In this document: positions 1 through 64,000 of the stretch, piece after piece
Numbering within the stretch: position 1 is the first letter of the stretch
Layout of the letters: each line of letters starts with the position of its first letter
Source: Bdellovibrionaceae bacterium UBA2339
Lineage (GTDB): Bacteria; Bdellovibrionota; Bdellovibrionia; Bdellovibrionales; JAMPXM01
NCBI GenBank assembly: GCA_002344785.1
Contig: DDUL01000033.1
Span: 43,238-107,237, forward strand
Length of the DNA: 64,000 nucleotides
Direction of reading: 5' to 3'
Program-made: the position numbers and the translations under genes
Notes under the pieces: generated by a model
What the model saw: only the letters and a program-made list of their open reading frames with translations
Databases searched by the model: none
Told to the model about the DNA's origin: nothing

Positions 1-2
1 AA

Positions 3-797
3 TGGATTTCTCAACAGCTAGGGCTTCGAGTTGAAGTTCAGCGCGACACGCAAGACCTGTCCGTCTATTTGGTTTCGGATCCGAGGCTCTGGCGCAAGAT
101 TGAGACGCAATTGAAAAGTTCGGATCGTGAGTTGGCACGAAAGCTCATGTTCGAGGAGCGAAGCTTTGTGATCCCGGATGGTGAGTGGGCCTGTCTCGGC
201 CAGCCGACAGTTAACCATGCTGCGCATTTGGCTGGTGAGTATCTGCAAATGAAGGCCAGTGAGCGCCGTCGATTGACTTGGAAATTCCCAAATGACTTTG
301 AGGCGGCAATCTTCGTCGAGGGCCTTGCCTACTTTGCGTCGAAGTATGTGAATCCGAAGCGACAATCTGAGAGTTTTGCCGATCTGAGGGCGAGTCTTCA
401 GGCATGGCCTCAGACTCTTCCGGGGGCTTCCAAGTCCGATGAAGAGCGAGAGGCGCTCAGGCTCGCATTGGATCAAAGGATGTTGGAGCTGATGCACTTC
501 CATCAGGGTCGGCAGCGCAGGGTGCAGGTTCGCCCTAAGCGTTCGGCGAGCTGGCTCTGGGCCGCGTTGATTTTGGGTAGGATGTTGGGTGAGAGAATCT
601 TCACGGCGGATCGTGCTCACAAGCTACCGCGTCGCGAATTGGCGAGATGGTTCAAGCTTGACGTCACGCGCCCCGACTTTCGTCGTGAGTATTTGCAAAT
701 TCTTGCGCGTCTTGCACGCGCGGTAGGAACCGAAGTCGCGCCTTCTGATGTCTTGATGAAGAGTTTGTCGCATCGACCTCGGCGAGAGAGAATCTAA
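3..797 (+). CDS. hypothetical protein (5' end may lie outside the window)
   Basis: Frame 3 is open from the window edge to the stop at 795-797, and the first possible start inside the window is TTG 69. The composition looks protein-like, whereas the 200-aa antisense ORF 18-620 is Arg/Pro/Ser/Leu-rich. No recognisable motif. Confidence 0.5.
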   Translation, partial: WISQQLGLRVEVQRDTQDLSVYLVSDPRLWRKIETQLKSSDRELARKLMFEERSFVIPDGEWACLGQPTVNHAAHLAGEYLQMKASERRRLTWKFPNDFEAAIFVEGLAYFASKYVNPKRQSESFADLRASLQAWPQTLPGASKSDEEREALRLALDQRMLELMHFHQGRQRRVQVRPKRSASWLWAALILGRMLGERIFTADRAHKLPRRELARWFKLDVTRPDFRREYLQILARLARAVGTEVAPSDVLMKSLSHRPRRERI

Positions 798-891
798 TGG
801 CCGCGATTTGAGAACCTCTGGACTTTGAGCTTGCATTGAATTGCGGCTCGGGGACAAAATTAGAGCCTGAGCAGGTAGGAAGGAGACACGG

Positions 892-2958
892 ATGTCTCAA
901 AAATCACCGCCGAATGGGCCGCCGAATCAGATGGCACATGTGCCTCAAGAATCGACCGCGCCGACTTTCGCGCCGACTTCAATGAAGAGTCAGCTCGGTA
1001 AGACGACGCACTCATTTTACATCGACAACAAGGGGCGCTCTGAGGGGCCTTACTCAGCCGAGCAGCTGCGTTCCATGTTAATCAATGGCCGGTTGAGAGC
1101 TCTGGATTTGGTTTTTCGAGATGGTGATTTGGAGTGGAAGCCTTTGGCTTCATTTGCCGAGCTTCGAACTCCTGAGCGACCAAAAATTGAAGCTCAGCCG
1201 GAAATGTCTCCCGAAATCACTCCCAGCATCGCATGGGTGGTGCTGAGGCCGGCAGGTGGAAGTTACTCTCAGGAGGGTCCATTCTCCACGGCGACGGTGA
1301 TCGATGGTTTGGCGAGCGGACAATTTGTGTACTCGCAATTCGCTTGGCGACCCGGTTTGGATCAGTGGACTCGATTAGGAAATTTGCCGGAGTTCGACCG
1401 CCGCTCTCGTCTGAGGGCTGAATCTCCGCCCGTGCCACCGCCGCTTCCGCAACTGGGTGAACTTGAAATCTCGGAGGCGGAACAGCTGGTCAAGCGCGAG
1501 CTTGATACTCACGCCTCGGTTGCAACGGGTGAGTCTCATCGCGTGGATCGGTTGGCCCAAGAAATTCCACTCACCGGTAAGCAGCCCGCGGGTGATTGGT
1601 CCCCATTTGATGACGATGCTGACGAAGTTGAAGTTGTCGTTGGTCGAGACTTAGCACAAGTGCCATGGGAGCATGAGCGCGCGGCAAAGATTTCTGAGCC
1701 AGTCACTCAAGAGTCAGTTCGACCTTTGCACCATGAAAATTCAGAATTCAAAGAGGCCAACGATACTTCGGCGTCGAATCATGAAAGCGCTGATGTGACG
1801 AATGGCCGAGAGGCTCACTTTCGTCCACAGATCATCACGGGCCAGGTGACTGCACCCATCGCTCAAAGTGCAGAGCCTGCTCCACTTCGCGATCCATGGG
1901 AAATCTGGGGGAAGAAGGCGGCCGGCGGGGCGCTCATGGGATTGGCCTTGCTGTTTGGCCAACATCTCATCACTCGGCCGACATCGACGGAAATGAACTC
2001 ACAGACTTCCGAACTTGTGCGCCGAAATACGACGGAGCCTGTGGATGCAAATGCCGCTCAAGCCCTGGGTCAAGGCTCAGATCCTGCGGTCGCGCAGGTG
2101 GGCGCCAATTCGAATCCGCCTCCAGGTTTAACGGCAGATCCGCTTTCAAGTCCAAACCTCGAGACCACGGGTGGTGAGAGTCGATCGGTGGCAGCGGCAA
2201 ATGCGCCGAGTCTCAGCGGAACCTTGCGCGTACGTGGTCAAAAGCTCGATCAGTCCGACGCGGCCGTTCTCGTTGAAGGCGTGAAGGCATTGGGCGCGAC
2301 CGAACTGAATGTGAAGATCACGGCTGAGGTCGGACAAGTCTTGGAGCGCTATCACGTTCGTCAGGAGAAGACTTGGGCCGTGCCGGCCGAAGAGTTCAAT
2401 GCGGACCTCGTTCGAATTGGACTTAAGAGTTTTCAATTGCCTCAGGGTGAGTACAAAGTACGCGTCAGTGTCGGCGAGCAGGTTGCGGAGCAGGTGATCT
2501 TTCTTGGTGAGCGTAACGCGAAGTTCTTAAGCCAAATGGAAGATCATCTCCGCGCGATTTCATTTGAAGCTCAGTCGCAGAAGAAAGCTTTGTTCTACTT
2601 GGCGCGTGATTTGGATTCTTTAGCGCGCGAGCTCGGCGAAAAGTATGGACAGCTTCGCGGCCGTTCAGAGCTTTGGTCACAGTTCATGGTGAAGTGGCAG
2701 GAGCGAATGAAGCAGGCTGAGACTCAGTTGGCTGGACTCAGTCGCAAACCCATCGAACAACAAGTGTTTCCCGAGCCCACAGGGCGACTTGTGCTCATTC
2801 AGCAGTCGATGAAGGAAATGGGAGTTCAGTATCAACAGAGCATTCGCCAACAGCGCGATGTCGCTAGTGATCAGCTCTCATCTCTGATCAGCGAGCTCGC
2901 GCGAACCAAAGAAAACATTGGTTCGCTCACATGGCGAGTGGGTGCTGAGACGGATTGA
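892..2958 (+). CDS. GYF_2 (DUF4339)-type double-domain protein with one TM segment
   Basis: 688-aa ORF with AGGAGA upstream of ATG 892. It has two N-terminal GYF_2-like modules (FYIDNKGRSEGPYSAEQLRSMLINGRL..LEWKPLASFAEL and WVVLRPAGG..QEGPFSTATVIDGLASGQF..DQWTRLGNLPEF). These are followed by an acidic linker, a hydrophobic segment (AAGGALMGLALLFGQHLI) and an unassigned C-terminal half. Confidence 0.7.
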   Translation: MSQKSPPNGPPNQMAHVPQESTAPTFAPTSMKSQLGKTTHSFYIDNKGRSEGPYSAEQLRSMLINGRLRALDLVFRDGDLEWKPLASFAELRTPERPKIEAQPEMSPEITPSIAWVVLRPAGGSYSQEGPFSTATVIDGLASGQFVYSQFAWRPGLDQWTRLGNLPEFDRRSRLRAESPPVPPPLPQLGELEISEAEQLVKRELDTHASVATGESHRVDRLAQEIPLTGKQPAGDWSPFDDDADEVEVVVGRDLAQVPWEHERAAKISEPVTQESVRPLHHENSEFKEANDTSASNHESADVTNGREAHFRPQIITGQVTAPIAQSAEPAPLRDPWEIWGKKAAGGALMGLALLFGQHLITRPTSTEMNSQTSELVRRNTTEPVDANAAQALGQGSDPAVAQVGANSNPPPGLTADPLSSPNLETTGGESRSVAAANAPSLSGTLRVRGQKLDQSDAAVLVEGVKALGATELNVKITAEVGQVLERYHVRQEKTWAVPAEEFNADLVRIGLKSFQLPQGEYKVRVSVGEQVAEQVIFLGERNAKFLSQMEDHLRAISFEAQSQKKALFYLARDLDSLARELGEKYGQLRGRSELWSQFMVKWQERMKQAETQLAGLSRKPIEQQVFPEPTGRLVLIQQSMKEMGVQYQQSIRQQRDVASDQLSSLISELARTKENIGSLTWRVGAETD

Positions 2959-3033
2959 TCGGCACTGATCGATGCAACTCTCGATGCTTTAAGGGAAATT
3001 TTTCGGGCTCGAATTGATGGCTGCGCCGACTTC

Positions 3034-3375
3034 TTAATTGGAGTCGGCCCTGGCGGCTTGCGAGGCGGAAGCTCCCGCCGCAAACGAAGCGTTCGAGCTC
3101 TTTTTGACCAGCATTTCACGGAAGTCTTTGCCGGGCTTAAATTTGGGCACCTTAGTGGCCGGAATGTGAACTTGGGTGCCAGTCTTCGGGTTTCGTCCCT
3201 TACGGCTTTGGCGAGCACTCATGGAAAAGGTGCCGAAGCCCACCAGTTTGACCTCTTCGCCCTTCGCAACGGCTTTCGCAATCACTTCAAGAGCTGCGTC
3301 CAGAAGCATTTCGCTTTGAGTTTTGGTCAGTTTGGTTTTTTGCGCCACCTTATCAATCAATTCCGCTTTGTTCAT
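3034..3375 (-). CDS. hup: HU-family nucleoid DNA-binding protein with Ala/Ser-rich C-terminal tail
   Basis: 113 aa. MNKAELIDKVA..LVGFGTFSMSARQSRKGRNPKTGTQVHIPATKVPKFKPGK is a near-canonical HU/IHF fold and beta-arm signature. About 20 extra residues lie beyond the usual ~90 aa. Confidence 0.9.
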   Translation of the reverse strand: MNKAELIDKVAQKTKLTKTQSEMLLDAALEVIAKAVAKGEEVKLVGFGTFSMSARQSRKGRNPKTGTQVHIPATKVPKFKPGKDFREMLVKKSSNASFAAGASASQAARADSN

Positions 3376-3730
3376 TCGCGTCCTCGGTTGGTCTTGGTGT
3401 CGCGTGGAAGGTTGCGATGGGAATCCATGGGCAGGCTCCCATGGGGTCCATCCGAACCAGATTCACGGCGACTGAGACGGGTTAGGCTCAGGCAATAGCG
3501 ACTCGGAGCAAGTTTCTAGATTTTGCGTTGGAGGGGGTCAAGTGAGAGGGGCGGGTCCCACAAAAAAATCTTTTCGAGGAATGTTTCGAGGCCGCTTTCA
3601 CATTCTTGAATCTGGTGGTCTCAATCGTGGATGGCCAGATGAAGCTCACACCTGAACGGCGCTGCGGCTGCGGTCTGGCGAGCGGAGTTCTCAGCTGGTC
3701 ATGAGCGGGGTGATTTGCTAAGTTGGCGGA

Positions 3731-5656
3731 ATGCAAAGACAGTTGAGGCGTGAGACAGCAGAGTTTTTGTCATTCATTTTGGCAGAGGTACTGCGTGATT
3801 TTATGCGCCCGACGCCTGATTCCACCGGATCAGCTCCATCGGCTCTCACAGATGCAGCAGCGGCAATTGCTGGCGCATCTGCGCCAACTTCTGTGCCAAC
3901 TTCTGCGGCAGGTAAAAGCTTGACCTCGGAACTCGGTGCAAGTGCCGCGATGAGCGTTGAGCAGATTGAAGCTGTCATTGAGCGTCCCAAAAAAATCGAG
4001 CATGGGCATTTGGCTTGGCCGCTATTTCCTTTGGCCAAGATTTTACGTCGGCCGCCGCCTGCGCTGGCCGCGCAGTTTGCTCAATTGATTCAGGATCGAA
4101 TCGCAGCAGGGGACCCAAACTGTCAAAAATTGGGCTTGGCGCAAGCCGTGGCGGTCGGTGGATTTTTGAACCTCACGATTCGAGATGAAGCATTTCAGGA
4201 TCGCTTGATTCAAGCCGTGAGGGCTTCGCTTCGGCATGATCCACAAGCTTCGACACTCGGAAATTCCGACGTTGGTAAGGGGCGGCGCTTGGTCATCGAC
4301 TATTCGTCGCCAAACGTCGCAAAGCCGATGCATGTTGGGCACCTGCGCGCGACAGTGATTGGTCAGGCAATCCGGAATTTGGCTCAATCACAAGGTTACG
4401 AAGTGATCGGCCTGAATCACCTCGGTGATTGGGGTGTGCAATTCGGGAAATTGGCATGGGCTTACCGGCAGTGGGGGCACGAGTATGATTTTGAAGGGAA
4501 GGCTTTCCCCAGCCTATTTGCCATTTACGTTCGCTTTCACGAAGAAGCTGAGAAGCGCCCAGAGCTTGAGGCCTTAGGATCTGCAGAGTTCAAAAAACTA
4601 GAAGATGGAGATCCCGAGCTTCAGGCGATTTGGAAGAGATTCGTGCAGATCTCTCTCGCGGAATATCAAAAGGTTTGGGACCTACTGGGTGTTCAACATG
4701 ATCTTGTTCGCGGGGAAAGCTTCTACAACGATCGATTGCAAGCCGTTGAATCGATGTTGGAGCAAAAGAAACTTCTCGTGCTCAGTGATGGGGCCTACGT
4801 GGTTCCGCTCGGCGATGAAATGCCCCCATGTCTCATTCGCAAGAGCGACGGCGCCTCTCTTTACGCCACTCGCGACCTTGCGAGTGCGATCTACCGACGT
4901 GAAGAACTGAAGGCCGACTTGAATCTTTACGTTGTTGGATTCGAGCAGAGTTTGCACTTCAAACAAGTCTTCAAAGTCTTGCAGCTCTGTGGTTACGACT
5001 GGGTGGAGGGCTGTCATCATGTGGCCTTCGGTCTCTATCGCTTCAAAGAAGGCGTTAAGATGTCCACTCGCAAGGGCCAAGTGATCTTCTTAGAAGAAGT
5101 CTTACGCCAAGCGATTGAGCGAACTCGGGAGATCATTCAAACCAAGAATCCGAATCTGACAGAAGAGGAGCGAGCGCGTGTCGCTGAGGAAGTCGGCGTC
5201 GGCGCGGTGATCTTCAATGATCTCCTCTTTGATCGAAGCAAGAACGTTGAATTTGATTGGGATCGAATTTTGAGCTTCGAAGGCGATAGCGGACCTTACG
5301 TGCAATACATGCATGTCCGATGTGCGTCCTTGATTAAAAAGTTTGAGGCCGCGGGTCTGCGGCCGAATCTCGAGCAAGTTTCGGTTCTGAGTTCTCCCGA
5401 AGAGCGCGAGCTGATCCGCCAGCTGATGAGTTTTGATGAAGTTCTCGAATCATCGTTCGCGGGATTTCGTCCCAATGTGTTGGCTCAATACTTGTTAGAA
5501 GTTTGCGCAGCGTTTTCGCGTTTCTATCATGAGCATCGTATTCTTGACGAGGCTGAGCCAATCCGCGGATCGAGAATGGCGCTTGTCGAGTGCACGCGGG
5601 TGATCTTGGCGCGTGGTCTGCGCCTCCTCTCCATTCGTCCGCCACAGGTCATGTGA
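3731..5656 (+). CDS. argS: arginine--tRNA ligase
   Basis: Class I aaRS motifs HVGHLR (HIGH) and MSTRKG (KMSKS) are present. The ArgS-type N-terminal add-on domain and DALR-type C-terminus end in ..PQVM. A low-complexity Ala/Ser/Thr/Pro stretch near the N-terminus makes the exact start slightly uncertain. Confidence 0.93.
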   Translation: MQRQLRRETAEFLSFILAEVLRDFMRPTPDSTGSAPSALTDAAAAIAGASAPTSVPTSAAGKSLTSELGASAAMSVEQIEAVIERPKKIEHGHLAWPLFPLAKILRRPPPALAAQFAQLIQDRIAAGDPNCQKLGLAQAVAVGGFLNLTIRDEAFQDRLIQAVRASLRHDPQASTLGNSDVGKGRRLVIDYSSPNVAKPMHVGHLRATVIGQAIRNLAQSQGYEVIGLNHLGDWGVQFGKLAWAYRQWGHEYDFEGKAFPSLFAIYVRFHEEAEKRPELEALGSAEFKKLEDGDPELQAIWKRFVQISLAEYQKVWDLLGVQHDLVRGESFYNDRLQAVESMLEQKKLLVLSDGAYVVPLGDEMPPCLIRKSDGASLYATRDLASAIYRREELKADLNLYVVGFEQSLHFKQVFKVLQLCGYDWVEGCHHVAFGLYRFKEGVKMSTRKGQVIFLEEVLRQAIERTREIIQTKNPNLTEEERARVAEEVGVGAVIFNDLLFDRSKNVEFDWDRILSFEGDSGPYVQYMHVRCASLIKKFEAAGLRPNLEQVSVLSSPEERELIRQLMSFDEVLESSFAGFRPNVLAQYLLEVCAAFSRFYHEHRILDEAEPIRGSRMALVECTRVILARGLRLLSIRPPQVM

Positions 5657-6663
5657 GTTCGATCTTCGTAACTCGTCTCAACGACGCGTGGAGTGATGCT
5701 TGTATTGCCAAGATCTTGGCGATGAGTGGGCTTCAAGTGGCCGAACATGATCTTGTTCAAAAGCTTCTGGCTGACTTTGTTCATGATCGAAAGCTCGGCC
5801 TGTTGTGGTCGACAAGTGTGCGGCCGGATCATGCGACGTCTCAACTTCTCAGGGTTTGGTCCGACGACTTTGGAGCGCGTGCAGAGATCTCCGCGTTCAA
5901 AAGCATTGGTGAAGCTCGTCGAAGGCTCGCGGATCAGTCGGGAAGTCGCCGAATTTGGCGGTCCATTCCGCGTGGATTGGTTCGGCGCGGAGCTCTTTTG
6001 CAGGACCAGCTCTATCACAGAAAGTGGCAGCAACCGCAGGGCTGGGCGGGCCAAGAGTCGCGAAACCAGCTGGGGAAATTCGATCGTGGTGCATTCGTTT
6101 GGTTGGATCCGCAACATCTGCTTTGGTCGGCTGAATTTCGTGAGCTCGCGCCTGAAGGAAATTGGAGTTTTATTGAGGATCGGGTGAACCCTCCTTCAAG
6201 GGCGTATTTGAAACTTTGGGAGTGGAGCTGGAGAAGTGATTTTCGGCCCAAATCCGGAGATCGAGTTTTGGATTTGGGAGCCAGTCCCGGAGGATGGACT
6301 TGGGTCTTACTTGAGGCGGGATGTCGGGTGGTGACGCTGGATCGAACTTCGGAGTTGCATCCTGCGGTTCGCGAGCGGATCGAGTCGGCCCACCAAGGTG
6401 ACGCTTTTGATTTGAGTTCGTGGCCCGAAGGGAACTGGGATTGGGTCACTTGTGATGTGATCGCGGCCCCGGAGCGAAGCCTTCGACTCATCGAGGAGTT
6501 GCGAGAGCGCAATCAGCGCTTTGTCATCACCGTGAAATTCAAGGGTGTACCTGAAGACCGTGACATAGAAAGGCTCTTGCACCAGCTCGACGATCGGCGA
6601 GTGCGGGCACAACGACTCTGGCACAACAAACATGAGATCACGGTTTGGATGGATCGAACTTGA
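5653..6663 (+). CDS. rlmM: 23S rRNA 2'-O-ribose methyltransferase RlmM-like (FtsJ fold)
   Basis: The C-terminal SAM MTase carries PPSRAYLKLWEW, VLDLGASPGGWTWVLLEAG, VTCDVIAAPE and ITVKFKG, matching the RlmM/YgdE layout with an N-terminal THUMP-like region. GTG 5653 overlaps the argS stop (GTGA). The ORF-track start 5590 would overlap argS by 67 nt. Confidence 0.75.
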   Translation: MSSIFVTRLNDAWSDACIAKILAMSGLQVAEHDLVQKLLADFVHDRKLGLLWSTSVRPDHATSQLLRVWSDDFGARAEISAFKSIGEARRRLADQSGSRRIWRSIPRGLVRRGALLQDQLYHRKWQQPQGWAGQESRNQLGKFDRGAFVWLDPQHLLWSAEFRELAPEGNWSFIEDRVNPPSRAYLKLWEWSWRSDFRPKSGDRVLDLGASPGGWTWVLLEAGCRVVTLDRTSELHPAVRERIESAHQGDAFDLSSWPEGNWDWVTCDVIAAPERSLRLIEELRERNQRFVITVKFKGVPEDRDIERLLHQLDDRRVRAQRLWHNKHEITVWMDRT

Positions 6664-6886
6664 GGTGAGCTTTCAGAGCGCCTCAAAATGAGACGATTTG
6701 CGACGATTTCGCTAGCTACAACTCATTTTCAATCACCGAATTGCCGATAAATTATTGTGCGATAAATCGAGTGGACTCGAAGGTTTACCGAGCTCACTTG
6801 ATTTGATCCCGCACTCCGAATTCGTCGACATCATGCTTGCGATGTCACGATCGGCACTTCGCGTTTTTCGGAACGAGGGAGCTTGC

Positions 6887-7606
6887 ATGGCGGCTCAGAA
6901 GAAAAAGGCCCAGCAGTCCGCACTGAGTGGAGGCATGTTTGCCTCGGTGCTCTTGATCTTGGCTTTTGGATTTGTCGGCTTACGCCAATTGGCCAGCCAA
7001 GGAACTCATGATCGCGATGCGCTCATAAGGCAATTGGAAGTCGCCCAGCAGGCTCGCGCACAGGCCGAGTTACGTGAACAGTTGGCACTTCAACAAGTCC
7101 GAGAATTGGGAACGCAAGTGGCAACGGTCTTGCCGGCGCAGTATCGTTCGATCGCCAAAGATGCAAGGACCTATCAGGCTCGTGCAATTGCCAGCGTCAC
7201 CAATGCTCCGGAACTGGAATTGAAGATTGAACGTGCATCGAGTTTGTTGGAAAGGGCCAAAGCCGACTTTCGTGCGCAGAATTTTGAAACCTCAAATAAA
7301 CGCCTTTCGGATTTGATTCGAAGTTACCCCGATTCAATTCATGGTCCCGAGGCTCGATTCTTACTCGTTGAAGGCCTTTATCGAAGTCGCGATTTTGAAA
7401 CTTGCATCGAGACGATCGAAGAGATGCTCCGGCTCTATCCTGAGAGCGAATTGACTGGATTTGCGCTTTTGCGATTGGCGAAGATTTACGAACTCCGCGA
7501 TCGAATGGAAGACGCAGCCGACGTGTATCGGTCCATTCTGCAAAACTATCCTCAAAACGAAATTAAGATGCAGGCCAAAATGGCCTTGAAACGAGTGGAT
7601 TTGTGA
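6887..7606 (+). CDS. membrane-anchored TPR protein, YbgF/CpoB-like C-terminal domain
   Basis: ATG 6887 is preceded by GAGGGA. The protein has a TM anchor (GMFASVLLILAFGFVGL), a coiled coil, then TPR units (LIRSYPDSIHGPEARFLLVEGLYRSRDFETCIETIEEMLRLYPESE..AADVYRSILQNYPQNE) as in YbgF/CpoB. Confidence 0.7.
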   Translation: MAAQKKKAQQSALSGGMFASVLLILAFGFVGLRQLASQGTHDRDALIRQLEVAQQARAQAELREQLALQQVRELGTQVATVLPAQYRSIAKDARTYQARAIASVTNAPELELKIERASSLLERAKADFRAQNFETSNKRLSDLIRSYPDSIHGPEARFLLVEGLYRSRDFETCIETIEEMLRLYPESELTGFALLRLAKIYELRDRMEDAADVYRSILQNYPQNEIKMQAKMALKRVDL

Positions 7607-8679
7607 GTCGACGAGGAGTCGCTACTTTTCTTGGTTTACTTCTAGGCTTTTCCATAGAAGTCCGAATCGGCGCGCATGATCGCATTTCGACTTTGCCCTT
7701 GCAAATTGATGAAAACCTCCAAGTCAAATCGGGTCAGGTTGTCATGGAGCCAACGGCTTGTGTGCAGCTTGCGCCTCGTGTCTGTGAAGCCGATGAAGAG
7801 ACTTGCAGCTCGGAGATTCAACCCAACTCCTCCAGCGCTCGGGATGCATCAAAGGGCCGTCGGCGGGTTCACTTTTCAGCGAAATTCAATTCGAGTTCCA
7901 ATTCCAAAGAGCGACGATGTGCTTTGCGCGTCGGTGAAGATCGCCGCCTGACTTTCGCGTGGAGGGGACTGAGATTCACTTTGATCGACGCGGCGATGAT
8001 TGAGCTCGTCGAAGAATCGACTAGCGCTCATTTTCGGATTTTGCAGGGAAGAGTTCGCGTGACGGAGATCGAAGCCACCCAGCGGCCTGAATCGGAGAGT
8101 TCGACAGCGGTTGCTGCTCAGTCAGCGGAGCGGCCTCGACAATTGCCGCAATTATTGAGTCACCTGGGTCAGTTTGAAATGAAGCCGGGCGTGGATGTGA
8201 GTGTGCATGTGCATGGAACTTCTGATTCAAAATCTTTGGGATCCGAGTCCTTGCAGGCGGTGACGCTTTTCAATGAGTCCGATCAGACGCTCACGATGCA
8301 ACTCAAAGGCTGGTCGGAGCCGAAGGAGCTGCCGCCTTGGACGGAAGTCGTGATACGTCGTCCCGGCTACAGAACAGCTCAGGCTTTGGTCGAGATTCCA
8401 GTTCCCTTGCAGTGGGACAGTTTTGTTGAGCGCCGAGCTCGCTTACACCATGGGCATCGAAATCAGTTTGCCAAGGATCTCCAGCGCGCAGCCCAAGGTC
8501 GCGTACAGGCTGCTGAGTTCGTCGGACAGGCTCATCGCTTGGCTGCAGATCGTAAAGTGGCTTCTATTCGAGCTGAAGAGGCACGAGAGCGAGAGGCTGA
8601 GCGCCAGGCAAAGGTGCAAAGTGCCGAAGTGAAGCGCCTCTTCCGTGAGAGATTTCAGCGCCAACAGCTCGGCGAATGA
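7603..8679 (+). CDS. hypothetical exported protein with C-terminal charged helix
   Basis: GTG 7603 overlaps the upstream stop (GTGA). Signal-like N-terminus MSRRGVATFLGLLLGFS. The C-terminal Glu/Arg/Ala-rich helix is IRAEEAREREAERQAKVQSAEVKRLFRERF. No firm family motif. Confidence 0.6.
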   Translation: MSRRGVATFLGLLLGFSIEVRIGAHDRISTLPLQIDENLQVKSGQVVMEPTACVQLAPRVCEADEETCSSEIQPNSSSARDASKGRRRVHFSAKFNSSSNSKERRCALRVGEDRRLTFAWRGLRFTLIDAAMIELVEESTSAHFRILQGRVRVTEIEATQRPESESSTAVAAQSAERPRQLPQLLSHLGQFEMKPGVDVSVHVHGTSDSKSLGSESLQAVTLFNESDQTLTMQLKGWSEPKELPPWTEVVIRRPGYRTAQALVEIPVPLQWDSFVERRARLHHGHRNQFAKDLQRAAQGRVQAAEFVGQAHRLAADRKVASIRAEEAREREAERQAKVQSAEVKRLFRERFQRQQLGE

Positions 8680-8734
8680 CAAGCCACAATCGGCTCGAGC
8701 GCTCCTCCCTATGAACCTTCAAATTTTCTAGCTC

Positions 8735-8757
8735 GACTCCTGTCGAGGAGTCTTCTT
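8735..8757 (+). terminator. intrinsic terminator candidate after 7603-8679
   Basis: GACTCCT-GTCG-AGGAGTC (7-bp stem, 4-nt loop) followed by TTCTT, lying 56 nt after the stop codon. Confidence 0.5.
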
Positions 8758-8841
8758 GAAGCAGCGGATTCGCGGTGAATTCTGCTGAGTTCTGCTACAC
8801 TGAGGAAGACTGCAATCACTTCTCATGGAGGAGAAGCCGGT

Positions 8842-10515
8842 ATGTCTTCTGTAGGGTCAGCCGACAAGCGATCAGGGCAAGACGAAGTCACTCGCGCCGC
8901 GCGCGAATCCTATCAACAAAAAGAAGCTGAACAGGCGAAGCGTCACGCGCAAGCCATGAAGCGCATGGCGGAAGCTCATCAAAAAGAAATTGCGGAGCTC
9001 GAAGCTCAGCATAATCGGCAAATGTCAGAGTTGAAGGATCGCGCCAGTGAGGCGATCTCTGCTCGAGACCTTCGGTACCAGAAGGAGATGGAAGAGCTTC
9101 GAGCCATGCATCAAAAAAATGTTCAGCGTCAGGCCAATGAGTCTGAGACGGCGAGAAGGCAGATTGAATCGGCTTACAAGAGCCAAGCCGAAGCGACCAA
9201 GGCGGCACAGACCCAACAGACCGAACTGATGCGAGGTCAGTTCACGGAAGATCTCAAGAAAAAAGACGCTCAGTTTGAGGATTTTGCCAAGCGAACTCGA
9301 GAGACTTCGCAGAAGTCCTTAGGTGAAACGCGGACAAAATTGACCCAGGCTCACGAAGAAGAAAAGTCCGTCATCATTAGTGATCGAAATCGGATGTTGG
9401 CGCAGCAGCAGCGAAACCAATCCGAACTCCGCCGTGCCAAAGATGCTCAGATGGCGGCGCTTGAGCGAGAAAAGCGTAATCAACTGGAATCTCAAAGAGT
9501 GCAAAGCCAGATTACTCTGGAAGATGAGCGACAAAACCATCGCATGGGTCTGGAAGAGGCCCGACACAACTTCGATGCGGGACTCAAATCGGCTCGAGAT
9601 CGATACCGGGACGCGATGGAGGAGAACGTTGAGGAAAATCAAAGAGCGCGATTGTCGTTTGAAGATAACGTCAATAAGCGCATGAATGATCGCGTGAATA
9701 CGGGTGAGGCGGAGAATCGCCGCTTGAAGTCCGAACTCACGCGCCAACAAGTGCGCATGAATCAACAAAAGGGTCGGGAAGTTCAAAACACTCGATCAGA
9801 GATGCAGAAGAATATTGATTTGCTCGAGAAGGCCCGACTTGAGTTGGTTGATGCGACCAACGAGAAGACGGCCGATGAGATCCGTCGCGTGAACAACTCA
9901 AATTCCGAGTTAATGGGACGTACGAATCGGTTCTATCAAGAGAAATTGATCATGGATCGAGCTCGAGCCGATGAACGGGTGGAACGCGCCAACGTTGATC
10001 ATGAGAAAAAGCTATCGCACACCGAAATCACCAATCGATCTCGGTTTGATAAGCTCTCAGCTCAAGCGGAGAGGGAAGAAAAGTCCATGCGGAACTTCTT
10101 TGAACAATCGTCGCTGGCTCAACGAGAAAACTTTGAAATGAGTTTGCGAGATTTGCGTGAACGAAATAAGCGCGACCAGGATCTGATCGTGGCGAACTTC
10201 TCTCGACAAGCCCGGGAGCGAGAAGAGAAGTTCCGTGAAAAGCTCGGCGAGATCACCTCGAAGCATGCCATCCAGGTTCAAGACCTGCAGCAAGATTCGG
10301 AGCGTCGAGAGCGGGAGCTTTTGACGTCGCATCAAAAGGAAAAGAAGGAGCTTGTGGCTCAAAAGAATCTTGAGATTCAGCGCCAAGCGACTCAGTATGA
10401 GAACCGAATCGCGAAGATGGAAGAGGCGCATAAACAGCAAGTGGATATCATGCAGCGACGTCACGAAGAGTCTTTGGCCAATATGACTCGCTCGAAGGCC
10501 GGCTCGAAGTCCTAA
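8842..10515 (+). CDS. coiled-coil-rich protein (IF-like/Ccrp-like candidate)
   Basis: 557-aa ORF with GGAGGAG upstream of ATG 8842. It is almost entirely Glu/Arg/Lys/Gln/Ala/Met-rich heptad-like sequence, with no signal peptide, TM segment or enzymatic motif. Confidence 0.7.
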   Translation: MSSVGSADKRSGQDEVTRAARESYQQKEAEQAKRHAQAMKRMAEAHQKEIAELEAQHNRQMSELKDRASEAISARDLRYQKEMEELRAMHQKNVQRQANESETARRQIESAYKSQAEATKAAQTQQTELMRGQFTEDLKKKDAQFEDFAKRTRETSQKSLGETRTKLTQAHEEEKSVIISDRNRMLAQQQRNQSELRRAKDAQMAALEREKRNQLESQRVQSQITLEDERQNHRMGLEEARHNFDAGLKSARDRYRDAMEENVEENQRARLSFEDNVNKRMNDRVNTGEAENRRLKSELTRQQVRMNQQKGREVQNTRSEMQKNIDLLEKARLELVDATNEKTADEIRRVNNSNSELMGRTNRFYQEKLIMDRARADERVERANVDHEKKLSHTEITNRSRFDKLSAQAEREEKSMRNFFEQSSLAQRENFEMSLRDLRERNKRDQDLIVANFSRQAREREEKFREKLGEITSKHAIQVQDLQQDSERRERELLTSHQKEKKELVAQKNLEIQRQATQYENRIAKMEEAHKQQVDIMQRRHEESLANMTRSKAGSKS

Positions 10516-10526
10516 GCTGAAATTTT

Positions 10527-10563
10527 GAGCTGAAGATCTGAGCCGAAGATCTGAGCCGAAGCG
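10527..10563. repeat. 13-bp tandem repeat, about 2.8 copies
   Basis: The copies are gagctgaagatct, gagccgaagatct and gagccgaagcg, located directly after the stop of 8842-10515. Confidence 0.8.
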
Positions 10564-10665
10564 TTCCTCGCCCCCGCGATGTGATCTCGAAAGAGATCGA
10601 AGTGAACGAATTGATTGAAGACAACTCGAAGATGAGCAATGACCTGACATCGGGTGGGGCACGTG

Positions 10666-12159
10666 ATGAATCGTCTAGCAGACCGTCGAACAAAAATTGT
10701 CGCCACAATTGGCCCGGCTACGAAAGGCCGGGAAAATCTGAAAAAAGCCATCATGGCGGGAATGAACGTTGCCCGTCTGAATTTCTCGCATGGAACGCAT
10801 GCTGAGCATGCCGAGGTCATTCGCGATTTGCGCGAATTGTCCTTGGAATTACGTGCGCCGATCACCCTGCTTCAAGATTTGCAAGGCCCTAAGATTCGTG
10901 TGGGTAAGTTTGAAAACGGCGCGATTGAACTCGAAGAGGGTTCAGAAGTCGTGGTCACGGTACGGGAGATCCTTGGCCGGCCCGGTTTAATCCCCTCGGA
11001 CTTTAAAGAACTGCCGGCCTCGTGCCAACCTGGCACGCGGATTATGCTGGATGACGGCTTACTTGAACTTAAAGTCGTGAAAGTCGGTCGCGAAGATGTT
11101 GAATGTGTTGTGATTTACGGTGGTGTTCTGAAGGATCGCAAGGGAATGAATATTCCTGGCGCTCACCTTCAAGTGGACTGTTTGACGTCTAAGGACTTGA
11201 AGGATCTGGAATTTGGAATTGCGCAAGGTGTGGACTTCATTGCCTTGTCATTTGTGCGAAGTGGCGGGGATATTCGTCGACTTCGTGAGTTGATTCAACA
11301 ACAGGGCTCAAGTGCTCGAATTGTCGCAAAAATTGAAATGCTTGAGGCGATTGAGGACCTTGAGGAGATCGTGCGACTCAGTGACGCGGTCATGGTGGCG
11401 CGTGGAGACTTGGCTGTTGAAGTCGGGCAGACGAGGCTGCCGCAAATCCAAAAGCAGATTGTTCAGTTGTGTAATCGCATCGGTCGACCGGTGATCACGG
11501 CAACACAAATGCTCGACTCGATGACGGACAATCCACGGCCAACTCGTGCCGAAATCACGGACGTCGCCAATGCGGTGTTAGATGGCAGTGATGCATTGAT
11601 GTTGTCGGCTGAGTCGGCGAGCGGAAAGTTTCCATTTCGATGCATTCAGACCATGCATGAAATTATCTTGGAAGTAGAACGTAACGGCGATTATTTCTAC
11701 GACATGCGGATGGAGGATCAGTTTTCTTCAGTGGCCGACGCGATCGCCGCCGCATCTGCGCTATCGGCTCAAAAGCTACAAGCCGAAGCCATTGTTTGTC
11801 TGACGACATCGGGGAAGACGGCGTCGATGATCGCTGGTTATCGACCTAAAGCGCGCATCATTGCGGTGACCCACATTCTTCCAACCTTAAATCGACTCGA
11901 ACTTGTATGGGGCATCCAAACCTTTAAGATCGATCCGTATTCGTCGTCCGACGAAGCCATGCAGCAAATCGAGAGAATGCTTTTGCAGTATGGCCTGGTG
12001 AAGCCTGGAGATCGTGTGATTCTCACTTTGGGAGTTCCGGTGTTAGAGCGTGGCACGACCAACGCACTACGCGTATACACCATCAATCGAGAGGATCTCA
12101 CTCGGCTCCCGGAGGCTGAATTGCCAACAAGGTGCAAAGTTCACTCGGCCTTAAGTTAG
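10666..12159 (+). CDS. pyk: pyruvate kinase
   Basis: The N-terminus MNRLADRRTKIVATIGPAT..MNVARLNFSHGTHAEH is present, along with GPKIR, MVARGDLAVE and the C-terminal regulatory domain. ATG 10666 follows GGGTGGGG, while the ORF-track start is GTG 10654. Confidence 0.93.
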   Translation: MNRLADRRTKIVATIGPATKGRENLKKAIMAGMNVARLNFSHGTHAEHAEVIRDLRELSLELRAPITLLQDLQGPKIRVGKFENGAIELEEGSEVVVTVREILGRPGLIPSDFKELPASCQPGTRIMLDDGLLELKVVKVGREDVECVVIYGGVLKDRKGMNIPGAHLQVDCLTSKDLKDLEFGIAQGVDFIALSFVRSGGDIRRLRELIQQQGSSARIVAKIEMLEAIEDLEEIVRLSDAVMVARGDLAVEVGQTRLPQIQKQIVQLCNRIGRPVITATQMLDSMTDNPRPTRAEITDVANAVLDGSDALMLSAESASGKFPFRCIQTMHEIILEVERNGDYFYDMRMEDQFSSVADAIAAASALSAQKLQAEAIVCLTTSGKTASMIAGYRPKARIIAVTHILPTLNRLELVWGIQTFKIDPYSSSDEAMQQIERMLLQYGLVKPGDRVILTLGVPVLERGTTNALRVYTINREDLTRLPEAELPTRCKVHSALS

Positions 12160-12161
12160 AA

Positions 12162-13661
12162 TCAACGACTCAACGACTGAAGTTGAATGCGCTGGCCTTG
12201 AAGTCTCTGAGGTAAGAGATCTTCGCAGATTCTAGCGACGGAGTTCTTCGAGCCTGAGCCGAGGTGTTGAAGCGTGATCGAGATTCCTTGTGGGCCCCAA
12301 TTCACAAAGGCTGGATAAATGAGACCTTTGATCCGACCCATGGAATCGAATTGAGCTTCACCCAAAATGCTTTCAAGCACAGGTTTTTGTGATGTCGCGG
12401 ATTGGTCGTGCTGAAGCTCGCGAGTCTTAAGTAGGACTTGAAGGCCGGCGTACAAGTAGGCAGCGTGAAAGTCAGGATCGCGACCAAAGGCATCTCGGTA
12501 ACTTCGAACAAATTCACAATTGTCGTTGGCTGCATTCGCCCGATCTTGTCCTAAAAACGGAATCCAGAAGTGAACATGAGTTTCTTCGCCGGCCTTTGAC
12601 TTCGGAGCAAAAGGGGCGAGCCTTCGGCCGTAGAGGATCAATTTATTCGCACTAATGAAGACTGGGTCATCGCGGAGGCTGTCGAGCCCTTCGTGACGAA
12701 AACTCAGCAAGGCGAGGCTAATGGGCTGAGATCCGACTCGACTCTTGAGCTCACTCCACGCCTTCAGCAATTCATGATTGGAAAATTCGATCACCTGAAC
12801 TTGCTCGGCTTGTTTCCGAAGTTCATCGAGACTTGCATCAAAATAATCCGTGCCTGGACCGCGGGCTTGTAGCACCCAAATGGGCCGTTTGAAAAAGGCC
12901 GGGCGATGCTGTTTAAAGTTTGCGAGATATTGACGGGAGTTTAGAAAAACGTGTCGAAATTCAGCATCAGCTGAAGCGTTGAGTTTGCGAAGTTCTTGAT
13001 CCACGCGATCATCGGCGAGCACTTGGGTCCAGAGTTGTGAGATTTTCGGCTGAGTCGCCAACCACTTGCGGGTCATTGCCGAATCAGGAGGAGAAAACAG
13101 CGCCTTTTGATGGGTCTGATCAGCTTGGTCGCTCGGCTCGATTCGCTGGGAGTTGTACTTCACCTCGTTCGGTCCTGATCCGTTTTGCATGAACTTGAGC
13201 AGAGCTTGATTGAACTCCTCCCAAGTCTTGGGGCCCGGCTCGCTCGGCAAATCGAAAGTCAGGAAGTGAACTTGAGGGTGTCGGCGAGCGAATAATTCTG
13301 CAGCCTGATCAAGATACTGATTTTTACCCATACCCAGGATGCGAGGCCGAAGAATCCGAATTGAATTTTGAGTTGGGGTCTTGGGGCGGTGGATTCTGGG
13401 ATCTTGTGAGGGATCCGTCTGTGGGGCGGTTTGGCTCGGAGTCACCTGTGAGTGTTTGATGTTGGGGCCCGAACAAGCCGTGGCCGCGAGAGCTATGAGG
13501 CAAAGTTGAATGGGGTAGAGCCAAAGATGGGGCGGTACCCTGGCGCCTATGCCATGTGAGAGGTTTGAAGGGGCGTGACGGCCTACAAGTTTGAGACTCT
13601 CAAGTGCCCTTGGACACTTTGCGTTTGTCGAAATTGAAATGGAGGGTTCTAATAGTGACAT
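12162..13661 (-). CDS. hypothetical membrane-anchored periplasmic protein (C-terminal part reminiscent of type-1 periplasmic-binding fold)
   Basis: Long ORF converging on pyk with a 2-nt gap. It has a hydrophobic segment LWLYPIQLCLIALAATAC. The C-terminal FVRSYRDAFGRDPDFHAAYLYAGLQVLL resembles LivK-type binding proteins only by eye. The start is uncertain (ATG 13682 or 13661), and there is no in-frame start closer to the hydrophobic segment. Confidence 0.5.
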   Translation of the reverse strand: MSLLEPSISISTNAKCPRALESLKLVGRHAPSNLSHGIGARVPPHLWLYPIQLCLIALAATACSGPNIKHSQVTPSQTAPQTDPSQDPRIHRPKTPTQNSIRILRPRILGMGKNQYLDQAAELFARRHPQVHFLTFDLPSEPGPKTWEEFNQALLKFMQNGSGPNEVKYNSQRIEPSDQADQTHQKALFSPPDSAMTRKWLATQPKISQLWTQVLADDRVDQELRKLNASADAEFRHVFLNSRQYLANFKQHRPAFFKRPIWVLQARGPGTDYFDASLDELRKQAEQVQVIEFSNHELLKAWSELKSRVGSQPISLALLSFRHEGLDSLRDDPVFISANKLILYGRRLAPFAPKSKAGEETHVHFWIPFLGQDRANAANDNCEFVRSYRDAFGRDPDFHAAYLYAGLQVLLKTRELQHDQSATSQKPVLESILGEAQFDSMGRIKGLIYPAFVNWGPQGISITLQHLGSGSKNSVARICEDLLPQRLQGQRIQLQSLSR

Positions 13662-15141
13662 GGCCAACGATCGCACTCCCATTGAGTCAAAAGGTGTATT
13701 GGCCTCATTGATGTTATTCCTCGCGCTGAGCTTTGCAAGATTGTTCGCTCAGCCCGATCGCATTCATCGACTCTCGGCTGAGGCTTGGTCGGAAGGATTG
13801 ATGCTGCCAGCTCCTTGGTGGCCTGACTTTCTGTCTGGACTCATTCCCGATACCTCAACCCATATTCGCATTGTCGCAGCTTTGACATTGGCCCTCGTCG
13901 TGGGGCTGCAATTTTTGATGTTTTCCATGGCTACGGATCGCGGCAACTCGGAGTCGCCGCGCGCCATGCGGATGTGGCAAGTGGCGCATAGCCTGTTTTG
14001 TGCGGCCTTCATGTGGCGAGTTTTTCAGTATGGCTCGTCGGTCAGTGAATTTGAAGTCTACGATCATGTGTTCGGAATCCTCGCCTTTGCCTATCTTTTG
14101 GGTGGGCGTTTCCAGATCGAGCGAATTTGGTTCGCCCTAGCCGGCGTGTATTTTTTGAGTGCGTTAGCGAAACTCAATCCCTCTTGGTTGAGTGGTCGGA
14201 TCTTCACTACGACACAAGAGATGTTGGCGTTTCTTCCGGAAGTGGCTTGGATTGTACAATTGGCGTGTCTCCTCCTCGTGTTCATCGAGTTCGTCGTGCC
14301 CGGATTCTTTTTCTCAATCAGCGAGAGACGAAGACGATGGGCGTGGTGGACATTTATAGGCTTTCACGCCTACTCATTCTTTCTCATTGATTATCGCTTT
14401 CCGGGTCTCATGTTGACCTTCCTTATGGCCGTCGGGTTGAGCGGGCTTGGAAAATTCCCAGACCGTGATCGGCTCATTCAGTCATTCAAGTGGACATCGA
14501 GCGGCCGCGCTGAGACTCTCAAAACTTGGTCAGTGGCTGGGCTCATCTTGGGGATGATTGGTTCATCACTCATTTCAACTTTAAATCCGGGCGCGCGCGT
14601 GTTGACGATGCAGGGTCGATCAGCCGGCCTTTTCATGTTCGATGTGAACACCAATTGTCGAGTGAGTCTTCAGCTTCGCCGGCAAATCTCACAGGCTGAG
14701 GAAAGCTTTCAAATCATTCACACATCAGGCTATCGCGAGAATATGCGACTTGCTGATGGAGGCTCGGAGCCAAAGTCGCGCGATCGAATCGAGATATCCC
14801 TGAACTCACAAAGAATCCGACTCGACGCAAATGCCTATGGGAATATCTATGCCGGATTGAATCCTTCGTCAGGAAACCGAAATCTTCTCTACAATCGCGG
14901 TTTGATTTGTTCGGACTCAAGAAGAGTTTGTTGTGACCCCCAAGTGTACGCTCACTTTCTATCTCGACAGCTTCAACAAGGAAAGTGGGATGAGGTCGGT
15001 CTGAAAATTGAGGCGGATCTCAATGGTTGGCAGAAGTGGTGGACGGTGGTTGATCTCAACAATATTCGAAGCCTCGATCAATTGAAGTTCGAATTCTCCA
15101 ATCCTCCGGAAGACTACCCAGCGGAGTATCGATGGCCGTAG
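13660..15141 (+). CDS. polytopic membrane protein, possibly HTTM (vitamin-K-carboxylase-like) domain, with soluble C-terminal domain
   Basis: The first ~330 aa contain at least 8 hydrophobic segments. YFLSALAKLNPSWLSGRIF resembles the K-L-x-x-x-W-L-x-G stretch of HTTM domains (weak). The C-terminal ~180 aa is soluble. The start is ambiguous (TTG 13591, ATG 13639, ATG 13660 with GAGGG upstream). Confidence 0.55.
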   Translation: MANDRTPIESKGVLASLMLFLALSFARLFAQPDRIHRLSAEAWSEGLMLPAPWWPDFLSGLIPDTSTHIRIVAALTLALVVGLQFLMFSMATDRGNSESPRAMRMWQVAHSLFCAAFMWRVFQYGSSVSEFEVYDHVFGILAFAYLLGGRFQIERIWFALAGVYFLSALAKLNPSWLSGRIFTTTQEMLAFLPEVAWIVQLACLLLVFIEFVVPGFFFSISERRRRWAWWTFIGFHAYSFFLIDYRFPGLMLTFLMAVGLSGLGKFPDRDRLIQSFKWTSSGRAETLKTWSVAGLILGMIGSSLISTLNPGARVLTMQGRSAGLFMFDVNTNCRVSLQLRRQISQAEESFQIIHTSGYRENMRLADGGSEPKSRDRIEISLNSQRIRLDANAYGNIYAGLNPSSGNRNLLYNRGLICSDSRRVCCDPQVYAHFLSRQLQQGKWDEVGLKIEADLNGWQKWWTVVDLNNIRSLDQLKFEFSNPPEDYPAEYRWP

Positions 15142-17807
15142 GCGATCTTCAACAGTCTGGAGCTTCTTCGCAAGAAGTGAGCGAGGTCACCAAGATCTCT
15201 ATGCCGAGGCTTGATTTATTCAAGTCAGCCCTTGGGGCTATGGCCATGGTGAGCTTGCAGTTCGTGCAACATGAATTGGCCAAGTTGCTCCTACCTCAAA
15301 CCGCTTGGCTTCACCATCTCGTGTTGCTGCTCATATTTGTCGGCTTTGCGGCCGGGCATTTGCCTTGGGTTCATCGCCTGATAGGCCCACGCCAAAGCCT
15401 GGCGTTGGGATCATTGTTCCTGCTCTTGCCGTTCGCATTGAGTTCCATCGTCGAGTTTTGCCAAGCGGAGTTCGTGGGGCGAGCAACTTTCATTCTGTTC
15501 TTGGTGTGGTCGTCGATCGTCATGGGAGTTCAGGTTCTTCGAAATGTCTATGTAGGACTAGGATTCTTGTCTCCCTATCAGGCCTTCAATTTCCTGGCGG
15601 CCTTCACTTGGTTGAGCCTGTTTGGACTGCATATGATTTGGGGCTGGGTGCCGCTTGCTGTTCTGACGGGTGGGACCTTGATGGCAATTGGTCTTGGCGA
15701 AGTCAGGGGCTGGCTCCTTCCGCGTGCGCTTGAAATCCGAGCGCGACTCTTTGATTCCACCTCGGTCTACTTTGGGATTTGTGCTTCATTGTTTACGTCG
15801 GTTGTTCTTGAGGCCACGCGGATTGCGCTTTTCCCGACGGGGCTAGAGTTTGTCGCATTCCAGTTTGTCATTTTCGTCATGCTCGGCCTGGCCGCAACAA
15901 TTTCGCTACGCTCAAGGTTTTCGGTTCTCAATTCCTCGTTGATGAACCTCACTTTGGGTACGGGGGCCGCCGCCGTCGTGTTCATGAGTTTGAGTTGGTC
16001 AGCCGACTCGGTGAAGCTATGGCTGAGGCTATCGGATTTGTTTCCCATCGATAATTTGCGGATACAAAACCTCGTCTGGGTCAGTGTTTTCATGTTGCCC
16101 TATTTCTTTTTTGCGCGGCTTCTGCCACATCGTGAACGTGAGTCAGCTGAGGTTTCTGTTGCGTTACCTGGTGAACCTTCGGGTGCGCGGCCCAATCATC
16201 TCTTTAGCTTTGCTTGTGGAAATGCGATGGGATACGCGCTCTTTATCTTTGCGCTGATCGATTTTGACCTGAGCTTCGCCATCTTGACATTGATCGGTAT
16301 GACGATTTTGGCGGTCGTTGTGATGTCGAAGGCGCTTACCCCAAACCAAGTTCGTTACATAACGATGGCGCTCGCGGCCTTCATGCTGATTTTGGGCGCT
16401 TATGTGTGGAAGGGATTTGATCTCGATCGGGCTCTCATTCTCCAGGGCCGTAGTCTTTTGACACGCGCACACTTACGAACTGAGTCGCCGCCTGAGCATT
16501 TAGGATGGCTCCAAGGGATCTTTCGTCGGCGTGGAGATCGCGGATACGTTCTCCATCGATCACAAGGAAATGCATCGTTGGGTTTAGGCGGCTATAATTC
16601 GCGATTGTATCAACCCTTCGACGTCCTGAGGTCACGGTTGATTCATCATCCGTTCTTCAGTCAACGATCGCGGCCTCTCGTATTTGGAATGGGCAATGGA
16701 CTCGCATTTGAAGGTTTGCTGAAGCAAGGTGATCCCCAAAGAGTTCGTGTCGTTGATAACTTTGCGCCATTTGAGTTGAAGGAGTTCAGAGATCTCATTC
16801 GGCATCATACGCTGACGACTGAGAATAATTTGAAGGTCACACTCACTTCTCAAGACGCCCTGACTGAGCTTTTTGTATCTGATGAACGCCATGATCTCAT
16901 TGTTTGGAATTTGACTTGGCCAAGCTACTCAGCTTCTCGGAAGTTGTTGACTCAGGAAGTCTTTGCGCGGATTTCGCAACGTTTATCCGATGATGGCATT
17001 TTTGTTTTTGAACGACTTCCGAGCCGTGATTATGACTGCCTTGTCGCGACGACCTTTTCACATGTCTATCAGTTTCCCGGACAAGGATTTTATCCCGCCG
17101 CACTCTTGTTGGCGGCAAATTCTGAGATCTCCGAGCTCAACATTTTTCCCAAGCTTGATCGAGAGCGTAACTGCGCGTCCTGGCACACGCCCACGTGGGT
17201 CGAACCCTTTCGACTTGGTAAACACATCTATGGATTTGATTTTGGCCTGACAAGGATTCCGCAGACTTGGAATGGACCGCTTGCTGGTGAGATCAGTCCG
17301 GAGTGGAGTTATCTTGTCAGCATGAGTCGCGCGAATGCACAAAGTGGATTTCCAATCTACGTCCTGGATATGCATCTTCCGCATGCGGAACCAAGTGAAA
17401 ACCAATGGTGGAAAACGATTTGGCCGACTGAGATTGCCAAAGCCAAGCGTTCTGGGACCAAGCCTACAATTGACAGCTTTACGATCCACCCGCCGGACAC
17501 GCTAAACCTGACGCAAGTTGAGCGATACAGAGATGCGGTGGTGCTTCAGCGACTTGTGAAGCGATTCGGGATCTGGACAAATCTTCGATGTGAAGAACTC
17601 AAAGGACTTCGGAATCGACTCAATGACTCGACATGGATCTGGACGCCTTGGCCAAGTTGTGTTGATGAAAAGCGGGGTATTTTTCTTGGAGCGAAGTGGG
17701 CTGATATCGATCACTCTCTAAATGCTCATGGTGGTCGAAAAGAGCCCCGGCAATCGCCTCATGATCCTCCAACCTTGCCGCAAAATATGGAGGGTTCGGT
17801 CGATTGA
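15132..17807 (+). CDS. fused polytopic membrane / spermidine-synthase-like (Rossmann MTase fold) protein
   Basis: 891 aa, and ATG 15132 overlaps the upstream stop by 10 nt. About 12 or more TM segments occupy the N-terminal half. A spermidine-synthase-like layout follows: VFGMGNGLAFEGLL (GxGxG), VRVVDNF, LTSQDALTEL, DLIVWNLTWP, DDGIFVF. Confidence 0.7.
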   Translation: MAVGDLQQSGASSQEVSEVTKISMPRLDLFKSALGAMAMVSLQFVQHELAKLLLPQTAWLHHLVLLLIFVGFAAGHLPWVHRLIGPRQSLALGSLFLLLPFALSSIVEFCQAEFVGRATFILFLVWSSIVMGVQVLRNVYVGLGFLSPYQAFNFLAAFTWLSLFGLHMIWGWVPLAVLTGGTLMAIGLGEVRGWLLPRALEIRARLFDSTSVYFGICASLFTSVVLEATRIALFPTGLEFVAFQFVIFVMLGLAATISLRSRFSVLNSSLMNLTLGTGAAAVVFMSLSWSADSVKLWLRLSDLFPIDNLRIQNLVWVSVFMLPYFFFARLLPHRERESAEVSVALPGEPSGARPNHLFSFACGNAMGYALFIFALIDFDLSFAILTLIGMTILAVVVMSKALTPNQVRYITMALAAFMLILGAYVWKGFDLDRALILQGRSLLTRAHLRTESPPEHLGWLQGIFRRRGDRGYVLHRSQGNASLGLGGYNSRLYQPFDVLRSRLIHHPFFSQRSRPLVFGMGNGLAFEGLLKQGDPQRVRVVDNFAPFELKEFRDLIRHHTLTTENNLKVTLTSQDALTELFVSDERHDLIVWNLTWPSYSASRKLLTQEVFARISQRLSDDGIFVFERLPSRDYDCLVATTFSHVYQFPGQGFYPAALLLAANSEISELNIFPKLDRERNCASWHTPTWVEPFRLGKHIYGFDFGLTRIPQTWNGPLAGEISPEWSYLVSMSRANAQSGFPIYVLDMHLPHAEPSENQWWKTIWPTEIAKAKRSGTKPTIDSFTIHPPDTLNLTQVERYRDAVVLQRLVKRFGIWTNLRCEELKGLRNRLNDSTWIWTPWPSCVDEKRGIFLGAKWADIDHSLNAHGGRKEPRQSPHDPPTLPQNMEGSVD

Positions 17808-18898
17808 GTTCTTTGGATGGACGTTCTTTTGTTGTGCCTAAGGGTTCGCGTGGGTTGCGAATCTTGACTCGCTTGGCGTGGGTATTGGTGATTCTCATTT
17901 CCTTAGGCGAGCTGCTGGCTCGCTTGATCGCGCCAGTTCATGAGACTCGACAACTGAGCTCTTCGGGTTCACTCTACCAGCGACATGATCGTGTCGGCTA
18001 CCGCCTCTATCCCAACATAGAATCGAAGGTGCAACTTCTTGAGGGCAGTCGAAGTGTCTTTACGGTGACATATCGGACTGACGAGTTTGGTCGGCGACGG
18101 CATTCGCCTGCTTCCTCTTCGGTCATTGCGCGGCCAAGATTTCTTGCGATTTTTGGTGCATCGACGGCCTTTGGCATGGGTCTCGAAGATGAGGAAACCC
18201 TCGCATACTTTCTTCATACGCAAGCCACCCGCTACGAGGTGTTCAATTATGCGGCCGATGGTTATGGACCGCAGTCTGCGTTCGCACTGGTCGATGCAAA
18301 CGTTTTGCAGGATGAGGTCGTCCAAGATCGAGGAATCGCAATCTATGTGCTGCAGCTGTTGCCGGGCGTGGGCGGGCATGCGCAGACGATGTCGGCAAGT
18401 TTTGAACTGACGATGGCGCGTTGGGGAGAGTCGCTCACTTTCTATGATCTCGATGCGAGTGGTCGCCCCATGCTTCGCGGAACTCTTCGAGATGTATCGC
18501 CGCTTCGATTCTACGCATTTCGATTTCTACAAAATTTCCAGCTTCTCAATTTGTTGTGGCCCTACGTGAAAGCCAAAGAGCCCGACCTCGATCGAGATCT
18601 CACGCTGATGTTGCGGGCTTGGGGCGAGGGGGTTCGTCGAAGTAAACCCATGAGCCGCGCTGTTGTGGTGATTCACCCCTTTTCAGACCCGAACCTATCC
18701 GCCCAGTTCGTTCATGTCTGGCACTCGATGCCAACAGATCGAATGAGCTTGTTTGATTATTCGAATCGTCTTTCAGAACAGCAGAAGCAAGGATATGTCG
18801 CCTTTAATAAATTCATTGCTCACCCCAATGCTGAACTCAACGAGATCCTATCAAAGTGGCTAGTCCAGGATTTGAATCTAAGTGGGGAGAACCCATGA
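17804..18898 (+). CDS. membrane-anchored SGNH/GDSL-like protein (weak family call)
   Basis: TTG 17804 overlaps the upstream stop (TTGA). TM anchor LAWVLVILISLGELLA. FLAIFGASTAFGMG resembles SGNH block I (GDSxxxG) with Asp replaced by Ala. Confidence 0.55.
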   Translation: MSSLDGRSFVVPKGSRGLRILTRLAWVLVILISLGELLARLIAPVHETRQLSSSGSLYQRHDRVGYRLYPNIESKVQLLEGSRSVFTVTYRTDEFGRRRHSPASSSVIARPRFLAIFGASTAFGMGLEDEETLAYFLHTQATRYEVFNYAADGYGPQSAFALVDANVLQDEVVQDRGIAIYVLQLLPGVGGHAQTMSASFELTMARWGESLTFYDLDASGRPMLRGTLRDVSPLRFYAFRFLQNFQLLNLLWPYVKAKEPDLDRDLTLMLRAWGEGVRRSKPMSRAVVVIHPFSDPNLSAQFVHVWHSMPTDRMSLFDYSNRLSEQQKQGYVAFNKFIAHPNAELNEILSKWLVQDLNLSGENP

Positions 18899-20109
18899 GG
18901 ATCACTCGAGATGTTTTCAACTTTGCTTCATTGATGTTGGTGTGTGCTTTGAGCCTGAGCTGCGCAGGCCCTCCGAAGCGGGATCGTCTTTCCGAGTCAC
19001 AACGTCCATTGCATCGCATTGAGTATCGAGAAGATTTGGATCTTCAGCAGGAGATCGACAAGATTGCTGAGAAGTTTCCGCGAGCCACGATTCTTTTGGC
19101 AGCCGGCACTTACAGGCCTCAACACGAGGGCCAAGCTCTGTTGCATCTGAATTCAAAGCACAATGGGCTCAAGATCATGGGCGAAGATCGGGATCGAGTG
19201 ATCTTGACGGCTCAAGCCTCAGTTGCGCGCTATGAAGTCTTGGCGGCCGAAGGGAAGTTGACTGCAGTGGCTCCGCTAGCTCCCCCCGAATCGCGGGTGA
19301 TTGTGAATCATGTGGTCTACTTTGGCGACGGTGTGGATTCGACAACCGAACTCAGTCAGATGAGCATCACGGGCGCCCGAGGATATCTCACTAAGACGGG
19401 CGAGAGGCAGGCGGAACCCAACACTCAGCATCTTCGGCGATTCATTTTCTATGCCGATGGCGGAGGTGTGAAGATTTGGGGGAAAAGCTCACCACAGTTG
19501 CGCGATTTGAAGATCGAGGACAATTGGGCGCTTTACTGCGGCGGCGGAGTGTCGATCGAGCAGTTCGCCCAAACCGATGAGCCCGTTCGCATTCAGCGAG
19601 TGATTTTCAAAGGCAATCGAGTGCCGCTGACGGGAGCGGCCATTGACTTGTTGCCGGGAAGTTCGGCCATTGTCGAAGATTCAGTGTTTGAGGCAAATCA
19701 AGCTAATGACAGTTGGATTGAAGTTTCGCGCGTTAATGAGGTACGTCGTGAATTCATGAGACGTCAGCCGCACACTCAGGGCACCGATGCTCACCCAGAT
19801 CAGGGGCAGGGACCGAGTGGAACAGGACTGAGTCAGTTCACAAAGTCTTCGGCGATCACGGTTTTCAGAGGCTCATCGATTGAACTTCGACGGAGTGAGT
19901 TCAAAGGGAACTCAGGTGGCCTCGACTTCCTCAATTTTGTTCGATGGTACTCATCCGATGAAAAGTTGATTCGGCGTCGTCGCCTCAGCTTACTTGAAGA
20001 TTTGAGTTTTGCTCGGCAGAGGCTGCATGACATCAAGGGTATCGGGAGCTTCTTGGGTGGCGAGATTCGATCGCAGCGAATTCAGCTCGAAAAACCGATT
20101 CAAGACTGA
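18895..20109 (+). CDS. lipoprotein with right-handed parallel beta-helix (PbH1-type) repeats
   Basis: ATG 18895 overlaps the upstream stop (ATGA). Lipobox signal MRITRDVFNFASLMLVCALSLSC. Repeated units are YADGGGVKIWG, YCGGGVSIEQ, FKGNRVPLTGAAIDL, FEANQAND and FKGNSGGLDF. Confidence 0.65.
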   Translation: MRITRDVFNFASLMLVCALSLSCAGPPKRDRLSESQRPLHRIEYREDLDLQQEIDKIAEKFPRATILLAAGTYRPQHEGQALLHLNSKHNGLKIMGEDRDRVILTAQASVARYEVLAAEGKLTAVAPLAPPESRVIVNHVVYFGDGVDSTTELSQMSITGARGYLTKTGERQAEPNTQHLRRFIFYADGGGVKIWGKSSPQLRDLKIEDNWALYCGGGVSIEQFAQTDEPVRIQRVIFKGNRVPLTGAAIDLLPGSSAIVEDSVFEANQANDSWIEVSRVNEVRREFMRRQPHTQGTDAHPDQGQGPSGTGLSQFTKSSAITVFRGSSIELRRSEFKGNSGGLDFLNFVRWYSSDEKLIRRRRLSLLEDLSFARQRLHDIKGIGSFLGGEIRSQRIQLEKPIQD

Positions 20110-20125
20110 AGAATATAAATTTCGA

Positions 20126-20950
20126 TCAGCTTTGAGCGGATTTCTGCGATCGCATACGCTCTTCAAGTAATCGGCTTATAGGAATCAGTGTTGTTGTCAG
20201 AAAAATGGCGTACATCAAAGAATCGGGTCGCTCCAAGGCGCGGAAAAGCTGATCAAAGAAGACAATGCTCACAGCATAGAGCGCTTGGGTCCATCTTCTC
20301 TGCGGGGAAGTTGCGGGATCTGTCATCATGAAGAAAAAGGCGAGCAGAAAACCCGTTGAGTACATCGTTGGCCAATTGGCCAGGGCGGGGAAGCCGGCGA
20401 TGGACTCAAGCAACAATGCGCCAAGCGGATAGGCGATGAAAATCGCGACCAACATGGTCAGCTTCTTCGCTAGATAAAGCACGGGGATTCCGAATCCGAG
20501 AATGATCAAAGGGAAGATCCATGTGGTCCCCCATCTTGAGCCTTGAGTGACAGCCTCGGACGGCCACACAAGCAAAGCCACGACAATTCCAAAGTTAGAA
20601 GGGTTGAGAAAGTGTCGACCTCGAAACAAAAGCACATATTTGGAGATCACAGCTAAAACACTGGCAGCAATCAAAAAGGGTAGGTCCGCGCGCAAATTGA
20701 AGATCACGCTGCTGGCCAAGGAGATCGAACTGAGTGGTAAGTCTCTCAAACTTAACTGTTTAAGATTCCACTTCAATGAATGAGAACCAGAAATCGCCTT
20801 GAGCAGTCGATCTAACAAAATTACGCCGAAGATCATCCCGATGACTTCCACCGCGGATAGATTGAGGTAGTCGAGTATCAAGGCGCTGGACAGCAGTGAA
20901 ATTTGGAATGCCAATGCCAGCCATTTGAAATTAAAGGTCGAGTGTTTCAT
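20126..20950 (-). CDS. NqrB/RnfD-like polytopic membrane protein (orphan), module 2
   Basis: 274 aa with multiple TM segments. GRHFLNPSNFGIVVALLVWP and FFFMMTDPATSPQRRW match the two signature stretches of the NqrB/RnfD family. No [ST]GAT flavinylation motif is present. The start overlaps the stop of 20947-22869 (ATGA). Confidence 0.65.
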   Translation of the reverse strand: MKHSTFNFKWLALAFQISLLSSALILDYLNLSAVEVIGMIFGVILLDRLLKAISGSHSLKWNLKQLSLRDLPLSSISLASSVIFNLRADLPFLIAASVLAVISKYVLLFRGRHFLNPSNFGIVVALLVWPSEAVTQGSRWGTTWIFPLIILGFGIPVLYLAKKLTMLVAIFIAYPLGALLLESIAGFPALANWPTMYSTGFLLAFFFMMTDPATSPQRRWTQALYAVSIVFFDQLFRALERPDSLMYAIFLTTTLIPISRLLEERMRSQKSAQS

Positions 20951-22869
20951 TTCGACCCGCGCCGAATGAGGATGTAGGAGTTGAGTTCTCGAGAATGAAG
21001 GGGACGAAAGCTTCTCGTTCCATCAGGCCAGCGAACGACCAAGGAGAGTTCGCCTTTGATCTCTTCAGGTGAAATGCCAAAGACCAATCTTGAATCACTT
21101 TGCGCCATATAACCATTGAGCGGGTACAAACTGCGAAGTCGACGATGTTGTCGGTCGACGGCCAGAACCACTTGTGCGCCCCAAGCTTGGCGGTTGCCAG
21201 GGGACCCTTCATCAAGGAGGGAAACACCGATCCAATTGGTCGCACCTTTGGTGTGAGTGGAATTGGGGTGATCATGGGTCTCGTCCTGATTCTCGTCTCG
21301 AGGAGAATTGATGAGCAATTCAGGTTTGGCGTTCTGATTTGCGATCGCAAGATCAACTCGTCCATCATTATTAAAGTCCGACGCCGCGACTCCTCGTGCA
21401 TCTTTTCGGCTGGTGGCTCCAACAATCTCAGACACATCCCAATATCGACCGCGTTCGAAAGTGAATAAACAGTTTCGCTGTCGGTCCGCAAAATTTTTGC
21501 TCCGCATATTGGGGGATCGAAAGCGATCATCCTCCATGAGAAAAGTGGGAAGGCTCGCGGTCGTCATTGACTCGTAGACATAGGACTCCCGCACGCCTTC
21601 TCGCGTGATGTTCCCATTGCTGACAAAAAGCTCAAGCTGGCCGTCAAGATCAAAGTCCACCGCTTTGGGTGCCCAGGCCCAACCACAATTGTGCAGACGA
21701 TGCTCTTTCGCTGAGTTCGTGTCGAAGCGACCACTTCGATTGAGGAAAAAATTATTTCCCCAATTCACCATACGATCCTCAAAAATCACGGCGGAAAACA
21801 CATCTTCGCGGAGATCATTGTTGAAGTCGGCCACTTCAACACCCATTCCCGAATTGGTTGAAACTCGCTTAAGCGTTGGTCGGCCCAGCGCAAACTTTCC
21901 TTCGCCGCGATTCAAATAATAGAAGTCTCGTCCCCAGCCATTGCCAAAATAAAGATCCAACTTTCGATCTCCATTGAGATCCAAAACTGCCACCGACCAG
22001 AGCCAGGCTTTGATGTCGCCGAGGCCAGCTTCCTGAGTCACATCGACAAACGACCTGCCTTGCTGATTCTTGAGTAAATGAATTCGGGACCCATTGCTGG
22101 GTTGGTTGGTCGAATCCCAGAGGACTCGACTATGAAGTGGATTGAGAAGATCGAAGCCCTCTTGGCTCCAATAAGTGAGAATCAGATCCAGCCAACCATC
22201 TTGGTTGAAGTCGAAGACATTTAAACCTGTTCCGTAACCACACAAGTCTTGGGGAATTAGATCCCGTCTTTCCGTAAAGGCCGCAGCAGCTGATCGTCTT
22301 GCCTGATTCACAAATAGTGTTGAGCAGCCACTGAGTCGATGCACAAACAAGTCATCGTCACCATCGCCATCGAAATCGAAAAACGCCACTGGGCCGCTTT
22401 GGGCATTTTGATTGATCAGATCCAAGCCAGATTGAGCCGCAACTTCATTGAAGCCTCGACCTTTCAGATTGAGATAAAGATGTGGCTTGGACCCGAGTTT
22501 ATTGTTTGCGAAAAAAACATCCATCCAGCCATCTTTGTTGAGATCTACAGTCGCCACAGCTGCGCCATTTGTCGTGAATCGGGGGGCCAGATTGACGAGC
22601 TGAGTTTCCGAGGGATCAGCGATCGGGCCCTCATTCACAAAGTGGATCCCCAGTTCATCAGCTCGATCAATCAATTGAAAGTTCGGAGCACGCCCACTCC
22701 AGCCCTGAAGTCCTCGAGAGTCTTGGTAGGAGGCGTTGCTTTCCGAGAAGGGTTCATAACGGGGCGTTGCGAATGCGACCAAGGCACCAAGGCTCAATGC
22801 AACACAGGCCTGAGCCAGGTCCTTGTTGAAGTGCAGGGCTTTGAGAAATTGAGCCCACTCGAGTTTCAT
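20947..22869 (-). CDS. exported FG-GAP/VCBS-repeat protein with UnbV/ASPIC C-terminal domain (CRTAC1-like), module 2
   Basis: 640 aa with a signal-like N-terminus. The Ca-type loops are DLNKDGWMDVFF, DFDGDGDDDLFV, DFNQDGWLDLIL, DLNGDRKLDLYF, DFDLDGQLELFV and DFNNDGRVDLAI. The C-terminal sequence is TNWIGVSLLDEG..WGAQVVLAV..YPLNGYMAQSDSRLVFGI. Confidence 0.8.
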   Translation of the reverse strand: MKLEWAQFLKALHFNKDLAQACVALSLGALVAFATPRYEPFSESNASYQDSRGLQGWSGRAPNFQLIDRADELGIHFVNEGPIADPSETQLVNLAPRFTTNGAAVATVDLNKDGWMDVFFANNKLGSKPHLYLNLKGRGFNEVAAQSGLDLINQNAQSGPVAFFDFDGDGDDDLFVHRLSGCSTLFVNQARRSAAAAFTERRDLIPQDLCGYGTGLNVFDFNQDGWLDLILTYWSQEGFDLLNPLHSRVLWDSTNQPSNGSRIHLLKNQQGRSFVDVTQEAGLGDIKAWLWSVAVLDLNGDRKLDLYFGNGWGRDFYYLNRGEGKFALGRPTLKRVSTNSGMGVEVADFNNDLREDVFSAVIFEDRMVNWGNNFFLNRSGRFDTNSAKEHRLHNCGWAWAPKAVDFDLDGQLELFVSNGNITREGVRESYVYESMTTASLPTFLMEDDRFRSPNMRSKNFADRQRNCLFTFERGRYWDVSEIVGATSRKDARGVAASDFNNDGRVDLAIANQNAKPELLINSPRDENQDETHDHPNSTHTKGATNWIGVSLLDEGSPGNRQAWGAQVVLAVDRQHRRLRSLYPLNGYMAQSDSRLVFGISPEEIKGELSLVVRWPDGTRSFRPLHSRELNSYILIRRGSK

Positions 22870-22975
22870 GAATTCGCCTCTCCCTCTCGAGTTTAATCCT
22901 CAGTGCTTCGCCTTGACCAGTACTCTGGCGCAGTTTGAGTCAGCTTGTCGCCGCTTCACGAGCTTAAAATGGGCC

Positions 22976-23911
22976 TCAATCGTTCGTGTGGGATGCCATG
23001 CTGACGCTTGCGATCTTGTGCGACTTGGCTTCAGAAATTTCGCAACTTTCACCTCTGACAAGTCGATAGGCGAACCATCCACTTTGAACGAAAACGTAGG
23101 CCAATAGATCCGGCATGACGATGAGAAGTGACCTCAGTACAAGATCGACGACTCCAATCAAGAATCCGAACGCCCATTGCTCTTTGCGCCGGCGCGGGCT
23201 GGTTTGCGGGTCCGTTATGATATTGAAGGTAAAAATCATGGACCCAAGTGACCCCAATGTCGCGATCCAAAATAGTGGCCCGAGTGTTTGAGTCGCCCAG
23301 ATCGGACGGAGATCAAGCCAGCTTCCGACGTAGTGCCAGGCGAGACTCGCAAGACTCAAACCCAACACATAGCTCATTGAGATCCACAATCCTTTCGCAA
23401 GCCATGCGACGGCGATGGCTAACGGCAATGCCCAAACATGAACGTGCCAAAAGTCACCCCAAGAAGTGCCGCCGTAAGTGAGGTGTTGAGGAAGGAGCGT
23501 GATGGCTAAAACCGATGCGATTGCCGAAGGGTTGTAAACATGCCGACCGTCAGGACCAATCAACCAGATCTTGGAAATGAAAATGAAAAGTCCAGCGATC
23601 GCCAGAGCCGGGTAGCTAAAGGCCTCGACATTCACAAATAATGAAATCGTGGCGGCCACGATGTTGAGCCGTATCCAAGCATGCGAACCAGTTTCAGGAG
23701 CAGGAGTGACTTTCGGGTGGGATTGGAGATGTGCGAATCTGCGGAGAGCATAGTCGATCAAAACATGCGTCGACAGTAGGGCAAAAAACCAAACTAATGG
23801 ACGAGGATGAGCGGCGAAATTGAGTGCGAAACCGATGTAGACGATTTGCGTGAGGACTTGAACAGCCAATGTTGGTGTCAGTGAGACTCCAAATATTCGT
23901 TTGAAGTTCAT
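22976..23911 (-). CDS. NqrB/RnfD-like polytopic membrane protein (orphan), module 1
   Basis: 311 aa and paralogous to 20126-20950. It carries GRHVYNPSAIASVLAITLLP and FTFNIITDPQTSPRRRKEQW. The start overlaps the stop of 23908-25899 (ATGA). Confidence 0.65.
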   Translation of the reverse strand: MNFKRIFGVSLTPTLAVQVLTQIVYIGFALNFAAHPRPLVWFFALLSTHVLIDYALRRFAHLQSHPKVTPAPETGSHAWIRLNIVAATISLFVNVEAFSYPALAIAGLFIFISKIWLIGPDGRHVYNPSAIASVLAITLLPQHLTYGGTSWGDFWHVHVWALPLAIAVAWLAKGLWISMSYVLGLSLASLAWHYVGSWLDLRPIWATQTLGPLFWIATLGSLGSMIFTFNIITDPQTSPRRRKEQWAFGFLIGVVDLVLRSLLIVMPDLLAYVFVQSGWFAYRLVRGESCEISEAKSHKIASVSMASHTND

Positions 23912-25899
23912 GGTTCAATCACCTCAATGGCTTGGCCGAGCTGATCCGGAAGACCCAAAGTCTGAGTCTGGCCACTCGGCCAAATCACCTGAATGGATTC
24001 AATTCGTTCACTCTCTTGAAAAGTGAGGAAGACTCGGCTTGAGTTCTGCGACTGCATGCCATTGAGCGGCTGATTTTCTCTCCGGAAACTTCGAATTGAG
24101 GTTTTGACTTCAACGATCGTGCCGAGACCGTCAATGTTGGACTTTCGGCCGACGAACTTGAGACTCAGCCATCGACCTGGGTTTCGTCCGCTCTCTGTCA
24201 GCTGACTGCGATACAAAATCGGACCGTGGTAAGGGCCGCCCATAACCAGATCCAAATCGCCATCTTGATCCAAATCCGCGTAGGCCAATCCGCGACCAAT
24301 CCGAGAATCCGCAAATCCAATTGCCTCAGCTCGATCGACAAAGTGACCCGTGGAATCTTGCTCATAGAGGCACTTCTTTTGTTCGGCGGCGACACTCGCC
24401 CGAGGATCTCGCCGCATCAGCTGTCGGGAAATTTCTGGTCCAGCAAACTCAAGTAAGGCTGTCGGCAAGCCAGCTGTGAACTCGAAGACATACCAATGTC
24501 TTTCGTCACTCTTAGGAAAGCCAAACCAGCCATTGATAACGGCCAAGTCGAAGTCCCCATCATGGTCGAAATCAAGGAACTGACTGGCCCAAGACCAACC
24601 GCAGGAGTCAACGCCTCGCTGTAGAGCTTCGTCGCGAAATCCCTCGAGGGCCATCGCGGGCGTGGAGCTTTCCGTGGCCGTTCGCCCTGAGCTCTCAGAT
24701 TTGGTCTGACCCATCCACAAACTGTTCAGCCCGCGCATGAGTCCAGGCTTGGGCTTATTTGTGACATAAACATCGCCAACACCATTGTGGTCCAAATCCT
24801 CAATCGCGGCCGACATCGAATTTCGTGACCGCAATTGGCCCAGATGTTGTTTCGTTTGATCAGCAAAGCGTCCGCCGCCTTGGTTAATGAGAAGTTGATC
24901 GCGCGCGAAGTCTTGTCCCAGAAAGATGTCCCATCGACCGTCACGGTTAAAGTCCGACACACCCACGGCCCAGGTGGTGCTCGCCTCTGGAAGTGGATCT
25001 GCCTCGTGCCACTGAAGGGGAGGCGGGTGAGCGTGGGGCGAAGCTGCGTTTGGCGATTGTTTGATTGAGTTTGAAACTGCGGCGCTTCGATTGAGAAAGA
25101 GCCGATCTCGGCCAGCTTGAGTATTTCGAATTTGATTGGTGCCAAAGGTGGTCACCATGGCGCGTCTCAAAAAACGCTCGCGTCGATGCGGCACCTCAAG
25201 ATCGCGATAGTTGGCAAAATAGAGATCCAACTTCCCATCGCCGTCGGCATCAAACACATGCATGCCACGAGGTTCAATATACAAATTCAGTTGATGAATC
25301 AGCGCAAATCGAACTGTTCGCGATGGCGACGCAGATTTAACACTTTGTCTTTGCAGTTCAAAAAACAACACCGGAGTTCCAACTCCCGCAACGATCAAAA
25401 GCGGGTGACCTCGACCGTCAAGATCGGCGCACGCCAATGCCGTGCTTCGATGGTCCGCGGGCAAGAGTTGATCAAGGCCCCATTCGGACGTGACATCCTT
25501 GAACTGTCGACCTTGCTTTAAGCTTTGATAAACTCGTAATTTGCCAAATTGAGTGGGCTCGTTGTGGAGACTGATGAGATCCTCCCATCCGTCTCGGTCC
25601 AAGTCACAAATCACAATAAAGCCAGGCATACGCCGAGACCACGGACCAAAATCCTCCATGGGTCGAGCCGGAGGACCTAAAATTGAGACTGTATCATCGA
25701 GAAAAAGCGGTTCCGACTTATGCGTTTGCGTGCTCGCGGCTGCGAGCCCTAGGGCGTAGGAGTCAGATTGGGGAGGAATTGCACCGGTGAATTTGCCAAG
25801 GACCAGTGCGAGAAAGGGCGTCAGGGCGACGAGCCAAAATGGCCAATTCGCTCTGTCGCGAAGCCTCGGGTAGTCCGACTGTTGTTGCCTCTTGCTCAT
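23908..25899 (-). CDS. membrane-anchored FG-GAP/VCBS-repeat protein with UnbV/ASPIC C-terminal domain (CRTAC1-like), module 1
   Basis: 663 aa with N-terminal anchor WPFWLVALTPFLALVLG. The loops are DLDRDGWEDLI, DADGDGKLDLYF, DFNRDGRWDIFL, DLDHNGVGDVYV, DFDHDGDFDLAV and DLDQDGDLDLVM. The C-terminal sequence is GRWLSLKFVGRKSNIDGLGTIVEVKT..QPLNGMQSQNSSRVFLTF. Confidence 0.8.
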   Translation of the reverse strand: MSKRQQQSDYPRLRDRANWPFWLVALTPFLALVLGKFTGAIPPQSDSYALGLAAASTQTHKSEPLFLDDTVSILGPPARPMEDFGPWSRRMPGFIVICDLDRDGWEDLISLHNEPTQFGKLRVYQSLKQGRQFKDVTSEWGLDQLLPADHRSTALACADLDGRGHPLLIVAGVGTPVLFFELQRQSVKSASPSRTVRFALIHQLNLYIEPRGMHVFDADGDGKLDLYFANYRDLEVPHRRERFLRRAMVTTFGTNQIRNTQAGRDRLFLNRSAAVSNSIKQSPNAASPHAHPPPLQWHEADPLPEASTTWAVGVSDFNRDGRWDIFLGQDFARDQLLINQGGGRFADQTKQHLGQLRSRNSMSAAIEDLDHNGVGDVYVTNKPKPGLMRGLNSLWMGQTKSESSGRTATESSTPAMALEGFRDEALQRGVDSCGWSWASQFLDFDHDGDFDLAVINGWFGFPKSDERHWYVFEFTAGLPTALLEFAGPEISRQLMRRDPRASVAAEQKKCLYEQDSTGHFVDRAEAIGFADSRIGRGLAYADLDQDGDLDLVMGGPYHGPILYRSQLTESGRNPGRWLSLKFVGRKSNIDGLGTIVEVKTSIRSFRRENQPLNGMQSQNSSRVFLTFQESERIESIQVIWPSGQTQTLGLPDQLGQAIEVIEP

Positions 25900-26139
25900 T
25901 TCAATTTTGATCCTTCGAACTGAAGCTTAGGCTAACTAAAGTCATCATGTGTGTCGCACAAAAAAACTCAAAATTCGCAAGAGTCAGAAAATTGATGAGT
26001 CGGAATGTGAATCCTCGCGATTTTGAAAGCACCCGCGGATTCAGGGCGAGCTCTCGGCAAAGTTCTTTGAACAGTATGCAGTTCTGCGAGCAGTTTGGGG
26101 CCGGGCGATCGTGCGGTCTCGAGCATGTCAAAGACACGG

Positions 26140-26218
26140 GTCTGAATTGAACGAGTCTGAATTGAGTAGACTTCAGGCTTAAGACCTCAAATGATAGTGG
26201 GGTGGAACGTCAATTCAG
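26140..26218. promoter_or_regulatory. repeated CTGAATTGA motif (2 direct + 1 inverted copy) upstream of 26315-28768
   Basis: gtctgaattga occurs at 26140-26150 and again at 26155-26165 (15-bp period). The inverted copy tcaattcag lies at 26210-26218. All copies sit 97-175 nt upstream of ATG 26315 in the 415-nt divergent intergenic region. Confidence 0.4.
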
Positions 26219-26314
26219 CTCGATCCCAGTGTGCTTGAGTTCGCCATTTCGAATTCGGCTCGTCTTTATGCGCGCTGGGCGGCGAAATATTAACTCAAGT
26301 TTCAAGGATAAGGG

Positions 26315-28768
26315 ATGGTGACTTTTTCTCGCGGAAAACATGATCGCAAGATCTTCGTCGCCGTCAGTATGTTGTTGAGTTTCGTGGCATTCGTCGTCGT
26401 CGCTTGCCAGAGCGTTCGCACAAAGTCTCCTCAGACTGACGGCCATGCTCCCATCGATTCCTATACCGCTCAAGAAGACCAGTTCCTAAAGTCTCGCATT
26501 CCCTTCCCCGGACCTGACGCCGAGATCTTTGTTTTGTCGGGAATTGGTGGGCCAGAGTGTGCCGAGTTTTTGAAGTTGGACTACTGTCAGTTCGCGCTCA
26601 AGTGCAACGCAAAGATCGCCAAGCTGTTGGACGAGCGACTGAAAGAGCCGGGGCTTACGCCCGAACGAAGATTTGAGTTGATGACTCGAAGAGCGAATCG
26701 CGAATGGTATCTTGCGGAAAGACCCGACGAGGCCGTTCGGCGATTTGATGACGCTCTCGAATACTATCGCGGAGCTCGGTCAGCGGATCCTCAGCATGGA
26801 GGTTCGCCCGAGGCCACTCGTATCGAGTGGTTGGCGTTGACACAAGCCGGAGTGTCTTGGCTGCGATATGGGGAAGTTCGAAACTGTGTTGAAAATCACA
26901 ATGCCGACAGCTGCCTGTTTCCCTTGTCGAGATTGGCACAGCACCGGCGAAAGGAAGGAGCTGCGAAGGCTGCGGCCTACTTCGAGCAGGCCTTGAAGAT
27001 TCGCGAGACCTCGCACCTCATTTGGCTCTACAGTATCGCGCATCAAGCGCTTGGAACGTCGACGGATCAGATTCCGAAAGCATGGAGATTGCCAAAGACA
27101 GCACTTAAGGCTTTGGGAGCTGGAAGTTTGGAAGACGGACTCCTTCGATTCGAAGATTGGGCATCCTCTCTGGGATTTCAAAGCCGTCAAGACACCGGCG
27201 GTGCAAATGCGCAAGCGCAAGATTTCAATGGCGACGGACGCTTGGATTTGATTCAAGGCGGGCGAAATGCTTGCTCTCCGATCAAACTCTACTGGGGGAC
27301 AGAAGAAGGTTTCGAAAGCGCGAAGTTAGATCCTCGGCATCGAATTTTGACGAGCGCCAACGCCGTCACCAACATACTCAGCGCGGACGTGGATAATGAT
27401 GGCGATTTGGATCTCTACTTAGTTCGCGGTGGTTGGGTGACATCCGACTCCGCGCCAATCTTGCATAACGAGTTGCTCCTCAATGATGGCAAAGGCCGCT
27501 TCAAGCGTTCAGCGCAGAGCCCGCTGAATCCAGCGGGCAATCGTAGCGTGGCGGCACTCTTTGCGGATTTCGATTTAGATGGTTGGATTGATTTGTTTGT
27601 TTGCGATGAAGTGAGTGGCCCCGAATTGCATCAAGGTGGTCGAAAGGGTTTTCACCGCGTGCAAACGAACGGTGGATTATCTTATCAAGGAGTTTGCAAG
27701 GGGGCCGCGGCCGGTGACCTGGACGGTGATGGACGACCTGAGCTGTTTATTGGGCTCTATGGGCGAGACAATCAGCTCTACAAAAATGTCTCGACAATTG
27801 GAGAGCTCAGGTTTGAACCCATCACTCATTCACCCGCGACAACTCGACCGCAATTTGCATTTCCCGCTGCATTTGCGGACTTTAATAATGATTCGCACCT
27901 GGATTTGTTTGTGGGAAGCTTCTATCGCGATACAGGAAACTATGCGCGATTTGTACTGGGTCGAGATTTTAAGCCCGAGGTCTCTCGAATTTTCTTGAAT
28001 GATGGTCGCGGGCAATTGATCGACCGCACCGATGATTTGGGATTTGCAAATCCCGCACAGACCATGGGGTCTGGACTGGCCGATCTCAATGGCGATGGCT
28101 GGATGGACATACTTCTCGGCACAGGATCTGTCAGCTACGGTGATCTGGTTCCCAACTTGGTATTCATCAATCGCGCGGGGAAGAAATTTGTCGAACGTGG
28201 AACTGAATTGGGAATGTCGTCCTTGCAAAAGGGGCATGGTGTTGTGACCGCCGACTTTGACGGTGATCTGAAGTCCGACATTTTTTGGGTCAATGGCGGT
28301 ACGATTCCAGGGGACAACTATTTCCCATCACTCTATCGAAACTCGTCCTCTCGAAACTCTTGGATCGGTTTGGAGCTGGAAGGTGTGACGGCAAATCGAA
28401 GCGCCATTGGAGCTAAGGTCGAAATCGAAGTTGAAGAAGACCTTGAAAGTGAAAACACCTCCTCTTCGGGTTCAACACAAAAAGCAAAGCTGAGTTCACG
28501 TCGCATTGTACGGCACGTGGGGCTTCACTCGAGCTTTGGCAGCGAGTCGCTTCGTCTCAATATAGGACTGGGAGCGACAAAGAAAATTAGACGGCTGAGC
28601 ATACATTGGCCCAATCGAACTCGACGTGTAGACTCATATACTGAGGGTTTGGAAGTTGGGCGGTCATATAGAATTCGCGAGGGTGACGCGCCAAAGGTCG
28701 TGAGTTGGCCCAAAGCAAATTGGCCGAATCGCTTGGAGGCAGGCTCGCCACACCATCATCATGAGTGA
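26315..28768 (+). CDS. lipoprotein: helical-repeat N-domain + FG-GAP/VCBS repeats + UnbV/ASPIC domain (CRTAC1-like)
   Basis: 817 aa with AAGGATAAGGG upstream of the ATG. Lipobox FVAFVVVAC. A ~300-aa helical, TPR-like region comes first. The loops are DFNGDGRLDL, DVDNDGDLDLY, DFDLDGWIDLF, GDLDGDGRPELF, DFNNDSHLDLF, DLNGDGWMDIL and DFDGDLKSDIF, followed by NSWIGLELEGVTANRSAIGAKVEIEV. The protein ends ..SPHHHHE. Confidence 0.85.
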   Translation: MVTFSRGKHDRKIFVAVSMLLSFVAFVVVACQSVRTKSPQTDGHAPIDSYTAQEDQFLKSRIPFPGPDAEIFVLSGIGGPECAEFLKLDYCQFALKCNAKIAKLLDERLKEPGLTPERRFELMTRRANREWYLAERPDEAVRRFDDALEYYRGARSADPQHGGSPEATRIEWLALTQAGVSWLRYGEVRNCVENHNADSCLFPLSRLAQHRRKEGAAKAAAYFEQALKIRETSHLIWLYSIAHQALGTSTDQIPKAWRLPKTALKALGAGSLEDGLLRFEDWASSLGFQSRQDTGGANAQAQDFNGDGRLDLIQGGRNACSPIKLYWGTEEGFESAKLDPRHRILTSANAVTNILSADVDNDGDLDLYLVRGGWVTSDSAPILHNELLLNDGKGRFKRSAQSPLNPAGNRSVAALFADFDLDGWIDLFVCDEVSGPELHQGGRKGFHRVQTNGGLSYQGVCKGAAAGDLDGDGRPELFIGLYGRDNQLYKNVSTIGELRFEPITHSPATTRPQFAFPAAFADFNNDSHLDLFVGSFYRDTGNYARFVLGRDFKPEVSRIFLNDGRGQLIDRTDDLGFANPAQTMGSGLADLNGDGWMDILLGTGSVSYGDLVPNLVFINRAGKKFVERGTELGMSSLQKGHGVVTADFDGDLKSDIFWVNGGTIPGDNYFPSLYRNSSSRNSWIGLELEGVTANRSAIGAKVEIEVEEDLESENTSSSGSTQKAKLSSRRIVRHVGLHSSFGSESLRLNIGLGATKKIRRLSIHWPNRTRRVDSYTEGLEVGRSYRIREGDAPKVVSWPKANWPNRLEAGSPHHHHE

Positions 28769-28967
28769 TCGCGATCTGTGAATTGCCGAACGCCGCAACC
28801 TCATGCCTCAGCCTTGTGCCGCAGGTGGAAGTGATTGGTGGGCCGGCAAGAGATGAGAAGGTGAAGGAGAGAGTGAATCAGGACTTTACGATGTGCATCC
28901 AGAAATCGCTCAGCATTTATAAAGGTAGCAAACGATCGCTCACCTTTAACCCTAACGAAGTCATTAA

Positions 28968-29678
28968 TTGCATATGCATAGCTCAACTCGATCAACAGAC
29001 AAGGTGAATATTGAGACCTGGGAGCAGAGTCTCGTCGCTGAGGTCGAAGGCTCCTATGCTCATAATAGTCGGCTCTATTCAGCTTTGGAGGCGTCCGCCC
29101 GAGGCGAGGAAATTCACCGATTCTATTCCTTCGATGCCCATCAGCCTCCGTTTTTCAAGTTTCTGCAGCTGTGGCTTCCGAAAGCCGAAGGCTTAGTCAA
29201 AGACGCGCTCTTGAAACATATCGAAGAAGAAGTTTCCGAAGAGCATTCGCGCCTCTTTCAAGACATGATGAAGGTGCTCGCCATTGAGTATCCGATCTCC
29301 CAGACCATGGCCGACGTCCCTCAGCTTCGGGAGTTGAATTATGTGTTCTCGGAAGCCTGCGCGCGTGAGCAGAGCCTCGGATATTTTTGCGGCTGCTTTT
29401 TCGCGACTGAAATGATGTCCGCGAAGCGCTGTGCGCAAACACTAAAAGGCCTGCGTCGAATTGGTTTTCCCGAGACTGCACTTCGCTACCTCATCATTCA
29501 CGCTGAAGCGGACACCTCACATGCAGAATTGGCCATGCGAGATTTCATCCGGCCATTTGTGACGACACAGACGGATCAGATTGCGGCGCGGGCCGAAGTG
29601 GAAAAGGGTCTTAGAGATCGACTCCGAAGATCAGAGAATTTCATTCGCTGGTATGAAACTCAATTCGAACAGACTTAA
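28968..29678 (+). CDS. heme-oxygenase-like di-iron enzyme (CADD/PqqC-type 'iron-containing redox enzyme' family)
   Basis: 236 aa and all-helical in character. The ligand-type pattern is E-x6-H (EEEVSEEH), a central FATEMM Glu, and H-x3-D-x2-H (HAEADTSH). This is the spacing known for CADD-like HDO proteins. Confidence 0.7.
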   Translation: MHMHSSTRSTDKVNIETWEQSLVAEVEGSYAHNSRLYSALEASARGEEIHRFYSFDAHQPPFFKFLQLWLPKAEGLVKDALLKHIEEEVSEEHSRLFQDMMKVLAIEYPISQTMADVPQLRELNYVFSEACAREQSLGYFCGCFFATEMMSAKRCAQTLKGLRRIGFPETALRYLIIHAEADTSHAELAMRDFIRPFVTTQTDQIAARAEVEKGLRDRLRRSENFIRWYETQFEQT

Positions 29679-29695
29679 GTCGAAGAGGCCACGCG

Positions 29696-30697
29696 ATGAG
29701 TTCAAAGTCGAATTCAGATTCATCGGACGCATCGGGATCAAGATTGGGTCCTGGAGGTTCTGAAATTCCGAATCAAACCCAAGGGGTAGCTTCGGCTGTT
29801 TCCGCTCAGGCCAACATGCAAGAGAACATCGAAAGCAAGCTGGAAAGCAAGCTGCTCACCGAGTTTCCCGCGTGGTTGAAGCGATGGCCCAAGTTGAGAA
29901 GTGAACTGCATCAGGTGGCCTGGATCGGTAGTCTTGCGCACGGAGGATTCTCCGAAGTCTACTCCGACTTCGATTTGGCGCTATTTCTCACAACTTCAGC
30001 TCACGATGTGGAAGCGAACGCGCAGTTTGCGGACTTGGTGGCTCAGTTGCCAATGCCAGATCGGTGGTCAATTTTCTGGGCGAAGCTGGAGCCCCGCCCA
30101 TCCGGTTCCAAGCCGCGCGGATTGCAGATTGGTCGATTTCCAAACCTCGACCAAGTCGACTACTTAGATCATGGCCACGTCATTTGGGATGCAACCGTGC
30201 ATCCAGGGGAAGCGGACTCTTCGAAGCTCATCGAGCAATCAGCACTCCGGCGAATGCAGGCATCATCGAGTTTGACTGAAACCCTGCGACTTGAAATTGC
30301 TCGTCCAAGCCTAGCCCAAATTCGTGAGCATCTTCGTCAAGAGTCCATTCCTTACTGGTCAGATCTGCTCGTGAAGCTCGAGGCCCATCCCTCAGGGGGA
30401 AGAACCTCAATGTACTATCCTGATAAGTCACTTGTTCGATTGGCCCTCTATCCTTCGCGCTTTCATTTCACATGGGTGACGGGGCGTGTGGATTCCAACG
30501 AGGCCGCGACTCGCTTTTGTGAATCTCGCGATTGGTTCGACCGAGATCTTGTCGATGCGGCGTTGTACTTTCGGCGCCTCCGGTTGAGTGACGTAGGAGA
30601 ACTCGAATCGAAGGCCTTTGCGATGCACCATAAAGTCATCACTGACCTGAAGAGACTCCGAGCTCAGCTGGTGCAAGCCTTTACGGAGATTGCGTGA
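29696..30697 (+). CDS. nucleotidyltransferase-domain protein (ANT(3'')/AadA-like layout)
   Basis: 333 aa. GSLAHGGFSEVYSDFDLALFL is the Pol-beta-type G-S..D-x-D NTase signature, as in AadA (GS..D.DLLV). It has a long helical C-terminal region and a Ser-rich N-terminus. Confidence 0.6.
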   Translation: MSSKSNSDSSDASGSRLGPGGSEIPNQTQGVASAVSAQANMQENIESKLESKLLTEFPAWLKRWPKLRSELHQVAWIGSLAHGGFSEVYSDFDLALFLTTSAHDVEANAQFADLVAQLPMPDRWSIFWAKLEPRPSGSKPRGLQIGRFPNLDQVDYLDHGHVIWDATVHPGEADSSKLIEQSALRRMQASSSLTETLRLEIARPSLAQIREHLRQESIPYWSDLLVKLEAHPSGGRTSMYYPDKSLVRLALYPSRFHFTWVTGRVDSNEAATRFCESRDWFDRDLVDAALYFRRLRLSDVGELESKAFAMHHKVITDLKRLRAQLVQAFTEIA

Positions 30698-31677
30698 AAC
30701 CAGAAGATGTTGGGAATTCAGAATTGAGCTCGTCGGTCGGAGTGGATTCGACGCGGATGACAAGCATGGTCTGTGTTGCGTTGTTGCTCTCAATTCTTGT
30801 CCCCGGAGTTTTGATCACCCAGTGGATTCCTCGCGAGGGGTGGGGCTGGTTGGTGTGGACACTTCTTTGGATTTGGGTCGCAGCGCGCCAACATAGCTTG
30901 TATGTTCTCAACCACGAAGCGAGCCACGGTCTACTCTTTGAAGTCACTGGCTATGGCGCAAACACAGAACAAAAAAATCGTCTCTTCGCCGAAGTCTTTT
31001 GCTTGTGGCCTTTCTTCCATCATCCCGAGGCCTTTTCCTTTGTGCTCTGGCGTCGGGTGCATCGACTTCATCACGCCCATCTTTTCACGTCGAATGATCC
31101 AAATTTCGTAGGTCGATCTCATCAAGGCCAAACTCAGCACCCACTGTCGAATCTCGAAATAGCGAAGTCGTGCGCCCGCGCGCCTTGGGATGCTCTGCGT
31201 ACCATGCTGATCGGTGAGCAGGATTATGTTGGTCCCGATGAATCGCGAAGTTGGAATCAACGCAAAGTTGGTCACTGGCAAATTCTGTTGGACTGGCAGG
31301 GCTTGCATCGGGAAGACCCCGAGTTGGCGTCTGAGCAGCGTCGAAAGCTCGGGGTCCTACTCTTGAGTTTGTTGATTTTCACGGTGCTGGGTTGGCAAGG
31401 GCATTTGTTTTGGCTCTGGCTCGTACCGATGTGGACAATATACCCGATGATATTGCGCTGGAACGATCTTACCGAACACAATTGGTCCGAGAAGAGCGGT
31501 GATCTAAGGGCGCAGACAAATACTCGTGCTGATCGTTGGTGGACGCTTCTTGTGTTGAGCGACTTAGGTCGGCATTTTCATTGGGAGCACCATCTCAATC
31601 CCAAGGTGCCATGGTGGAAAATGAGGGGCTATTCGCGACAGCTCGCTGCTTCGGGTCGCTCACTTCATGGTCCATAA
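30694..31677 (+). CDS. membrane fatty-acid-desaturase-family di-iron enzyme
   Basis: GTG 30694 overlaps the upstream stop (GTGA). Three His boxes are present (HEASH, HRLHH, HWEHH) together with TM segments in the pattern of the fatty acid desaturase family. Confidence 0.8.
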   Translation: MKPEDVGNSELSSSVGVDSTRMTSMVCVALLLSILVPGVLITQWIPREGWGWLVWTLLWIWVAARQHSLYVLNHEASHGLLFEVTGYGANTEQKNRLFAEVFCLWPFFHHPEAFSFVLWRRVHRLHHAHLFTSNDPNFVGRSHQGQTQHPLSNLEIAKSCARAPWDALRTMLIGEQDYVGPDESRSWNQRKVGHWQILLDWQGLHREDPELASEQRRKLGVLLLSLLIFTVLGWQGHLFWLWLVPMWTIYPMILRWNDLTEHNWSEKSGDLRAQTNTRADRWWTLLVLSDLGRHFHWEHHLNPKVPWWKMRGYSRQLAASGRSLHGP

Positions 31678-31755
31678 GGGCCGATCTAATGCCCCGACGT
31701 CAAAAAGGCGGGGTTTGAGTTTGCCTCGCCAACTAAAGCATTGTCAGATAGAGGC

Positions 31756-32871
31756 ATGCGCCAAAAACAAATCCATTCGCATCGAGGTTTCTCTACAGTC
31801 GATCTCGTCTTGCTTGGACTTATACTCGTTTCAATTGGCTTCATCGCTTGGAAATTGTTCGGCTTAAGATCGGCCAAGCAAGCTCCGCGGGCGGTGGCTG
31901 TTCAAACCGATGTCGTGTCACCTCCGGCTCCTGCACAAAGTGAAAACAAAATTGAGGATCCGCTGCAAAAGGCCATCGAGCGACAAGATCTCGTGTGGCG
32001 CCTCTCCCAGGTCTCAACCACGGATTGGGAAAAGCTTTTGACCATGCCCTCATTGCGTCCAGCATTGATACGTGAAACTGAAACCTGCCAGTTTGCTCCG
32101 GATCGAAACCATCTCAATTTCATTTCCAAAAAGGTCATTGACGCAGTTCTCGCCAAACAGACGCAAAGTTTGGTGGTTCATATGGCCAGGTCGTGTTTCC
32201 GAGTCGGAGGCCAGGCTCAGCTTGTTTATCATAATTTTTCAGACTCAGGTGTTGCCACGCGCGATCTCGGGGCGATCGACGTGAGGGCCATTCTGCAAAT
32301 CGGTGATGGAGGCAGTTTAGCGCCTGAAGTTTACGGCCTTCTCAAAATCGATGCCGAGAGTCTCAAGAAGATCACTACGGTCGGGCGAGGGGCCGATGCG
32401 CAATTTGCCATATTGAGAGTCGAGAATCTAAGGCCCCCGAATGTCGAACAAAGCAAAAGGCCACCGCCGTCAGTGTTTCGATATCCGTCGTTCAACGCTC
32501 GAGGTGTGCAGCGTTTGAAATCATCGGGAGTCACAATCGCTGTTGTCGATGTGAGATCAGAGGCAGAGATCGCCGACTTTGCGATTCCAAACGCAATTAA
32601 GGTTCATTACGAAGTTCCGGATCTACCCGAAAAGGGTCGACGCTATGTTCCTGAGATCTCCATCGAACAACTGTCTAAGGCGAGTTTCAATGTCAGTGAG
32701 TTGGTTGAGTCGCAAAAAAATGCGGCGCGAACCCATTACATAGTGGTGGGCGCCGATGACTTTGACGGTCGACCATTTTGGTTCACTCGCGAAATGCTCA
32801 AGATGGGGATCGTGAACGCATCGTACTACCCAGCCGGAGCTGAAAGTCTCGCAGCGGCTCTCGTCGACTGA
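31756..32871 (+). CDS. pilin-like N-terminus + cysteine-less rhodanese-like domain protein (paralog A)
   Basis: The leader MRQKQIHSHRG-FSTVDLVLLGLILVSIGFIA matches the prepilin cleavage pattern except for Asp in place of Glu5. The C-terminal VTIAVVDVRSEAEIADFAIPNAIKV .. HYIVVGADDFDGRPFW follows a rhodanese layout, with the catalytic Cys loop replaced. It is paralogous to 53639-54859. The start could also be TTG 31741. Confidence 0.6.
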   Translation: MRQKQIHSHRGFSTVDLVLLGLILVSIGFIAWKLFGLRSAKQAPRAVAVQTDVVSPPAPAQSENKIEDPLQKAIERQDLVWRLSQVSTTDWEKLLTMPSLRPALIRETETCQFAPDRNHLNFISKKVIDAVLAKQTQSLVVHMARSCFRVGGQAQLVYHNFSDSGVATRDLGAIDVRAILQIGDGGSLAPEVYGLLKIDAESLKKITTVGRGADAQFAILRVENLRPPNVEQSKRPPPSVFRYPSFNARGVQRLKSSGVTIAVVDVRSEAEIADFAIPNAIKVHYEVPDLPEKGRRYVPEISIEQLSKASFNVSELVESQKNAARTHYIVVGADDFDGRPFWFTREMLKMGIVNASYYPAGAESLAAALVD

Positions 32872-32891
32872 TGGCGTAAAGATAAAGAAGC

Positions 32892-33875
32892 TTATCGAGT
32901 CACTTTTTTTGCGGCGTGAATGATCTCCCAATAGGGGTAGATCGTTTCGAGTTCGCCGACATTGAAAGATACGGCCAGTCCGCCACCTTCAACCGAAAAC
33001 TTGTCGCCAATCAAACCCTTTTCAGAAAGGGAGTTGGGATCATCCACGCTAAAAAGAAACCCAAGTTCACGCATGGAATCGTTTTGCATCTGCGTGAGGT
33101 TCACCTTCACTTCGCCCTTTTCGTTGGCCGTTTCTCGCTTGCCAAAGAACATGAGCGCACGCAGTGACTTCATTTCCTTTTCTTCGACGTTGACCCGCTT
33201 GTCATCGCTCTTGAAAAGCCAGTCATTATAGAAGTCCACAAAGCGAATCAGAAAATCAGGCTCATTCACTGTGATCCGGCGATTGCCCTCACCAAGATCC
33301 TCGACCTTCGCGTGTCCCAAGCCCTGGAGCAGCTCAAGCATGGTGTCCATTTTGTTCGTGGGTTGTTGGAAGACCTGAATTGTATAGCGGCGAAGGCGCT
33401 CGGTCGGGACAACCGTGCCACCTTTTTCGCCGGGCTTTCCATAAACTTTGGCTGTCAATCCAATGATCGCACAAAGCCGAGTCACTGTATGAGGTGGAAA
33501 AACAGCCGTATCGTCGTCTGTTTTCTCAAGTTGTTTGATCTTTTGATTCGCATTTCGCAGATGCGTGTTGACCGACTTCATAATGGCCTTCACCCATTCC
33601 GGAAAACTCTTAAATTGGGCGTGCAAGGCCTTGAACGGTAACTCAATGACCACAGCATCGGAAATTGCCTTGATGCTTGCGGAGCGTGGCTTGTTATCGA
33701 AAAACGCCATTTCGCCAATCATGTCATTGGCCCCAAGTTCGGCGAGGACGATCTCGCCGCCACCTTTCGGGCGAACCACCGCCAGCTTTCCGCTCTTGAT
33801 GACATACATCGACTCAGCGGGATCGCCTTCACGAAAGAGGTACTCACCCTTTTTGAGATTCTTCGGTCCGCTCAT
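32892..33875 (-). CDS. cyclic-nucleotide-binding domain protein with uncharacterised C-terminal domain
   Basis: The N-terminal CAP_ED is GEYLFREGDPAESMYVIKSGKLAV..GANDMIGEMAFFDNKPRSASIKA. The remaining ~200 aa has no HTH or other recognisable motif. Confidence 0.8.
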   Translation of the reverse strand: MSGPKNLKKGEYLFREGDPAESMYVIKSGKLAVVRPKGGGEIVLAELGANDMIGEMAFFDNKPRSASIKAISDAVVIELPFKALHAQFKSFPEWVKAIMKSVNTHLRNANQKIKQLEKTDDDTAVFPPHTVTRLCAIIGLTAKVYGKPGEKGGTVVPTERLRRYTIQVFQQPTNKMDTMLELLQGLGHAKVEDLGEGNRRITVNEPDFLIRFVDFYNDWLFKSDDKRVNVEEKEMKSLRALMFFGKRETANEKGEVKVNLTQMQNDSMRELGFLFSVDDPNSLSEKGLIGDKFSVEGGGLAVSFNVGELETIYPYWEIIHAAKKVTR

Positions 33876-34099
33876 GTCGATGCCGCTGCCTGTTGCTGCT
33901 ACAAGGTTCTTATGTAAACCAAGCTCCGTCTCGCCCCTATGGACGTTGAGACTTGGGTCGCGATCCGTGGGTGATTCGTGAAGCGAGATCTTTCAACAAA
34001 GAGATCGCGTCGAATTCCACTTAGCCTCAGGCTATCAAGTTGTTGGCCAAGGTGCAGCGTCCCGCATTCTAAAGCGCGATGAACCCGACATCGGTCGAG

Positions 34100-34762
34100 T
34101 TAACTGATCGCCACTGGCTTGGCATCGGCTGCAATTTCCACGGGTGCGCCCGTGGCCTTTACAACATCTTCAGGTGACAAATCCGGTGCCCACTCGATGA
34201 GGCGGAACCCGCGACCTTTAACGACATCAAGCACCGCATAGTCCGTCACGATTCGCTCAACGACACCTAAGCCGGTGAGAGGCAAGCTGCACTTTTTGAG
34301 AATCTTGTGCGAGCCGTCCTTCGCGCAATGTTCCATGGCGACGATCACGCGGCGAGCTCCGGCCACAAGATCCATGGCTCCGCCCATGCCCTTAACCATT
34401 TTGCCAGGAATCATCCAATTGGCGATAGATCCATCGAGATCCACCTGCATGGCTCCCAGTACCGTCAGGTCCACATGACCACCACGAATCATGGCGAAGC
34501 TATCGGCGGAAGAGAAAAACGAAGCGCCGGGGACAGCTGTCACAGTTTGTTTGCCGGCGTTTATGAGATCTGGATCCACATCCTTCTCAAGAGGGAAGGG
34601 GCCCATGCCGAGTAGGCCATTCTCGCTTTGCAACATCACGCCCATTTCAGCTGGAATGAAGTTGGCAACCAAAGTCGGAATGCCAATTCCCAAATTCACA
34701 CAATAGCCAGGCTCGATTTCCTTGGCGATTCGCTTGGCGATCTGATCACGAGTCAAGGGCAT
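34100..34762 (-). CDS. scoB: 3-oxoacid CoA-transferase subunit B
   Basis: [34 protein letters not shown] are typical of the family I CoA-transferase beta subunit. ATG 34762 is preceded by GGAAGGAAAG, while the ORF-track start is TTG 34777. Confidence 0.92.
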
Positions 34763-34821
34763 AGTCTTTCCTTCCAAGTGTCTTCAATCATCAAATTAAA
34801 AAAACATCACTTCACAATGGG

Positions 34822-35520
34822 TCACTTCAAGCGAACGGTTCGCTGCTCAATTCGCTTTTCGAGCTTGGGCGAAACGATCATTCGTTGAACATAGATACCC
34901 GGGACATGAATGTTTTCTGGATCGAGGGACCCAAGCGGAACAATTTCTTCGACTTCGACAACGGTGATTCGTCCCGCGGCGGCCATCATGGGATTGAAGT
35001 TCCGCGCTGTTTTGCGAAACACGAGATTACCAAAGGGATCAGCTTTCCAAGCACGAATGAGTGCAAAGTCGCCGGTGATGCCTTTTTCCATGACATAGTG
35101 TCGACCGTTGAACTCGCGAGTCTCTTTACCGTCTGCCACAATCGTACCGTAACCCGTGGGCGTGTAGAACGCCGGAATGCCGGCTCCACCTGCGCGAATT
35201 CGCTCGGCCAACGTGCCTTGTGGGCAAAACTCCAATTCCAGTTCGCCGCTAAGGAACTGCTTTTCAAAGGTCGCGTTTTCTCCAACGTAAGACGACAACA
35301 TTTTTTTGATTTGCCGAGTGTGCAGCAAAAGCCCAAGGCCAAAGTCATCCACGCCAGCGTTATTGGAGACACACGTCAGATTCCTCACGCCTGAATCGCG
35401 AAGCGCGAGAATCAAGTTTTCCGGAATTCCGCACAGCCCAAAGCCGCCGACCAAAATTGTCATGCCATCTTTGACGCCATCAAGGGCAGCTTGAGCGGAA
35501 GGATAGAGTTTGTTTTTCAT
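34822..35520 (-). CDS. scoA: 3-oxoacid CoA-transferase subunit A
   Basis: [31 protein letters not shown] are typical of the CoA-transferase alpha subunit. It lies directly upstream of scoB. Confidence 0.92.
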
Positions 35521-35545
35521 CGATGTGTCCTCGTTTTGACTTCAA

Positions 35546-36730
35546 TCACACGCGTTCAATCACCATCGCGACAGCTTCGCCTCCACCAATACAAAGAGTC
35601 GCCAAGCCGTAGCGCTTCTGATGCATGTGCAGGGCGTGAGTGAGTGTGGTGAGAATGCGAGCACCTGATGCTCCAATGGGGTGTCCCAATGCGACGGCGC
35701 CACCATTCACATTGACTCGATCATGCGCCAATTTGAATTCCTTCATCGCCACCATGGTGACAGCCGCAAAGGCCTCGTTAATTTCAAAGAGGTCGATGTC
35801 GTTCATGCCAAGTCCTGCACGATCAACAGCCTTCTTCATGGCGCCGGCGGGAGCCGTTGTGAACCATTTCGGGTCATGCGCATGCGTGGCATAAGAAACA
35901 ATGCGAGCCAGCGGACGAGCCGAGGTCTCTTGCAGCATCTTCTCGCTCATGAGGACAACGGCGGCGGCGCCATCGTTAATCTTGGACGCATTCGCGGCCG
36001 TGACACTTCCAGCCTTATCGAAAGCAGGCTTGAGCGTCGGGACTTTGCTGAAATCCGTCTTTCCCGGCTCTTCATCTTGAGTGATTTGCATTGGACCCTT
36101 ACGGCTCGCCACTTCCACCGCGACGATTTCATTTTTGAAATAGCCTTCGGCTTGGGCCTTTTGGGCCCGCTTGTAGGATTCAATCGCGAAAGCATCCTGT
36201 TGTTCGCGTGTGAAGGAGTTCTCCTTCACGCACAGCTCGGCCGCCATTCCCATATGCCAATTGGAGTAGGGATCCCAAAGTCCATCATTCAGCATCGAGT
36301 CCGTCAGCTCGGTGTGCCCCATGCGAAATCCAGATCGAGATTTCGTGAGCAGATGTGGCGCGAGCGTCATATTTTCTTGGCCACCGGCTACGGCAAGATC
36401 CACGTCGCCGAGACGAATGTGATCTGCGGCCAACATCACCGCCATAAGGCCTGAGCCGCAGACTTTGTTGATCGTGAGACACGGAACACTTTGCGGGAGT
36501 TCAGCGTAGAGAGCGGCTTGGCGCGCCGGAGCTTGGCCGACGCCCGCCGTCAAAACTTCACCCATAATGACTTCTTGAACACGCGCCGCGAGCTTTTCGC
36601 GATCGCCGCTTCGGGCCAACGCCTCGCGGATCGCCATCGCGCCCAAGCGTGGAGCTGGTAGATCACTGAATCCGCCTTGAAACGAGGCGATGGGAGTGCG
36701 GACGGCCGATGTCAAAAAGACCTTATTCAT
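35546..36730 (-). CDS. acetyl-CoA C-acetyltransferase (thiolase II)
   Basis: 394 aa with AGGAGGAAG upstream of the ATG. Thiolase signatures are INKVCGSGL (active Cys), NVNGGAVALGHPIGASGARIL and CIGGGEAVA. Confidence 0.93.
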   Translation of the reverse strand: MNKVFLTSAVRTPIASFQGGFSDLPAPRLGAMAIREALARSGDREKLAARVQEVIMGEVLTAGVGQAPARQAALYAELPQSVPCLTINKVCGSGLMAVMLAADHIRLGDVDLAVAGGQENMTLAPHLLTKSRSGFRMGHTELTDSMLNDGLWDPYSNWHMGMAAELCVKENSFTREQQDAFAIESYKRAQKAQAEGYFKNEIVAVEVASRKGPMQITQDEEPGKTDFSKVPTLKPAFDKAGSVTAANASKINDGAAAVVLMSEKMLQETSARPLARIVSYATHAHDPKWFTTAPAGAMKKAVDRAGLGMNDIDLFEINEAFAAVTMVAMKEFKLAHDRVNVNGGAVALGHPIGASGARILTTLTHALHMHQKRYGLATLCIGGGEAVAMVIERV

Positions 36731-36910
36731 TGAGCTTCCTCCTAGTCAGTCGCAAACTCTAGTCGACGGTTCATGAGAGAATGAGAGGAACGCGATCGAG
36801 TCAACCTCCAGTGCGGGCCGCCTAGAGCCTCGGAGCGAATTGATCGCCTCCACCTTGAATGGCCTTCATGGAATTTCGTGCCTCGGCCAGCGCGCCATGG
36901 CTAAGATGAA

Positions 36911-38095
36911 GTGTTCAAGATCCAAAATCAAAGTCGCGAGGTCGATACAGTGTCGAATCTGGAAAAACTAAATTGCTTGAACCCTTCAGCTCGTTCTGGA
37001 GCATTCACTCTGGTGGGCGTGTTGGTGTTGTTAGCCCAATTCTTGATCATTGATATCATTGATATCATTGATATCAATGATCGCGATGTGGCTCATGCCA
37101 ATCCAGCTCGTGAAGCCACCCGCGAACTGCGTTTTAAAGATCAGCCGCTGGAACTACAGGCCAATGATCGCCTCATCGTTCAGATCCCTCGCGGCAGTGT
37201 GCGACTCATTCCCATTGCCGCCGGCGGTACATCGCTGCTCAAGGCGCGTAAAACTCTGAGCGTGAGCCAACCTCCAGCAGCGCTGCTTTCGGCTTTTGAC
37301 AATTTGCAGATTCAAGTGAAACGCGAAGCCGGAATTCTCATGATCGAGTCCAAAGGCCCTGAGACGCGTAGTGCATGGCTCTCAGCGATCGGCGGCAAGG
37401 CCCCCGAACTCCACCTCGAAATTCACGTGCCCGCGCTCTCTTCTGAGGTGCATCTGCATTCAGGTTCCGTGCAAGCGCAAAATTGGAAAGCCGACTTGCG
37501 GGTCACAATCGTCGAAGGAAGTCTTCGTGTGCAACAAAGTGTCGGACAGCTCGACGCCTTTGTTTCGCGAGGTGAGGCGAGAATTGAGAACCATAAAGGT
37601 CAAGTGCAGCTTGAATCACATGCTGCGAAAATCGGGATTCAAAACTTAGATGGCGATTTGCGCATTGGCAATTTTGCTGGCGAATCGAATCTGCAACAGA
37701 TCAAAGGCCAAGTCGTCGTTCGACATAATTCGGGAACTCTCCAAATCCAAAAACTCAACGGAGCCTTGGACTTCGATTCCGACCGTGGTCAGGTCAATGC
37801 TCAAGGCATCGAGGGGCAAGTCAAAGGCTACGCCGCCGATGGCCAAATCCAGCTCGGCCTGGCTGGCGAGGCTGATGTGAAATTGGAAACCCTCGAGGCC
37901 GGCGTGCAAATCTCAGCGGCGAAAGGCATGGGATACTCGCTCCGGATGAATTCGACGGAGGGGCAGATTGTCGCGCCTGCAGGCGTTGAAGTCAGTCGCG
38001 GGACAGGGCCGAAGTCAGCTCAGGGGCGACTTCCAGGCGTCGCGAAAGGTCAAATTGTGGTGCGAACTCAACGAGGCACAATTCGAGTTCGTTGA
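36911..38095 (+). CDS. DUF4097-like beta-strand-repeat (putative adhesin fold) exported protein
   Basis: 394 aa with TM/signal FTLVGVLVLLAQFLI. The C-terminus carries repeated G-x-[VIL]-x-[VIL] strand units (GSLRVQQSVGQLDAFVSRGEARIENHKGQVQLESHAAKIGIQNLDGDLRIGN..). The start is uncertain (GTG 36911). Confidence 0.6.
   Translation: MFKIQNQSREVDTVSNLEKLNCLNPSARSGAFTLVGVLVLLAQFLIIDIIDIIDINDRDVAHANPAREATRELRFKDQPLELQANDRLIVQIPRGSVRLIPIAAGGTSLLKARKTLSVSQPPAALLSAFDNLQIQVKREAGILMIESKGPETRSAWLSAIGGKAPELHLEIHVPALSSEVHLHSGSVQAQNWKADLRVTIVEGSLRVQQSVGQLDAFVSRGEARIENHKGQVQLESHAAKIGIQNLDGDLRIGNFAGESNLQQIKGQVVVRHNSGTLQIQKLNGALDFDSDRGQVNAQGIEGQVKGYAADGQIQLGLAGEADVKLETLEAGVQISAAKGMGYSLRMNSTEGQIVAPAGVEVSRGTGPKSAQGRLPGVAKGQIVVRTQRGTIRVR
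37043..37086. repeat. in-frame 9-bp tandem repeat (TGATATCAT, 3 good + 2 degenerate copies)
   Basis: The sequence ttgatcat tgatatcat tgatatcat tgatatcaa tgatcgcga encodes LIIDIIDIIDINDRD. Each full unit contains a GATATC palindrome. Confidence 0.85.
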
Positions 38096-38182
38096 TTTCA
38101 AATCAGCCGCCGCGTGAGTTTTGTTCGCTGGGCGGCGAAGAGCTTTTGACAAAGCTCAAGGGGGCTGAGATTTTCGGTCCCT

Positions 38183-39034
38183 ATGAGCAAAGCCAGTAAG
38201 TCGTCATCGTCCAATAAATCCGGCAAATCCAGCGCGACATCCAAGGGTAAGGCCGTCAAGGCAAAGCCCGTCAAGGCGTCCGCTAAATCGAGTCCTGCCA
38301 AAGCCAAGGCATCCGCCAAGCCCAGTGCCGCCACAAAGGCTAAACCCGCAAAGGGAAGCCCAAAGGCCAGCGCCGCTAAAGCGACGAAGCCGACAGGTAA
38401 GACCCCCGCGAAGGTGCCGGCCGGTAAAGGCAAGGCGATTGAGGCTTCTGGAAAGAAGGCCATCAAGGCGGTCGTCACTGGCAAAAAAATCGAAGCGAAA
38501 AAGCCTGAGACCGCCGCTCCTAAGGCTGCAAAAGGTGGGAAAGAGTCGACTAAAACTGCAGCACAAGTGTCGAAGCCTGTTGCTGAAACCAAGCTCCAGC
38601 CGCCTCCGGGTCAGAGTTTGGAAGAGATGCTGGCCGAGGCCGAGTCCGCTGAAGAGCTTGTCATCACGGATGCCGACGGTCGGAGATTTTGTCGAATTCG
38701 AGATTGCGATCAGCTAGCGCAAAGCGACGCTTACTGCCGCTTTCATTACATTCAACTTTGGAAACACATCCAAGGTCGACGATCCATACTTTCGGAAGGC
38801 AAACTCGAAAGATACATCGAGGAATTGACGGCTCGTTACCCCGATAAGTTTCTCGAGATTTTGCGCAAAGATCTTCGCGTCGAGAAGGACTTCCTTGCGG
38901 CTATTGCCGAGCTTGAAATCGACGAGTCGGCTGTCGAGGCTGAATTCGAAGAGGATGAGAATCAAAGTGATCTTTACGAGGTTCAGCGTATGTCTGACGC
39001 TGGTACCGAGAGAGCTGAGGACGATAGCTTCTAA
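38183..39034 (+). CDS. Lys/Ala/Pro-rich histone-H1-like protein with C-terminal Cys3His domain
   Basis: 283 aa. The first ~135 aa are essentially K/A/S/P/G/T (..KGKAVKAKPVKASAKSSPAKAKASAKPSAATKAKPAKG..). These are followed by CRIRDCDQLAQSDAYCRFHY (C-x4-C-x9-C-x2-H) and an acidic helical tail. Confidence 0.75.
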   Translation: MSKASKSSSSNKSGKSSATSKGKAVKAKPVKASAKSSPAKAKASAKPSAATKAKPAKGSPKASAAKATKPTGKTPAKVPAGKGKAIEASGKKAIKAVVTGKKIEAKKPETAAPKAAKGGKESTKTAAQVSKPVAETKLQPPPGQSLEEMLAEAESAEELVITDADGRRFCRIRDCDQLAQSDAYCRFHYIQLWKHIQGRRSILSEGKLERYIEELTARYPDKFLEILRKDLRVEKDFLAAIAELEIDESAVEAEFEEDENQSDLYEVQRMSDAGTERAEDDSF

Positions 39035-39077
39035 AGCCTCAGTTCGAGTTCAAAATCGAGTTGAAACATCAAAAAAA

Positions 39078-39102
39078 CCCCTGAGATCCTCAGGGGTTTT
39101 TT
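39078..39102. terminator. bidirectional intrinsic terminator between convergent genes
   Basis: AAAAAAA-CCCCTGAG-atc-CTCAGGGG-TTTTTT: a GC-rich 8-bp stem flanked by an A-run and a T-run. It lies between 38183-39034 (+) and 39198-39827 (-). Confidence 0.85.
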
Positions 39103-39197
39103 AGTATCGAGCGTTTGAGTTACATAATACTTTTTTAGCGAAAGTAGTCGCTCGGAGATTCGGCTCGGCTACGAATCAATAGTTGATTCGATTTCGA

Positions 39198-39827
39198 TCA
39201 ATGTTCGACGGGTCGGAAGCGCCCGGCGCGAATGGCTTGAGAGACTTGCTCGGCGAGTTCGGGATCGACCTCGGCACGCACCAAGGCATCTTGAGATGTC
39301 TCAGGCTGCACATCGGATTCGTTGTAAAGCGCGCTGCCACCAAGGCCCAACAGGCGATCGGCCTCGGCCTCCAGGGCTGTATTGGCCGTTGAATATTTCA
39401 AATAGACAGGATGGCCATCGAATTCATGCTCTTCCCAGCGCAGTGGGTACTCGATCTCTTCGCCTTCATCTTCGCGAAGATGTTCAAAGTGAGACTCAAA
39501 CACGGCGCCCAGCACATCGATGGCAAAAAACAATTTATCCATCGCCTTTTCGTTGGGCGAATGGTCGACGGATACTTCAAAGTTGGTTTGCTTCAGCCGG
39601 CCCTTTTGAAGGTAGCCGATTTGCAGCAGAATCTCGTCGGCGTAAATGCGACCCTGCACCAAAAATTCGCCAGCCTCAGACTCATCACGAAAATTTTGAG
39701 CAAAGACTTGGGCCGCCTTTTGACTGAACTCAGGAGGCAAGCCTGTCCAAGATTTCGATGTACTCAAACGTGGCTGCACAGGGACCTCCAGTGTCGAAAA
39801 CCAAGTCACGCGTGGATTACCGCACAA
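39198..39827 (-). CDS. hypothetical acidic protein
   Basis: 209-aa ORF with protein-like composition and no recognisable motif. It is followed on its strand by the 39078-39102 terminator. Confidence 0.55.
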   Translation of the reverse strand: MCGNPRVTWFSTLEVPVQPRLSTSKSWTGLPPEFSQKAAQVFAQNFRDESEAGEFLVQGRIYADEILLQIGYLQKGRLKQTNFEVSVDHSPNEKAMDKLFFAIDVLGAVFESHFEHLREDEGEEIEYPLRWEEHEFDGHPVYLKYSTANTALEAEADRLLGLGGSALYNESDVQPETSQDALVRAEVDPELAEQVSQAIRAGRFRPVEH

Positions 39828-40033
39828 TGCTCAAATGCTTTCGCGAGCAATGAGGCGGCTCCTAAGCCCATCGATCCATCACGTCCAAAATGACACGCTC
39901 ATCGACATGCGGCTTCGAAGAAGGGCGGCAAGTACGAAACTCGCGGGTCATGATCCGGCAGTTTCATTGACTGCGGCTTTGGCGAGGCAATATAACCTGT
40001 CGGATTCACGATCGCAATGCGGAGCGTTCATAG

Positions 40034-41386
40034 GTGTTAAATCAGAACTTGGGTCAGGGTCGGGGCGTCTATATCTCAACCTATGGCTGTCAGATGAACG
40101 TTAATGACACTGAGAGGATGCTCAGCCTCTTAGAAATGGTGAATTTTGTACCTGTCGAGTCTCCTGACAGAGCCGATCTGATCATCCTGAACTCTTGCTC
40201 AGTCCGCGAGAAACCCGTTCATAAAATTCACTCCGAGGTGGGTCGATATCGCGAACTCAAAGAGAAGAATTCGTCGCTCAAAATCGGTGTGGGCGGCTGC
40301 GTGGCTCAGCAGGAAAAAGACAAGCTCCTTAAAGACATTCCGCTTTTGGACTTTGTCTTTGGCACCGACGCCATCGATCAACTCCCAGAGCTTGTGGCGC
40401 GAGCCTACCTCAGCGGCGAAAAACAAGTGTCCGCTCGTTTCGAGCATGATCGACCTTATAGCGTCGAAACCATGGTTCGTAATCCTGGCATATCCGTTTT
40501 CGTCAACATCATGAAGGGCTGCGACAATTTCTGCACCTTTTGTGTCGTGCCCTACACGCGTGGTCGCGAGCGATCGAGAGATCTCAGCGAACTCGTCCAG
40601 GACATTCGGGCGTTGACTGCTCGAGGTGTGAAGGAAGTGACGCTACTGGGGCAGAATGTGAACTCCTATAAGAGTCAGGGTGGAGAAAATTTCGCCCAGC
40701 TGCTGAAGGTGATCGCGGAAGATACGGACATTGAGCGAATTCGATACACGACTTCACACCCCAAGGACTTCAATCAAGAGCTTGTCGATATTTCGGCGCG
40801 CTATCGCTCGAAAATTTGCGACTACATTCACTTGCCGGCGCAAAGCGGGAATTCGGAAGTTCTGCAGCGAATGAATCGCGGTTACACGCGTGAAGAGTAT
40901 CTCGACAAAGTGACGATGATTCGCCAGGGAATTCCTGGTGTCGTGTTGTCGACGGATCTGATTGTCGGCTTTCCGGGAGAAACTGAGGCGCAATTTGAAG
41001 ACACGCGAACGCTCGTGGAACAAGTGCGCTACGATAATATCTACGCTTTCAACTACAGCCCGCGTCCATTCACCAAGGCGGCCCGTTGGCCCGATCAGCT
41101 GCCACCTGAGGAAAAGCAACGGCGACTTGATATTCTTTTGAAACTCCAGCGCGAAATCGCTTTCGATCTGGCGAAGCATGACGATGGTCAAGTGTTTGAC
41201 GTTTTGTTCGAACGTGAAACTGACCTCAAGGGCCAGATCCAAGGGCGAACAACAAAAAACAAAATTGTATTTGTCGACTCCGACCCTACGATCATTGGCC
41301 AAACACTTCCTGTCCGCATCCTCAAAGCCTTTCCCAATGTTCTACGAGGAGAGGTGATGCCAAGTCCGAGCGAGGTCATGGCGTGA
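40034..41386 (+). CDS. miaB: tRNA-2-methylthio-N6-dimethylallyladenosine synthase
   Basis: UPF0004 N-domain YISTYGCQMNVNDTERM, radical-SAM CDNFCTFCVVPYTRGRERS, and a C-terminal TRAM domain. Confidence 0.92.
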   Translation: MLNQNLGQGRGVYISTYGCQMNVNDTERMLSLLEMVNFVPVESPDRADLIILNSCSVREKPVHKIHSEVGRYRELKEKNSSLKIGVGGCVAQQEKDKLLKDIPLLDFVFGTDAIDQLPELVARAYLSGEKQVSARFEHDRPYSVETMVRNPGISVFVNIMKGCDNFCTFCVVPYTRGRERSRDLSELVQDIRALTARGVKEVTLLGQNVNSYKSQGGENFAQLLKVIAEDTDIERIRYTTSHPKDFNQELVDISARYRSKICDYIHLPAQSGNSEVLQRMNRGYTREEYLDKVTMIRQGIPGVVLSTDLIVGFPGETEAQFEDTRTLVEQVRYDNIYAFNYSPRPFTKAARWPDQLPPEEKQRRLDILLKLQREIAFDLAKHDDGQVFDVLFERETDLKGQIQGRTTKNKIVFVDSDPTIIGQTLPVRILKAFPNVLRGEVMPSPSEVMA

Positions 41387-42054
41387 AGGGCGAATCGAAC
41401 TCCGATCAAAATCGCAGAGAGCCACAAGGGACCTCGACGGCTAAGCGAACGCGTCGTCGCGTCGTCGCCGCCTCAGTCGATGTGAGCAAGGCGGAAACAT
41501 GGGTGGAAGTGTTCCCGAGCGGGATCGTCTTGGCGCCTGGTTCAATTCGTCCGGTTTTGCTTTTGAAGACGGCGGATCAAGCGGAAGTCCTGCCGATTTG
41601 GATGGGTGGCTTGGATGCAGGTGTGAGTCTGAATCAACTGTCGCAAGGCGGGGAAGGATCGCCGCATGTTGGGCTCGTGGCGCTTTGTGAGCGTCTCGGA
41701 GTGACGGAAGTGAGATGTCAGATCGCCGAGCGAGTCGGGCATCATCAATATTGCAAAATTGAATTTTCCTGTGCGTCGCCACTCACCGAGACTTGGCTGC
41801 GAGAAGGCTTAAGACTTCGCGTGGACGAAGCGATGAGCTTTTGTTTGGCACTTCGAGCTCGATTCTTCAGTGAGAAGAACTTCATGCGGGACTGTCGGGT
41901 TCTCAACCAAGAGATTGAAACTCTTCAGGAAGGCCTCACGCAGGGTGAGTTCATGCAGGCTTTTCCCGAATTCGGCCTGAATCATGAAGAAAATGAAATG
42001 GACGACGAAAATGAGGGCGAAATGCTTGGCAAAAAGACTCGCTACATGATGTGA
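41383..42054 (+). CDS. bifunctional nuclease (DUF151/BFN) family protein
   Basis: GTG 41383 overlaps the miaB stop (GTGA). PVLLLKTADQAEVLPIWMGGLDAGVSLNQL..SPHVGLVALCERLGVTEVRCQI matches the BFN core layout. It has an acidic C-terminal extension. Confidence 0.65.
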   Translation: MKGESNSDQNRREPQGTSTAKRTRRRVVAASVDVSKAETWVEVFPSGIVLAPGSIRPVLLLKTADQAEVLPIWMGGLDAGVSLNQLSQGGEGSPHVGLVALCERLGVTEVRCQIAERVGHHQYCKIEFSCASPLTETWLREGLRLRVDEAMSFCLALRARFFSEKNFMRDCRVLNQEIETLQEGLTQGEFMQAFPEFGLNHEENEMDDENEGEMLGKKTRYMM

Positions 42055-42064
42055 TGCCAAAGGC

Positions 42065-42622
42065 ATGAAGCCTACCATCATGCCCCCGATCTTACTCCCC
42101 CTTCTGGGATATACTCCTGAAATTGGTTCTGGAACATTTGTCGCGCCTTCTGCCGCTTTGATTGGTGATGTGAAAGTCGGCAAGGATTGCTCGATTTGGT
42201 TTTCGAGCGTTTTGCGCGGAGACGTCGGCCCGATCAGCATTGGCGATGAGACCAACATTCAAGACGGAAGCGTCATTCACGGCACTTACAAGAAGGCATT
42301 CGCGAGCATTGGCCGAAGAGTAACCATCGGGCATATGGTGATGCTGCATGGGTGTCAGATTGGCGACTTGTGCCTGATCGGAATGGGATCGACCATCATG
42401 GATGGAGCAAAGATCCCGTCGCGAAGCATTGTCGGCGCGGGGTCATTGGTGACTGAGGGCTTCAATTGGGCCGAAGAAGGTTGGTTGATTCTCGGGCGAC
42501 CCGCTAAGGCGAAACGTAAACTGACCCCGGAAGAACTCGCCTTTCTCGATCAGTCTGCGGATAATTATTTGCGCTATAAAGATTGGTACTTGAATCCTAC
42601 TCGCTACGGAGCACGTCCATGA
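42065..42622 (+). CDS. gamma-carbonic-anhydrase-family (left-handed beta-helix, YrdA/PaaY-like) protein
   Basis: Hexapeptide repeats with GYTPEIGSGTFVAPSAALIGDVKVGKDCSIWFSSVLRGDVGPISIGDETNIQDGSVIHG and a C-terminal helix. Confidence 0.85.
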   Translation: MKPTIMPPILLPLLGYTPEIGSGTFVAPSAALIGDVKVGKDCSIWFSSVLRGDVGPISIGDETNIQDGSVIHGTYKKAFASIGRRVTIGHMVMLHGCQIGDLCLIGMGSTIMDGAKIPSRSIVGAGSLVTEGFNWAEEGWLILGRPAKAKRKLTPEELAFLDQSADNYLRYKDWYLNPTRYGARP

Positions 42623-44088
42623 GAACGAATTCGGAGATTCAATTCGCCCTGACCTTTGATGACATTCTCTTGGTGCCTCAGTACTCGGAAGTCATTCCCA
42701 GCCAGGTGACGACAAAGTCGCATTTTGCTCGAGATCTTTGGCTGCATTCACCAATCATCTCCGCCGCGATGGATACGGTGACGGAAAACAAAATGGCCAG
42801 AGTGATGGCGCAAAACGGTGGCCTGGGTATCGTTCACAAGAATCTTTCGATCGCGGAACAAGCTTTAGAAGTCGAGCGAGTTAAAAAGTACGAGTCGGGA
42901 ATGATTCGTGACCCCATCACGTTGCCTCCGACCAAAAAGGTCAGCGACGCTCTTGAGATTATGCGAAAGTATTCGATTTCGGGTGTGCCGATCTCTATCG
43001 ACGGAATGCTGGTTGGCATCCTCACCAACCGAGATTTGCGATTTGAAACGAATGTGGATCAGCCGATTGAAAATGTCATGACGAAGAAGGATCAGCTCGT
43101 CACGGCTGAAGTTGGAACAACACTCGAAAAGGCCAAGGCGATCTTGCAGCGCCATCGCATCGAAAAGTTACCGATCGTCGATCAGCAGGGGCGATTGAAG
43201 GGACTGATCACGATCAAGGACATTGAGAAAGCCAAAGAGTATCCGACGGCCACGAAGGATCAGCATGGGCGACTCTGCGTTGGAGCGGCGGTCGGTATCG
43301 ACGCGACCTCGCGGGAACGCTCGCAAGCTCTCGTTGCGGCGGGTGTCGATGTCTTGGTGATCGATACAGCACACGGGCACTCAAAAAATGTTTTGGAAAT
43401 GGTGGGCTGGGCGAGAAAGCAATTTCCGGATGTGATCATCGCTGCAGGCAATGTCGTCACCGCCGAGGCCACCGAGGCTTTGGTTCGCAAAGGCGCCGAC
43501 GTGGTGAAAGTTGGGATCGGGCCGGGTTCGATTTGTACGACAAGAGTGGTGGCGGGTGTCGGCATGCCTCAAATCTCGGCCGTCATGGAATGTTCGGCGG
43601 CCGCTAAGAAACTCAAAGCCACGATCATTGCAGATGGTGGTGTGAAGTTTTCTGGCGATATCACCAAGGCACTCGCTCTTGGAGCATCGTCGGTGATGAT
43701 CGGGAATTTGCTCGCGGGTTGCGACGAGTCTCCGGGTGAGAGCCTTCTCTATCAGGGTCGAACTTATAAAGTGTATCGCGGTATGGGATCTTTGGGAGCC
43801 ATGGCGAAGGGCTCAAAGGACAGATATTTTCAAGGTGATGTCCATGAGTTTGATAAGCTTGTGCCAGAAGGGATCGAGGGCCGCGTGCCCTATAAAGGTT
43901 CCGCGTCGGTGCTCTTGCACCAACTGTTGGGCGGCGTAAAGAGCGGCATGGGATACATGGGAGCCGCGAGCATTGCGGACCTGCAGGAGCGCGCGCGCTT
44001 CGTACAGATCTCGACGGCAGGCCTCAAAGAGTCCCATGTTCATGATGTCAGTATCACGAAGGAAGCGCCGAACTATCGACTGGAGTAG
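42619..44088 (+). CDS. guaB: IMP dehydrogenase
   Basis: ATG 42619 overlaps the upstream stop (ATGA). [15 protein letters not shown], a CBS pair, the catalytic loop [11 protein letters not shown], and the C-terminal ..EAPNYRLE are present. Confidence 0.95.
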
Positions 44089-44090
44089 TG

Positions 44091-45653
44091 ATGAGCACGA
44101 TCAATTCGGGTTGGAATCAGCGGGTAGAGGGTGGCTTCGTCGTTCTCGATTTTGGGAGTCAGCTCACGCAACTGATCGCGAGGCGACTCAGAGAGCTGCA
44201 AGTTTTTTCGGAGCTTTTGCCGTTTGACACTCCCATCGACGAGATTCGCGCACGCAAACCTCGTGGCATCATCTTAAGCGGTGGTCCATCGTCAGTTCAT
44301 GAAGCTGATAGTCCCCAAGCTGATGTGGCCGAACTGCGAGAGATCGCGCCGCTCTTGGGCATCTGTTATGGCATGCAATTGATCGCCAAAAATCTCGGGG
44401 GAGTGGTCGAGTCTGCGAGTCATCGCGAGTACGGTGATTGCGGCGTGGATTGGGAAGATCCACTTTCGGCACGTGTGCCGCTCCGCCAGCGGGTGTGGAT
44501 GAGTCATGGCGATGTGGTCAAAGTGCCTCCGCCGGGATTTAGAATCGTCGCAAAGTCGGAGACGGGGCACGCTGCCGCGCTCAAAGGTGAACGGGCTTGG
44601 GCTGTTCAGTTTCACCCCGAAGTGCATCACACTCAGGCGGGACTCGAAATTCTTCGCGACTTTGTGTTTCAACTTTGTGGGGCGCAGCCCACATGGAATT
44701 CGGGTTCAATTGTCGAACATTTACTGGAAGGCGTGCGCGCCAGAGTCGGCGAGACGGATCACGTCCTCTGTGGTCTTTCGGGCGGAGTTGACTCAACGGT
44801 CGTCGCGACTTTGCTCACTGAAGCCTTAGGTGCTGATCGAGTTCACTGTGTGTTTGTGAATAACGGACTTTTGCGCCACGAGGAATTCAATCAGGTTCTT
44901 TCGCAGTATCAGCGCATCGGATTGAACGTCACCGGCGTCGATGCTGAGGTTCAGTTCTTGGAGGCGTTGAGAGGCCTTGAAGATCCTGAGGCCAAACGCA
45001 AGGCGATTGGTCGCGTTTTCATCGAAGTCTTTCAGGACGCTGCCGGACGTTCGGGCGTGCACTATGAGTGGCTGGCGCAAGGCACGCTCTATCCCGATGT
45101 GATTGAATCCGTCAGCCCACGAGGCGCCTCCGTCACCATCAAGTCGCATCACAATGTCGGTGGCTTGCCTGAGAAAATGAAGATGCGTTTGGTGGAACCA
45201 CTCCGCGAACTTTTTAAAGATGAAGTGCGAGCGATTGGACTTGAACTTGATTTGCCTCGCGATGTCCTCTGGCGGCATCCGTTTCCAGGTCCCGGCCTTG
45301 CAATTCGCTGTATTGGTGAGGTGACCAAGGAGAAGCTCGACATCATTCGAGCAGCGGATCATGTGTACATTTCTGCGCTCAGAGAAAAGGGCCTCTACGA
45401 CAAGATTTGGCAGGCCTTCTGCGTGCTCTTGCCGGTGCACACGGTTGGCGTGATGGGCGATGGCCGTACCTATGATCGAGTCCTCGCGCTGCGTGCAGTG
45501 ACCTCGACCGATGGCATGACCGCAGATTGGTATCCATTTGATTTTGCTTTCCTGCGCGAAGTATCGAATCGCATCACCAATCAGGTGAAGGGCATCAATC
45601 GCGTCGTCTACGATGTCACATCCAAGCCGCCGGGCACGATCGAATGGGAGTGA
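44091..45653 (+). CDS. guaA: glutamine-hydrolysing GMP synthase
   Basis: GATase domain with GICYGMQL and H..E, ATP-PPase loop LSGGVDSTV, and the C-terminal dimerisation domain ending PPGTIEWE. The start is ATG 44091 or GTG 44088. Confidence 0.95.
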   Translation: MSTINSGWNQRVEGGFVVLDFGSQLTQLIARRLRELQVFSELLPFDTPIDEIRARKPRGIILSGGPSSVHEADSPQADVAELREIAPLLGICYGMQLIAKNLGGVVESASHREYGDCGVDWEDPLSARVPLRQRVWMSHGDVVKVPPPGFRIVAKSETGHAAALKGERAWAVQFHPEVHHTQAGLEILRDFVFQLCGAQPTWNSGSIVEHLLEGVRARVGETDHVLCGLSGGVDSTVVATLLTEALGADRVHCVFVNNGLLRHEEFNQVLSQYQRIGLNVTGVDAEVQFLEALRGLEDPEAKRKAIGRVFIEVFQDAAGRSGVHYEWLAQGTLYPDVIESVSPRGASVTIKSHHNVGGLPEKMKMRLVEPLRELFKDEVRAIGLELDLPRDVLWRHPFPGPGLAIRCIGEVTKEKLDIIRAADHVYISALREKGLYDKIWQAFCVLLPVHTVGVMGDGRTYDRVLALRAVTSTDGMTADWYPFDFAFLREVSNRITNQVKGINRVVYDVTSKPPGTIEWE

Positions 45654-45748
45654 ATGGCCCACGATTCACTTGGAATGCAATCAAGGGGCTTCGGCTTGAC
45701 CTTGGCTTAAGTTCTTGATGGCCTGCAGGTGAATCGGGGGGGGCAGTC

Positions 45749-47269
45749 ATGAATCGTCGACGATTTATTTCGAATTCTTTGAGTTTCTCCTCGGCCCTCT
45801 TGGTCCCATCGGTTTTGAATTTGTTCATGGGACCGGGCCGAGCTCACGCTCATCATCATGATCGCCCCGCGCCAGCGCCACATCCGCATCCACCTTCGCC
45901 GCCTTCTCGAACGGGGCCGACAGGGCCGATTGCCTTGGATTTTGAATTGCAAGCGGTGCCCGAGAGCTTTCATGTTTATTCGGATCGAGCCACGGAGATG
46001 TGGCGCTTTCGCGTCGGCACCGTGACCGCCGGAGCTTCGCAACTGAGTCACATTCCGGGGTCATTTCTCGGACCAACTTTGGAATTGCGACAAGGTCAGC
46101 GCTTGCGCGTGAAATTCGTCAATTCCATCACGCAAGCGTCCATCATCCACTGGCACGGGTTGGATGTGCCGATGGATCAAGATGGGCATCCCCATTCCGT
46201 CGTCGGCCCCGGCGACTCCTACCAGTATGACTTCGTGATTCCCAATCGCGCTGGACTCTATTTCTACCACCCACATCCGCACGGTAAAGTTGGCGAGCAG
46301 GTGAATCGGGGATTGGTGGGCTTACTCCGCGTTCGTGATGATGAAGAGGATGCGTTGGGATTGCCCGCCGATGAGAACGAGCACCTGATCGCTTTGATCG
46401 ATCGACGCGTGAATGCCGATCGGCAGTTTGAGTATATGACGGGCGGTGGTCATGACCACATGATGGGAATGCATGGCAACACATTGCTCATCAACGGTCA
46501 GACGCAAGCGCCTTTGAAAGTGAAGCGAGGTTGGCAGCGTTTGCGAATTGCAAACCTCTCGAACGCTCGGATCTACAACTTGCAATGGAGTGACGGACGC
46601 CCTCTCTCCATTATTGGCACAGACGGAGGTTTGCTCGAGTCCGCTGAGACTCGTCAGCAAGTCCTGTTGTCGCCGGCGGAGAGATTGGATGTCTTAGTCG
46701 ATCTCTCGAAGGCCAAAGAGGGCGACCAATTGTCTCTGCAAAGCGCACCGCTGGTTGCGGGTCGAGGATCGCCGTTTGACTTGATTCAGTTGCATTGCAC
46801 GTCTGAGATCGGTGCGGCGTGGACTATGCCGCAAACTCTTTGCCGCTTTGATCGAATTTCTGAGAGCGAAGCTATCAACGCTGCGCCTGGATCTGAGAAG
46901 ATCTTTACATTGGGAATATCTCAGCAAGAGGGTTGGACGATCGATGCTCTACCTTATGAGCCGGGAATTGTTCGCGCCAAAGAAACAGTTCGCTTCGGTG
47001 ACACGGAAATTTGGGAGTTCGACAACTCAGGTACGCATCTTCCACATCCCATTCACATTCACGGCGCGAGCTTCCAAGTCTTGAGTCGAACATCAGGTTC
47101 ATTCACGGGTGCGTTCGATTTGGGTTGGAAGGATACGGTGCTGTTACTGCCCGGAGATCGCGTGCGGCTCATCAAGCGCTTCAATACACATAAGGGCGAC
47201 TTCTTGTTTCATTGCCATAATCTTGAACATGAAGATCATGCGATGATGCGAGACTTCCGAATTCTTTAG
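45749..47269 (+). CDS. Tat-exported multicopper oxidase
   Basis: Twin-arginine signal MNRRRFISNSL..GRAHA, then a His/Pro-rich stretch. The copper ligand motifs are HWHG, HPHPHG, HPIHIHG and HCHNLEHEDHAMM. Confidence 0.9.
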   Translation: MNRRRFISNSLSFSSALLVPSVLNLFMGPGRAHAHHHDRPAPAPHPHPPSPPSRTGPTGPIALDFELQAVPESFHVYSDRATEMWRFRVGTVTAGASQLSHIPGSFLGPTLELRQGQRLRVKFVNSITQASIIHWHGLDVPMDQDGHPHSVVGPGDSYQYDFVIPNRAGLYFYHPHPHGKVGEQVNRGLVGLLRVRDDEEDALGLPADENEHLIALIDRRVNADRQFEYMTGGGHDHMMGMHGNTLLINGQTQAPLKVKRGWQRLRIANLSNARIYNLQWSDGRPLSIIGTDGGLLESAETRQQVLLSPAERLDVLVDLSKAKEGDQLSLQSAPLVAGRGSPFDLIQLHCTSEIGAAWTMPQTLCRFDRISESEAINAAPGSEKIFTLGISQQEGWTIDALPYEPGIVRAKETVRFGDTEIWEFDNSGTHLPHPIHIHGASFQVLSRTSGSFTGAFDLGWKDTVLLLPGDRVRLIKRFNTHKGDFLFHCHNLEHEDHAMMRDFRIL

Positions 47270-47305
47270 GGCTCAATCGCGCCTAAGCTTATTTGGGCTC
47301 GGACG

Positions 47306-47347
47306 CTGACGCCTTGCGAAATCAAAGGCGTTTGTCGGCGTCAGTTT
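47306..47347 (+). terminator. terminator candidate with two alternative hairpins after the multicopper oxidase gene
   Basis: The outer hairpin is CTGACGCC(47306-47313)/GGCGTCAG(47337-47344) followed by TTT. The inner hairpin is ACGCCTT(47309-47315)/AAGGCGT(47325-47331) followed by TTGT. The U-tracts are weak. Confidence 0.35.
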
Positions 47348-47476
47348 CCCGCTCAAAGCTCACAATTCGAAGCCTATGCGAGCCCTGCCTGTTTTGCTGC
47401 CAATGCGATTCGCGAACTGGATTGAAGTTGAAAAATTCCATCACGGAATCCGGCCTTTGCGCTATGTATTTTGAGC

Positions 47477-50400
47477 ATGTCCTTTGTTCATCTCCACGTT
47501 CATTCGCAATATTCGATGCTGGAGGCCAGCGTTCGGATCAAGAAGCTTTGCGAGCGCGCGCAAAAGCTTTCGATGCCAGCTGTGGCCTTGACCGACAATG
47601 GCAATCTCTATGGAGCGGCGGAGTTTTACTTTACGGCCAAGGACTTTGGCATTCGTCCCATCCTGGGCCTTGATGCCTACGTCGCGCCTAAAACTCGCTT
47701 CGTGAAGGGTGAGGATCGCGAGGCCGCCCAGATGCCGAATCGGCGGATCGTGCTGCTTGCCAGAGACTTCAAGGGCTATCAGGCCCTCTGCGAGATATCG
47801 ACAATCGGCTTTCATGAGGGTTTTTATTACAAGCCTCGAATTGACCGTGAAGTTCTCAAGCGACATTCGCAAGGACTCATCGCCCTCACCGGCGGAAGCC
47901 AAGGAGAGGTGGCGCACGCATTTCGACAGCATGGACCGGATGCGGCGCTGGCCTGCATTCGCGAACTGCATGCGATCTACGGCGAAAATTTATATCTGGA
48001 AATTTCGCGTACAGGCACACCGGATTGGTCCGAGTTCGGTCCGTTTTTGCAAGAGGCCTCGCGGATCACGGGTGTGCCGCTTGTGGCGACGAACAATGTT
48101 CATTACTTGGATCAAGCCGATCAAATCGCTCAAGAGGTTTTGGTTTGCATCGGTTCAAACAAAACTTTGCACGATGAATCTCGCTTTCGGCTAGGCAGTG
48201 ATCAGTTCTACTTCAAATCTTCTGAGGAAATGCGGACGCTGTTTCGCGATCTTCCTGAGGCCTGCGATCGAACTCTGCAAATTGCCGAGCAGTGTGATGT
48301 GAAGTTCAAACTCAAAGATGAGGCCGGCAAAGCCATTTATCATTTGCCGTATTTCACCTCTGACGACGGCAAATCACCTCAGGAATTGATTCGTCATAAG
48401 GTCTTCGAGGGACTTGAGGAGCGAGCATCGGAGTCCAGCGGCGGCGAGCATCCCATCACGGATGCGAACAAGGCCGCCTACGTCGATCGACTCGAATTCG
48501 AATTGGGCGTGATCGAGAAGATGGGTTTCACGAGCTACTTCTTGATCGTCCAAGACTTCATCAATTGGGCAAAGTCACAGGGGATTCCGGTTGGGCCTGG
48601 GCGAGGATCGGGTGCCGGTTCATTGGTGGCCTATTGTTTGCGAATCACAGATCTTGATCCTATTCCGTACTCACTACTCTTTGAGCGATTCCTGAATCCC
48701 GAACGAATCTCGATGCCGGACTTTGATATCGACTTCTGTCAAGACCGACGTCAGGAAGTCATTCAATACGTCACGGAAAAATATGGTGAAGCGAACGTTT
48801 CTCAGATCATCACCTATGGCAAGTTGCAAACTCGTGCGGCCATCAAGGATGTGGGCAGAGTTCTCGGGATGAGTTTTGCCGAGGTCGACGCTGTGACAAA
48901 GCTCGTACCCGAAAAGCTGGGCATCAGTATCACGGAAGCTCTGGAAGCTGAGCCGCGCTTGCGCGAACAGATGGAGCAAAATCCGCAAATCGCGAATCTC
49001 ATCGATCTGGCGCTCAAGATTGAAGGTTTGGTTCGTAACGCCGGCATCCACGCCGCAGGCGTGGTGATTGGCGACGCGCCGTTGGTGACGTACGCCCCTC
49101 TATGCCGTGGCGCAGATGATGAGCGCGTCGTCCAATTTGATATGAAGTGGGCCGAGAAAATCGGTTTGATTAAGTTCGACTTCTTGGGGCTGAAGACGCT
49201 CACGCATATCAAGAATGCATTGGACTTAATCCGAGAGAACCGCGGTCGAGAGCTCCGTCCGCAAGATATCCCCATACATGACAAGGGGATCTATGATCTC
49301 ATGTCACGCGGCGATCTGCTCGGAGTTTTCCAGTTTGAAGGTGAAGGCATCACCAATGCAGTGAAGTCGATTAAGCCGCGTTGTTTTGAAGACATCACCG
49401 CCATCAACGCGCTTTACCGCCCAGGTCCGATGGACATGATCCCGGACTATACGCGAAAAATGCATGGCGAAGAGTCCGTTGAGTATTTGTTCCCTGAGCT
49501 GGAACCCATTCTCAAGGAAACTTACGGCATTATCGTCTACCAAGAGCAGGTCATGGCCATCGCCTCGCGAATCGCGAGCTACTCGCTCGGCGAAGCGGAT
49601 ATGTTGCGTAGGGCGATGGGTAAAAAGATCGCCGAGGAAATGGCGAAGCAGAAAGCTCGATTCCTCGAAGGGGCCGAGCGAAATGGATTTGATCGGGAAA
49701 AAAGTGAGCAGCTCTTTGAGTTGATGGAGAAGTTCGCCAATTACGGCTTCAACAAGTCGCATGCGGCAGCCTACTGCGTGGTGAGTGCGCAGACTGCGTG
49801 GATCAAACGTTATTATCCGGTTGAATTTTACGCGGCACTCTTGTCGACGGAGATGTCGAACACCGACAACGTCGTTCGCTACGTCAAAGATGCTCAGGCA
49901 CACAAGATTCGCGTCGAGCCTCCCCACGTCAATCATAGTTCGTTTAAATTCACGGTTCGCGGCGACACGATTTATTACTCTCTTGGCGCGATCAAGGGCG
50001 TTGGCGAAGGAGCTGTGCAAGCGATCGTCGAGGCGCGCGAAAAGCTTGGGGGAGAATTTAAATCCCTCGATCAATTCTTTGCTACAGTTGATATCAAGAA
50101 GCTGAACAAGAAGGTGATTGAAGCCTTGGTTAAGGCGGGAGCTTTTGAGGGCTTTGGTCTGCATCAGGCGCAGATGATGGCCGGGCTCGAGTTGTTCTTT
50201 AAGCGGGCCGAAAATGTTCGCAGGACACGTGAAGTTGGGCAAAGTTCATTGTTTGATCTAAGCGGCGATGAAGAACAATCGGCGGCCAACGAAGAGATCA
50301 TTGTGCCAGAAGCGCAAGCTTGGTCGCGCTCAGAACGACTTCAGTATGAGAAGGAAGTTCTCGGCTTCTATTTGAGCGATCATCCACTGCAAGGCCTGGA

Positions 50401-51022
50401 TGCGCTCTACAAGACTTGGGTGAGCTCTAACATTTACGAACTTCGTCACGAATCGCCGGGTAAGCGTGTGGTGGTCGCTGGACTCGTGACGCAGTTTCGC
50501 GAGTTGATCAACAAAAAGGGCGCGCGTATGGCCTTTGCGCAACTCGAAGATCTGTCCGGCCAAGTGGAGTTGGTGATTTTTCCCGAGGCCTATCGGCAGG
50601 GTGAAATGGCGCTTAAAAGCGAGCAGCCCCTACTCGTTGGGGGGAAGCTTGAATTGAAAGCCGACTCACTCCGCGAAGATCAAAACGCTGAGGAGTCGGA
50701 GCAAGATCAGGATTCTCCAGTCAGCTGCAAAATCCTTGTCGATCGCGTGGCGACCTTGGATGAAGTTCTGGCGAAGTCGAAGGCCATGACGTTCCGTTTG
50801 GACTCGACGATGGTGAATCACCTGGACCATTTGCAGAAACTGCTTCGTAAGTATCCGGGCACGACGGGAATTCAGTTTGAAGTTCAGCTCGAGGAGTTCA
50901 AGAAGACCGTGACCCTTGAAGTGCAAGACCCTCAAGGCATCCGTCCCAATAAGGCCTTTTTTGATGATGTTCATGCTTTGTTTGGCCGAACTGACTTCGT
51001 TCAGATCGGTAAGAGCCTTTGA
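47477..51022 (+). CDS. dnaE: DNA polymerase III alpha subunit
   Basis: PHP domain FVHLHVHSQYSMLEAS, followed by the palm/fingers region (GPGRGSGAGSLVAYCLRITDLDP, PDFDIDF), HhH (NKSHAAAY) and OB-fold regions, about 1181 aa in total. Confidence 0.96.
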   Translation: MSFVHLHVHSQYSMLEASVRIKKLCERAQKLSMPAVALTDNGNLYGAAEFYFTAKDFGIRPILGLDAYVAPKTRFVKGEDREAAQMPNRRIVLLARDFKGYQALCEISTIGFHEGFYYKPRIDREVLKRHSQGLIALTGGSQGEVAHAFRQHGPDAALACIRELHAIYGENLYLEISRTGTPDWSEFGPFLQEASRITGVPLVATNNVHYLDQADQIAQEVLVCIGSNKTLHDESRFRLGSDQFYFKSSEEMRTLFRDLPEACDRTLQIAEQCDVKFKLKDEAGKAIYHLPYFTSDDGKSPQELIRHKVFEGLEERASESSGGEHPITDANKAAYVDRLEFELGVIEKMGFTSYFLIVQDFINWAKSQGIPVGPGRGSGAGSLVAYCLRITDLDPIPYSLLFERFLNPERISMPDFDIDFCQDRRQEVIQYVTEKYGEANVSQIITYGKLQTRAAIKDVGRVLGMSFAEVDAVTKLVPEKLGISITEALEAEPRLREQMEQNPQIANLIDLALKIEGLVRNAGIHAAGVVIGDAPLVTYAPLCRGADDERVVQFDMKWAEKIGLIKFDFLGLKTLTHIKNALDLIRENRGRELRPQDIPIHDKGIYDLMSRGDLLGVFQFEGEGITNAVKSIKPRCFEDITAINALYRPGPMDMIPDYTRKMHGEESVEYLFPELEPILKETYGIIVYQEQVMAIASRIASYSLGEADMLRRAMGKKIAEEMAKQKARFLEGAERNGFDREKSEQLFELMEKFANYGFNKSHAAAYCVVSAQTAWIKRYYPVEFYAALLSTEMSNTDNVVRYVKDAQAHKIRVEPPHVNHSSFKFTVRGDTIYYSLGAIKGVGEGAVQAIVEAREKLGGEFKSLDQFFATVDIKKLNKKVIEALVKAGAFEGFGLHQAQMMAGLELFFKRAENVRRTREVGQSSLFDLSGDEEQSAANEEIIVPEAQAWSRSERLQYEKEVLGFYLSDHPLQGLDALYKTWVSSNIYELRHESPGKRVVVAGLVTQFRELINKKGARMAFAQLEDLSGQVELVIFPEAYRQGEMALKSEQPLLVGGKLELKADSLREDQNAEESEQDQDSPVSCKILVDRVATLDEVLAKSKAMTFRLDSTMVNHLDHLQKLLRKYPGTTGIQFEVQLEEFKKTVTLEVQDPQGIRPNKAFFDDVHALFGRTDFVQIGKSL

Positions 51023-51138
51023 AAGCTGCAGAAGCGGCCTTGGCTCGATTGGCGTTGCGTCAGTCAGCGTCTAAAACTTGCGAGACTTCTCTGGGCCTTT
51101 CAGACTGATTCGTGAATCGACGAGTGAGGATTCACATC

Positions 51139-52398
51139 ATGATTGACTGGCAGAATCTTTGGCCTGAATTCCGTGCAAATCGACGCTCCGAAAAAATCTG
51201 CGGATTGGTCTTGGTGTTGGGCTTGAGTTTGGTTTGGATCAAGCCAACATGGGCCGACGAGTTGATGACGGTGACGAGTGAGCCCACGAGCAAAGCCGCA
51301 TCGTCGGCTGAAGCCTCTCGCGAAATCCAGATGAAGGCCTTAGCCGGAACGGCACGAGATCTCACGATTGAGATGATTGGCGAGGCTCGATACACGAAAA
51401 ATAGAGCTCTTGTTGAGTCGAAAATTGTGAAAGAGGCGCCTCGCTTTATTCCTTTTGTGGTGCCCGGTGAGTTGGTGCGCACTCCGGATGGCGGCTTTAA
51501 GGCTCAAGTTGAACTGAAAGTTTCAACGGTGAGCTTGAGGAAACTCATCATGGATTTGGGGCTTTTGAGTGACGGTCAAACACCGGTTTCGATCTTGCCG
51601 ATGTTGGCGGTGACGGATCGCTCGAAGACCTTGAGTTATCGATGGTGGAATGGTGATGGCGGCGACCCTCAGCGCCAAACACTGATGGAGTGGCATCGAG
51701 ATCTCCAAATTACTTTGCATCGGGAGCTCATGCGCCAAGGCTTTCATCTGTTGCTTCAGCCTGAGGGCAGCATGAGTTCCATATTGCCGATGGCGTTTAA
51801 AGTGGAAAGAGCCTCGCAACAAGACGTTCAAGATTTGGGGCAATTGACGGGTGCTTCGATGGTGTTGCGAGGTGATTTGCGAGTTCGAGAATCGAAAGAA
51901 GTCACCGGCGCATGGACTGTGCAAATTAAAATGGTCGTGGATCCTGTTGTCCGTGGTCGAAGTGTCGCGGAGGTTTCTCGCTCTTACGAAACCGAGATTG
52001 GCCCGACCGAGGTGGTCGTACGAAAAGTCATTCAAAAAGAGGCTGAGGAATTGTCGAAGGATTTGGCCACGCAAGTTTTTGAGGCATGGTCGCGTGGAAC
52101 ACTAACGACCACGCCACTGCGACTCGCAATTCGCGGTCAGTTTTCGCCACAACAGTTGGTTGAGATTCGTCAGCTCTTGCAGCGGGCTCACCGGGAAATC
52201 AAAGCGATTCGTGAACGAAGCATCGAGCAGGAGCGCGTGGATTTTGAGATCGACTGGAGCTCGACGCCGCAGGCATTTGTCGAAAAGATGAAGGCCATGG
52301 ACCTGCCTGGTTACCAAGAAAAAGTTTCGAGCGACGCCCAAGGTTCAGGTGATGGCAGTTCGGCGCCGTTTTTTCTAGAACTCAAATCCATGCAGTGA
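51139..52398 (+). CDS. hypothetical exported protein
   Basis: ATG 51139 is preceded by TGAGGA (the ORF-track start is GTG 51112). Signal-like ICGLVLVLGLSLVWIKPTWA. No firm motif. Confidence 0.55.
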   Translation: MIDWQNLWPEFRANRRSEKICGLVLVLGLSLVWIKPTWADELMTVTSEPTSKAASSAEASREIQMKALAGTARDLTIEMIGEARYTKNRALVESKIVKEAPRFIPFVVPGELVRTPDGGFKAQVELKVSTVSLRKLIMDLGLLSDGQTPVSILPMLAVTDRSKTLSYRWWNGDGGDPQRQTLMEWHRDLQITLHRELMRQGFHLLLQPEGSMSSILPMAFKVERASQQDVQDLGQLTGASMVLRGDLRVRESKEVTGAWTVQIKMVVDPVVRGRSVAEVSRSYETEIGPTEVVVRKVIQKEAEELSKDLATQVFEAWSRGTLTTTPLRLAIRGQFSPQQLVEIRQLLQRAHREIKAIRERSIEQERVDFEIDWSSTPQAFVEKMKAMDLPGYQEKVSSDAQGSGDGSSAPFFLELKSMQ

Positions 52399-52521
52399 CC
52401 TCGGCTCAAGGCCATGAGAGCACGACCAAGGGCTAGCTCAGAGCGAGGATCTGATCCAGAGTCCTTGCTCGATCTCCACTTCGCTGTCCAAAGACGTGCA
52501 ATTTCAAGTTAGCATAAAGGC

Positions 52522-53505
52522 ATGAGTGCAAGCCGAGTGCGCAATTTTTCACGACCTGTGTTCATGCTCGTGGGTATGTCCATGTTGGTATCGATCTCCG
52601 TGTCGTGCAGCCTTTTTGATCGACGAAGTCCCACCAAGGTTCAGAGTCAAGCGACGCCGGTTTTAAAGGATGTTCCGTTTGATGCTCGCGCCAGTAAAGA
52701 CGCCCCACTTCGAAAGCGTCTCATGGTTCTGCCTGTCATCAACTTGAGTGGCCCGGTCTCCGAGCGAGTGGCCGCGTCAGCACGCGAGAGTTTTTTGCGT
52801 CAATTGCGCCGTACGGATGACTTCGTGGTCATCGCGAACTCGGACTTTCCAAAAGACATCAACGCCTTCATCAAAGGCGATCACTTTGACTTGGAAAGTA
52901 TGGCCAAAGTCGCTTCGGCCATGGGGGTTTCCGGCATCCTGGAAACCAGCATCGTCGAGGTTAAAACTCGGCAGTTGGGCGATGAGGTTGGGTTGATGCG
53001 GAAGGTGCGGGCGAAGATGACAGCCAAAATCCGCATGCGAATGGTGAACGCTCGTAATGGAAGTGTGATTCTCGACGAAACTCGTGAGACTGAAGCGGAA
53101 GAGTCCACCACGCGGGTTGCGACTCGCAGTGCGCAGGACAAGTCCTTAGAGAATGATCCCGTATTGCTTGAAGCCACGCTCTCAAGAGCCTTTTCGAGTG
53201 TGATCCCAAAGATTGCACAAAGCCTTGAAAAGTTAAGCTGGGAAGGTCGAGTGGCCATGGTCAAAGGCGATCGAGTCTTTCTCAATGCTGGCCGGATTTC
53301 TGGTTTGCAGATTGGGGATGTCCTGCGGGTGTCTGAAGATGGAGAAGATGTTTACGATCCTGAAACCGGTGCGTTCATCGGACGAGTGCCCGGTCGGCTC
53401 AAAGGCACGATCGAAATTATCTCCTACTTTGGCAAGGATGGCGCCGTCGCGATCGTCCACTCGGGATCAGGATTCCGTGAAAATGACCTGGTCGAGCTTT
53501 ATTAA
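52522..53505 (+). CDS. hypothetical lipoprotein (LpoB/CsgG-like N-part, small beta-barrel C-domain)
   Basis: Lipobox MLVGMSMLVSISVSC. LMVLPVINLSG..DFVVI resembles the LpoB/CsgG-type alpha/beta fold. The C-terminal sequence is GDRVFLNAGRISGLQIGDVLRV..GTIEIISY. The family call is weak. Confidence 0.55.
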   Translation: MSASRVRNFSRPVFMLVGMSMLVSISVSCSLFDRRSPTKVQSQATPVLKDVPFDARASKDAPLRKRLMVLPVINLSGPVSERVAASARESFLRQLRRTDDFVVIANSDFPKDINAFIKGDHFDLESMAKVASAMGVSGILETSIVEVKTRQLGDEVGLMRKVRAKMTAKIRMRMVNARNGSVILDETRETEAEESTTRVATRSAQDKSLENDPVLLEATLSRAFSSVIPKIAQSLEKLSWEGRVAMVKGDRVFLNAGRISGLQIGDVLRVSEDGEDVYDPETGAFIGRVPGRLKGTIEIISYFGKDGAVAIVHSGSGFRENDLVELY

Positions 53506-53638
53506 CTGAGCCCGAAACTCCTCTGCAGTTGAACTCAAGTTGAGACATGGGGCCAAGACACTCGGGCAACGAGTAAGCCTGAAGCATTCATCAACTCTTA
53601 TCTGGCATTTTCCGCCATTTCTCATCACACTCTAGGGA

Positions 53639-54859
53639 GTGGCAAATTCAAAAATTCGACGCCTTTGCGTTTATTTGATGAACTCGTTGAGAGACCTTCT
53701 TCATTCGAGACGGGGAAGATTGGGTGGGCTTGAGCTCGCCCTCATTTTACTGATTCTGGTTTCATTGAGCTTCATCGCGTACCGAGTCTTTTTGCAGGGA
53801 AGACTCTTCAGCCCGCGCGACACATCCTCAACTCCCAAAGTTCAACAAGAGGCGCCGATTGCCAATATTGCGCCAACAGATAACATCTTGGTCGCTCGAT
53901 GGGGTGAGACGGCTCAGGCCCTGATGATGCGCATGCCGGTCATCAGCGATCCGACATGGGAAGAATTGGTGAAGTCCGCTAACGTGAGTGCTATTCGTCA
54001 GCCGCAAACTCAAGTCTGCCAGACGCTGAAGGCTCCACCGCACTCTTCGATTTCCATTACGGTCAATGGACTTGCTGAAAAGCTGACCAAAAATGAGGCT
54101 CAATTCTTGTTCGACACGCGTGCGGCACGCTGCTTTCGTAAGGGTGATGAATTGCAAGTGTTCAGCTACCGATATGAAGGTACGGCCCCCTACGTCCAGC
54201 ACCTTGGGCGCGTGAAAGTTAAAGACATTCTGCGAGTGGTTCTCGAGAAATTTCCCAAGGAACTTCAAGCCGCCCTTCAGCTTTCGGACTTCAATCTGAT
54301 CGACATTCTCAACTATTCCAATCGTGCGTTTGAGGCTCCTGGCACGCTGGTCAGAATTGGTGATTTCCAAGCGCCCGGAGAAGGCCAAGTCACAGAGCAA
54401 ACGCCAGAGGCGGCCTATCGGTATCAAGTCGCGGATCTCTCAACCTTAAGAGCCGAGGTCACGAATATCCGGCGACGCCATCCGGATTATAAAATATTTG
54501 TCATCGATGTTCGATCGACCAAAGAGTTTCAGGACTTCTCCGTGCCGAGTACGGCTCGAGTGCAGGTGCTGAATTTGCCGTTTACGATCCCACAGTTTGA
54601 GCAAGGTGGCCGAAGATTTCGTTGGAACGCCTCAGGCCTTGAGGTTGCGCGTGCGCAATTTGATCTCTCTAAAATGATCACGGTAACTTCTCAACATGAA
54701 GGCACACGAAGCGTGATTGTCGTTGTTGGGGCTGATGAATTTGACGGACGTGCCTTTTGGAGCCTCTATGCCTTTCACAAGGCCGATGTAGATCGAGTCT
54801 ACTGGGCTCGACAAGGCGTCAACAAACTCGCCAATGATCTCCTCGAACTTGAAAAGTGA
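53639..54859 (+). CDS. TM-anchored cysteine-less rhodanese-like domain protein (paralog B)
   Basis: Paralog of 31756-32871. Shared blocks are TWEELV/DWEKLL, ARCFRKGDELQVF/RSCFRVGGQAQLV, KIFVIDVRSTKEFQDFSVP/TIAVVDVRSEAEIADFAIP, GRRF/GRRY and VVVGADEFDGRAFW/IVVGADDFDGRPFW. The start is uncertain (GTG 53639, TTG 53675, ATG 53678). Confidence 0.6.
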   Translation: MANSKIRRLCVYLMNSLRDLLHSRRGRLGGLELALILLILVSLSFIAYRVFLQGRLFSPRDTSSTPKVQQEAPIANIAPTDNILVARWGETAQALMMRMPVISDPTWEELVKSANVSAIRQPQTQVCQTLKAPPHSSISITVNGLAEKLTKNEAQFLFDTRAARCFRKGDELQVFSYRYEGTAPYVQHLGRVKVKDILRVVLEKFPKELQAALQLSDFNLIDILNYSNRAFEAPGTLVRIGDFQAPGEGQVTEQTPEAAYRYQVADLSTLRAEVTNIRRRHPDYKIFVIDVRSTKEFQDFSVPSTARVQVLNLPFTIPQFEQGGRRFRWNASGLEVARAQFDLSKMITVTSQHEGTRSVIVVVGADEFDGRAFWSLYAFHKADVDRVYWARQGVNKLANDLLELEK

Positions 54860-54869
54860 ATTGCACTTC

Positions 54870-55742
54870 TTAAGGTTCCAGACGTGCGGGTGAAGAAAAT
54901 AGCGCGCGCGTTCCATGTCGCTTCAGTCCTCGGATCAGCCACCGCCAAGGCGCAAGGCAAGCTTTAAGAGGATTCCTGACGACATCCTCTCGTCCCAACG
55001 AACCTTCGACTCCAAAGGCTGCGAGGTCTCCTTCCGGAGACTTCCATGTTCCAAACATCCTGTCCCACACCGTCAACATTCCGCCATAGTGGACATCGCG
55101 CCATTTTAAATCTTTGGCGTGATGGAAGGCGTGAGTTCGAGGAGTCACAAATAAAAGTTCGACCCATGAATTTCCAATTCGTGATCCCAAATGTGAATAC
55201 GCTTGATAAAGACCATTGGTCCAACCAGCGCTCAACATTAAAAGTGGCGGAACTCCGACAATCGCGAGAGGTAAGTAGAACCAATAGGTCAGGGCCTTGT
55301 TGAAAAACGAAAGTCTTGTGCCCATCGAGAGATTGAAGTGCTCCGGCTGATGGTGCACCACATGCACGGTCCAGAGCAGCGAAGTCTGATGCATGAGACG
55401 ATGGTGCCAATAGTAAACAAAGTCGTTGAGAAGCAACGCTAAGAAAAAATCGGCGACCGTCCATTCAAACTTCAGCAAAGAGAAATTTCGAAAGAGATAA
55501 ATGTAAAGTGCGATCAATGGCGTTTGAAACACCAGTTTCCCAATCTGATGAAGCAGAATACTGCCAAAGTTGCTGAGTGTTTCGCCCATTGAATAATGGC
55601 GGGGACTACGGATGGCCTCGATGATTACGGAACCCAAGAGAATTGCGAAGATGAGAACTTCAAAGTTTTGTTCAAGCCAAAACTGGCTTTCCCAAGGCTT
55701 CCAGGTGATCCAATTCAAGGAGCTCACAGCTTCCTCAACCAT
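54870..55742 (-). CDS. fatty-acid-hydroxylase / sterol-desaturase-family membrane di-iron enzyme
   Basis: His boxes YYWHHRLMH, HVVHH and HAFHH sit within 4-5 TM segments. ATG 55742 overlaps the stop of 55735-56886 by 8 nt. The ORF-track start 55853 would overlap much more. Confidence 0.8.
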   Translation of the reverse strand: MVEEAVSSLNWITWKPWESQFWLEQNFEVLIFAILLGSVIIEAIRSPRHYSMGETLSNFGSILLHQIGKLVFQTPLIALYIYLFRNFSLLKFEWTVADFFLALLLNDFVYYWHHRLMHQTSLLWTVHVVHHQPEHFNLSMGTRLSFFNKALTYWFYLPLAIVGVPPLLMLSAGWTNGLYQAYSHLGSRIGNSWVELLFVTPRTHAFHHAKDLKWRDVHYGGMLTVWDRMFGTWKSPEGDLAAFGVEGSLGREDVVRNPLKACLAPWRWLIRGLKRHGTRALFSSPARLEP

Positions 55743-56886
55743 GAGATTGGCCTTGTCGAGTTTGAAGAGAGGTTTGATCCTGCGATGTGAGCACCGACAA
55801 TAGCGGAGTCGCTTGCGCATAGGCCGGCGTGAAGAAGTAATGATCGAAGGCATAATGCGTAATGGCCAAACCCGCGGCCGTAGACAGCAAGAGTTCTCGC
55901 AATCCGATCTGTGTCGAGATCCTTAAATCGGGGATGCCGAAGCTTTCAGGAAATCTCAAGATCATGAGGGCCAGAAGAATGAAGAGCCCTAGAGCCAGCA
56001 AACTGATCACATAATGGCGAACCTTCACTTGTTGAGAAGGATGCAGCAGCTTTCCGGTGACACTGAGGTACTCAACGCCATGAATAGAGCCACCTGCTGA
56101 TGATGCGACTGCAGAAAATGGTAAAAAACTCTTCACCGCAAATCGCAAATTAAAGAGAGCCTTCTGACCTTGGATCATGTCCGCGGATTGAAAAGTGCAG
56201 CGGTACAGGCCCGCTACGCAGACCAGAATTCCGACCCAAGCTGCAGCCTTCACATGATAATTGAAGCCAAACGGAGGCCAAATCAGGGCCGCAAAAAGTA
56301 AGATCTGAGAAAGCATCAGATTTCTAATCCACCACCGCTCTCGATCGTAAGTCCTCTTTGAAAACTCGGGGGCACGCATGTTCAAAACTCGCAGCAAGCC
56401 TTTGCTTTGTCCAAGTTCATGATGGCGTCGAAGAGTAAATAGACCCAGAGTGAAGATCAGCGCTGGCCATTGGGCCGCCGCTGATTGACCAAACGTAAAC
56501 TCATAAGACACCCAAGTTGCACCCACGAACACAAACAGCAAGGTGCCGACACCTCGCAGGAATCCACGTTTCTTAAACTCATTCCATGCTTGTCGGCCGG
56601 ACTGCGAACCCCAAAGGAACAATAGACTCATACCGATATGCAGGTAATTGAGAAAAAGAATGTCCTGCATCCATCTCAATGCTTCTCGATGATCCGCAGT
56701 TTGCAAGGCTCTGCCTAGGATCACAATTTCCAAAATGCTCAGTAGAATGAGTAGCGCAGGGAAGAACAAGTTCAGCTTGTCCCAAAATGAGGCGTCCCGA
56801 TGCGGTCGCATCGACTTCACAGTGGACCCAAGCTGTCGCGCCCAAGTGAAGGGCCGCAATGGTGCAGGGGACTGCATACTGATCAT
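55735..56886 (-). CDS. uncharacterised polytopic membrane protein (paralog 1)
   Basis: 383 aa with about 10 hydrophobic segments. It shares LRRHHELGQSKGLLRVL, ERWWIRNLMLSQILLF and C-terminal THYAFDHYFF blocks with 57024-58148. Confidence 0.65.
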   Translation of the reverse strand: MISMQSPAPLRPFTWARQLGSTVKSMRPHRDASFWDKLNLFFPALLILLSILEIVILGRALQTADHREALRWMQDILFLNYLHIGMSLLFLWGSQSGRQAWNEFKKRGFLRGVGTLLFVFVGATWVSYEFTFGQSAAAQWPALIFTLGLFTLRRHHELGQSKGLLRVLNMRAPEFSKRTYDRERWWIRNLMLSQILLFAALIWPPFGFNYHVKAAAWVGILVCVAGLYRCTFQSADMIQGQKALFNLRFAVKSFLPFSAVASSAGGSIHGVEYLSVTGKLLHPSQQVKVRHYVISLLALGLFILLALMILRFPESFGIPDLRISTQIGLRELLLSTAAGLAITHYAFDHYFFTPAYAQATPLLSVLTSQDQTSLQTRQGQSHG

Positions 56887-57023
56887 GTTAACAAATAATC
56901 TTTCGGAGTCTGCGGCAAACTCGCGCTATTTCAGTGGGCGAGGGAAGAGTTTAACGGAAGGCACACCCCTGGACTTTCCCACGCGCTTTTTTTGTTAGCA
57001 CTCCGAGGTCAAGTCGTCGCAAC

Positions 57024-58148
57024 ATGATGTGCATGGGGCTGGATCGAATTGATCGAGTTTTACTGTCCTATCCTTTGATCCTGTCGGGTGCGGCCGTCGT
57101 GGCACTCATCGGCTTTGCCGTTTTGAGTTCGCTCACGAGCTCCGCTGCCAGCTTCTCACTCACTGAGTTGGTTTGGTGGTCGCCTTCGCATCGGCAGGTT
57201 GGTTGGTTCATTGCCTTTATTCTGCTTGGAAACATCGCTCACAACTTTTTTAGCTTTTGGGCCCTCGTGCGAGTTCCTGAGCTACGAAAGTGGGCGGCTG
57301 AATACCGATGGGGGAGACTCGGAATTTGGCAGGTGTTAGTGCTGTTCTTTGGTTTGAGTCTCCTGATGTCGATGGCGTTGCCGCCGCAATTCTCATTTCT
57401 TCGACCTCAGGCCGCTGACCTCAGTCTTCCGGTTATTCTGATCGTCGCGATCTTTGTGACCTTGAATGCTCATCACAACATGTCCCAACTCAAGGGCATT
57501 GGATTTGTCTTGAGTTTTCGCGACGGGCAGCAACGTGGCATGGATGCCTCCCGGGAACCCGCGATTGAGTCACTTCATCGACGAGAAATTTGGATGTACC
57601 GAATCCTGACCGTCGAGGCTTCAGTGTTTCTGACCTTGTATATTGCCAAGATCTGGACACCCGGCCGTGACTATTTTGTGATTCGCACGATCATCCTCAT
57701 TGCAATCTACGCTTGGGTGACTCAAGCGATTCTCAAACTTCCGGCATCTCTCAAAGCATGGCGACTACTTTACTCAGTTCGACTGGTCCCGCGTCTCATT
57801 GTGGGCTTTCATCCTTTGGCCACCTTATTGATGAGTAGCTTCCATTCGCTCGACGCCGCATTGGTCTACTACAGAATGGCGAAGCAAAGTCAGTCGGGCA
57901 AAACTCTCAAGCGCGAGTTCATATTTGTCTATCTGACTTTTTCCGCTCTGGCGGCCGCGCTTGTCTATTCTGAACCCCTTGTTACAGAAACTGGCGTGAG
58001 GCAGTTACTCCATGCTGGCTTCATTGCGGCTTTGCTGAGTCACTACTTCTTTGAGGGCATTCAATTTCGAATGCGGAATCCGATAACTCGGCGACATGTC
58101 GCACCCTTGTTGCATCCGCCAACTTCTCCTCGCCTCGGATCATCCTGA
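57024..58148 (+). CDS. uncharacterised polytopic membrane protein (paralog 2)
   Basis: 374 aa with about 10 hydrophobic segments. The blocks LNAHHNMSQLKGIGFVL, REIWMYRILTVEASVF and SHYFFEGIQF align with 55735-56886. It is transcribed divergently from that gene. Confidence 0.65.
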   Translation: MMCMGLDRIDRVLLSYPLILSGAAVVALIGFAVLSSLTSSAASFSLTELVWWSPSHRQVGWFIAFILLGNIAHNFFSFWALVRVPELRKWAAEYRWGRLGIWQVLVLFFGLSLLMSMALPPQFSFLRPQAADLSLPVILIVAIFVTLNAHHNMSQLKGIGFVLSFRDGQQRGMDASREPAIESLHRREIWMYRILTVEASVFLTLYIAKIWTPGRDYFVIRTIILIAIYAWVTQAILKLPASLKAWRLLYSVRLVPRLIVGFHPLATLLMSSFHSLDAALVYYRMAKQSQSGKTLKREFIFVYLTFSALAAALVYSEPLVTETGVRQLLHAGFIAALLSHYFFEGIQFRMRNPITRRHVAPLLHPPTSPRLGSS

Positions 58149-59211
58149 AGTATTCGCGCAAGGTGTGGCCATCACGACGCCGCGAGGACCAAGTCTGAAC
58201 GTGTTGCTCGGCCTGATTCAAGTTGAACTCAATGCCCCATAATGGCTCGATTTGATGTGGCAGCATGGAGTACCGAACGTCGCCGACGGCAATGACCTCA
58301 GGAGGTCGAGAGCGGTCCGCAACGACGCCAAGCCAAGCGTCTGAGAACCACGCAAATCTTTTGAGATCACTCTCCAAAATTGAATTCTTTGGCGCGAGGA
58401 TCTCATACTTCTCCACGCATTGACCCGGGTAGATCTTGGGCCCAACTCCCATCCAAAGTGCATCCGTGTAGATCCGACCGTTGATCTCATAAATGGACTT
58501 CCAAAGCAGGATCTGCAGCAAAGTTGGCTTCACACTAGCTCTCGGTCCTGTACCTAAGGCTGCCGACGAAGCTTCGCCGTGTCGATTCTCAATCAGCCGC
58601 GCTTGAAGGCTCGTGGCTCGCTCTTGCTGCCAACCCGCAATGGCGAGATATGAAAAACTGATCGCGAGTCCGACGCGGGCCCAGGTGATGGCATTAAAGC
58701 GTCGACTTGAGACGGCAACGCTGACCGCCACTAGCCAACACAAGGTTGGCAAGGGATCGATGACCCCGACGAGATTCCACGCGATGCGCTCTGAACTCAG
58801 TGGCCAAAAAAGTTGCGTGCCGTAAGAGGTGCAAGCATCAAGCGGACCGTGTGTCGCCCAGCCCACACAACTCATGAGGCTGATCGCCCGAAAGTTTAAG
58901 CCCAAATTCGCGAGCTTTCGGTGAAATAGTAACCACAGCATCGCTGCGATCAAAACGCCTCCAAGTGGGATGAAGACGAGGGCGTGGGTGAAGTGTCGAT
59001 GAAATTCCAAGCTCAAAAGCGGATCTTGGCTCGATCGAATCAGCACATCGAGATCCGGCGCCGCACCACTCAGTCCACCGATGACCACAAGCCATCTTTG
59101 AATACTGAGATCCTGTGCCGGTGAGTGAATCTCAGGCGACACATGCTTGAGTGCAGGCTTGAGAGCCAAGGCTGCACATGCTCCCAATGTGAATTGCGAA
59201 ATGGGGTCCAC
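58021..59211 (-). CDS. membrane-bound metal-dependent hydrolase (YdjM/YbcI, DUF457-like) with C-terminal extension
   Basis: The N-terminal MDPISQFTLGA.. and HRHFTHALVFIPLGG motifs plus TM segments are typical of the YdjM family. About 170 aa of extra soluble C-terminal region follows. The 3' end overlaps 57024-58148 by 128 nt. Confidence 0.6.
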   Translation of the reverse strand: MDPISQFTLGACAALALKPALKHVSPEIHSPAQDLSIQRWLVVIGGLSGAAPDLDVLIRSSQDPLLSLEFHRHFTHALVFIPLGGVLIAAMLWLLFHRKLANLGLNFRAISLMSCVGWATHGPLDACTSYGTQLFWPLSSERIAWNLVGVIDPLPTLCWLVAVSVAVSSRRFNAITWARVGLAISFSYLAIAGWQQERATSLQARLIENRHGEASSAALGTGPRASVKPTLLQILLWKSIYEINGRIYTDALWMGVGPKIYPGQCVEKYEILAPKNSILESDLKRFAWFSDAWLGVVADRSRPPEVIAVGDVRYSMLPHQIEPLWGIEFNLNQAEQHVQTWSSRRRDGHTLREYFRMIRGEEKLADATRVRHVAELSDSAFEIECPQRSSDSAKPQ

Positions 59212-59328
59212 GTTCGAATTATGCCTTCAGACCAAGGCCGGTGGCCAAAAGTTTCGAGATCGCATTCCATTGATTGTGTCGTGAAAAAAATCTGAACAGC
59301 GTTGATTAAAGAAAGAGAGCTGAGAAGT

Positions 59329-59404
59329 TGGTGGTCGGTGCAGGACTCGAACCTGCGACCTCTTCCATGTCAAGGAAACGCGCTACCAACTGCGCCAACC
59401 GACC
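59329..59404 (-). tRNA. tRNA-Val(GAC): tRNA-Val (anticodon GAC), CCA encoded
   Basis: The reverse complement folds as a cloverleaf. Acceptor GGTCGGT/ACCGACC; D arm GCGC-AGTTGGTA-GCGC; anticodon arm TTTCC-TTGACAT-GGAAG; variable AGGTC; T arm GCAGG-TTCGAGT-CCTGC; discriminator A + CCA; 76 nt total. Confidence 0.93.
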
Positions 59405-59500
59405 CCACACACATCTACACAATAGCTCAAGAATCTTGGTTCGAGGAAGTTAATGGCCTTCGCCTTCGGCGTCAAGTTGCCCGAATTGAGGCAATTGAGC

Positions 59501-60151
59501 TTAAAGTTTTAGCAGTGCCTTGGTCCATGCGTTGACCCAAACCGCAGCGACCTGTCGCAAGTCCGTCGGGCCACCAAGTAGTTTGAGACTGGTGACTTTG
59601 GCCGCGGTTTGCCCACAGACCCGAATGGACTCAAACATCGATACGTCGTTTTGCACATTGATCGCTAACCCATGTCGACTGATCCCAGAGGAGATCTGAA
59701 ATCCAAAGGCGACGAGCTTAGCTTGATCAACAAAAAGCCCAGGCTCGCTTCCTAGCTCTGTCCTCAACCCCATTTGAGCTAATGCGTCTTGAGTGCAGGC
59801 TTGAACAGCGTCCACGAAGACTCGCACACCTCGATCACGGACGCGTGTGATGGGATAGATGACCAATTGGCCGGGTGAGTGAAGAGTGGCCTGGCCTCCG
59901 CGCTCGGTGTGCACAATCTCGATGCCTCTTTCGCGGAGGCGCTCGGAGTTCCAGAGTAGATCGGCCTCTATATGGCCCCGGCGCCCGAGTGTGATGCAGG
60001 GGTGATGCTCGGTCACAATCACGATGGACTTAGGAATAACTTCGTTAGGACGAGATGAGCTTAAAACAGAAGCGGCCTCATCTTGGGCGATGAGGCCGTC
60101 CGTATAAGTCGTCAATCCAAGATGGCGGACCTGAAGTGAGCTTGAATGCAT
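59501..60151 (-). CDS. lipB: lipoyl(octanoyl) transferase
   Basis: 216 aa. HHPCITLGRRG, ERGGQATLHSPGQLVIYPI and ISRHGLAINV are LipB signature blocks. Confidence 0.9.
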   Translation of the reverse strand: MHSSSLQVRHLGLTTYTDGLIAQDEAASVLSSSRPNEVIPKSIVIVTEHHPCITLGRRGHIEADLLWNSERLRERGIEIVHTERGGQATLHSPGQLVIYPITRVRDRGVRVFVDAVQACTQDALAQMGLRTELGSEPGLFVDQAKLVAFGFQISSGISRHGLAINVQNDVSMFESIRVCGQTAAKVTSLKLLGGPTDLRQVAAVWVNAWTKALLKL

Positions 60152-60192
60152 TCGGCATTGTTAGCAGTCCGCGAGGTCCGCATTCAAGCTCA
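60125..60192 (-). promoter_or_regulatory. 13-bp perfect inverted repeat spanning the lipB start codon (plus competing 7-bp pairing)
   Basis: TGAGCTTGAATGC (60137-60149) is the exact reverse complement of GCATTCAAGCTCA (60180-60192), with a 30-nt spacer. In the minus-strand mRNA the 3' arm starts at the G of the lipB AUG. GCGGACC (60125-60131) can alternatively pair with GGTCCGC (60175-60181). Confidence 0.5.
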
Positions 60193-60215
60193 AGTGCAAT
60201 CCGATCAGCGTCCGA

Positions 60216-62291
60216 TCAATTCAAAATGACGCCAAATTGATCGCGGGCCACATTAAACTGCGCCAGCTCAGCTTGTTGAAGAGCTTCCAAACGCTGCTTT
60301 TCAGCCTCGTAGGGTTGCAACGCCAATTGCACTTCTTGTGAACGCGCCTCTTTAAGGCGAATTGTCTCGATGACCTTTTGCGTGTCCGTCGAAATCTGCG
60401 CGAGTTCGCCTTGCTTTTGTCGAATCAGCTGGTCGCGGCTGCGAATGCCCTGATCGATTTGCGCAAGTCGGGCCTTACTGGCGTTGACCAGTCGAGCTTG
60501 TTCCTCAACGGCGGCGGCCTTTCGATCGTAGTCGACAGAAAGCTTGAACTGCTGCAAGGCCGTTTGCACGACGCTAAGTTCTTGGCGAGCACGACGAGCC
60601 TGTGAGTCGACAGTCGGCCGCTCGCTCCGCAGCGTCGAAATCTGGGACTGCAGGCGTGGCATTTCAAACTGCGCCAAATCTCGAGCTCGAGATTCGATGC
60701 GGCTCACTTGTTCCTCAGCATGATCCACGCGACGGCGCGCCTCTTGTTCGCGCACCAATAGCTGCTGGCGCTGTTGCTCGACATCCCGACGGATCTGATC
60801 CATTCGCGACTGGCGTTCGGCCTGCAATTGCTGTAGATTGCGTTCGAGATGATCCAAAGCCTGTCGCGCTTCATGAAAGCGGCGTTGTGCATCGGTCAAA
60901 GCTGTCTGCTGTGCTGAGCAGTCTGCACCAGCAGTTTGCCGGCACTGACCCAAAGCTTGATTGGCTTGATTACGCTCTTGCTCCGCACGATCTACGGCCT
61001 GACGTTGAGCTTGAATACGCTGACCCATGCCACGGAGTTGACGTTCGATATCATCCAATCGCGAGTCCGATCGAACGCGGCGCTGGGTTTCGCCTTGTAC
61101 GTCGAAAGCACTCAGATCACTTTGCGCCTGGCTGTGTTCACGACGCGCGATCCGCAGTGAGTCCTCGGCACGGCTCAACTCCGAACGCAATGACTGAAGC
61201 TCTCGATCGGCCTGGGCGTATCGCGCCTCAGCTTCGCTCAACTCGGCATCAATCTGACGAAGGCGATCCTCGGAGATTCGCAACTGTTCGCGAGCTGCCG
61301 AAACCTCTTGATTGAGTCGTCGATGTTCGGCTGTGTGAGGCTTTAGAATGTTGTAAGCCGCCTCATAGTTCGCATTATGTTGTGCCAACACTGCCTCTTC
61401 CTGACCAATCTGCGAGCGCAAATTGATGAGCTCTTGCTCAGCAGTCCGAATTGCCAACTCGGCTTGTTCGCGGGCTCGAGTCAGACGCTGCATCTCTTGA
61501 GTCGTCAGACGGTCGAGATTGCGACGAAGGCCCGTCAATTCATTGAGCTCACGCATGTACTTCGCATTCAAGGCTCGAAGCTGATCCCCAGCCTGAACTT
61601 GAGCGAGGTGTGCGCGGTAGGCTTCGAGATAGTGTTTTCGCAAGTCCGCAGTCAGCGCGGGTGTCAGGCGAGCCGGATCAAAATCCGCTCGCTGACCTAG
61701 AAACTCTCGTTCGAAGTTCGTCGAAACCAAACCTGCGGGCGAACAGCGCTTTTGTAACTCGGTGATGGTCGCGCTCGATCCGCGAAGCGAAAAGATCGCG
61801 GGGCGATCCTGCCCTTGAGCATCCTTGATCAGCATGTCGACTCGCATTTCACGTTTCAAGTAGCTAACGAAGCTCTCCGAACTCTTCGGCACATGCCACA
61901 TCACATCTTGCTGCAAGGCCGCGTCCGCGACTCGAGAAAATCGAAAGTTTTGCGTCTTGGCGCGATCCAAACTCACGACACCGCCCACTAAATCCGTCGA
62001 GTCCACAGGACGCACAAGAATTTCTAAGGGCGCCACACCACCACTGACCGAGCCCACCATGAGCAACTCAAGTTGCAGGTTGATCGGATTTTGCGGGGCT
62101 CCGGGTTGCGTGATCTGACTCTTGACATAGGCACGGCAAACTTGGCTCTGTGCCGAAGTTCCAGGTTCAATATCGAGCGTCCAATCTTTGCTCGTCATCA
62201 CTGGAGCGGCTTGGGCCGCGATCGTGGCGAATAAACTGAGTAGACCGAGGCTACCTACAGATGAACTCATCGCAAGACTCTTGTGGAACAT
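60216..62291 (-). CDS. exported protein: ~200-aa globular N-domain + ~480-aa Gln/Arg/Glu-rich coiled coil
   Basis: 691 aa with AGAGGAAAG upstream of the ATG. Signal peptide MFHKSLAMSSSVGSLGLLSLFATIAAQAAP. The remainder is long heptad-like Q/R/E/A/L sequence. No enzymatic motif. Confidence 0.7.
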   Translation of the reverse strand: MFHKSLAMSSSVGSLGLLSLFATIAAQAAPVMTSKDWTLDIEPGTSAQSQVCRAYVKSQITQPGAPQNPINLQLELLMVGSVSGGVAPLEILVRPVDSTDLVGGVVSLDRAKTQNFRFSRVADAALQQDVMWHVPKSSESFVSYLKREMRVDMLIKDAQGQDRPAIFSLRGSSATITELQKRCSPAGLVSTNFEREFLGQRADFDPARLTPALTADLRKHYLEAYRAHLAQVQAGDQLRALNAKYMRELNELTGLRRNLDRLTTQEMQRLTRAREQAELAIRTAEQELINLRSQIGQEEAVLAQHNANYEAAYNILKPHTAEHRRLNQEVSAAREQLRISEDRLRQIDAELSEAEARYAQADRELQSLRSELSRAEDSLRIARREHSQAQSDLSAFDVQGETQRRVRSDSRLDDIERQLRGMGQRIQAQRQAVDRAEQERNQANQALGQCRQTAGADCSAQQTALTDAQRRFHEARQALDHLERNLQQLQAERQSRMDQIRRDVEQQRQQLLVREQEARRRVDHAEEQVSRIESRARDLAQFEMPRLQSQISTLRSERPTVDSQARRARQELSVVQTALQQFKLSVDYDRKAAAVEEQARLVNASKARLAQIDQGIRSRDQLIRQKQGELAQISTDTQKVIETIRLKEARSQEVQLALQPYEAEKQRLEALQQAELAQFNVARDQFGVILN

Positions 62292-62450
62292 AACGCTTTC
62301 CTCTTTCAGTGGTGGCGGCGGGACGCTTCGTCGTTTTCTTGAACTTCGAAGCTTAGGCTTCGCGGTTTGCGATGATGGGGCATTGCAAAGCCAACACCAA
62401 GAGGTTTGGGTTCATTTTGCCCCCATTTGGAAAGCTTTGAAAAAAGCAAC

Positions 62451-64000
62451 TCAGGTGGTGGTACGAACTGCTTGCGCGGCTAGGTTCAATCTTTCCTGCG
62501 CTTCACGATATTCCGCCTGCAATCGCCACATCCGGGCGTATTCTCCATTTTTCGCCAACAATTCGCTGTGCTGGCCGCGTTCAATAACTTGCCCGTCCTT
62601 CAAACAGAGAATCTCATCCGCATCCACGATTGTGGAGAGTCGGTGAGCAATCACCAGCGTCGTTCGATTCTGTGAAACTTCCCGAAGTGACCTGTTGATC
62701 TCCTGCTCAGTCGCCGTGTCCAAGGCGCTCGTGGCCTCGTCAAAAATCAAAATTTGCGGTCGTTTGAGAATCGTACGAGCAATGGCCACACGCTGCTTTT
62801 CACCGCCGGAGAGCTTTAAGCCACGCTCGCCGACAAGCGCGCCCAAGCCTTCGGGTAAACGCTGAATCAGCGGACTGAGGCGAGCAAGGCGAGCAGCCTC
62901 GCGAACTTCCTCGGGCGAGGCCGTCGGCCGACCATAGAGTATGTTGTACTCCATGGTGTCGTTGAACAGGACTGTGTCCTGCGGAACGATGCCAATGGCG
63001 GCACGTAAACTGGATTGAGTGATCTCGGCGATATTTTGACCATCAATGAGGATTCGTCCCCCTTGAGGATCGTAAAAGCGGAACAACAGTCGTGACACCG
63101 TGGATTTTCCACCTCCAGATGGTCCAACCAGCGCGACAGTCTTACCGGGTGGAATCTTGAAGCTCACGTCGCGAAGGATGGGGCGATCCGGATGATAGTG
63201 GAAACTGACATTTTGAAATTCAACGGCACCGGTTTGAAGTTTGAGACTTGTCGCCGTGTCGAGGTCCTTGACGTCTCGCTCTACATCCAAAAGCTCAAAC
63301 ATCTTTTCCATTTCGACAAGACTTTGCGTGGTTTCTCGATAAGCAAAGCCGAGAATATTCAGAGGCATATACAGCTGAATCAAGAACGTATTGACGGCCA
63401 CAAAGTCGCCGACCGTCATCACGCCTTGTCCAACTCGCCACGCGGCTAGCCCCATGACTCCCACGAGGCCCAAGGCGATGATGAGGCCTTGCCCGAGATT
63501 GAGAATCGAAAGTGAAGTTTGTGACTGAAGTGCGGCGGCTTCGTAACCGGCCAGCGCTTGATCAAAGCGACGATGCTCGTGTTGTTCATTGCCGAAATAC
63601 TTGACCGTTTCGAAGTTCAACAAGCTATCGATCGCCTTGGTGTTGGCTTCGGTATCTCTTTGCATCATGTCTTTTCGAAATTTGACTCGCCAATTGGTGA
63701 TCTGAATTGTGTAGATCACGTACGCCACGATGGTGACGGCGGTGATCATCGTGAACTCCACACCGAACGTGAATGCGAGGACGATGCAGACCACAAGCAC
63801 TTCGACGATGGTCGGCAGAATGTTGAACAACATGAACTGCAAGACGGTCTGAATGCCTCGAGTTCCACGCTCGATCACTCGTGAAAGACCGCCAGTCTGT
63901 CGATCCAAGTGAAAGCCGAGAGACAGCGAATGCAAATGCTCGAAGGTCTTCAGGCCAATGGCGCGCTGAGTGTGTTGGGCGACTTTCGCGAAGATAAAAT
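62451..64000 (-). CDS. ABC transporter permease/ATPase fusion, ATM1/HMT1-like exporter (N-terminus outside window)
   Basis: The frame is open to the window edge. The TMD sequence is ..FEHLHSLSLGFHLDRQTGGLSRVIERGTRGI... The NBD carries Walker A GPSGGGKST, signature LSGGEKQRVAIAR and Walker B ILIFDEATSALD. Confidence 0.9.
   Translation of the reverse strand, partial: FIFAKVAQHTQRAIGLKTFEHLHSLSLGFHLDRQTGGLSRVIERGTRGIQTVLQFMLFNILPTIVEVLVVCIVLAFTFGVEFTMITAVTIVAYVIYTIQITNWRVKFRKDMMQRDTEANTKAIDSLLNFETVKYFGNEQHEHRRFDQALAGYEAAALQSQTSLSILNLGQGLIIALGLVGVMGLAAWRVGQGVMTVGDFVAVNTFLIQLYMPLNILGFAYRETTQSLVEMEKMFELLDVERDVKDLDTATSLKLQTGAVEFQNVSFHYHPDRPILRDVSFKIPPGKTVALVGPSGGGKSTVSRLLFRFYDPQGGRILIDGQNIAEITQSSLRAAIGIVPQDTVLFNDTMEYNILYGRPTASPEEVREAARLARLSPLIQRLPEGLGALVGERGLKLSGGEKQRVAIARTILKRPQILIFDEATSALDTATEQEINRSLREVSQNRTTLVIAHRLSTIVDADEILCLKDGQVIERGQHSELLAKNGEYARMWRLQAEYREAQERLNLAAQAVRTTT

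What the first reader, a model, noticed from the sequence alone, without database searches (positions are those of the whole stretch)
13591..20109. Four-gene translationally coupled envelope operon built from rarely combined parts
Seen: four consecutive + strand ORFs with overlapping stop/start junctions (15132/15141 by 10 nt, 17804/17807 TTGA, 18895/18898 ATGA). (1) A polytopic protein with a possible HTTM-like stretch (YFLSALAKLNPSWLSG) and a soluble C-domain. (2) An 891-aa fusion of about 12 TM segments to a spermidine-synthase-like Rossmann domain (GMGNG, VVDNF, QDAL). In this domain the position of the usual D in the 'D-x-x-D-P' block reads WNLTWP. (3) A TM-anchored protein with an SGNH block-I-like FGASTAFGMG. 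(4) A lipoprotein made of parallel beta-helix repeats. Inference: this is a membrane-embedded transferase, an esterase/acyltransferase-like protein and a glycan-binding-type beta-helix, coupled at 1:1 stoichiometry. That looks like an uncharacterised cell-surface polymer or lipid modification system. None of the four can be given a substrate from sequence alone.
Basis: partly seen in the sequence, partly recalled or inferred. Interest (0 to 1): 0.6.

Follow-up and report, generated by a model that had tools for sequence, protein, structure and literature searches.

The report
Periplasmic carboxylase-like enzyme cluster, function unknown

Summary
Four co-directional genes (g1 13639-15141, g2 15132-17807, g3 17804-18898, g4 18895-20109) have overlapping stop/start junctions, each preceded by a Shine-Dalgarno-like site. 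A relative at 82-88% identity keeps both junctions that its contig reaches.

The domain guesses are largely right:
- g1 is a divergent HTTM/vitamin-K-carboxylase (GGCX)-like protein. The catalytic Lys-x4-Trp motif is kept.
- g2 has 13 predicted TM helices plus a complete spermidine-synthase fold. The family conserves LGLGN and WNLTWP in place of GGGDG and D-x-x-D-P.
- g3 (SGNH-like) and g4 (beta-helix) are only weakly supported.

The conserved unit is not the four genes. Across four lineages, in three gene orders, g2 travels with g1 and with a type-I periplasmic-binding-protein-like lipoprotein, which here is the divergent gene 12162-13682(-). In at least 8 g2 relatives that binding domain is fused directly after the spermidine-synthase-like domain. 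Together with the charge bias of the loops and a conserved Cys pair, this places the domain in the periplasm, where SAM is not expected. A classical transferase role is therefore doubtful.

g3 has no orthologue elsewhere; g4 recurs once. The g2 family is very rare (85 of 1.84 billion representatives). The substrate is unknown.

The parts
12162..13682 (-). PBP-like lipoprotein ('up506'), divergent from g1 and outside the reported finding. The start codon is uncertain (ATG 13682 or 13661). Hydrophobic signal region ends ...LIALAATAC.
   Evidence: Homologues lie next to g2-like genes in L001 (70% identity), L002/L004 (Bacteriovorax stolpii), L003/L009 and L013. The family profile weakly matches type-I binding proteins: GABA-B receptor Venus-flytrap domain E 0.0098, Leu/Ile/Val-type binding proteins E 0.2. 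Pfam Peripla_BP_6 hits the B. stolpii member at E 9e-5 over profile positions 8-288 of 343. The same domain is fused to the C-terminus of g2 relatives.
13639..15141 (+). g1: divergent HTTM/GGCX-like polytopic membrane protein (TM region about residues 18-315) with a C-terminal soluble domain (about 320-500).
   Evidence: AlphaFold2 model: pLDDT 63.6, pTM 0.61. Foldseek against PDB: ranks 1-11 are all vitamin K-dependent gamma-carboxylase, probability 0.96-1.0, E 3e-3 to 5e-2, then a gap to E 0.43. The profile aligns YFwagtlKLneeWlsG with GGCX YFIAGVKKLDADWVEG. Family members hit Pfam HTTM (12 of 30) and MauE (10 of 30). The window copy keeps K178, W183, G186, E217, F242-H243 and C340/C432. It lacks the family's R-x-N-Q-H-Y-M motif and two of the three Cys pairs.
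15132..16430 (+). g2 membrane domain: 13 predicted TM helices. Conserved motifs are GESR-type (loop 2), PYFFFA..LP.RE.E and NHLFS.SLGN.LG (loop 10/TM11).
   Evidence: AlphaFold2 helices with pLDDT mostly 80-95; family alignments A1 and A2. Family-average Lys+Arg count is about 13 in even-numbered loops against 3 in odd-numbered loops, which puts the N-terminus inside. No Pfam or PDB sequence match for this part. No internal duplication.
16500..17201 (+). g2 spermidine-synthase (PABS)-fold domain, residues about 457-690, with remodelled motifs: GMGNG for GGGDG, WNLTWP for D-x-x-D-P. D542, D575 and N593 are invariant in the family; C636 and C681 are at least 90% conserved.
   Evidence: NCBIfam PRK03612 E 4.6e-11. 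PDB 7xif E 2.2e-5 for the single sequence and 2.1e-12 for the family profile. 18 of 26 relatives hit PF01564. The top 50 Foldseek hits are all aminopropyltransferases, E 6.5e-7, target TM-score 0.49-0.59. Conservation.
17202..17807 (+). g2 C-terminal tail (about residues 691-891): poorly conserved, low model confidence, and not PBP-like in this lineage.
   Evidence: pLDDT below 55. No match to the PBP-family HMMs even with all filters off.
17804..18898 (+). g3: protein with an N-terminal membrane anchor (5 Lys/Arg residues before TM 24-42, so the body faces the periplasm). SGNH/GDSL-like: block I GAS at 118-120, His in AHPN at 339-342.
   Evidence: NCBIfam NF047474 (LA_2486 family SGNH/GDSL esterase) E 7.1e-7 over residues 27-158, 28.7 bits against a cut-off of 300. 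No Pfam or PDB sequence hit. Conserved in L001. No orthologue in the other loci, and pairwise comparison with neighbouring GDSL proteins in L008 and L010 is not significant.
18895..20109 (+). g4: secreted protein, probably a lipoprotein (signal peptide ending LSLSC), with right-handed beta-helix repeats.
   Evidence: PF13229 Beta_helix E 5.5e-4, 20 bits against a cut-off of 25.9. A homologue at 36% identity (E 3e-31) lies in L008, 2-3 kb from a g1-like gene and 5-8 kb from two g2-like genes.
20126..25899 (-). Possible associated genes: two tandem pairs of an RnfD/NqrB-like membrane protein and an FG-GAP/ASPIC-UnbV protein, convergent on g4.
   Evidence: Pfam hits. The same pair occurs in the L008 cluster. 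The association rests on one other lineage only.
54870..58148 (.). Possible distant partners: a FA_hydroxylase (54870..55853, -) and two paralogous polytopic 'X-like' proteins (55735..56886, -; 57024..58148, +).
   Evidence: X and FA_hydroxylase sit inside the g1/g2 clusters of L003/L009, L004, L008 and L012.

Best explanation
The region encodes a periplasm-facing inner-membrane module found in predatory Bdellovibrionota-type bacteria. Its conserved core has three proteins.

1. g1 is a divergent member of the HTTM / vitamin-K-carboxylase superfamily. It keeps the quinol-deprotonating Lys stacked on a Trp (K178/W183, matching GGCX K218/W223). It has lost the Asn-His pair that holds glutamate and CO2 in GGCX.
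2. g2 is a 13-helix membrane protein whose spermidine-synthase-fold domain lies in the periplasm. That domain has a conserved but remodelled pocket.
3. The third protein is a type-I binding-protein-like lipoprotein, encoded divergently at 12162-13682. It works with, and probably docks on, the g2 periplasmic domain.

Inferred mechanism. The binding-protein-like domain and the SpeE-fold pocket capture a periplasmic or membrane-surface ligand, plausibly amine-bearing. g1 uses membrane quinol and O2 to oxidise or otherwise modify that ligand, or a protein or lipid presented with it. Carboxylation in the GGCX manner is less likely for this copy.

In this lineage the core is translationally coupled to two accessory exported proteins. 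One is an anchored SGNH-like hydrolase or acyltransferase (g3). The other is a beta-helix lipoprotein (g4).

Shown: the gene structure, the folds, the conservation patterns, the gene neighbourhoods and the domain fusions. Inferred: the compartment, the physical association, the use of quinol, and every statement about the substrate.
For: Genes and junctions:
- The genes are real and their junctions overlap.

g1:
- GGCX-like fold and motif.
- In GGCX, Lys218 is the general base, fixed by stacking on Trp223, while Asn159/His160 bind the glutamate substrate (PMC12647623).
- The window copy keeps the Lys and Trp but not the Asn/His motif.

g2:
- Complete SpeE fold.
- LGLGN, VVDNF, DA and WNLTWP are conserved across 26 relatives at about 20% identity, so the altered pocket is under selection.

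Periplasmic placement of the SpeE-like domain:
- 13 TM helices.
- Lys+Arg bias of about 13 (even loops) against 3 (odd loops).
- A near-invariant Cys pair, C636 and C681.
- A PBP-like domain follows the SpeE-like domain in 8 of 86 family representatives. Examples: P0019 E 1e-61, P0013 7.5e-41, P0009 3.8e-32.
- In the 6 fusion proteins that have a membrane domain, no hydrophobic segment lies between the two domains.
- Stand-alone PBP-like proteins carry signal or lipoprotein peptides.

Neighbourhood:
- g2 with g1 in 4 of 7 lineages that have usable flanks.
- g2 with a stand-alone PBP-like gene in 4 of 7.
- Three different gene orders.
- Periplasmic CXXCH P460-type haem proteins and FA_hydroxylases recur nearby, which fits oxidative chemistry.

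g3 and g4:
- Both are predicted to be exported.
Against: - No substrate, product or phenotype is known for any family involved.
- The g1 model is only moderate (pLDDT 63.6). TM-scores to GGCX are 0.32-0.44, and the window protein itself has no Pfam HTTM hit.
- The invariant Asp542 and Asp575 of g2 sit where SAM-dependent enzymes bind ribose and adenine. That would fit an active cytoplasmic enzyme better than a periplasmic one.
- Most conserved polar motifs of the g2 membrane domain fall on the predicted cytoplasmic face.
- Topology was inferred from sequence only. Model coordinates could not be inspected, and the distance between the two cysteines was not measured.
- The g1-like family also occurs alone in unrelated contexts (L005, L006).
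- One g2 relative (L010) has neither partner within 6 kb.
- g3 and g4 may be functionally unrelated passengers.
Confidence: 0.4

Rival explanations
1. g2 is a membrane-embedded SAM- or dcSAM-dependent alkyl, methyl or aminopropyl transferase with a cytoplasmic catalytic domain. It modifies a lipid or envelope polymer precursor held in its membrane domain. g1, g3 and g4 then process the product on the outer face.
For: - Gly-rich motif I, Asp542 (ribose position) and Asp575 (adenine position) are invariant.
- The GGGDG Asp is replaced by Asn. From my own knowledge, loss of this Asp accompanies the switch from dcSAM to SAM in putrescine N-methyltransferase.
- N593 in WNLTWP resembles the N/D-P-P-Y/W motif IV of amino-methyltransferases (my inference).
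- Conserved polar motifs of the TM domain lie on the predicted cytoplasmic face.
- NCBI recognises fused MFS/spermidine-synthase proteins as a family.
Against: - 13 TM helices with a strong positive-inside bias put the domain outside.
- A PBP-like domain homologous to exported lipoproteins is fused directly after it in at least 8 relatives.
- There is a near-invariant Cys pair.
- Both catalytic Asp residues of D-x-x-D-P are absent.
- Scores are far below every curated aminopropyltransferase cut-off.
Confidence: 0.2
2. g2 is a binding-protein-dependent transporter or sensor. The 13-helix domain is a permease. The periplasmic SpeE-fold and PBP-like domains capture a prey-derived amine or amino-acid-like ligand. 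g1 and the other neighbours are separate enzymes that act on the imported or sensed compound.
For: - PBP-like domains are classical transporter or receptor partners, and this one is fused or adjacent to g2.
- A g1-like gene ends an oligopeptide ABC-transporter operon in L005.
- All placeable loci come from predatory-bacteria lineages.
- A Gly-Glu-Ser-Arg motif in loop 2 is reminiscent of MFS motif A (my inference).
Against: - No transporter family matches the membrane domain by sequence.
- No MFS-type internal duplication is detectable.
- This does not explain the recurrent linkage to a GGCX-like enzyme, FA_hydroxylases and P460 haem proteins.
Confidence: 0.2
3. The cluster matures a secreted peptide or natural product. 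g1 would act like MloH, the Streptomyces GGCX-like carboxylase of malonomycin biosynthesis, and the other genes would tailor or export the product.
For: - Bacterial GGCX-like enzymes with a proven role act in natural-product biosynthesis (MloH).
- In B. stolpii an isonitrile-type cluster (PvcA/TauD/P450) abuts the module.
Against: - No precursor peptide, NRPS or PKS gene lies in or next to the window cluster.
- The Asn/His carboxylation-site motif is missing in the window g1.
- The neighbouring biosynthetic genes are not conserved across lineages.
Confidence: 0.08
4. There is no four-gene system. g1-g2 (with the PBP-like gene) is one unit, and g3-g4 are unrelated exported proteins that merely share a transcript in this lineage.
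For: - g3 has no orthologue in any other g2 locus.
- g4 recurs in only one other lineage.
- Gene order is reshuffled between lineages.
Against: - The TTGA and ATGA overlaps, each with a good SD-like site, argue for co-translation.
- SGNH/GDSL-type genes, though not orthologous, occur near g2 in L008 and L010.
- A g4 homologue sits in the L008 cluster.
Confidence: 0.3
5. g2 is a genuine membrane-bound polyamine aminopropyltransferase that makes surface-associated spermidine.
For: The best family hits are to polyamine aminopropyltransferases, including the membrane-fused PRK03612 type.
Against: - Both Asp residues of D-x-x-D-P and the Asp/Glu of GGGDG are replaced, and this holds across the family.
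- The score is 41.8 bits against a cut-off of 472.
- The domain is predicted to be periplasmic.
Confidence: 0.03

Closest known systems
[quoted passage not shown]
   Same: - Polytopic membrane domain followed by a soluble extracytoplasmic domain.
- The predicted fold matches GGCX over the whole length.
- The Y-F-x4-K-L-x3-W-x-x-G motif carries the catalytic Lys and its stacking Trp.
- By spacing, E217 and F242 may correspond to GGCX D263 and F286. This is an inference, not an alignment result.
   Different: - 12-13% sequence identity.
- The window protein does not hit PF05090 at all.
- It lacks the Asn-His pair used for the Glu/CO2 site.
- About 500 aa against 758 aa, with no recognisable propeptide-binding region.
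- Its partners (SpeE-fold membrane protein, PBP-like lipoprotein) are unknown for any GGCX-like enzyme.
Spermidine synthase / polyamine aminopropyltransferase (PF01564), including the membrane-fused PRK03612 type (NF002956) and fused MFS/spermidine synthase (NF037959)
   Same: - Full PABS fold, including the N-terminal beta-hairpin part.
- A polytopic N-terminal extension, as in PRK03612 and MFS_SpdSyn proteins.
- Gly-rich loop and two nucleotide-site Asp residues retained.
   Different: - GGGDG becomes G(L/M)GN.
- D-x-x-D-P becomes WNL(T/S)WP, and this is conserved family-wide.
- 13 TM helices with no sequence similarity to the PRK03612 or MFS membrane parts.
- The domain is predicted to be periplasmic and is often followed by a PBP-like domain.
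- Scores are far below the curated cut-offs.
Type-I periplasmic binding proteins / Venus-flytrap domains (Peripla_BP_6 PF13458, ANF_receptor PF01094)
   Same: - Weak but full-length profile similarity.
- Exported lipoprotein.
   Different: - Below the gathering score in every member.
- No ABC-transporter partner.
- Found adjacent to, or fused after, a SpeE-fold domain.
SGNH/GDSL hydrolases (LA_2486 family NF047474 of Leptospira)
   Same: - Block-I-like GASTAFG with Ser.
- HPN-type His near the C-terminus.
- The N-terminal 130 residues align to the family model.
   Different: - 28.7 bits against a cut-off of 300.
- The block III Asn and block V Asp were not identified.
- No Pfam or PDB sequence match.

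Membership tests
HTTM / GGCX superfamily (PF05090) | Significant match of the protein itself to the Pfam HTTM model | tested here: not met
   Window g1 has no Pfam family at E up to 10. Among 30 family members, 12 hit HTTM (best E 3.5e-5) and 10 hit MauE.
HTTM / GGCX superfamily (PF05090) | GGCX-like three-dimensional fold | tested here: met
   Foldseek ranks 1-11 are all GGCX, probability 0.96-1.0, 505-562 aligned columns, then a sharp drop. Caveat: the model has pLDDT 63.6, and TM-scores are 0.32-0.44.
HTTM / GGCX superfamily (PF05090) | Catalytic Lys (GGCX K218) with the stacking Trp five residues later (W223) | tested here: met
   K178 and W183 are invariant in 30 family members and aligned to GGCX KKLDADW by hmmsearch. 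The roles of these residues are taken from PMC12647623.
HTTM / GGCX superfamily (PF05090) | Asn-His pair of the glutamate/CO2 site (GGCX N159/H160) | tested here: not met
   The wider family has an invariant N-Q-H-Y. The window g1 and its close relative have F-E-V-Y at those columns. Equivalence to GGCX N159/H160 is my inference from motif position.
HTTM / GGCX superfamily (PF05090) | Quinol- and O2-dependent epoxidase or carboxylase activity | not testable with these tools
   Needs biochemistry.
Polyamine aminopropyltransferase (SpeE, PF01564 / TIGR00417 / PRK03612) | PABS fold | tested here: met
   The top 50 Foldseek hits are all aminopropyltransferases, E 6.5e-7. The family profile hits 7xif at E 2.1e-12.
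Polyamine aminopropyltransferase (SpeE, PF01564 / TIGR00417 / PRK03612) | Score at or above the curated family cut-off | tested here: not met
   No Pfam hit for the window protein. PRK03612 41.8 bits against 472; TIGR00417 12.8 against 249.55.
Polyamine aminopropyltransferase (SpeE, PF01564 / TIGR00417 / PRK03612) | Acidic residue in GGG(D/E)G and both Asp residues of D-x-x-D-P | tested here: not met
   GMGNG and WNLTWP align to GGGEG and MDLTDP of 7xif. The replacements are conserved in the family.
Polyamine aminopropyltransferase (SpeE, PF01564 / TIGR00417 / PRK03612) | Cytoplasmic catalytic domain with access to dcSAM | tested here: inconclusive
   Sequence-based topology, the Cys pair and the PBP-like fusions favour the periplasm. 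No experimental topology is available.
Fused MFS/spermidine synthase (NF037959) | Match to the family model at or above the cut-off; MFS-type membrane domain | tested here: not met
   13.3 bits against a cut-off of 40, and only in the SpeE part. No internal two-fold repeat in the TM domain.
SGNH/GDSL hydrolase | Conserved blocks I (Ser), II (Gly), III (Asn), V (Asp-x-x-His), or a significant family match | tested here: inconclusive
   A block I Ser and a C-terminal HPN His can be read in the sequence. NF047474 gives E 7.1e-7 but far below its cut-off. Blocks III and V were not confirmed, and no structure was predicted.
Right-handed parallel beta-helix (PF13229) | Match to the Beta_helix model at or above the gathering score | tested here: not met
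   20 bits against 25.9, E 5.5e-4. The L008 homologue is also only a weak hit. No structure was predicted.
Type-I periplasmic binding protein (PF13458 / PF01094) | Match at or above the gathering score; exported | tested here: inconclusive
   Best member 22.7 bits against 31.7, over profile positions 8-288 of 343. PDB profile hits at E 0.0098-0.2. Signal or lipoprotein peptides are present in the family.
Translationally coupled operon | Stop/start overlaps with ribosome-binding sites, conserved in relatives | tested here: met
   The g1/g2 overlap and the g2/g3 TTGA with its SD-like site are conserved in L001. The g3/g4 junction could not be checked because the L001 contig ends.

The most novel reading that the evidence does not exclude
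A previously unrecognised kind of periplasmic modification machine in predatory bacteria. A bacterial vitamin-K-carboxylase-like enzyme would use membrane quinol and O2. Its partner would be a membrane protein that displays an extracytoplasmic spermidine-synthase-fold domain, working without SAM as a substrate-holding or novel catalytic module. A Venus-flytrap-type binding domain would complete the assembly. Together they would chemically modify an envelope or prey-derived molecule.
Probability: 0.3. Interest if true: 0.8.

Novelty: new variant of a known kind. Interest (0 to 1): 0.6.

Why it matters
Apart from MloH, the roles of bacterial relatives of the human vitamin-K carboxylase are largely unexplored. 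I know of no case of a spermidine-synthase fold placed outside the cytoplasm. This locus links both to a specific, repeatedly co-inherited partner set, with domain fusions that point to physical association.

Close relatives of the core genes exist in a cultivable organism with a complete genome, Bacteriovorax stolpii. The function of a widespread HTTM-like family (more than 670 members, none with a precomputed Pfam domain among the 120 listed) therefore becomes experimentally testable.

If the periplasmic placement is right, it also shows how a SAM-enzyme fold can be repurposed where SAM is absent.

Tried and rejected
Searches that returned little:
- Word-indexed homologue searches with g2 and with a four-sequence g1 alignment returned only the window's own protein and one close relative. 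An exhaustive HMMER search for g2 and a search seeded with a distant g1 relative were needed.
With 8 sequences it found only one genome locus and one metagenome locus.

Structure work that was blocked:
- Model coordinates are not exposed, so the Cys636-Cys681 distance and helix orientations could not be checked.

Tests that were negative:
- Homology between the g2 TM domain and g1 (hhalign probability 9%).
- Internal duplication in the g2 TM domain.
- A PBP-like remnant in the window g2 tail.
- g3 against neighbouring GDSL proteins in L008 and L010.
- PDB sequence hits for g1, g3 and g4 as single sequences.
- Promoter and terminator signal above shuffle level.

Literature:
- Searches found no paper on this gene combination.

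Rejected readings:
- Genuine polyamine synthase, because the catalytic residues are lost family-wide.
- GT-C glycosyltransferase for g2, because the first periplasmic loop is 6 residues long with no acidic motif. This rests on inference only.

Full report
**Observation**

The region holds four long co-directional ORFs. I call them g1 (13591/13639..15141), g2 (15132..17807), g3 (17804..18898) and g4 (18895..20109).

- ATG 15132 lies 10 nt before the g1 stop, with GGAG 5 nt upstream.
- TTGA at 17804-17807 has GGAGGG about 10 nt upstream.
- ATGA at 18895-18898 has GGGGAG 6 nt upstream.

Every quoted motif is present at the stated place.

The window matches proteins named from a Pseudobdellovibrionaceae MAG at 100% identity. 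A related contig, L001, encodes g1, g2 and the start of g3 at 88, 82 and 85% identity. It keeps the 10-nt overlap and the GGAGGG...TTGA junction. Differences between the two concentrate at third codon positions, so these are real genes under purifying selection.

Two corrections apply. g1 probably starts at ATG 13639 or 13660, not at TTG 13591. g2 has 13 predicted TM helices rather than about 12.

**g1**

Neither Pfam, NCBIfam nor PDB sequence searches hit the single protein.

A distant relative found next to a g2-like gene (P0089) retrieved more than 670 proteins of about 410 aa. They come from Bacteriovorax stolpii, Binatia, Rokubacteria and Bdellovibrionota. None of the 120 listed has a precomputed Pfam domain.

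Three results place the family near GGCX:
- Of 30 aligned members, 12 hit Pfam HTTM (best E 3.5e-5) and 10 hit MauE.
- The family profile's only PDB hits at E below 0.5 are human vitamin-K-dependent gamma-carboxylase (E 0.09). They align YFwagtlKLneeWlsG to YFIAGVKKLDADWVEG.
- An AlphaFold2 model of the window protein (pLDDT 63.6, pTM 0.61) gives GGCX as Foldseek ranks 1-11. Probability is 0.96-1.0 over about 505-560 columns, followed by a gap to E 0.43.

[quoted passage not shown] It is fixed by stacking on Trp223. Asn159 and His160 hold the glutamate substrate (PMC12647623).

The window g1 keeps K178, W183, G186, E217, F242-H243 and one Cys pair (C340/C432). Where the rest of the family has an invariant N-Q-H-Y, it has F-E-V-Y, and it lacks two of the family's three Cys pairs.

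This copy looks like a derived member that keeps the quinol site but not the carboxylation site. That last step is my inference.

**g2**

Residues about 457-690 form a complete spermidine-synthase fold:
- NCBIfam PRK03612, E 4.6e-11.
- PDB 7xif, E 2.2e-5.
- Family profile against 7xif, E 2.1e-12.
- The top 50 Foldseek hits are all aminopropyltransferases.

An exhaustive HMMER search of 1.84 billion representatives found only 85 relatives at E ≤ 1e-3 and 33 at E ≤ 1e-10. A scan of 185,579 species genomes found one locus, and a metagenome scan found one.

Across 26 relatives at about 20% identity, the family conserves LGLGN, VDVVDNFxPF, DA and YDLIVWNL(T/S)WP. G519, G521, D542, D575 and N593 are invariant, and C636 and C681 are at least 90% conserved. 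The positions aligned to GGGEG and D-L-T-D-P of 7xif read GMGNG and N-L-T-W-P.

The pocket is therefore remodelled and under selection, not decayed. The protein fails every curated aminopropyltransferase criterion.

**The conserved partner lies outside the reported coordinates**

The divergent gene 12162..13682(-) encodes a lipoprotein-like protein. Its family shows weak but full-length similarity to type-I periplasmic binding proteins.

Homologues of this gene and of g1 lie beside g2-like genes in three other arrangements:

| Lineage | Arrangement |
|---|---|
| Bacteriovorax stolpii (L002/L004) | g2 divergent from PBP-like → g1-like → X |
| L003/L009 | g2 → PBP-like → g1-like → X, all overlapping, then a P460 haem protein, a FA_hydroxylase and a second g2 |
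| L013 | g2 → PBP-like |

L008 has no PBP-like gene. It combines the following:
- two g2 paralogues
- a g1-like gene coupled to a FA_hydroxylase
- X-like genes
- a GDSL/TPR protein
- a g4 homologue (36% identity, E 3e-31)
- the same RnfD-like + FG-GAP/ASPIC pair that follows g4 in the window

Among seven lineages with usable flanks, g1 is near g2 in four and a stand-alone PBP-like gene in four. L010 has neither. The g1-like family also occurs alone elsewhere.

g3 has no orthologue outside L001.

**Domain fusions and compartment**

An HMM of the PBP-like family hits the C-terminal extensions of eight of the 86 listed g2-family proteins: P0019 (E 1e-61), P0013 (7.5e-41), P0009 (3.8e-32), P0032, P0048, P0010, P0024 and P0054. 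In the six that carry a membrane domain, no hydrophobic segment separates the SpeE-like and PBP-like domains. P0019 and P0032 show no hydrophobic segment at all.

Stand-alone PBP-like proteins have signal or lipoprotein peptides.

Independently, the family-averaged Lys+Arg count is about 13 in even-numbered loops against 3 in odd-numbered loops. This places the N-terminus inside and, with 13 helices, the SpeE-like domain outside. The conserved Cys pair fits an oxidising compartment.

I therefore put the SpeE-fold domain in the periplasm with roughly 75-80% confidence. This undercuts a classical SAM- or dcSAM-dependent transferase role. The invariant nucleotide-site aspartates remain unexplained under this reading.

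**g3 and g4**

g3 has five Lys/Arg residues before a single TM helix, so its body is predicted to be periplasmic. It has a weak SGNH/GDSL match (E 7e-7, far below the cut-off).

g4 has a signal peptide ending LSLSC and a sub-threshold Beta_helix match.

All soluble parts of the locus are thus predicted to be extracytoplasmic.

**Most likely mechanism**

The locus encodes a periplasm-facing inner-membrane module. A binding-protein-like domain and a remodelled SpeE-fold pocket hold a ligand. A GGCX-like enzyme supplies quinol- and O2-driven chemistry. SGNH-like and beta-helix accessory proteins are specific to this lineage.

The recurrence of periplasmic CXXCH P460 proteins and membrane di-iron FA_hydroxylases in sister clusters fits oxidative chemistry on a lipid-like or envelope substrate.

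The folds, conservation, neighbourhoods and fusions are shown. The compartment is inferred from three concordant lines. Quinol use, complex formation and the substrate are inferred only.

The rivals are a cytoplasmic SAM-dependent lipid transferase, a binding-protein-dependent transporter or sensor, natural-product maturation like MloH, and unrelated passengers for g3 and g4. They are listed with tests that would separate them.

**Comparison and novelty**

Each part belongs to a known fold class. However, g1 fails the direct Pfam test and lacks one catalytic motif. g2 fails the defining catalytic and threshold features of aminopropyltransferases. The combination appears in none of the papers searched.

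I rate it a new variant of known kinds: a bacterial GGCX-like system and a membrane-fused SpeE-like protein. I give roughly a 30% chance that it is a distinct, new type of periplasmic modification system.

Noticed in passing
window 20126-25899 (- strand): Two tandem pairs of an RnfD/NqrB-like membrane protein (274 and 311 aa) and an FG-GAP/ASPIC-UnbV (CRTAC1-like) protein (640 and 663 aa), convergent on g4. The same pair lies 5-8 kb from a g2-like gene in L008. It is an uncharacterised recurring pair.
   Followed up: partly
window 54870-58148: A FA_hydroxylase (54870-55853, -) plus two paralogous polytopic proteins with no family (55735-56886, -; 57024-58148, +). Homologues of both ('X' and FA_hydroxylase) sit inside the g1/g2 clusters of L003/L009, L004, L008 and L012. 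The window may therefore carry the rest of the module 35 kb away.
   Followed up: partly
window 8842-10515 (+): A 557-aa highly charged, probably coiled-coil protein (rich in K, R, E and Q) with no family hit. It is 98.6% identical to the L001 copy, while flanking genes are only 70-88% identical. This is unusually strong conservation.
   Followed up: no
L003 15239-16276; L004 2810-3814; L007 3180-4136: Cytochrome_P460-domain proteins with a signal peptide and one CXXCH motif sit beside g2-like genes in three lineages. No homologue was found in the window.
   Followed up: partly
L004 12330-15862 (Bacteriovorax stolpii CP030035.1): An isonitrile-type set (DIT1_PvcA, TauD, P450, HAD) directly abuts the PBP-like / g1-like / X operon.
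   Followed up: no
window 13591-13682: The longest ORFs of g1 (+) and the PBP-like gene (-) overlap head to head. In the window the PBP-like gene has no start codon close to its signal peptide, unlike L001. Its N-terminus is therefore either 45-52 residues longer or starts at a non-canonical codon.
   Followed up: partly
window 15132-15175 (g2 N-terminus): The NCBI MAG copy of g2 (P0001) is annotated as partial and starts at residue 15. The g1 copy (P0087) is on a different contig. That public assembly therefore breaks at the g1/g2 junction.
   Followed up: no
L008 9001-14882; L009 9001-12057 and 18382-20919; L013 2967-10237: Several genomes carry two divergent g2 paralogues in the same cluster, sometimes one with and one without the fused PBP-like domain.
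   Followed up: partly

Follow-up and report, generated by a model that had tools for sequence, protein, structure and literature searches.

The window analyzed here, a 64-kb stretch of DNA from a Bdellovibrionota MAG, carries two tandem modules on its minus strand. Each consists of a large gene for an exported or membrane-anchored protein, directly followed by a small gene for a polytopic membrane protein. A third gene, related to the large ones, is transcribed in the opposite direction. The features are as follows (positions count from the first letter of the window).

26315-28768, plus strand: third, unpaired CRTAC1/UnbV-like paralog (817 aa, HRK07429.1), divergently transcribed; FG-GAP_3 (E 4e-40) and UnbV_ASPIC
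25900-26314, no strand assigned: divergent intergenic region of 415 nt that separates the third paralog from module 1 and presumably acts as promoter region
23908-25899, minus strand: module 1 large gene (663 aa, HRK07430.1), UnbV/E4-like, exported or anchored, CRTAC1 fold; deposited as "CRTAC1 family protein"
23908-23911, minus strand: module 1 ATGA stop/start overlap, gaaccATGAacttc
22976-23911, minus strand: module 1 small gene (311 aa, HRK07431.1), divergent UnbU/E5-like polytopic membrane protein of the RnfD/NqrB superfamily; deposited as "hypothetical"
22870-22975, minus strand: inter-module spacer of 106 nt; a Shine-Dalgarno-like run, GAGGGAGAGG, precedes the start codon (ATG) of the second large gene by 8 nt
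20947-22869, minus strand: module 2 large gene (640 aa, HRK07432.1), UnbV/E4-like, exported or anchored, CRTAC1 fold
20947-20950, minus strand: module 2 ATGA stop/start overlap, tcgaaATGAaacac
20126-20950, minus strand: module 2 small gene (274 aa, HRK07433.1), UnbU/E5-like, RnfD/NqrB fold without a flavinylation motif; publicly labelled "RnfABCDGE type electron transport complex subunit D"

The four minus-strand open reading frames have exactly the positions and lengths given in a preliminary description of this DNA, and their translations are identical to HRK07430.1-HRK07433.1, the gene calls of a Pseudobdellovibrionaceae MAG. At both large/small junctions the start codon overlaps the stop codon, as that description had read from the shared ATGA. 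It had also taken the modules for two diverged copies, which agrees with the identities that we find: 27% between the large proteins and 31% between the small ones (E 2e-13), the latter being clear paralogs. At the DNA level, there is no meaningful similarity between the modules (best blastn match, 32 nt). Judging from this divergence, the two modules are old copies. The spacer between them has no Rfam match, and the 415-nt divergent region has neither an Rfam match nor a sigma-70 consensus site.

The divergent arrangement of the 817-amino acid paralog is kept in an 84%-identical relative (L001), and elsewhere, too, the pair often has additional UnbV-like paralogs beside it (162 UnbV-like ORFs in 70 loci; also at locus L086). 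This protein is possibly an accessory component of the system. The modules are flanked by housekeeping genes (pyruvate kinase, ArgRS, IMPDH, GuaA, DnaE). The haem-oxygenase-like and fatty-acid-desaturase neighbours of the modules recur only in L001, so a lipid substrate is without support from the comparative context.

The propeller protein and the small membrane protein

In a Pfam scan, FG-GAP_3 (E 4e-33 and 5e-38), FG-GAP and UnbV_ASPIC (E 2e-11 and 2e-9) are recognized in each of the large proteins, the last of these corresponding to the UnbV/ASPIC-like module that had been noticed at the C-terminus. The N-terminal signal or anchor proposed earlier is seen in the hydropathy profile as hydrophobic residues 21-41 in the module 1 protein and 17-36 in the module 2 protein. 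An earlier count of six to seven calcium loops is about right: with the motif D-x-[DN]-x-D-G-x-x-D-[LIVMF], we find five strict loops and one degenerate loop in the former and four strict and three degenerate loops in the latter. The module 2 protein matches the CRTAC1 chain 9ETN_A in sequence (E 1e-12), and its model matches the same chain in a Foldseek search (E 2e-22, target-normalised TM 0.71, sequence identity 17%); integrin alpha propellers are also among the fold matches. The animal CRTAC1/ASPIC protein (cartilage acidic protein 1, crystal structure 9ETN) has the fold of the window large protein over its whole length, i.e., a Ca2+-binding FG-GAP propeller plus an ASPIC/UnbV domain. The bacterial large proteins differ from the animal one in having a membrane anchor and in being genetically coupled to a protein with the RnfD fold; animals lack such a partner. 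The invariant residues of UnbV are mostly Asp and Gly of the calcium loops; the alignment offers no evident catalytic set among the others (M342, G419, R492, W614).

The 274-amino acid small protein matches PF03116 (NQR2_RnfD_RnfE) at 41.8 bits (gathering score 27.7), and its 311-amino acid paralog reaches 27.6 bits, 0.1 under that score. A motif scan recovers in both proteins the stretches GRH[FV]xNPS and [MI]TDPxTSPxRR to which the preliminary description had drawn attention. The 311-amino acid copy has GRHVYNPS and ITDPQTSPRRR and is very divergent, with NPSAIAS in place of NPSNFGI. For the AF2 model of the 274-amino acid protein (pLDDT 86.2, pTM 0.82), the 15 best Foldseek matches in the PDB are all RnfD or NqrB chains (query-normalised TM 0.62-0.67), and the next best are urea and ammonium transporters (TM ~0.39, E >0.1). 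A profile of the small-protein family matches the RnfD chain 8AHX_D at E 1e-13 and the NqrB chain 7XK3_B at E 3.5e-5. The relationship to RnfD/NqrB that had been suggested is thus significant both by sequence (PF03116, family profile) and by predicted fold. Seven columns (K104, H113, N116, P117, D211, P212, T214) are invariant in 71 sequences that include the window proteins and soil-bacterial and enediyne members, and in the 274-amino acid model the polar NPS and TDP motifs lie on short helices.

The flavinylation site reported as missing is indeed missing: the covalent FMN attachment motif of the periplasmic loop ([ST]GA[ST], or T-x-A-T-P) is found in neither small protein and is also absent from 95 of 100 family members, and the few matches look like chance variants. 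In the profile alignment, the RnfD segment with TTATPL falls in an insertion of ~37 residues that the small-protein family does not have. Non-covalent binding of a flavin or quinone may be compatible with the sequence of the small protein.

Among the known systems closest to such a pair are RnfD with RnfG and NqrB with NqrC, subcomplexes of the Rnf and Na+-NQR ion pumps. RnfD and NqrB share their fold and the NP[AS] and TDPxTSP motifs with the window small protein, and in the published Rnf/NQR structures the partner is, analogously, a periplasmic protein with one N-terminal helix, encoded by the adjacent gene. The differences are several. Unlike RnfD and NqrB, the window small protein has no covalent FMN site, the FMN-carrying loop being shorter by the ~37 residues mentioned above; its partner is a CRTAC1-type propeller and not an FMN_bind domain as in RnfG and NqrC; the A, B, C, E and F subunits of Rnf/NQR operons and ApbE are not found in the window; and the window small proteins score far under the NCBIfam equivalog cut-offs for true rnfD and nqrB.

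Kinship with the enediyne E4/E5 genes

The preliminary description had called the small protein an orphan. This needs revision: it belongs to a family whose members are named "enediyne biosynthesis protein E5/UnbU," and the homologues of the large protein are named "E4." The enediyne warhead cassette consists of E3-E4-E5-E-E10, and SgcE4/SgcE5 of C-1027 is an example of the pair. UnbV and UnbU (E4 and E5) are two of the three genes of unknown function in this five-gene enediyne PKS cassette. No biochemical activity has been assigned to any member of the families, the enediyne E4 and E5 included (PMC9992847, PMC9682884, PMC4480864), and the cassette is their sole known context in the literature (PMC4480864).

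In an Actinosynnema cassette (L084), the gene order is DUF1702, UnbV-like (629 amino acids), UnbU (326 amino acids), PKSE (1803 amino acids) and 4HBT thioesterase. The UnbV-like and UnbU genes overlap by 4 nt, as they do at locus L085. With the Actinosynnema proteins as phmmer queries, UnbU finds the 274-amino acid protein at E 5.6e-11, and E4 finds the two window large proteins at E 3.4e-18 (the module 2 copy) and 3e-14. The 311-amino acid copy is tied to UnbU/E5 only via its 274-amino acid paralog and the family profile. The signature of the small-protein family, SK...RHxxNPS...TDPxT, is shared with UnbU/E5. Given the membership in the UnbU/E5 family, the same large-then-small order and the 4-nt overlap, the closest known system is the UnbV/UnbU pair of the enediyne cassette, and by homology the window modules are very probably pairs of this type. 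The likeness includes the domains (FG-GAP and UnbV_ASPIC with an N-terminal anchor in one protein, an FMN-less RnfD-like membrane protein as the other) and the invariant residues of the small protein.

Unlike the pair in the enediyne cassette, the window pair occurs twice in tandem, is accompanied by a third unpaired propeller and has no PKSE, thioesterase or E3/DUF1702 nearby; its host is a Bdellovibrionota MAG, whereas that of the Actinosynnema-type cassette is an actinomycete. Searches of the 64-kb window for PKSE, DUF1702 (E3) and 4HBT (E10), by Pfam over nearly all ORFs of at least 150 amino acids and by phmmer with the L084 proteins, found none. Pfam scans of the window likewise gave no PF08012 or 4HBT domain and, apart from one thiolase, no ketosynthase/PKS-domain protein. 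The Haem_oxygenas_2 protein of the window has no detectable relation to DUF1702 (hhalign probability 0.04). The window proteins share ~25-33% identity with cassette members, and a rough NJ tree places them outside the enediyne E5 clade.

How general is the pair? The family is large (>8000 sequence clusters), and we surveyed the gene neighbourhoods of the 80 best genomic relatives, which come from ~10 phyla. In 70 of the 80 loci, the gene immediately 5' of UnbU on the same strand is UnbV, so the arrangement is conserved as the preliminary description had anticipated, and 37 of these 70 loci have the ATGA junction. Such adjacency is far beyond chance. Only two of the 80 loci contain a PKSE cassette. 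Bradyrhizobium (L017) and a Phyllobacteriaceae MAG (L022) show that full cassettes are not confined to actinomycetes. The neighbourhoods vary widely between phyla and therefore give no common clue to a substrate. A NitT/TauT-type ABC importer is encoded directly downstream of the pair in ~12 loci, and NapH/MauN-like and YtkA-like genes lie 6-7 kb from it in a few acidobacterial loci.

Six natural proteins in the family join UnbU, a transmembrane helix and UnbV in one chain, in which the propeller lies C-terminal to the membrane domain. In the window, the small protein ends in a K/R-rich tail, and the large protein begins with a K-rich stretch, after which comes one hydrophobic helix; the topology given by these features matches the extra transmembrane helix of the natural fusions. 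An artificial fusion of the small and large proteins of module 2, in the order of the natural fusions, gave an AF2 single-chain model with pLDDT 85.5 and pTM 0.86. From the pTM formula, we infer that such a value would need an inter-domain error of a few angstroms. The conserved adjacency, the natural fusions and this model together suggest that UnbV and UnbU probably form a complex. The flavin-less RnfD-like domain also occurs in fusions with DUF2330, BNR propeller, TPR and PEMT domains. Like the window pair, these proteins combine this membrane domain with an extracytoplasmic or membrane partner; they differ in the identity of that partner domain, lie on separate tree branches and have no UnbV neighbour.

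Possible roles of the pair

Our overall reading, which we favor but hold as tentative, is that each module encodes a self-contained two-subunit envelope complex of the UnbV/UnbU type, working without a polyketide synthase. UnbU, a polytopic inner-membrane protein, would keep the channel-like RnfD/NqrB fold and the mid-membrane polar motifs RHxxNPS and TDPxTSP, while it would have lost both the motif for flavin attachment and every partner subunit of Rnf/Nqr. The N-terminal helix of UnbV would hold the Ca2+-binding FG-GAP propeller and the ASPIC domain on the periplasmic side of the inner membrane. The overlap of stop and start codons would let the two proteins be made in fixed proportion, and they would dock in the same layout as RnfD with RnfG or NqrB with NqrC. 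UnbU would then give a binding site or conduit for a small lipophilic, membrane-partitioned molecule or an ion, the periplasmic propeller of UnbV would bind or transform the molecule that UnbU handles, and flavin-based electron transfer would play no part. The specific mechanism of a conduit plus a propeller acting on a lipophilic substrate is an inference; we regard it as possible, if on the unlikely side.

Since the small protein is homologous to the flavin- and quinone-binding subunits RnfD and NqrB, one might instead think of a redox module, in which the RnfD/NqrB-fold subunit binds a non-covalent flavin or quinone and so links the quinone pool to an oxidation or desaturation that takes place in the periplasm, at the propeller. 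A similar layout is known from membrane-bound PQQ glucose dehydrogenase, in which a membrane quinone domain is combined with a periplasmic Ca2+ propeller, and the domain order of the natural fusions agrees with it. The NapH/MauN-like and YtkA-like genes of the acidobacterial loci also fit, and the enediyne pair adjoins a PKS whose polyene product needs further oxidation (PMC9682884). We nevertheless consider a redox module improbable: the covalent FMN motif is missing and its loop shortened, Cys clusters, CxxCH and other cofactor motifs are lacking in both proteins, electron-input subunits are absent from the 64-kb window, and the closest solved relatives are RnfD chains. Moreover, we know of no quinone site in RnfD and of no redox cofactor in the solved CRTAC1 propeller.

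Equally improbable, in our estimate, is a transport pair in which UnbU transports or exports small molecules or ions and UnbV is a non-catalytic periplasmic partner for binding or chaperoning. The UnbU homologues of the calicheamicin and dynemicin clusters are labelled "T3" for transport, the RnfD/NqrB fold is distantly channel-like, polar motifs on short helices are found in channel proteins as well, and the NitT/TauT-type importer downstream of the pair would be in keeping with transport. However, true transporters match the fold only weakly (E >0.1), an RnfD-fold protein acting alone has, to our knowledge, no transport activity, and strict 1:1 genetic coupling with a 600-amino acid propeller would be unusual for a simple channel. 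This explanation overlaps with the self-contained complex that we favor, and the sole difference is whether the propeller is catalytic.

The solved structure closest to the large protein is that of an animal extracellular-matrix protein, integrin alpha propellers are among its fold matches, three paralogous propellers are encoded within 9 kb, and the conserved residues are mostly in Ca2+ loops and form no catalytic set. These observations could be explained if the propellers bind a ligand or matrix on the envelope of a predatory bacterium and the membrane protein merely anchors or positions them. Such a role in surface binding or adhesion seems quite improbable to us. The large proteins have a membrane helix of their own, which makes a separate nine- or ten-helix anchor unnecessary; the seven polar or structural residues of UnbU that are invariant across phyla argue for a function of its own; and the pair is also kept in cassettes for small-molecule biosynthesis.

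It is very improbable that the modules serve an enediyne or polyyne pathway whose PKSE, thioesterase and E3 lie elsewhere in the genome. The literature knows the family only from the enediyne cassette (PMC4480864), and Bradyrhizobium and the Phyllobacteriaceae MAG have full cassettes although they are not actinomycetes, but the five genes are contiguous in cassettes such as L084, no PKS, DUF1702 or 4HBT gene is found within the 64 kb, the modules are flanked by housekeeping genes, 78 of the 80 related loci have no PKSE cassette, and the window proteins fall outside the enediyne clade in the rough NJ tree. Finally, a genuine Rnf/Nqr subunit, as the label of HRK07433.1 has it, is ruled out to near certainty: although the 274-amino acid protein is above the PF03116 gathering score and has the RnfD fold, it scores 28.6 bits against TIGR01946 rnfD (cut-off 207) and 18 bits against TIGR01937 nqrB (cut-off 350; best nqrB score 20.4 bits), has no flavinylation motif and has a UnbV-like propeller as its invariable partner, and no other rnf/nqr genes or apbE lie within the 64-kb window, where Pfam searches of nearly all ORFs of at least 150 amino acids uphold the absence stated earlier.

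If the modules are self-contained complexes, UnbV/UnbU would be a general module that was later recruited by enediyne pathways. That the pair is present in two tandem copies, with a third, unpaired propeller beside them, points to diversified specificity. The pair has so far been known only as unexplained genes of enediyne clusters; here, and in many other bacteria, it stands alone.

Two coupled gene pairs of the E4/E5 kind

The window holds two stand-alone UnbV/UnbU pairs, not an enediyne cluster. The kind is already known from enediyne cassettes, in which UnbV (E4) is a large FG-GAP/ASPIC protein and UnbU (E5) a small RnfD/NqrB-like membrane protein; the tandem pairs are divergent members of a stand-alone class. 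A six-frame ORF list gives the four genes below and confirms the coordinates of the preliminary description, and the four translations are identical to consecutive proteins deposited for a Pseudobdellovibrionaceae MAG (HRK07430.1 to HRK07433.1).

Genes of module 1 (large 1, small 1) and module 2 (large 2, small 2)
23908-25899, minus strand: large 1, 663 aa; HRK07430.1, deposited as "CRTAC1 family protein"
22976-23911, minus strand: small 1, 311 aa; HRK07431.1, deposited as "hypothetical protein"
20947-22869, minus strand: large 2, 640 aa; HRK07432.1, deposited as "FG-GAP-like repeat-containing protein"
20126-20950, minus strand: small 2, 274 aa; HRK07433.1, deposited as "RnfABCDGE type electron transport complex subunit D"

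At both large/small junctions, the small-gene start codon overlaps the large-gene stop codon within the tetranucleotide ATGA; this sharing, described earlier, can be read directly in the sequence. The spacer between the modules is indeed 106 nt long and carries its own Shine-Dalgarno-like run. The earlier domain calls are borne out by Pfam. FG-GAP_3, FG-GAP and UnbV_ASPIC are recognised in each large protein; the 274-aa protein reaches 41.8 bits for NQR2_RnfD_RnfE (cut-off 27.7), and the 311-aa protein, with 27.6 bits, stays just below the cut-off. Large 1 has five strict Ca-loops and one degenerate loop, and large 2 has four strict and three degenerate ones. Both small-protein motifs (NPS and TDP) are present in small 1 and small 2. 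A motif search for [ST]GA[ST] found none in either small protein, in agreement with the reported lack of the [ST]GAT flavinylation site, and Pfam scans that covered almost every other ORF of 150 aa or more likewise found none of the rnf, nqr or apbE genes said to be missing from the window.

The two modules are diverged copies, as had been proposed. The small paralogs share 31% identity (E-value 2e-13) and the large paralogs 27% (E-value 2e-34), and no DNA similarity was found between the modules beyond a 32-nt Ca-loop match; the duplication is therefore not recent. In a rough neighbor-joining tree, small 1 and small 2 form separate deep branches that are not sisters and that fall outside the enediyne clade.

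The preliminary description was right to treat the genes as pairs, and the label "orphan" for the small proteins does not stand. Distant relatives of the 274-aa protein are named "enediyne biosynthesis protein E5" or "enediyne biosynthesis protein UnbU" by their sources, and the large protein, used as a query, retrieved relatives labelled "enediyne biosynthesis protein E4." The UnbU locus of Actinosynnema is a textbook enediyne cassette, with the order DUF1702 (in the E3 position), FG-GAP/UnbV_ASPIC protein (629 aa), UnbU (326 aa), PKS (1803 aa) and 4HBT thioesterase. There, too, the large gene precedes the small one and the two overlap (by 4 nt), and the window arrangement is therefore that of an E4-E5 pair. 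The cassette E10/E/E5/E4/E3 is common to all enediyne clusters (PMC4480864), and the function of its three genes that encode neither the PKS nor the thioesterase is still unknown (PMC9992847, 2023; PMC9682884, 2022).

With the Actinosynnema proteins as phmmer queries, the window large proteins are matched with E-values of 3e-18 and 3e-14 and the 274-aa protein with 6e-11, and nothing in the window matches the enediyne PKS (PKSE), thioesterase or DUF1702 queries; it is this combination that identifies the pairs as stand-alone. A haem-oxygenase-like protein of the window (28968-29678) was considered as a stand-in for E3/DUF1702 and rejected, the profile-profile comparison giving a probability of 0.04. 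The remainder of the window encodes housekeeping functions (pyruvate kinase, ArgRS, IMPDH, GMP synthase, DnaE). NCBIfam has no dedicated model for UnbU, UnbV or UnbL, and the Actinosynnema proteins match nothing there either. The names UnbL, UnbV and UnbU were reportedly introduced by Zazopoulos et al. in 2003.

An RnfD fold without a flavin site and a CRTAC1-type propeller

The relation of the small protein to RnfD and NqrB, first proposed from short motifs, is supported by the Pfam match of the 274-aa protein and by structure prediction. The AlphaFold2 model obtained with 71 aligned sequences is confident (pLDDT 86.2, pTM 0.82) and has RnfD or NqrB chains as all 15 of its best PDB matches (TM 0.62-0.67); urea transporters and Rh proteins follow as weak fold matches (TM about 0.39). 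The family profile aligns over the full length of the Acetobacterium and Clostridium RnfD proteins, and the RnfD segment with the flavinylated threonine (..TTATPL..) lies within an insertion of approximately 37 residues that is missing from the family. Seven residues are invariant in the 71 sequences (K104, H113, N116, P117, D211, P212, T214). The K, NP and DPxT residues are common to UnbU and RnfD, and H113, aligned with an Asn in RnfD, thus appears to mark the UnbU family. The helices of the model and the positions of Lys and Arg residues suggest a cytoplasmic C-terminus and a periplasmic location for the shortened loop 129-144, with its conserved QWG. The NPS and TDP motifs are predicted to lie at short-helix ends, an arrangement shared with channel-like folds.

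With the NCBIfam models for rnfD and nqrB, the small protein reaches roughly one tenth of the cut-off scores. It belongs to the RnfD/NqrB superfamily and, by these tests, does not qualify as a functional Rnf or Nqr subunit; the deposited name of HRK07433.1 (20126-20950, minus strand), "RnfABCDGE type electron transport complex subunit D," is a misannotation. Names such as RnfD, NqrB or "enediyne biosynthesis protein E5" have been given to many family members whatever their context. A TGAT does occur in two related acidobacterial UnbU proteins (loci L024:9677-10555 and L035:3698-4579), in the loop equivalent to the RnfD flavinylation loop (FTGATLSVQWGN, versus FTVASLS in relatives). Because it is a V-to-G variant of the family loop xVA[ST]LS and has no upstream Asp, it is probably due to chance rather than a relic of flavinylation.

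The large protein is a Ca2+ propeller of the CRTAC1 type, located outside the membrane. It matches CRTAC1 by sequence (9ETN_A, E-value 1e-12), and its model aligns with murine CRTAC1 along the entire chain (Foldseek E-value 2e-22, target-normalised TM 0.71). A single N-terminal hydrophobic helix, either a signal peptide or an anchor, follows a Lys-rich stretch. A search for a catalytic signature in UnbU-paired UnbV proteins returned invariant columns that are mostly Asp and Gly of the Ca-loops; the others (M342, G419, R492, W614) form no evident catalytic set.

Distribution, fusions and gene neighborhoods

An alignment of the small proteins was scanned against one genome per species (185,579 species) and yielded at least 570 confirmed relatives. 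In protein collections, the family comprises at least 8000 clusters at E-values up to 1e-10, and 739 clusters at 50% identity and E-values up to 1e-30. The majority of the 80 best loci are from Acidobacteriota, and the rest come from Bacteroidota, Planctomycetota, Verrucomicrobiota, Actinomycetota, Alpha- and Gammaproteobacteria, Firmicutes (Paenibacillus, heliobacteria), Armatimonadota and others.

The adjacency seen in the window is conserved: 70 of the 80 best loci have a UnbV-like ORF of approximately 600 aa directly upstream on the same strand, 37 of them with an ATGA junction at which the first in-frame start of the small ORF is located. A relative with 33% identity (locus L086) and metagenomic relatives show the same pair in unrelated contexts. 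The two proteins also occur naturally as one polypeptide (P0036, P0152, P0157, P0349, P0376 and P0401 in the protein collections), in which an N-terminal UnbU domain is followed by one extra transmembrane helix, equivalent to the N-terminal helix of the large protein, and a C-terminal FG-GAP/UnbV_ASPIC region. Two further candidates, the long ORFs at loci L004 and L053, were rejected as over-extended ORF calls with no in-frame FG-GAP domain. UnbV and UnbU are thus an obligate, conserved and sometimes fused pair.

In most genomes the pair is independent of PKS genes. The full E3-E4-E5-PKSE-thioesterase set is found in only two of the 80 best loci, those of a Bradyrhizobium sp. and a Phyllobacteriaceae MAG.

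Several other arrangements were observed. The two complete cassettes, L017 (Bradyrhizobium sp. AUGA SZCCT0431) and L022 (the Phyllobacteriaceae MAG), at about 6500-16800, consist of DUF1702, UnbV, UnbU, a PKSE of approximately 1900 aa and a hot-dog thioesterase, and their hosts are Alphaproteobacteria, not the usual actinomycetes. Nocardia transvalensis (L085, 220-12906) has a variant cluster without a thioesterase: a 2132-aa type I PKS, an aminotransferase, UnbV, UnbU (with a 4-nt overlap), DUF1702 and a short-chain dehydrogenase. Two Paenibacillus loci (L033, L045) each have two UnbU copies, one UnbV and one DUF1702.

Family members without a UnbV neighbor group apart in the rough neighbor-joining tree, and several of them are fused to DUF2330, a BNR propeller, TPR repeats or a PEMT-type methyltransferase domain. 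This suggests that the flavin-less RnfD-like domain is a general membrane base with exchangeable partner domains. Such fusions are found at L014:1685-3862 and L026:9818-11986 and in P0110, P0060, P0165, P0140, P0153 and P0035.

On the plus strand of the window, a third, unpaired propeller heads a run of genes (26315-32871):

Gene run headed by the third propeller
start of run, plus strand: third CRTAC1/UnbV-like paralog, 817 aa, without a UnbU partner
28968-29678, plus strand: Haem_oxygenas_2 "iron-containing redox enzyme"
29696-30697, plus strand: 333-aa unknown protein
30694-31677, plus strand: fatty-acid desaturase (4-nt overlap)
end of run, plus strand: 376-aa protein with a weak rhodanese match

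An 84%-identical relative (L001) shows the same layout, and these neighbors were not found near the pair in other phyla. The haem-oxygenase-like protein, the desaturase and the upstream membrane proteins were rejected as conserved partners, their phmmer matches being confined to L001; the context therefore makes no case for a lipid pathway. Four overlapping plus-strand genes without family assignment (13591-20109) converge on the pair. The first two encode polytopic proteins of 516 aa and 891 aa, the larger of which has a spermidine-synthase-like region (residues 503-625; NCBIfam PRK03612, E-value 4.6e-11). The products of the last two, of 364 aa and 417 aa, have weak matches to GDSL/SGNH and to a beta-helix, respectively; their homologs were seen only in L001, whose contig stops before the positions of the 516-aa and 891-aa genes. 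A multicopper oxidase (45749-47269, plus strand) and a fatty-acid hydroxylase family protein (54870-55853, minus strand) are encoded elsewhere in the window, and no link between them and the pair was seen.

Approximately 20 of the 80 best loci (among L006-L083; mostly Acidobacteriota and Bacteroidota) have, 2-5 kb from the pair and often convergent, a Trp-halogenase-like FAD enzyme, a RaSEA-like radical-SAM protein and an Asn-synthase-like protein (e.g., L048:17004-18551, L067:1714-2682, L018:13196-14695). In approximately 12 of the 80, a NitT/TauT-type ABC importer lies directly downstream. Overall, the neighborhoods yield no common functional clue. Rfam searches (E-value up to 1) of the 415-nt and 106-nt non-coding stretches found no riboswitch or other RNA, and promoter and terminator scans gave nothing informative.

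A probable membrane-periplasm module and its possible role

A 914-residue chain, with small 2 N-terminal to large 2 as in the natural fusions, was modeled from an alignment of three natural fusions and unpaired homologs. The model has a pLDDT of 85.5 and, for this artificial single chain, a pTM of 0.86. Since the membrane part makes up one third of the chain, such a pTM would require, from its formula, that the predicted error between membrane part and propeller be small. Together with the natural fusions and the translational coupling, this makes it likely that UnbU and UnbV form a physical complex. The layout matches that of RnfD-RnfG and NqrB-NqrC, in which a polytopic RnfD-fold subunit and a periplasmic partner on a single N-terminal helix are likewise encoded by adjacent genes.

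It is tempting to propose, tentatively and with the balance somewhat against it, that a small molecule or ion partitioned into the membrane would find a binding site or conduit in the membrane subunit, and that the propeller would bind or convert it on the periplasmic side, with no electron transfer through flavin. A quinone- or flavin-linked periplasmic dehydrogenase would suit the oxidations that enediyne formation needs, but no cofactor motif is present and we consider it unlikely. That the pair serves transport alone seems improbable to us, and a binding or adhesion role more doubtful still. A split enediyne pathway is very unlikely, and a true Rnf subunit can practically be dismissed.

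The conduit-and-propeller proposal may be extended, as a long shot, to the following reading. The pair would be an ancient, very widespread, flavin-free offshoot of the RnfD-RnfG membrane-periplasm module and an unrecognised class of envelope machine, in which the RnfD-fold pocket or conduit would pass a lipophilic polyunsaturated molecule on to the Ca2+ propeller, and the chemistry would take place on the outer side of the inner membrane. The pair would have been recruited into enediyne pathways to convert the polyene into the enediyne core, a step that has long lacked an explanation.

To our knowledge, E3, E4 and E5, which are at the core of the biosynthesis of enediyne antitumour antibiotics, have lacked an explanation for more than 20 years. 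In the open literature (subscription papers being outside our scope), we found nothing on the function of UnbU, UnbV or E4/E5, and no description of the PKS-independent, phylum-spanning distribution of the pair, of E5 as a flavin-less RnfD/NqrB homolog or of natural UnbU-UnbV fusions. Many relatives are already labelled E4 or E5 in the databases, or wrongly RnfD or NqrB. Deposits as "RnfD," "NqrB" or "enediyne biosynthesis protein" amount to systematic misannotation, which we flag here. A previous recommendation was to use E5 as a probe specific for enediyne producers (PMC4480864); our results speak against relying on E5 alone as such a marker.

Taken by itself, the window adds one more uncharacterised family member, and its practical value is therefore that of an example, not a discovery in itself. 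With E5 a flavin-less RnfD/NqrB homolog and E4 a CRTAC1 homolog, and with the pair common without any PKS in Acidobacteriota, Bacteroidota, Planctomycetota, Bdellovibrionota and other phyla, the question shifts from how E4 and E5 act on a polyene to which general membrane-periplasm job was recruited, for which stand-alone pairs are simpler experimental systems. If the envelope-machine reading were true, the stand-alone pairs of this predatory-bacterium MAG would be simple systems in which to solve E4/E5 action, and they might hint at a biochemical role of animal CRTAC1.

Follow-up and report, generated by a model that had tools for sequence, protein, structure and literature searches.

A rare and repeatedly conserved gene trio combining a heme-oxygenase-like di-iron oxidase, an AadA-like nucleotidyltransferase and a putative GntB-like membrane oxygenase

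Gene layout and flanking regions

Three closely packed genes on the forward strand of the window, i.e. the whole stretch of 64,000 nucleotides that was analysed, code for a heme-oxygenase-like di-iron oxidase (HDO; gene 1), a nucleotidyltransferase (NTase; gene 2) and a membrane protein of the fatty-acid-desaturase (FADS) superfamily (gene 3) (Table 1). The arrangement described in an earlier sequence-only reading, with a 17-nt gap followed by a GTGA overlap, was matched exactly by the list of open reading frames (ORFs) and by the sequence itself. Gene 1 ends with TAA at 29676-29678 and the ATG of gene 2 stands at 29696; no terminator-like site was seen between the two genes in a sequence scan. 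The stop codon of gene 2 overlaps the GTG start of gene 3 in the tetranucleotide GTGA (30694-30697), which is preceded by GGAG, and the two genes are translationally coupled. For gene 1, the start codon is fixed only to within 12 codons: the ORF offers TTG at 28968 or ATG at 28974, and one source gives a product of 224 aa, corresponding to a start about 12 codons inside the ORF. A promoter and terminator scan of the region gave no signal above chance.

Table 1. Features of the gene trio and its surroundings in the window
Feature	Position	Strand	Description
Two tandem pairs of genes for FG-GAP/ASPIC and RnfD/NqrB-like membrane proteins	20126..25899	-	Divergent to the trio (Pfam)
FG-GAP/ASPIC (CRTAC1-like) protein gene	26315..28768	+	FG-GAP_3 (3.7e-40) and UnbV_ASPIC (Pfam); directly upstream of gene 1
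Gene 1	28968..29678	+	Soluble HDO, 236 aa (ORF list)
Intergenic spacer, 17 nt	29679..29695	+	Shine-Dalgarno-like GAAGAGG ahead of gene 2 ATG (sequence read directly)
Gene 2	29696..30697	+	Soluble, probably two-domain Pol-beta-fold nucleotidyltransferase, 333 aa (ORF list)
Gene 3	30694..31677	+	Integral-membrane di-iron oxygenase, 327 aa, GTG start (ORF list)
Gene 4	31741..32871	+	376 aa, N-terminal transmembrane segment, weak rhodanese-like C-terminus

The FG-GAP/ASPIC protein encoded ahead of gene 1 has an N-terminal hydrophobic segment ending ...VVVAC, which we read as a predicted lipoprotein signal. Its orthologue stands immediately upstream of the HDO gene in four related loci (L001, L004, L005 and L018), in two of which (L005 and L018) the end of the FG-GAP/ASPIC gene overlaps the HDO start, and it is absent from the other loci with an HDO and a FADS (L006, L016, L017 and L019). 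In the lineage of the window the unit probably starts one gene earlier, at this lipoprotein gene. The FG-GAP/ASPIC and RnfD/NqrB-like pairs may also be associated with the trio, one such pair being found in different order, with 33-36% identity, downstream of an NTase::FADS fusion gene in L005.

Gene 4, with a rhodanese match below the Pfam cut-off (E 7e-4), was found in the near relative L001 only (94% identity) and was not detected in L004, L005, L018 or L019. It was rejected as a fourth member, and is probably outside the unit, because it went undetected beyond that nearest relative. A defence-system reading of an NTase combined with a transmembrane protein was likewise discarded, with no PADLOC match for genes 1-4 or the FG-GAP gene.

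The three proteins and their nearest relatives

Both oxygenase families were recognised well above chance, as the motifs seen in the sequence had suggested: gene 1 matches Pfam PF14518 with 88.2 bits against a cut-off of 28.9 (E 7.4e-25), gene 3 matches PF00487 with 79 bits against 29.7 (E 6.2e-22), and the key residues are invariant in homologues. In gene 1 the motifs are EEEVSEEH (E86-H93), FATEMM (E148) and HAEADTSH (H178/D182/H185). An alignment of 18 family members showed E88, H93, E148, H178 and H185 to be invariant and position 182 to be Asp or Glu, so that the predicted metal ligands are E88, H93, E148, H178, D182 and H185, i.e. three His and three carboxylates. H93, E148, H178, D182 and H185 align with the H, E and H-x3-D-x2-H of SznF and BesC, residues that we take to be metal ligands from the published structures. 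The E-x6-H spacing originally put forward as characteristic does occur in gene 1, but the invariant Glu of the first helix is E88 and not E86, and the spacing is therefore not a conserved feature of the family.

The AF2 model of gene 1 (pLDDT 92.6) consists of 11 helices, and a hydrophobicity scan found no transmembrane segment. HrmI was the best fold match in Foldseek (TM 0.76), followed by BesC, UndA (E 7e-4) and SznF; the probability was 1.00 for these four as well as for RohS and AetD. Together with the Pfam match, the alignment and the profile comparison, these data bear out the assignment of gene 1 as an HDO with a full ligand set.

The nearest solved relatives of gene 1 are HrmI and BesC (the latter from Streptomyces cattleya), which were its best matches by sequence, profile and fold, and not CADD. 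Gene 1, HrmI and BesC share the heme-oxygenase-like helical fold and aligned Glu/His/Glu/His-x3-Asp(Glu)-x2-His ligand positions, and all three are soluble proteins encoded in small tailoring clusters. Nevertheless, gene 1 is merely 17-21% identical to BesC and HrmI, lacks the N-terminal extension of about 110 aa seen in HrmI, and scores 28.1 bits against a cut-off of 500 for the BesC equivalog NF042919. Moreover, BesC and HrmI are partnered by Fe/2OG enzymes, namely the halogenase BesD and HrmJ, respectively, whereas the partners of gene 1 are a membrane FADS and an NTase. Within the HDOs, a small and distinct clade is founded here on gene 1. The clade is very rare, with 71 representatives at E <= 1e-3 among 1.84 billion in an exhaustive representative search, which was used in place of a word-indexed protein search that had returned just two homologues.

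These comparisons leave very little room for a CADD-type role of gene 1 in p-aminobenzoate and folate synthesis with unrelated neighbours, an explanation that takes up the CADD lead of the sequence-only reading. The HDO fold is common to both, and gene 1 has a weak match to TIGR04305 (E 3.4e-5). However, that match reached 23.6 bits where the model requires 200, a profile comparison with the CADD-like structure 3b5o gave E 0.53, and CADD was absent among the top 50 fold matches. Furthermore, p-aminobenzoate synthesis leaves no role for a FADS and an NTase as obligate partners of gene 1, and the rarity of the clade is unlike a vitamin pathway.

Gene 3 was earlier taken for a membrane desaturase-superfamily enzyme with three His boxes, in agreement with its PF00487 match and with the invariance of the boxes H74-x3-H78, H123-x2-H126-H127 and H296-x2-H299-H300 throughout the family, where H67, H109, H110, H194 and H262 are invariant as well. 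The four transmembrane helices in two hairpins that mark the superfamily may correspond to hydrophobic regions at approximately residues 19-64 and 218-255; in a Kyte-Doolittle scan the hydrophobic stretches lie at 19-46 and 218-239, and another stretch rich in Trp and Leu comes after each of them. A sequence search returned no related solved structures. When 11 members of the gene 3 family were compared with NCBIfam, GntB came first for all 11 (best E 3e-26), though far below its cut-off, and in every case ahead of DesA/CrtW-type lipid enzymes, and on these family matches gene 3 is assigned to a GntB-like clade of the fatty-acid-desaturase superfamily. Its own score for the GntB equivalog NF041365 was 44.6 bits against a cut-off of 380, with the C-terminal third of the protein covered.

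Gene 2 carries IGSLAHGGFSEVYSDFDLAL, and the Pol-beta NTase motif G-S-x(10-12)-D-x-D, here G78-S79...D91-x-D93, is invariant in 13 homologues. The protein itself has no Pfam match; in its family, 10 of the 13 members have a weak NTP_transf_2 match and just two match AadA_C (at 0.037). The family profile matches ANT(3'')(9)/AadA in both domains, but only at E 1.4e-6 (7uy4/4cs6/5lpa), and the 13 best fold matches, obtained with a model of pLDDT 75, were all AadA/AAD(9), though with TM no higher than 0.31-0.39. The suggested AadA-like layout is thereby probable for both domains, and gene 2 appears to be a distant two-domain AadA/ANT(3'')(9)-like nucleotidyltransferase. Common to it and to the AadA/ANT(3'')(9)/AAD(9) enzymes are the N-terminal Pol-beta NTase domain with G-S...D-x-D and, probably, a C-terminal helical domain with the motif ...R(I/F)xYSxxTG+xxS(K/N)DxA.... 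Identity to these enzymes is only about 13-16%, and gene 2 has in addition a disordered N-terminal tail (approximately residues 1-31) and a lineage-specific internal insertion (approximately residues 165-200). Enzymes of the AadA group are found on integrons or resistance islands, whereas gene 2 lies between oxygenase genes or is fused to one of them; such a context argues for a substrate other than streptomycin or spectinomycin. Its closest free-standing homologues (about 30% identity) occur in unrelated contexts.

Recurrence of the gene trio

A census of loci with HDOs of the gene 1 clade gave 12 loci, the window included. The order HDO-NTase-FADS, with genes overlapping or nearly abutting, was found in five of them (the window, L001, L004, L018 and L019), and in L005 the NTase is fused to the FADS in a single protein of 542 aa (P0019; 38% identity to gene 2, E 2e-37). 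Three loci (L006, L016 and L017) have the HDO and FADS without the NTase, two (L013 and L014) the HDO and NTase without the FADS, and one the HDO alone. Viewed from gene 3, a PF14518 HDO was encoded just upstream in 14 of 14 other loci of its family that were examined, comprising eight looked-up proteins and six genome loci (Nostoc, Burkholderia, two of Myxococcus, Corallococcus and one proteobacterial MAG).

The gene content around these loci is variable. In L013, an HDO with 43% identity and the NTase end an operon that holds two L-amino-acid ligases, an MFS transporter and an SDR, while the distant HDO-FADS pairs adjoin genes for BesB-like, MetX, Cys/Met-PLP and PLP-decarboxylase proteins. 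Accessory genes of loci other than the window include L-amino-acid ligases, an MFS transporter, PLP enzymes and acyltransferases. FA_hydroxylase and MBOAT genes are among the neighbours in L006, and in L019 an AMP-binding (acyl-activating) gene overlaps the HDO gene, with a PS-decarboxylase gene nearby.

The order of the three genes is kept down to 31-48% identity, with overlaps and one NTase::desaturase fusion, which upholds the view that they belong together; we consider it highly probable that they form one functional cassette. The trio is functionally linked, rare, repeatedly conserved and once physically fused. That the genes are neighbours merely through collinearity of close relatives could be argued from L001, which is collinear with the window over the whole 17 kb, unrelated housekeeping genes included. 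Yet neighbouring genes of these families recur in at least 11 further loci, where the flanks differ and identities are 31-56%, and accidental adjacency, to which we assign next to no probability, is already refuted by the synteny and fusion data. The bracketing of an NTase by two di-iron enzymes, which the sequence-only reading emphasised, is seen in the window; the order is however not essential, and either the NTase or the FADS is optional.

This optional presence also bears on the role of gene 2, which could be non-biosynthetic and serve self-protection, regulation or scaffolding, adenylylating a toxic product or AMPylating a partner enzyme, with the chemistry left to the HDO and FADS. HDO-FADS arrangements without the NTase occur in three close and six distant loci, the solved relatives of gene 2 are resistance enzymes, and gene 2 diverges much faster than its neighbours (58% identity to L001 against 82-99%). 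On the other side, fusion to the FADS and translational coupling between the two oxygenase genes are more in keeping with a pathway enzyme than with a resistance gene, there are HDO-NTase pairs without FADS, and the catalytic G-S...D-x-D is strictly conserved. We regard a non-biosynthetic NTase as rather improbable.

Proposed substrate and chemistry

Our preferred reading is that the trio forms one cassette whose enzymes would act in a three-step relay on a shared small-molecule substrate, most probably an amino acid or a derived amine or peptide; the probability of this proposal as a whole is about 0.45. Gene 3 would hydroxylate an unactivated side-chain C-H at a cytoplasmic di-iron site. Gene 2 would then move AMP from ATP onto the new hydroxyl, activating or marking it, for instance as a leaving group, and the HDO would use O2 to oxidise that same molecule, through N-oxygenation, desaturation or cleavage of a C-C bond. 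The families, their intact motifs, the coupled translation, the repeated pairings and the single fusion are seen in the data, whereas the class of substrate, the individual reactions and the sequence in which they run are inferred: an amino-acid-type substrate has an even chance, and the exact sequence of hydroxylation, adenylylation and HDO oxidation is doubtful.

An amino-acid substrate is suggested by the fold and profile neighbours of gene 1, namely HrmI, an N-oxygenase whose product-bound entry 9nh9 holds N6-hydroxy-L-lysine, and BesC, a 4-chloro-allylglycine synthase. The amino-acid ligases and PLP enzymes encoded at related loci point the same way. For gene 3, GntB serves as a precedent of an FA_desaturase-superfamily membrane protein acting on a free amino acid, L-arginine of the guanitoxin pathway; it is a transmembrane enzyme producing gamma-hydroxy-L-arginine (bioRxiv 10.1101/2023.03.21.533663). 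Adenylylation of a hydroxyl is consistent with the sole solved relatives of gene 2, all of them O-adenylyltransferases of small-molecule hydroxyls. The di-iron site of membrane desaturases faces the cytoplasm; assuming this for the fusion protein, its N-terminal NTase would be placed beside the di-iron site of the FADS. We know of no HDO or NTase partner in the guanitoxin cluster. A search for literature support for GntA as an HDO of that cluster found none, and GntA came up solely in a paper on heme-dependent YqcI/YcgG guanidine N-hydroxylases. GrbE was dropped as a lead for a further FADS: AglA belongs to the heme-dependent YqcI/YcgG family (PMC12866846), and GrbE is therefore not a FADS.

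Several observations restrain the relay. Similarities to characterised enzymes are remote (GntB, 44.6 of 380 bits; BesC, 28 of 500; AadA, E ~1e-6), and their chemistry is therefore not confidently transferable. As the NTase is dispensable in three loci and the FADS in two, a strict three-step relay is not universal. The conserved neighbours in the lineage, exported FG-GAP/ASPIC and RnfD-like membrane proteins, suggest an envelope-related role and not a secreted metabolite. It should also be mentioned, against the proposal, that the cluster of the window is itself without a ligase, NRPS, PLP enzyme, exporter or reductase.

The envelope neighbours would suit a lipid-modifying cassette, in which an acyl chain or a membrane aminolipid would be the target of desaturation or hydroxylation by the FADS, and the HDO would act on a fatty acid in the manner of UndA or on the Orn/Lys head group of an aminolipid, yielding an envelope product, possibly with the FG-GAP lipoproteins. 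Gene 3 is a genuine membrane member of the FA_desaturase superfamily, the fold matches of the HDO include UndA, and the genes near the HDO in L006 and L019 fit a lipid as well. However, gene 1 is nearer to HrmI and BesC than to UndA, the FADS family prefers GntB over lipid enzymes, it is hard to see what an AadA-like NTase would do on a lipid chain, and other loci carry amino-acid ligases and PLP enzymes. We find a lipid cassette unlikely, and the same evidence turned against the lipid-like or aromatic metabolite first suggested for this locus.

Within the amino-acid reading, a more specific variant, which we hold to be a speculative and improbable one, is a cryptic hydroxylation-adenylylation that would yield an unsaturated, strained or N-oxygenated amino acid. 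The membrane hydroxylase would add a side-chain OH, the AadA-like enzyme would turn it into an O-AMP leaving group, and the BesC/HrmI-like HDO would cleave or oxidise the activated intermediate. In function, the O-AMP step would parallel the cryptic chlorination that BesD performs on the way to terminal-alkyne amino acids. On this variant, the GntB-like FADS family would more broadly be an obligate partner of HDOs, and the two would represent a previously unrecognised module of two di-iron enzymes across Bdellovibrionota-like MAGs, Myxococcota, Burkholderia and Nostoc.

Among other known systems, UndA and UndB also represent the HDO and membrane FADS-like superfamilies, each making 1-alkenes from fatty acids; they come without an NTase, and they stand further from gene 1 and gene 3 than do BesC/HrmI and GntB, respectively. 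UndA and UndB are not known to be encoded together, each being an independent alternative to the other. In MboA/MboB (mangotoxin) and other clusters of an HDO with an ATP-grasp ligase (PMC13185094), HDOs tailor amino-acid or peptide side chains in compact operons. L013, with its HDO of the gene 1 clade, two L-amino-acid ligases and MFS transporter, resembles MboA-type clusters, whereas the cluster of the window has a FADS and an NTase but neither a ligase nor an MboB-like flavin/Fe2S2 reductase. A literature search for a cluster of an HDO with a desaturase or desaturase-like enzyme surfaced just papers on MboA and on UndB, in which no such pair is described, in line with the earlier statement that the combination is not a recognised one.

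The range of unusual amino-acid reactions (C-H, C-C and N-oxidation) ascribed to HDOs is growing fast. To our knowledge, little work has gone into membrane desaturase-like enzymes with soluble substrates, GntB being the one precedent used here, and the specialised metabolism of Pseudobdellovibrionaceae and their uncultured relatives is little studied. The conserved, sometimes fused trio marks out a new clade of HDOs that has a fixed partner, points to nucleotidylation as a means of activation in between two oxygenations, and offers a compact three-gene target for heterologous expression from these bacteria. Culturable entry points are provided by the HDO-FADS pairs found more widely, in Myxococcus, Corallococcus, Burkholderia and Nostoc. 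The cassette of this predatory-type bacterium most likely tailors an amino-acid-derived small molecule.

Linkage of the three genes across loci

Genes 1-3, coding for a heme-oxygenase-like di-iron oxidase (HDO), a nucleotidyltransferase (NTase) and a membrane desaturase-superfamily enzyme (FADS), are functionally linked, and we estimate at about 0.8 the probability that they work as a single functional cassette on a common substrate. Coordinates of the sequence-only reading, with its three plus-strand genes, 17-nt gap and GTGA overlap, were reproduced exactly by the ORF list and the sequence, and all motifs quoted in it were found in genes 1-3. The TAA stop of gene 1 is followed by 17 nt containing GAAGAGG and by the ATG of gene 2, while the stop of gene 2 and the start of gene 3 overlap in GTGA, with GGAG ahead of the overlap. 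No terminator-like site was found between the three genes in a consensus scan, such scans performing at chance level overall.

We compared 12 loci with HDOs of the gene 1 clade, window included (loci elsewhere carry L handles). The order HDO-NTase-FADS was seen in five (window, L001, L004, L018 and L019; gene 3 identity 44-82%), and in L005 the HDO is followed by an NTase::FADS fusion protein (P0019, 542 aa), residues 21-200 of which show 38% identity to gene 2 (E 2e-37). HDO and FADS occur without NTase in L006, L016 and L017, HDO and NTase without FADS in L013 and in the incomplete locus L014, and HDO alone in L015. Gene overlaps of 4-30 nt are common across the loci, and the HDO was located directly upstream of FADS for 8/8 gene 3 family members looked up. 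Translational coupling, recurrent pairings and one fusion are thereby documented, and the earlier view that the three genes belong together is borne out. As a unit of three it needs adjusting: the conserved core is smaller (HDO-FADS), and in this lineage the unit is probably larger, with an FG-GAP gene added.

By genome scanning, FADS relatives at a greater distance (37-42% identity) were recovered from six further loci: Nostoc sp. S4 (L008), a proteobacterial MAG (L007), Burkholderia stagnalis LMG 28156 (L009), Myxococcus xanthus AM003 (L010), M. vastator AM301 (L011) and Corallococcus sicarius CA040B (L012). A PF14518 HDO of a longer type precedes FADS in all six, the pair being shown by tblastn in L010 and L011; the Nostoc HDO, the sole distant one compared with HrmI, matched it at E 6e-27. 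Because the flanks are wholly different among loci, the HDO/FADS adjacency is selected rather than inherited as collinearity.

Features of the window and of related loci (positions are those within each stretch)
Locus	Feature	Position	Strand	Details
Window	Two tandem divergent pairs	20126-25899	-	FG-GAP/ASPIC (CRTAC1-like) protein, then RnfD/NqrB-like membrane protein (~270-310 aa)
Window	Gene 1, HDO	28968-29678	+	236 aa
Window	Gene 2, NTase	29696-30697	+	333 aa
Window	Gene 3, FADS	30694-31677	+	327 aa
Window	Gene 4	31741-32871	+	376 aa; N-terminal TM segment; C-terminus weakly rhodanese-like, sub-threshold (E 7e-4)
Window	Thiolase, CoA-transferase subunits A and B	34100-36730	-	394, 232 and 225 aa; collinear with L001
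Window	Repeat-bearing protein	36911-38095	+	394 aa; N-terminal IIDIIDIIDIND repeat after hydrophobic segment
L001	FG-GAP/ASPIC and RnfD/NqrB-like pairs	1-4269		
L001	Gene 2 orthologue	8001-8981		
L002	Free-standing gene 2 homologue	6001-6753		~248 aa, ~30% identity; neighbourhood shared with L003, unrelated to cassette: dienelactone hydrolase, TctC, cupin_2, 4-OT tautomerase
L003	Free-standing gene 2 homologue	6001-6747		~248 aa, ~30% identity; neighbourhood as in L002
L005	FG-GAP/ASPIC and RnfD/NqrB-like pair	10091-12756		Downstream of fusion gene; 33-36% identity, order changed
L006	HDO-FADS context			DctP, DUF1513, FA_hydroxylase, MBOAT, cupin-8
L007, L009, L012	Annotated distant clusters			HDO of 383-394 aa (PF14518), GntB-like FADS, MBL-fold enzyme
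L008	Nostoc sp. S4 cluster	3636-12177		BesB-like PLP enzyme, MetX homoserine O-acetyltransferase, HrmI-like HDO, GntB-like FADS, SufS/EgtE-like PLP enzyme, GMC oxidoreductase
L013	One operon	2072-9403	+	SDR, 380-aa protein, L-amino-acid ligase, MFS transporter, second ATP-grasp ligase, HDO, NTase
L016	HDO-FADS context			BAHD-type transferase, JmjC/cupin-8, HDO, FADS; MFS and GNAT genes nearby
L019	Cassette context			AMP-binding enzyme overlapping HDO; PALP, PS-decarboxylase, GT2 and radical-SAM genes nearby

Affiliations of the encoded proteins

Gene 1 is an HDO, matching Pfam PF14518 at 88 bits (cut-off 28.9); its NCBIfam matches were all sub-threshold (BesC, 28 bits, cut-off 500; CADD, 23.6 bits, cut-off 200). 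When 1.84 billion representatives were searched exhaustively with HMMER, 71 proteins reached E <= 1e-3; roughly 17 were full-length relatives (E < 1e-24), and ten relatives checked were singleton metagenome clusters. The clade is rare and has few members. Across 18 aligned sequences E88, H93, E148, H178 and H185 were invariant, as were G142, G214, R218 and R221, with Asp or Glu at position 182; E86, the Glu of the earlier E-x6-H, is not conserved, and it is E88 that is kept. Profile alignment placed H93/E148/H178/D182/H185 on the matching His/Glu/His-x3-Asp-x2-His positions of solved HDOs. The AlphaFold2 model built on the same alignment (mean pLDDT 92.6) had HrmI (TM 0.76), BesC, UndA, SznF, RohS and AetD as its best solved-structure matches, and CADD was absent from the top 50. 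Against PDB sequences, the family profile found BesC (6e-8), HrmI (7e-8) and SznF (5e-4), and a CADD-like protein at E 0.53 only. The HDO assignment of the sequence-only reading is sound; among the classes it named for profile and structure comparison, BesC, UndA and SznF are among the best fold matches and CADD is not. The nearest known HDOs are BesC and HrmI, and the leaning towards CADD and p-aminobenzoate is not supported by the scores, E value and fold ranking.

Gene 3 matched PF00487 at 79 bits and has two putative hydrophobic hairpin regions; the three His boxes, which had suggested a membrane desaturase-type protein, and five further His are invariant in its family (11 sequences), in agreement with that suggestion. 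GntB was the best curated NCBIfam family for 11/11 members (best E 3e-26), all far below cut-off. GntB, the L-arginine gamma-hydroxylase of the guanitoxin pathway, is described as a transmembrane enzyme yielding gamma-hydroxy-L-arginine (bioRxiv 10.1101/2023.03.21.533663). No solved structure for gene 3 was detectable by sequence search, and its motifs and family matches place it in a GntB-like clade of the membrane desaturase superfamily.

Gene 2, a public copy of whose protein is labelled as derived from a Pseudobdellovibrionaceae MAG, itself had no match in Pfam or NCBIfam and only 12 homologues in a 5.8-billion-sequence index. Invariant in the family are G78-S79...D91-x-D93 and a C-terminal ...LYPxRF..TG...SN..A... 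motif; NTP_transf_2 was matched weakly by 10/13 members and AadA_C by 2/13. In ANT(3'')(9)/AadA the family profile matched the NTase domain as well as the helical one at the C-terminus (E 1.4e-6 to 6.7e-6), and the 13 best fold matches of the AlphaFold2 model (pLDDT 75) were all AadA/AAD(9) structures. It is a distant AadA-like nucleotidyltransferase in fold and layout, as the earlier 'AadA-like layout' had it, a statement that does not extend to membership of the resistance family. Residues 1-31 are disordered and of low complexity (pLDDT < 50 at residues 4-31), an insertion of ~35 residues (~165-200) is missing in other homologues, and identity to the L001 orthologue is only 58%, against 82-99% for the neighbours. 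Since free-standing homologues (~30% identity) sit in neighbourhoods unrelated to the cassette, the link of the NTase to HDO and FADS is specific to one sub-branch.

Gene contexts and substrate class

The L013 operon resembles a small peptide antimetabolite cluster. Both ATP-grasp enzymes are of L-amino-acid-ligase type, and its HDO and NTase, found without FADS, have 43% and 31% identity to genes 1 and 2. The Nostoc locus looks like a Bes-type unusual-amino-acid pathway with a membrane hydroxylase replacing the halogenase, its BesB-like enzyme scoring 471 bits against NF042918, below the cut-off of 800. The annotated distant clusters in L007, L009 and L012, a type of which we know of no earlier description, additionally contain a PLP decarboxylase (2/3), a 4-OT tautomerase (2/3) and a Cys/Met PLP enzyme (1/3); the gene order of this tier runs HDO, 4-OT tautomerase, FADS, MBL-fold enzyme, PLP decarboxylase. 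Read alongside the closeness of gene 1 to HrmI/BesC and of gene 3 to GntB, most contexts point to amino-acid-type chemistry rather than to the lipid-like or aromatic product guessed earlier. A lipid-type substrate has some support in the contexts of L006 and L019, and the chances of an amino-acid-type substrate are put at about even.

In the window, L001, L004, L005 and L018 the gene next upstream of HDO codes for an FG-GAP/ASPIC protein, and in L005 and L018 its end overlaps the HDO start. In the window, the N-terminal hydrophobic segment of this protein ends in ...VVVAC, which we read as a putative lipoprotein signal. L005, a distant relative, also keeps an FG-GAP/ASPIC and RnfD/NqrB-like pair beside the fusion gene. 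The association of the cassette with these neighbours is what speaks most strongly against a model of a simple secreted metabolite. Gene 4 was considered as a cassette member and excluded, being 94% identical in L001 and undetected beside the cassette in other loci. Further downstream, 34100-36730 looks like an acetoacetate/3-oxoacid utilisation operon, and the L001 orthologue of the repeat-bearing protein has a weak DUF4097 match.

Proposed chemistry and significance

Motifs predict genes 1-3 to be three catalytically intact enzymes. FADS, working at the cytoplasmic membrane face, would hydroxylate a C-H in the side chain of an amino-acid-like substrate, the AadA-like NTase would put AMP on that hydroxyl by O-adenylylation, and HDO would perform N-oxygenation, desaturation or C-C cleavage. 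This specific hydroxylate-adenylylate-oxidise relay is proposed with fairly low confidence; the steps could follow a different order, and loci that lack one of the partners may use a different enzyme in its place.

The superfamilies of all three proteins are known, yet no curated equivalog threshold (BesC, CADD, GntB) was passed, and defence-system models did not match the cassette. In a literature search, no paper was found to describe pairing of HDOs with membrane desaturase-like enzymes or with AadA-like NTases, in line with the earlier remark that the cluster was not recognised as a described one. We rate it as a small oxidative tailoring cassette, a known kind, in which two elements are new: HDO and FADS as partners, an apparently obligate association that has not been described, and the unusual presence of a nucleotidyltransferase inserted or fused within that pair. 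The clusters of L007 and L009-L012 offer culturable entry points.
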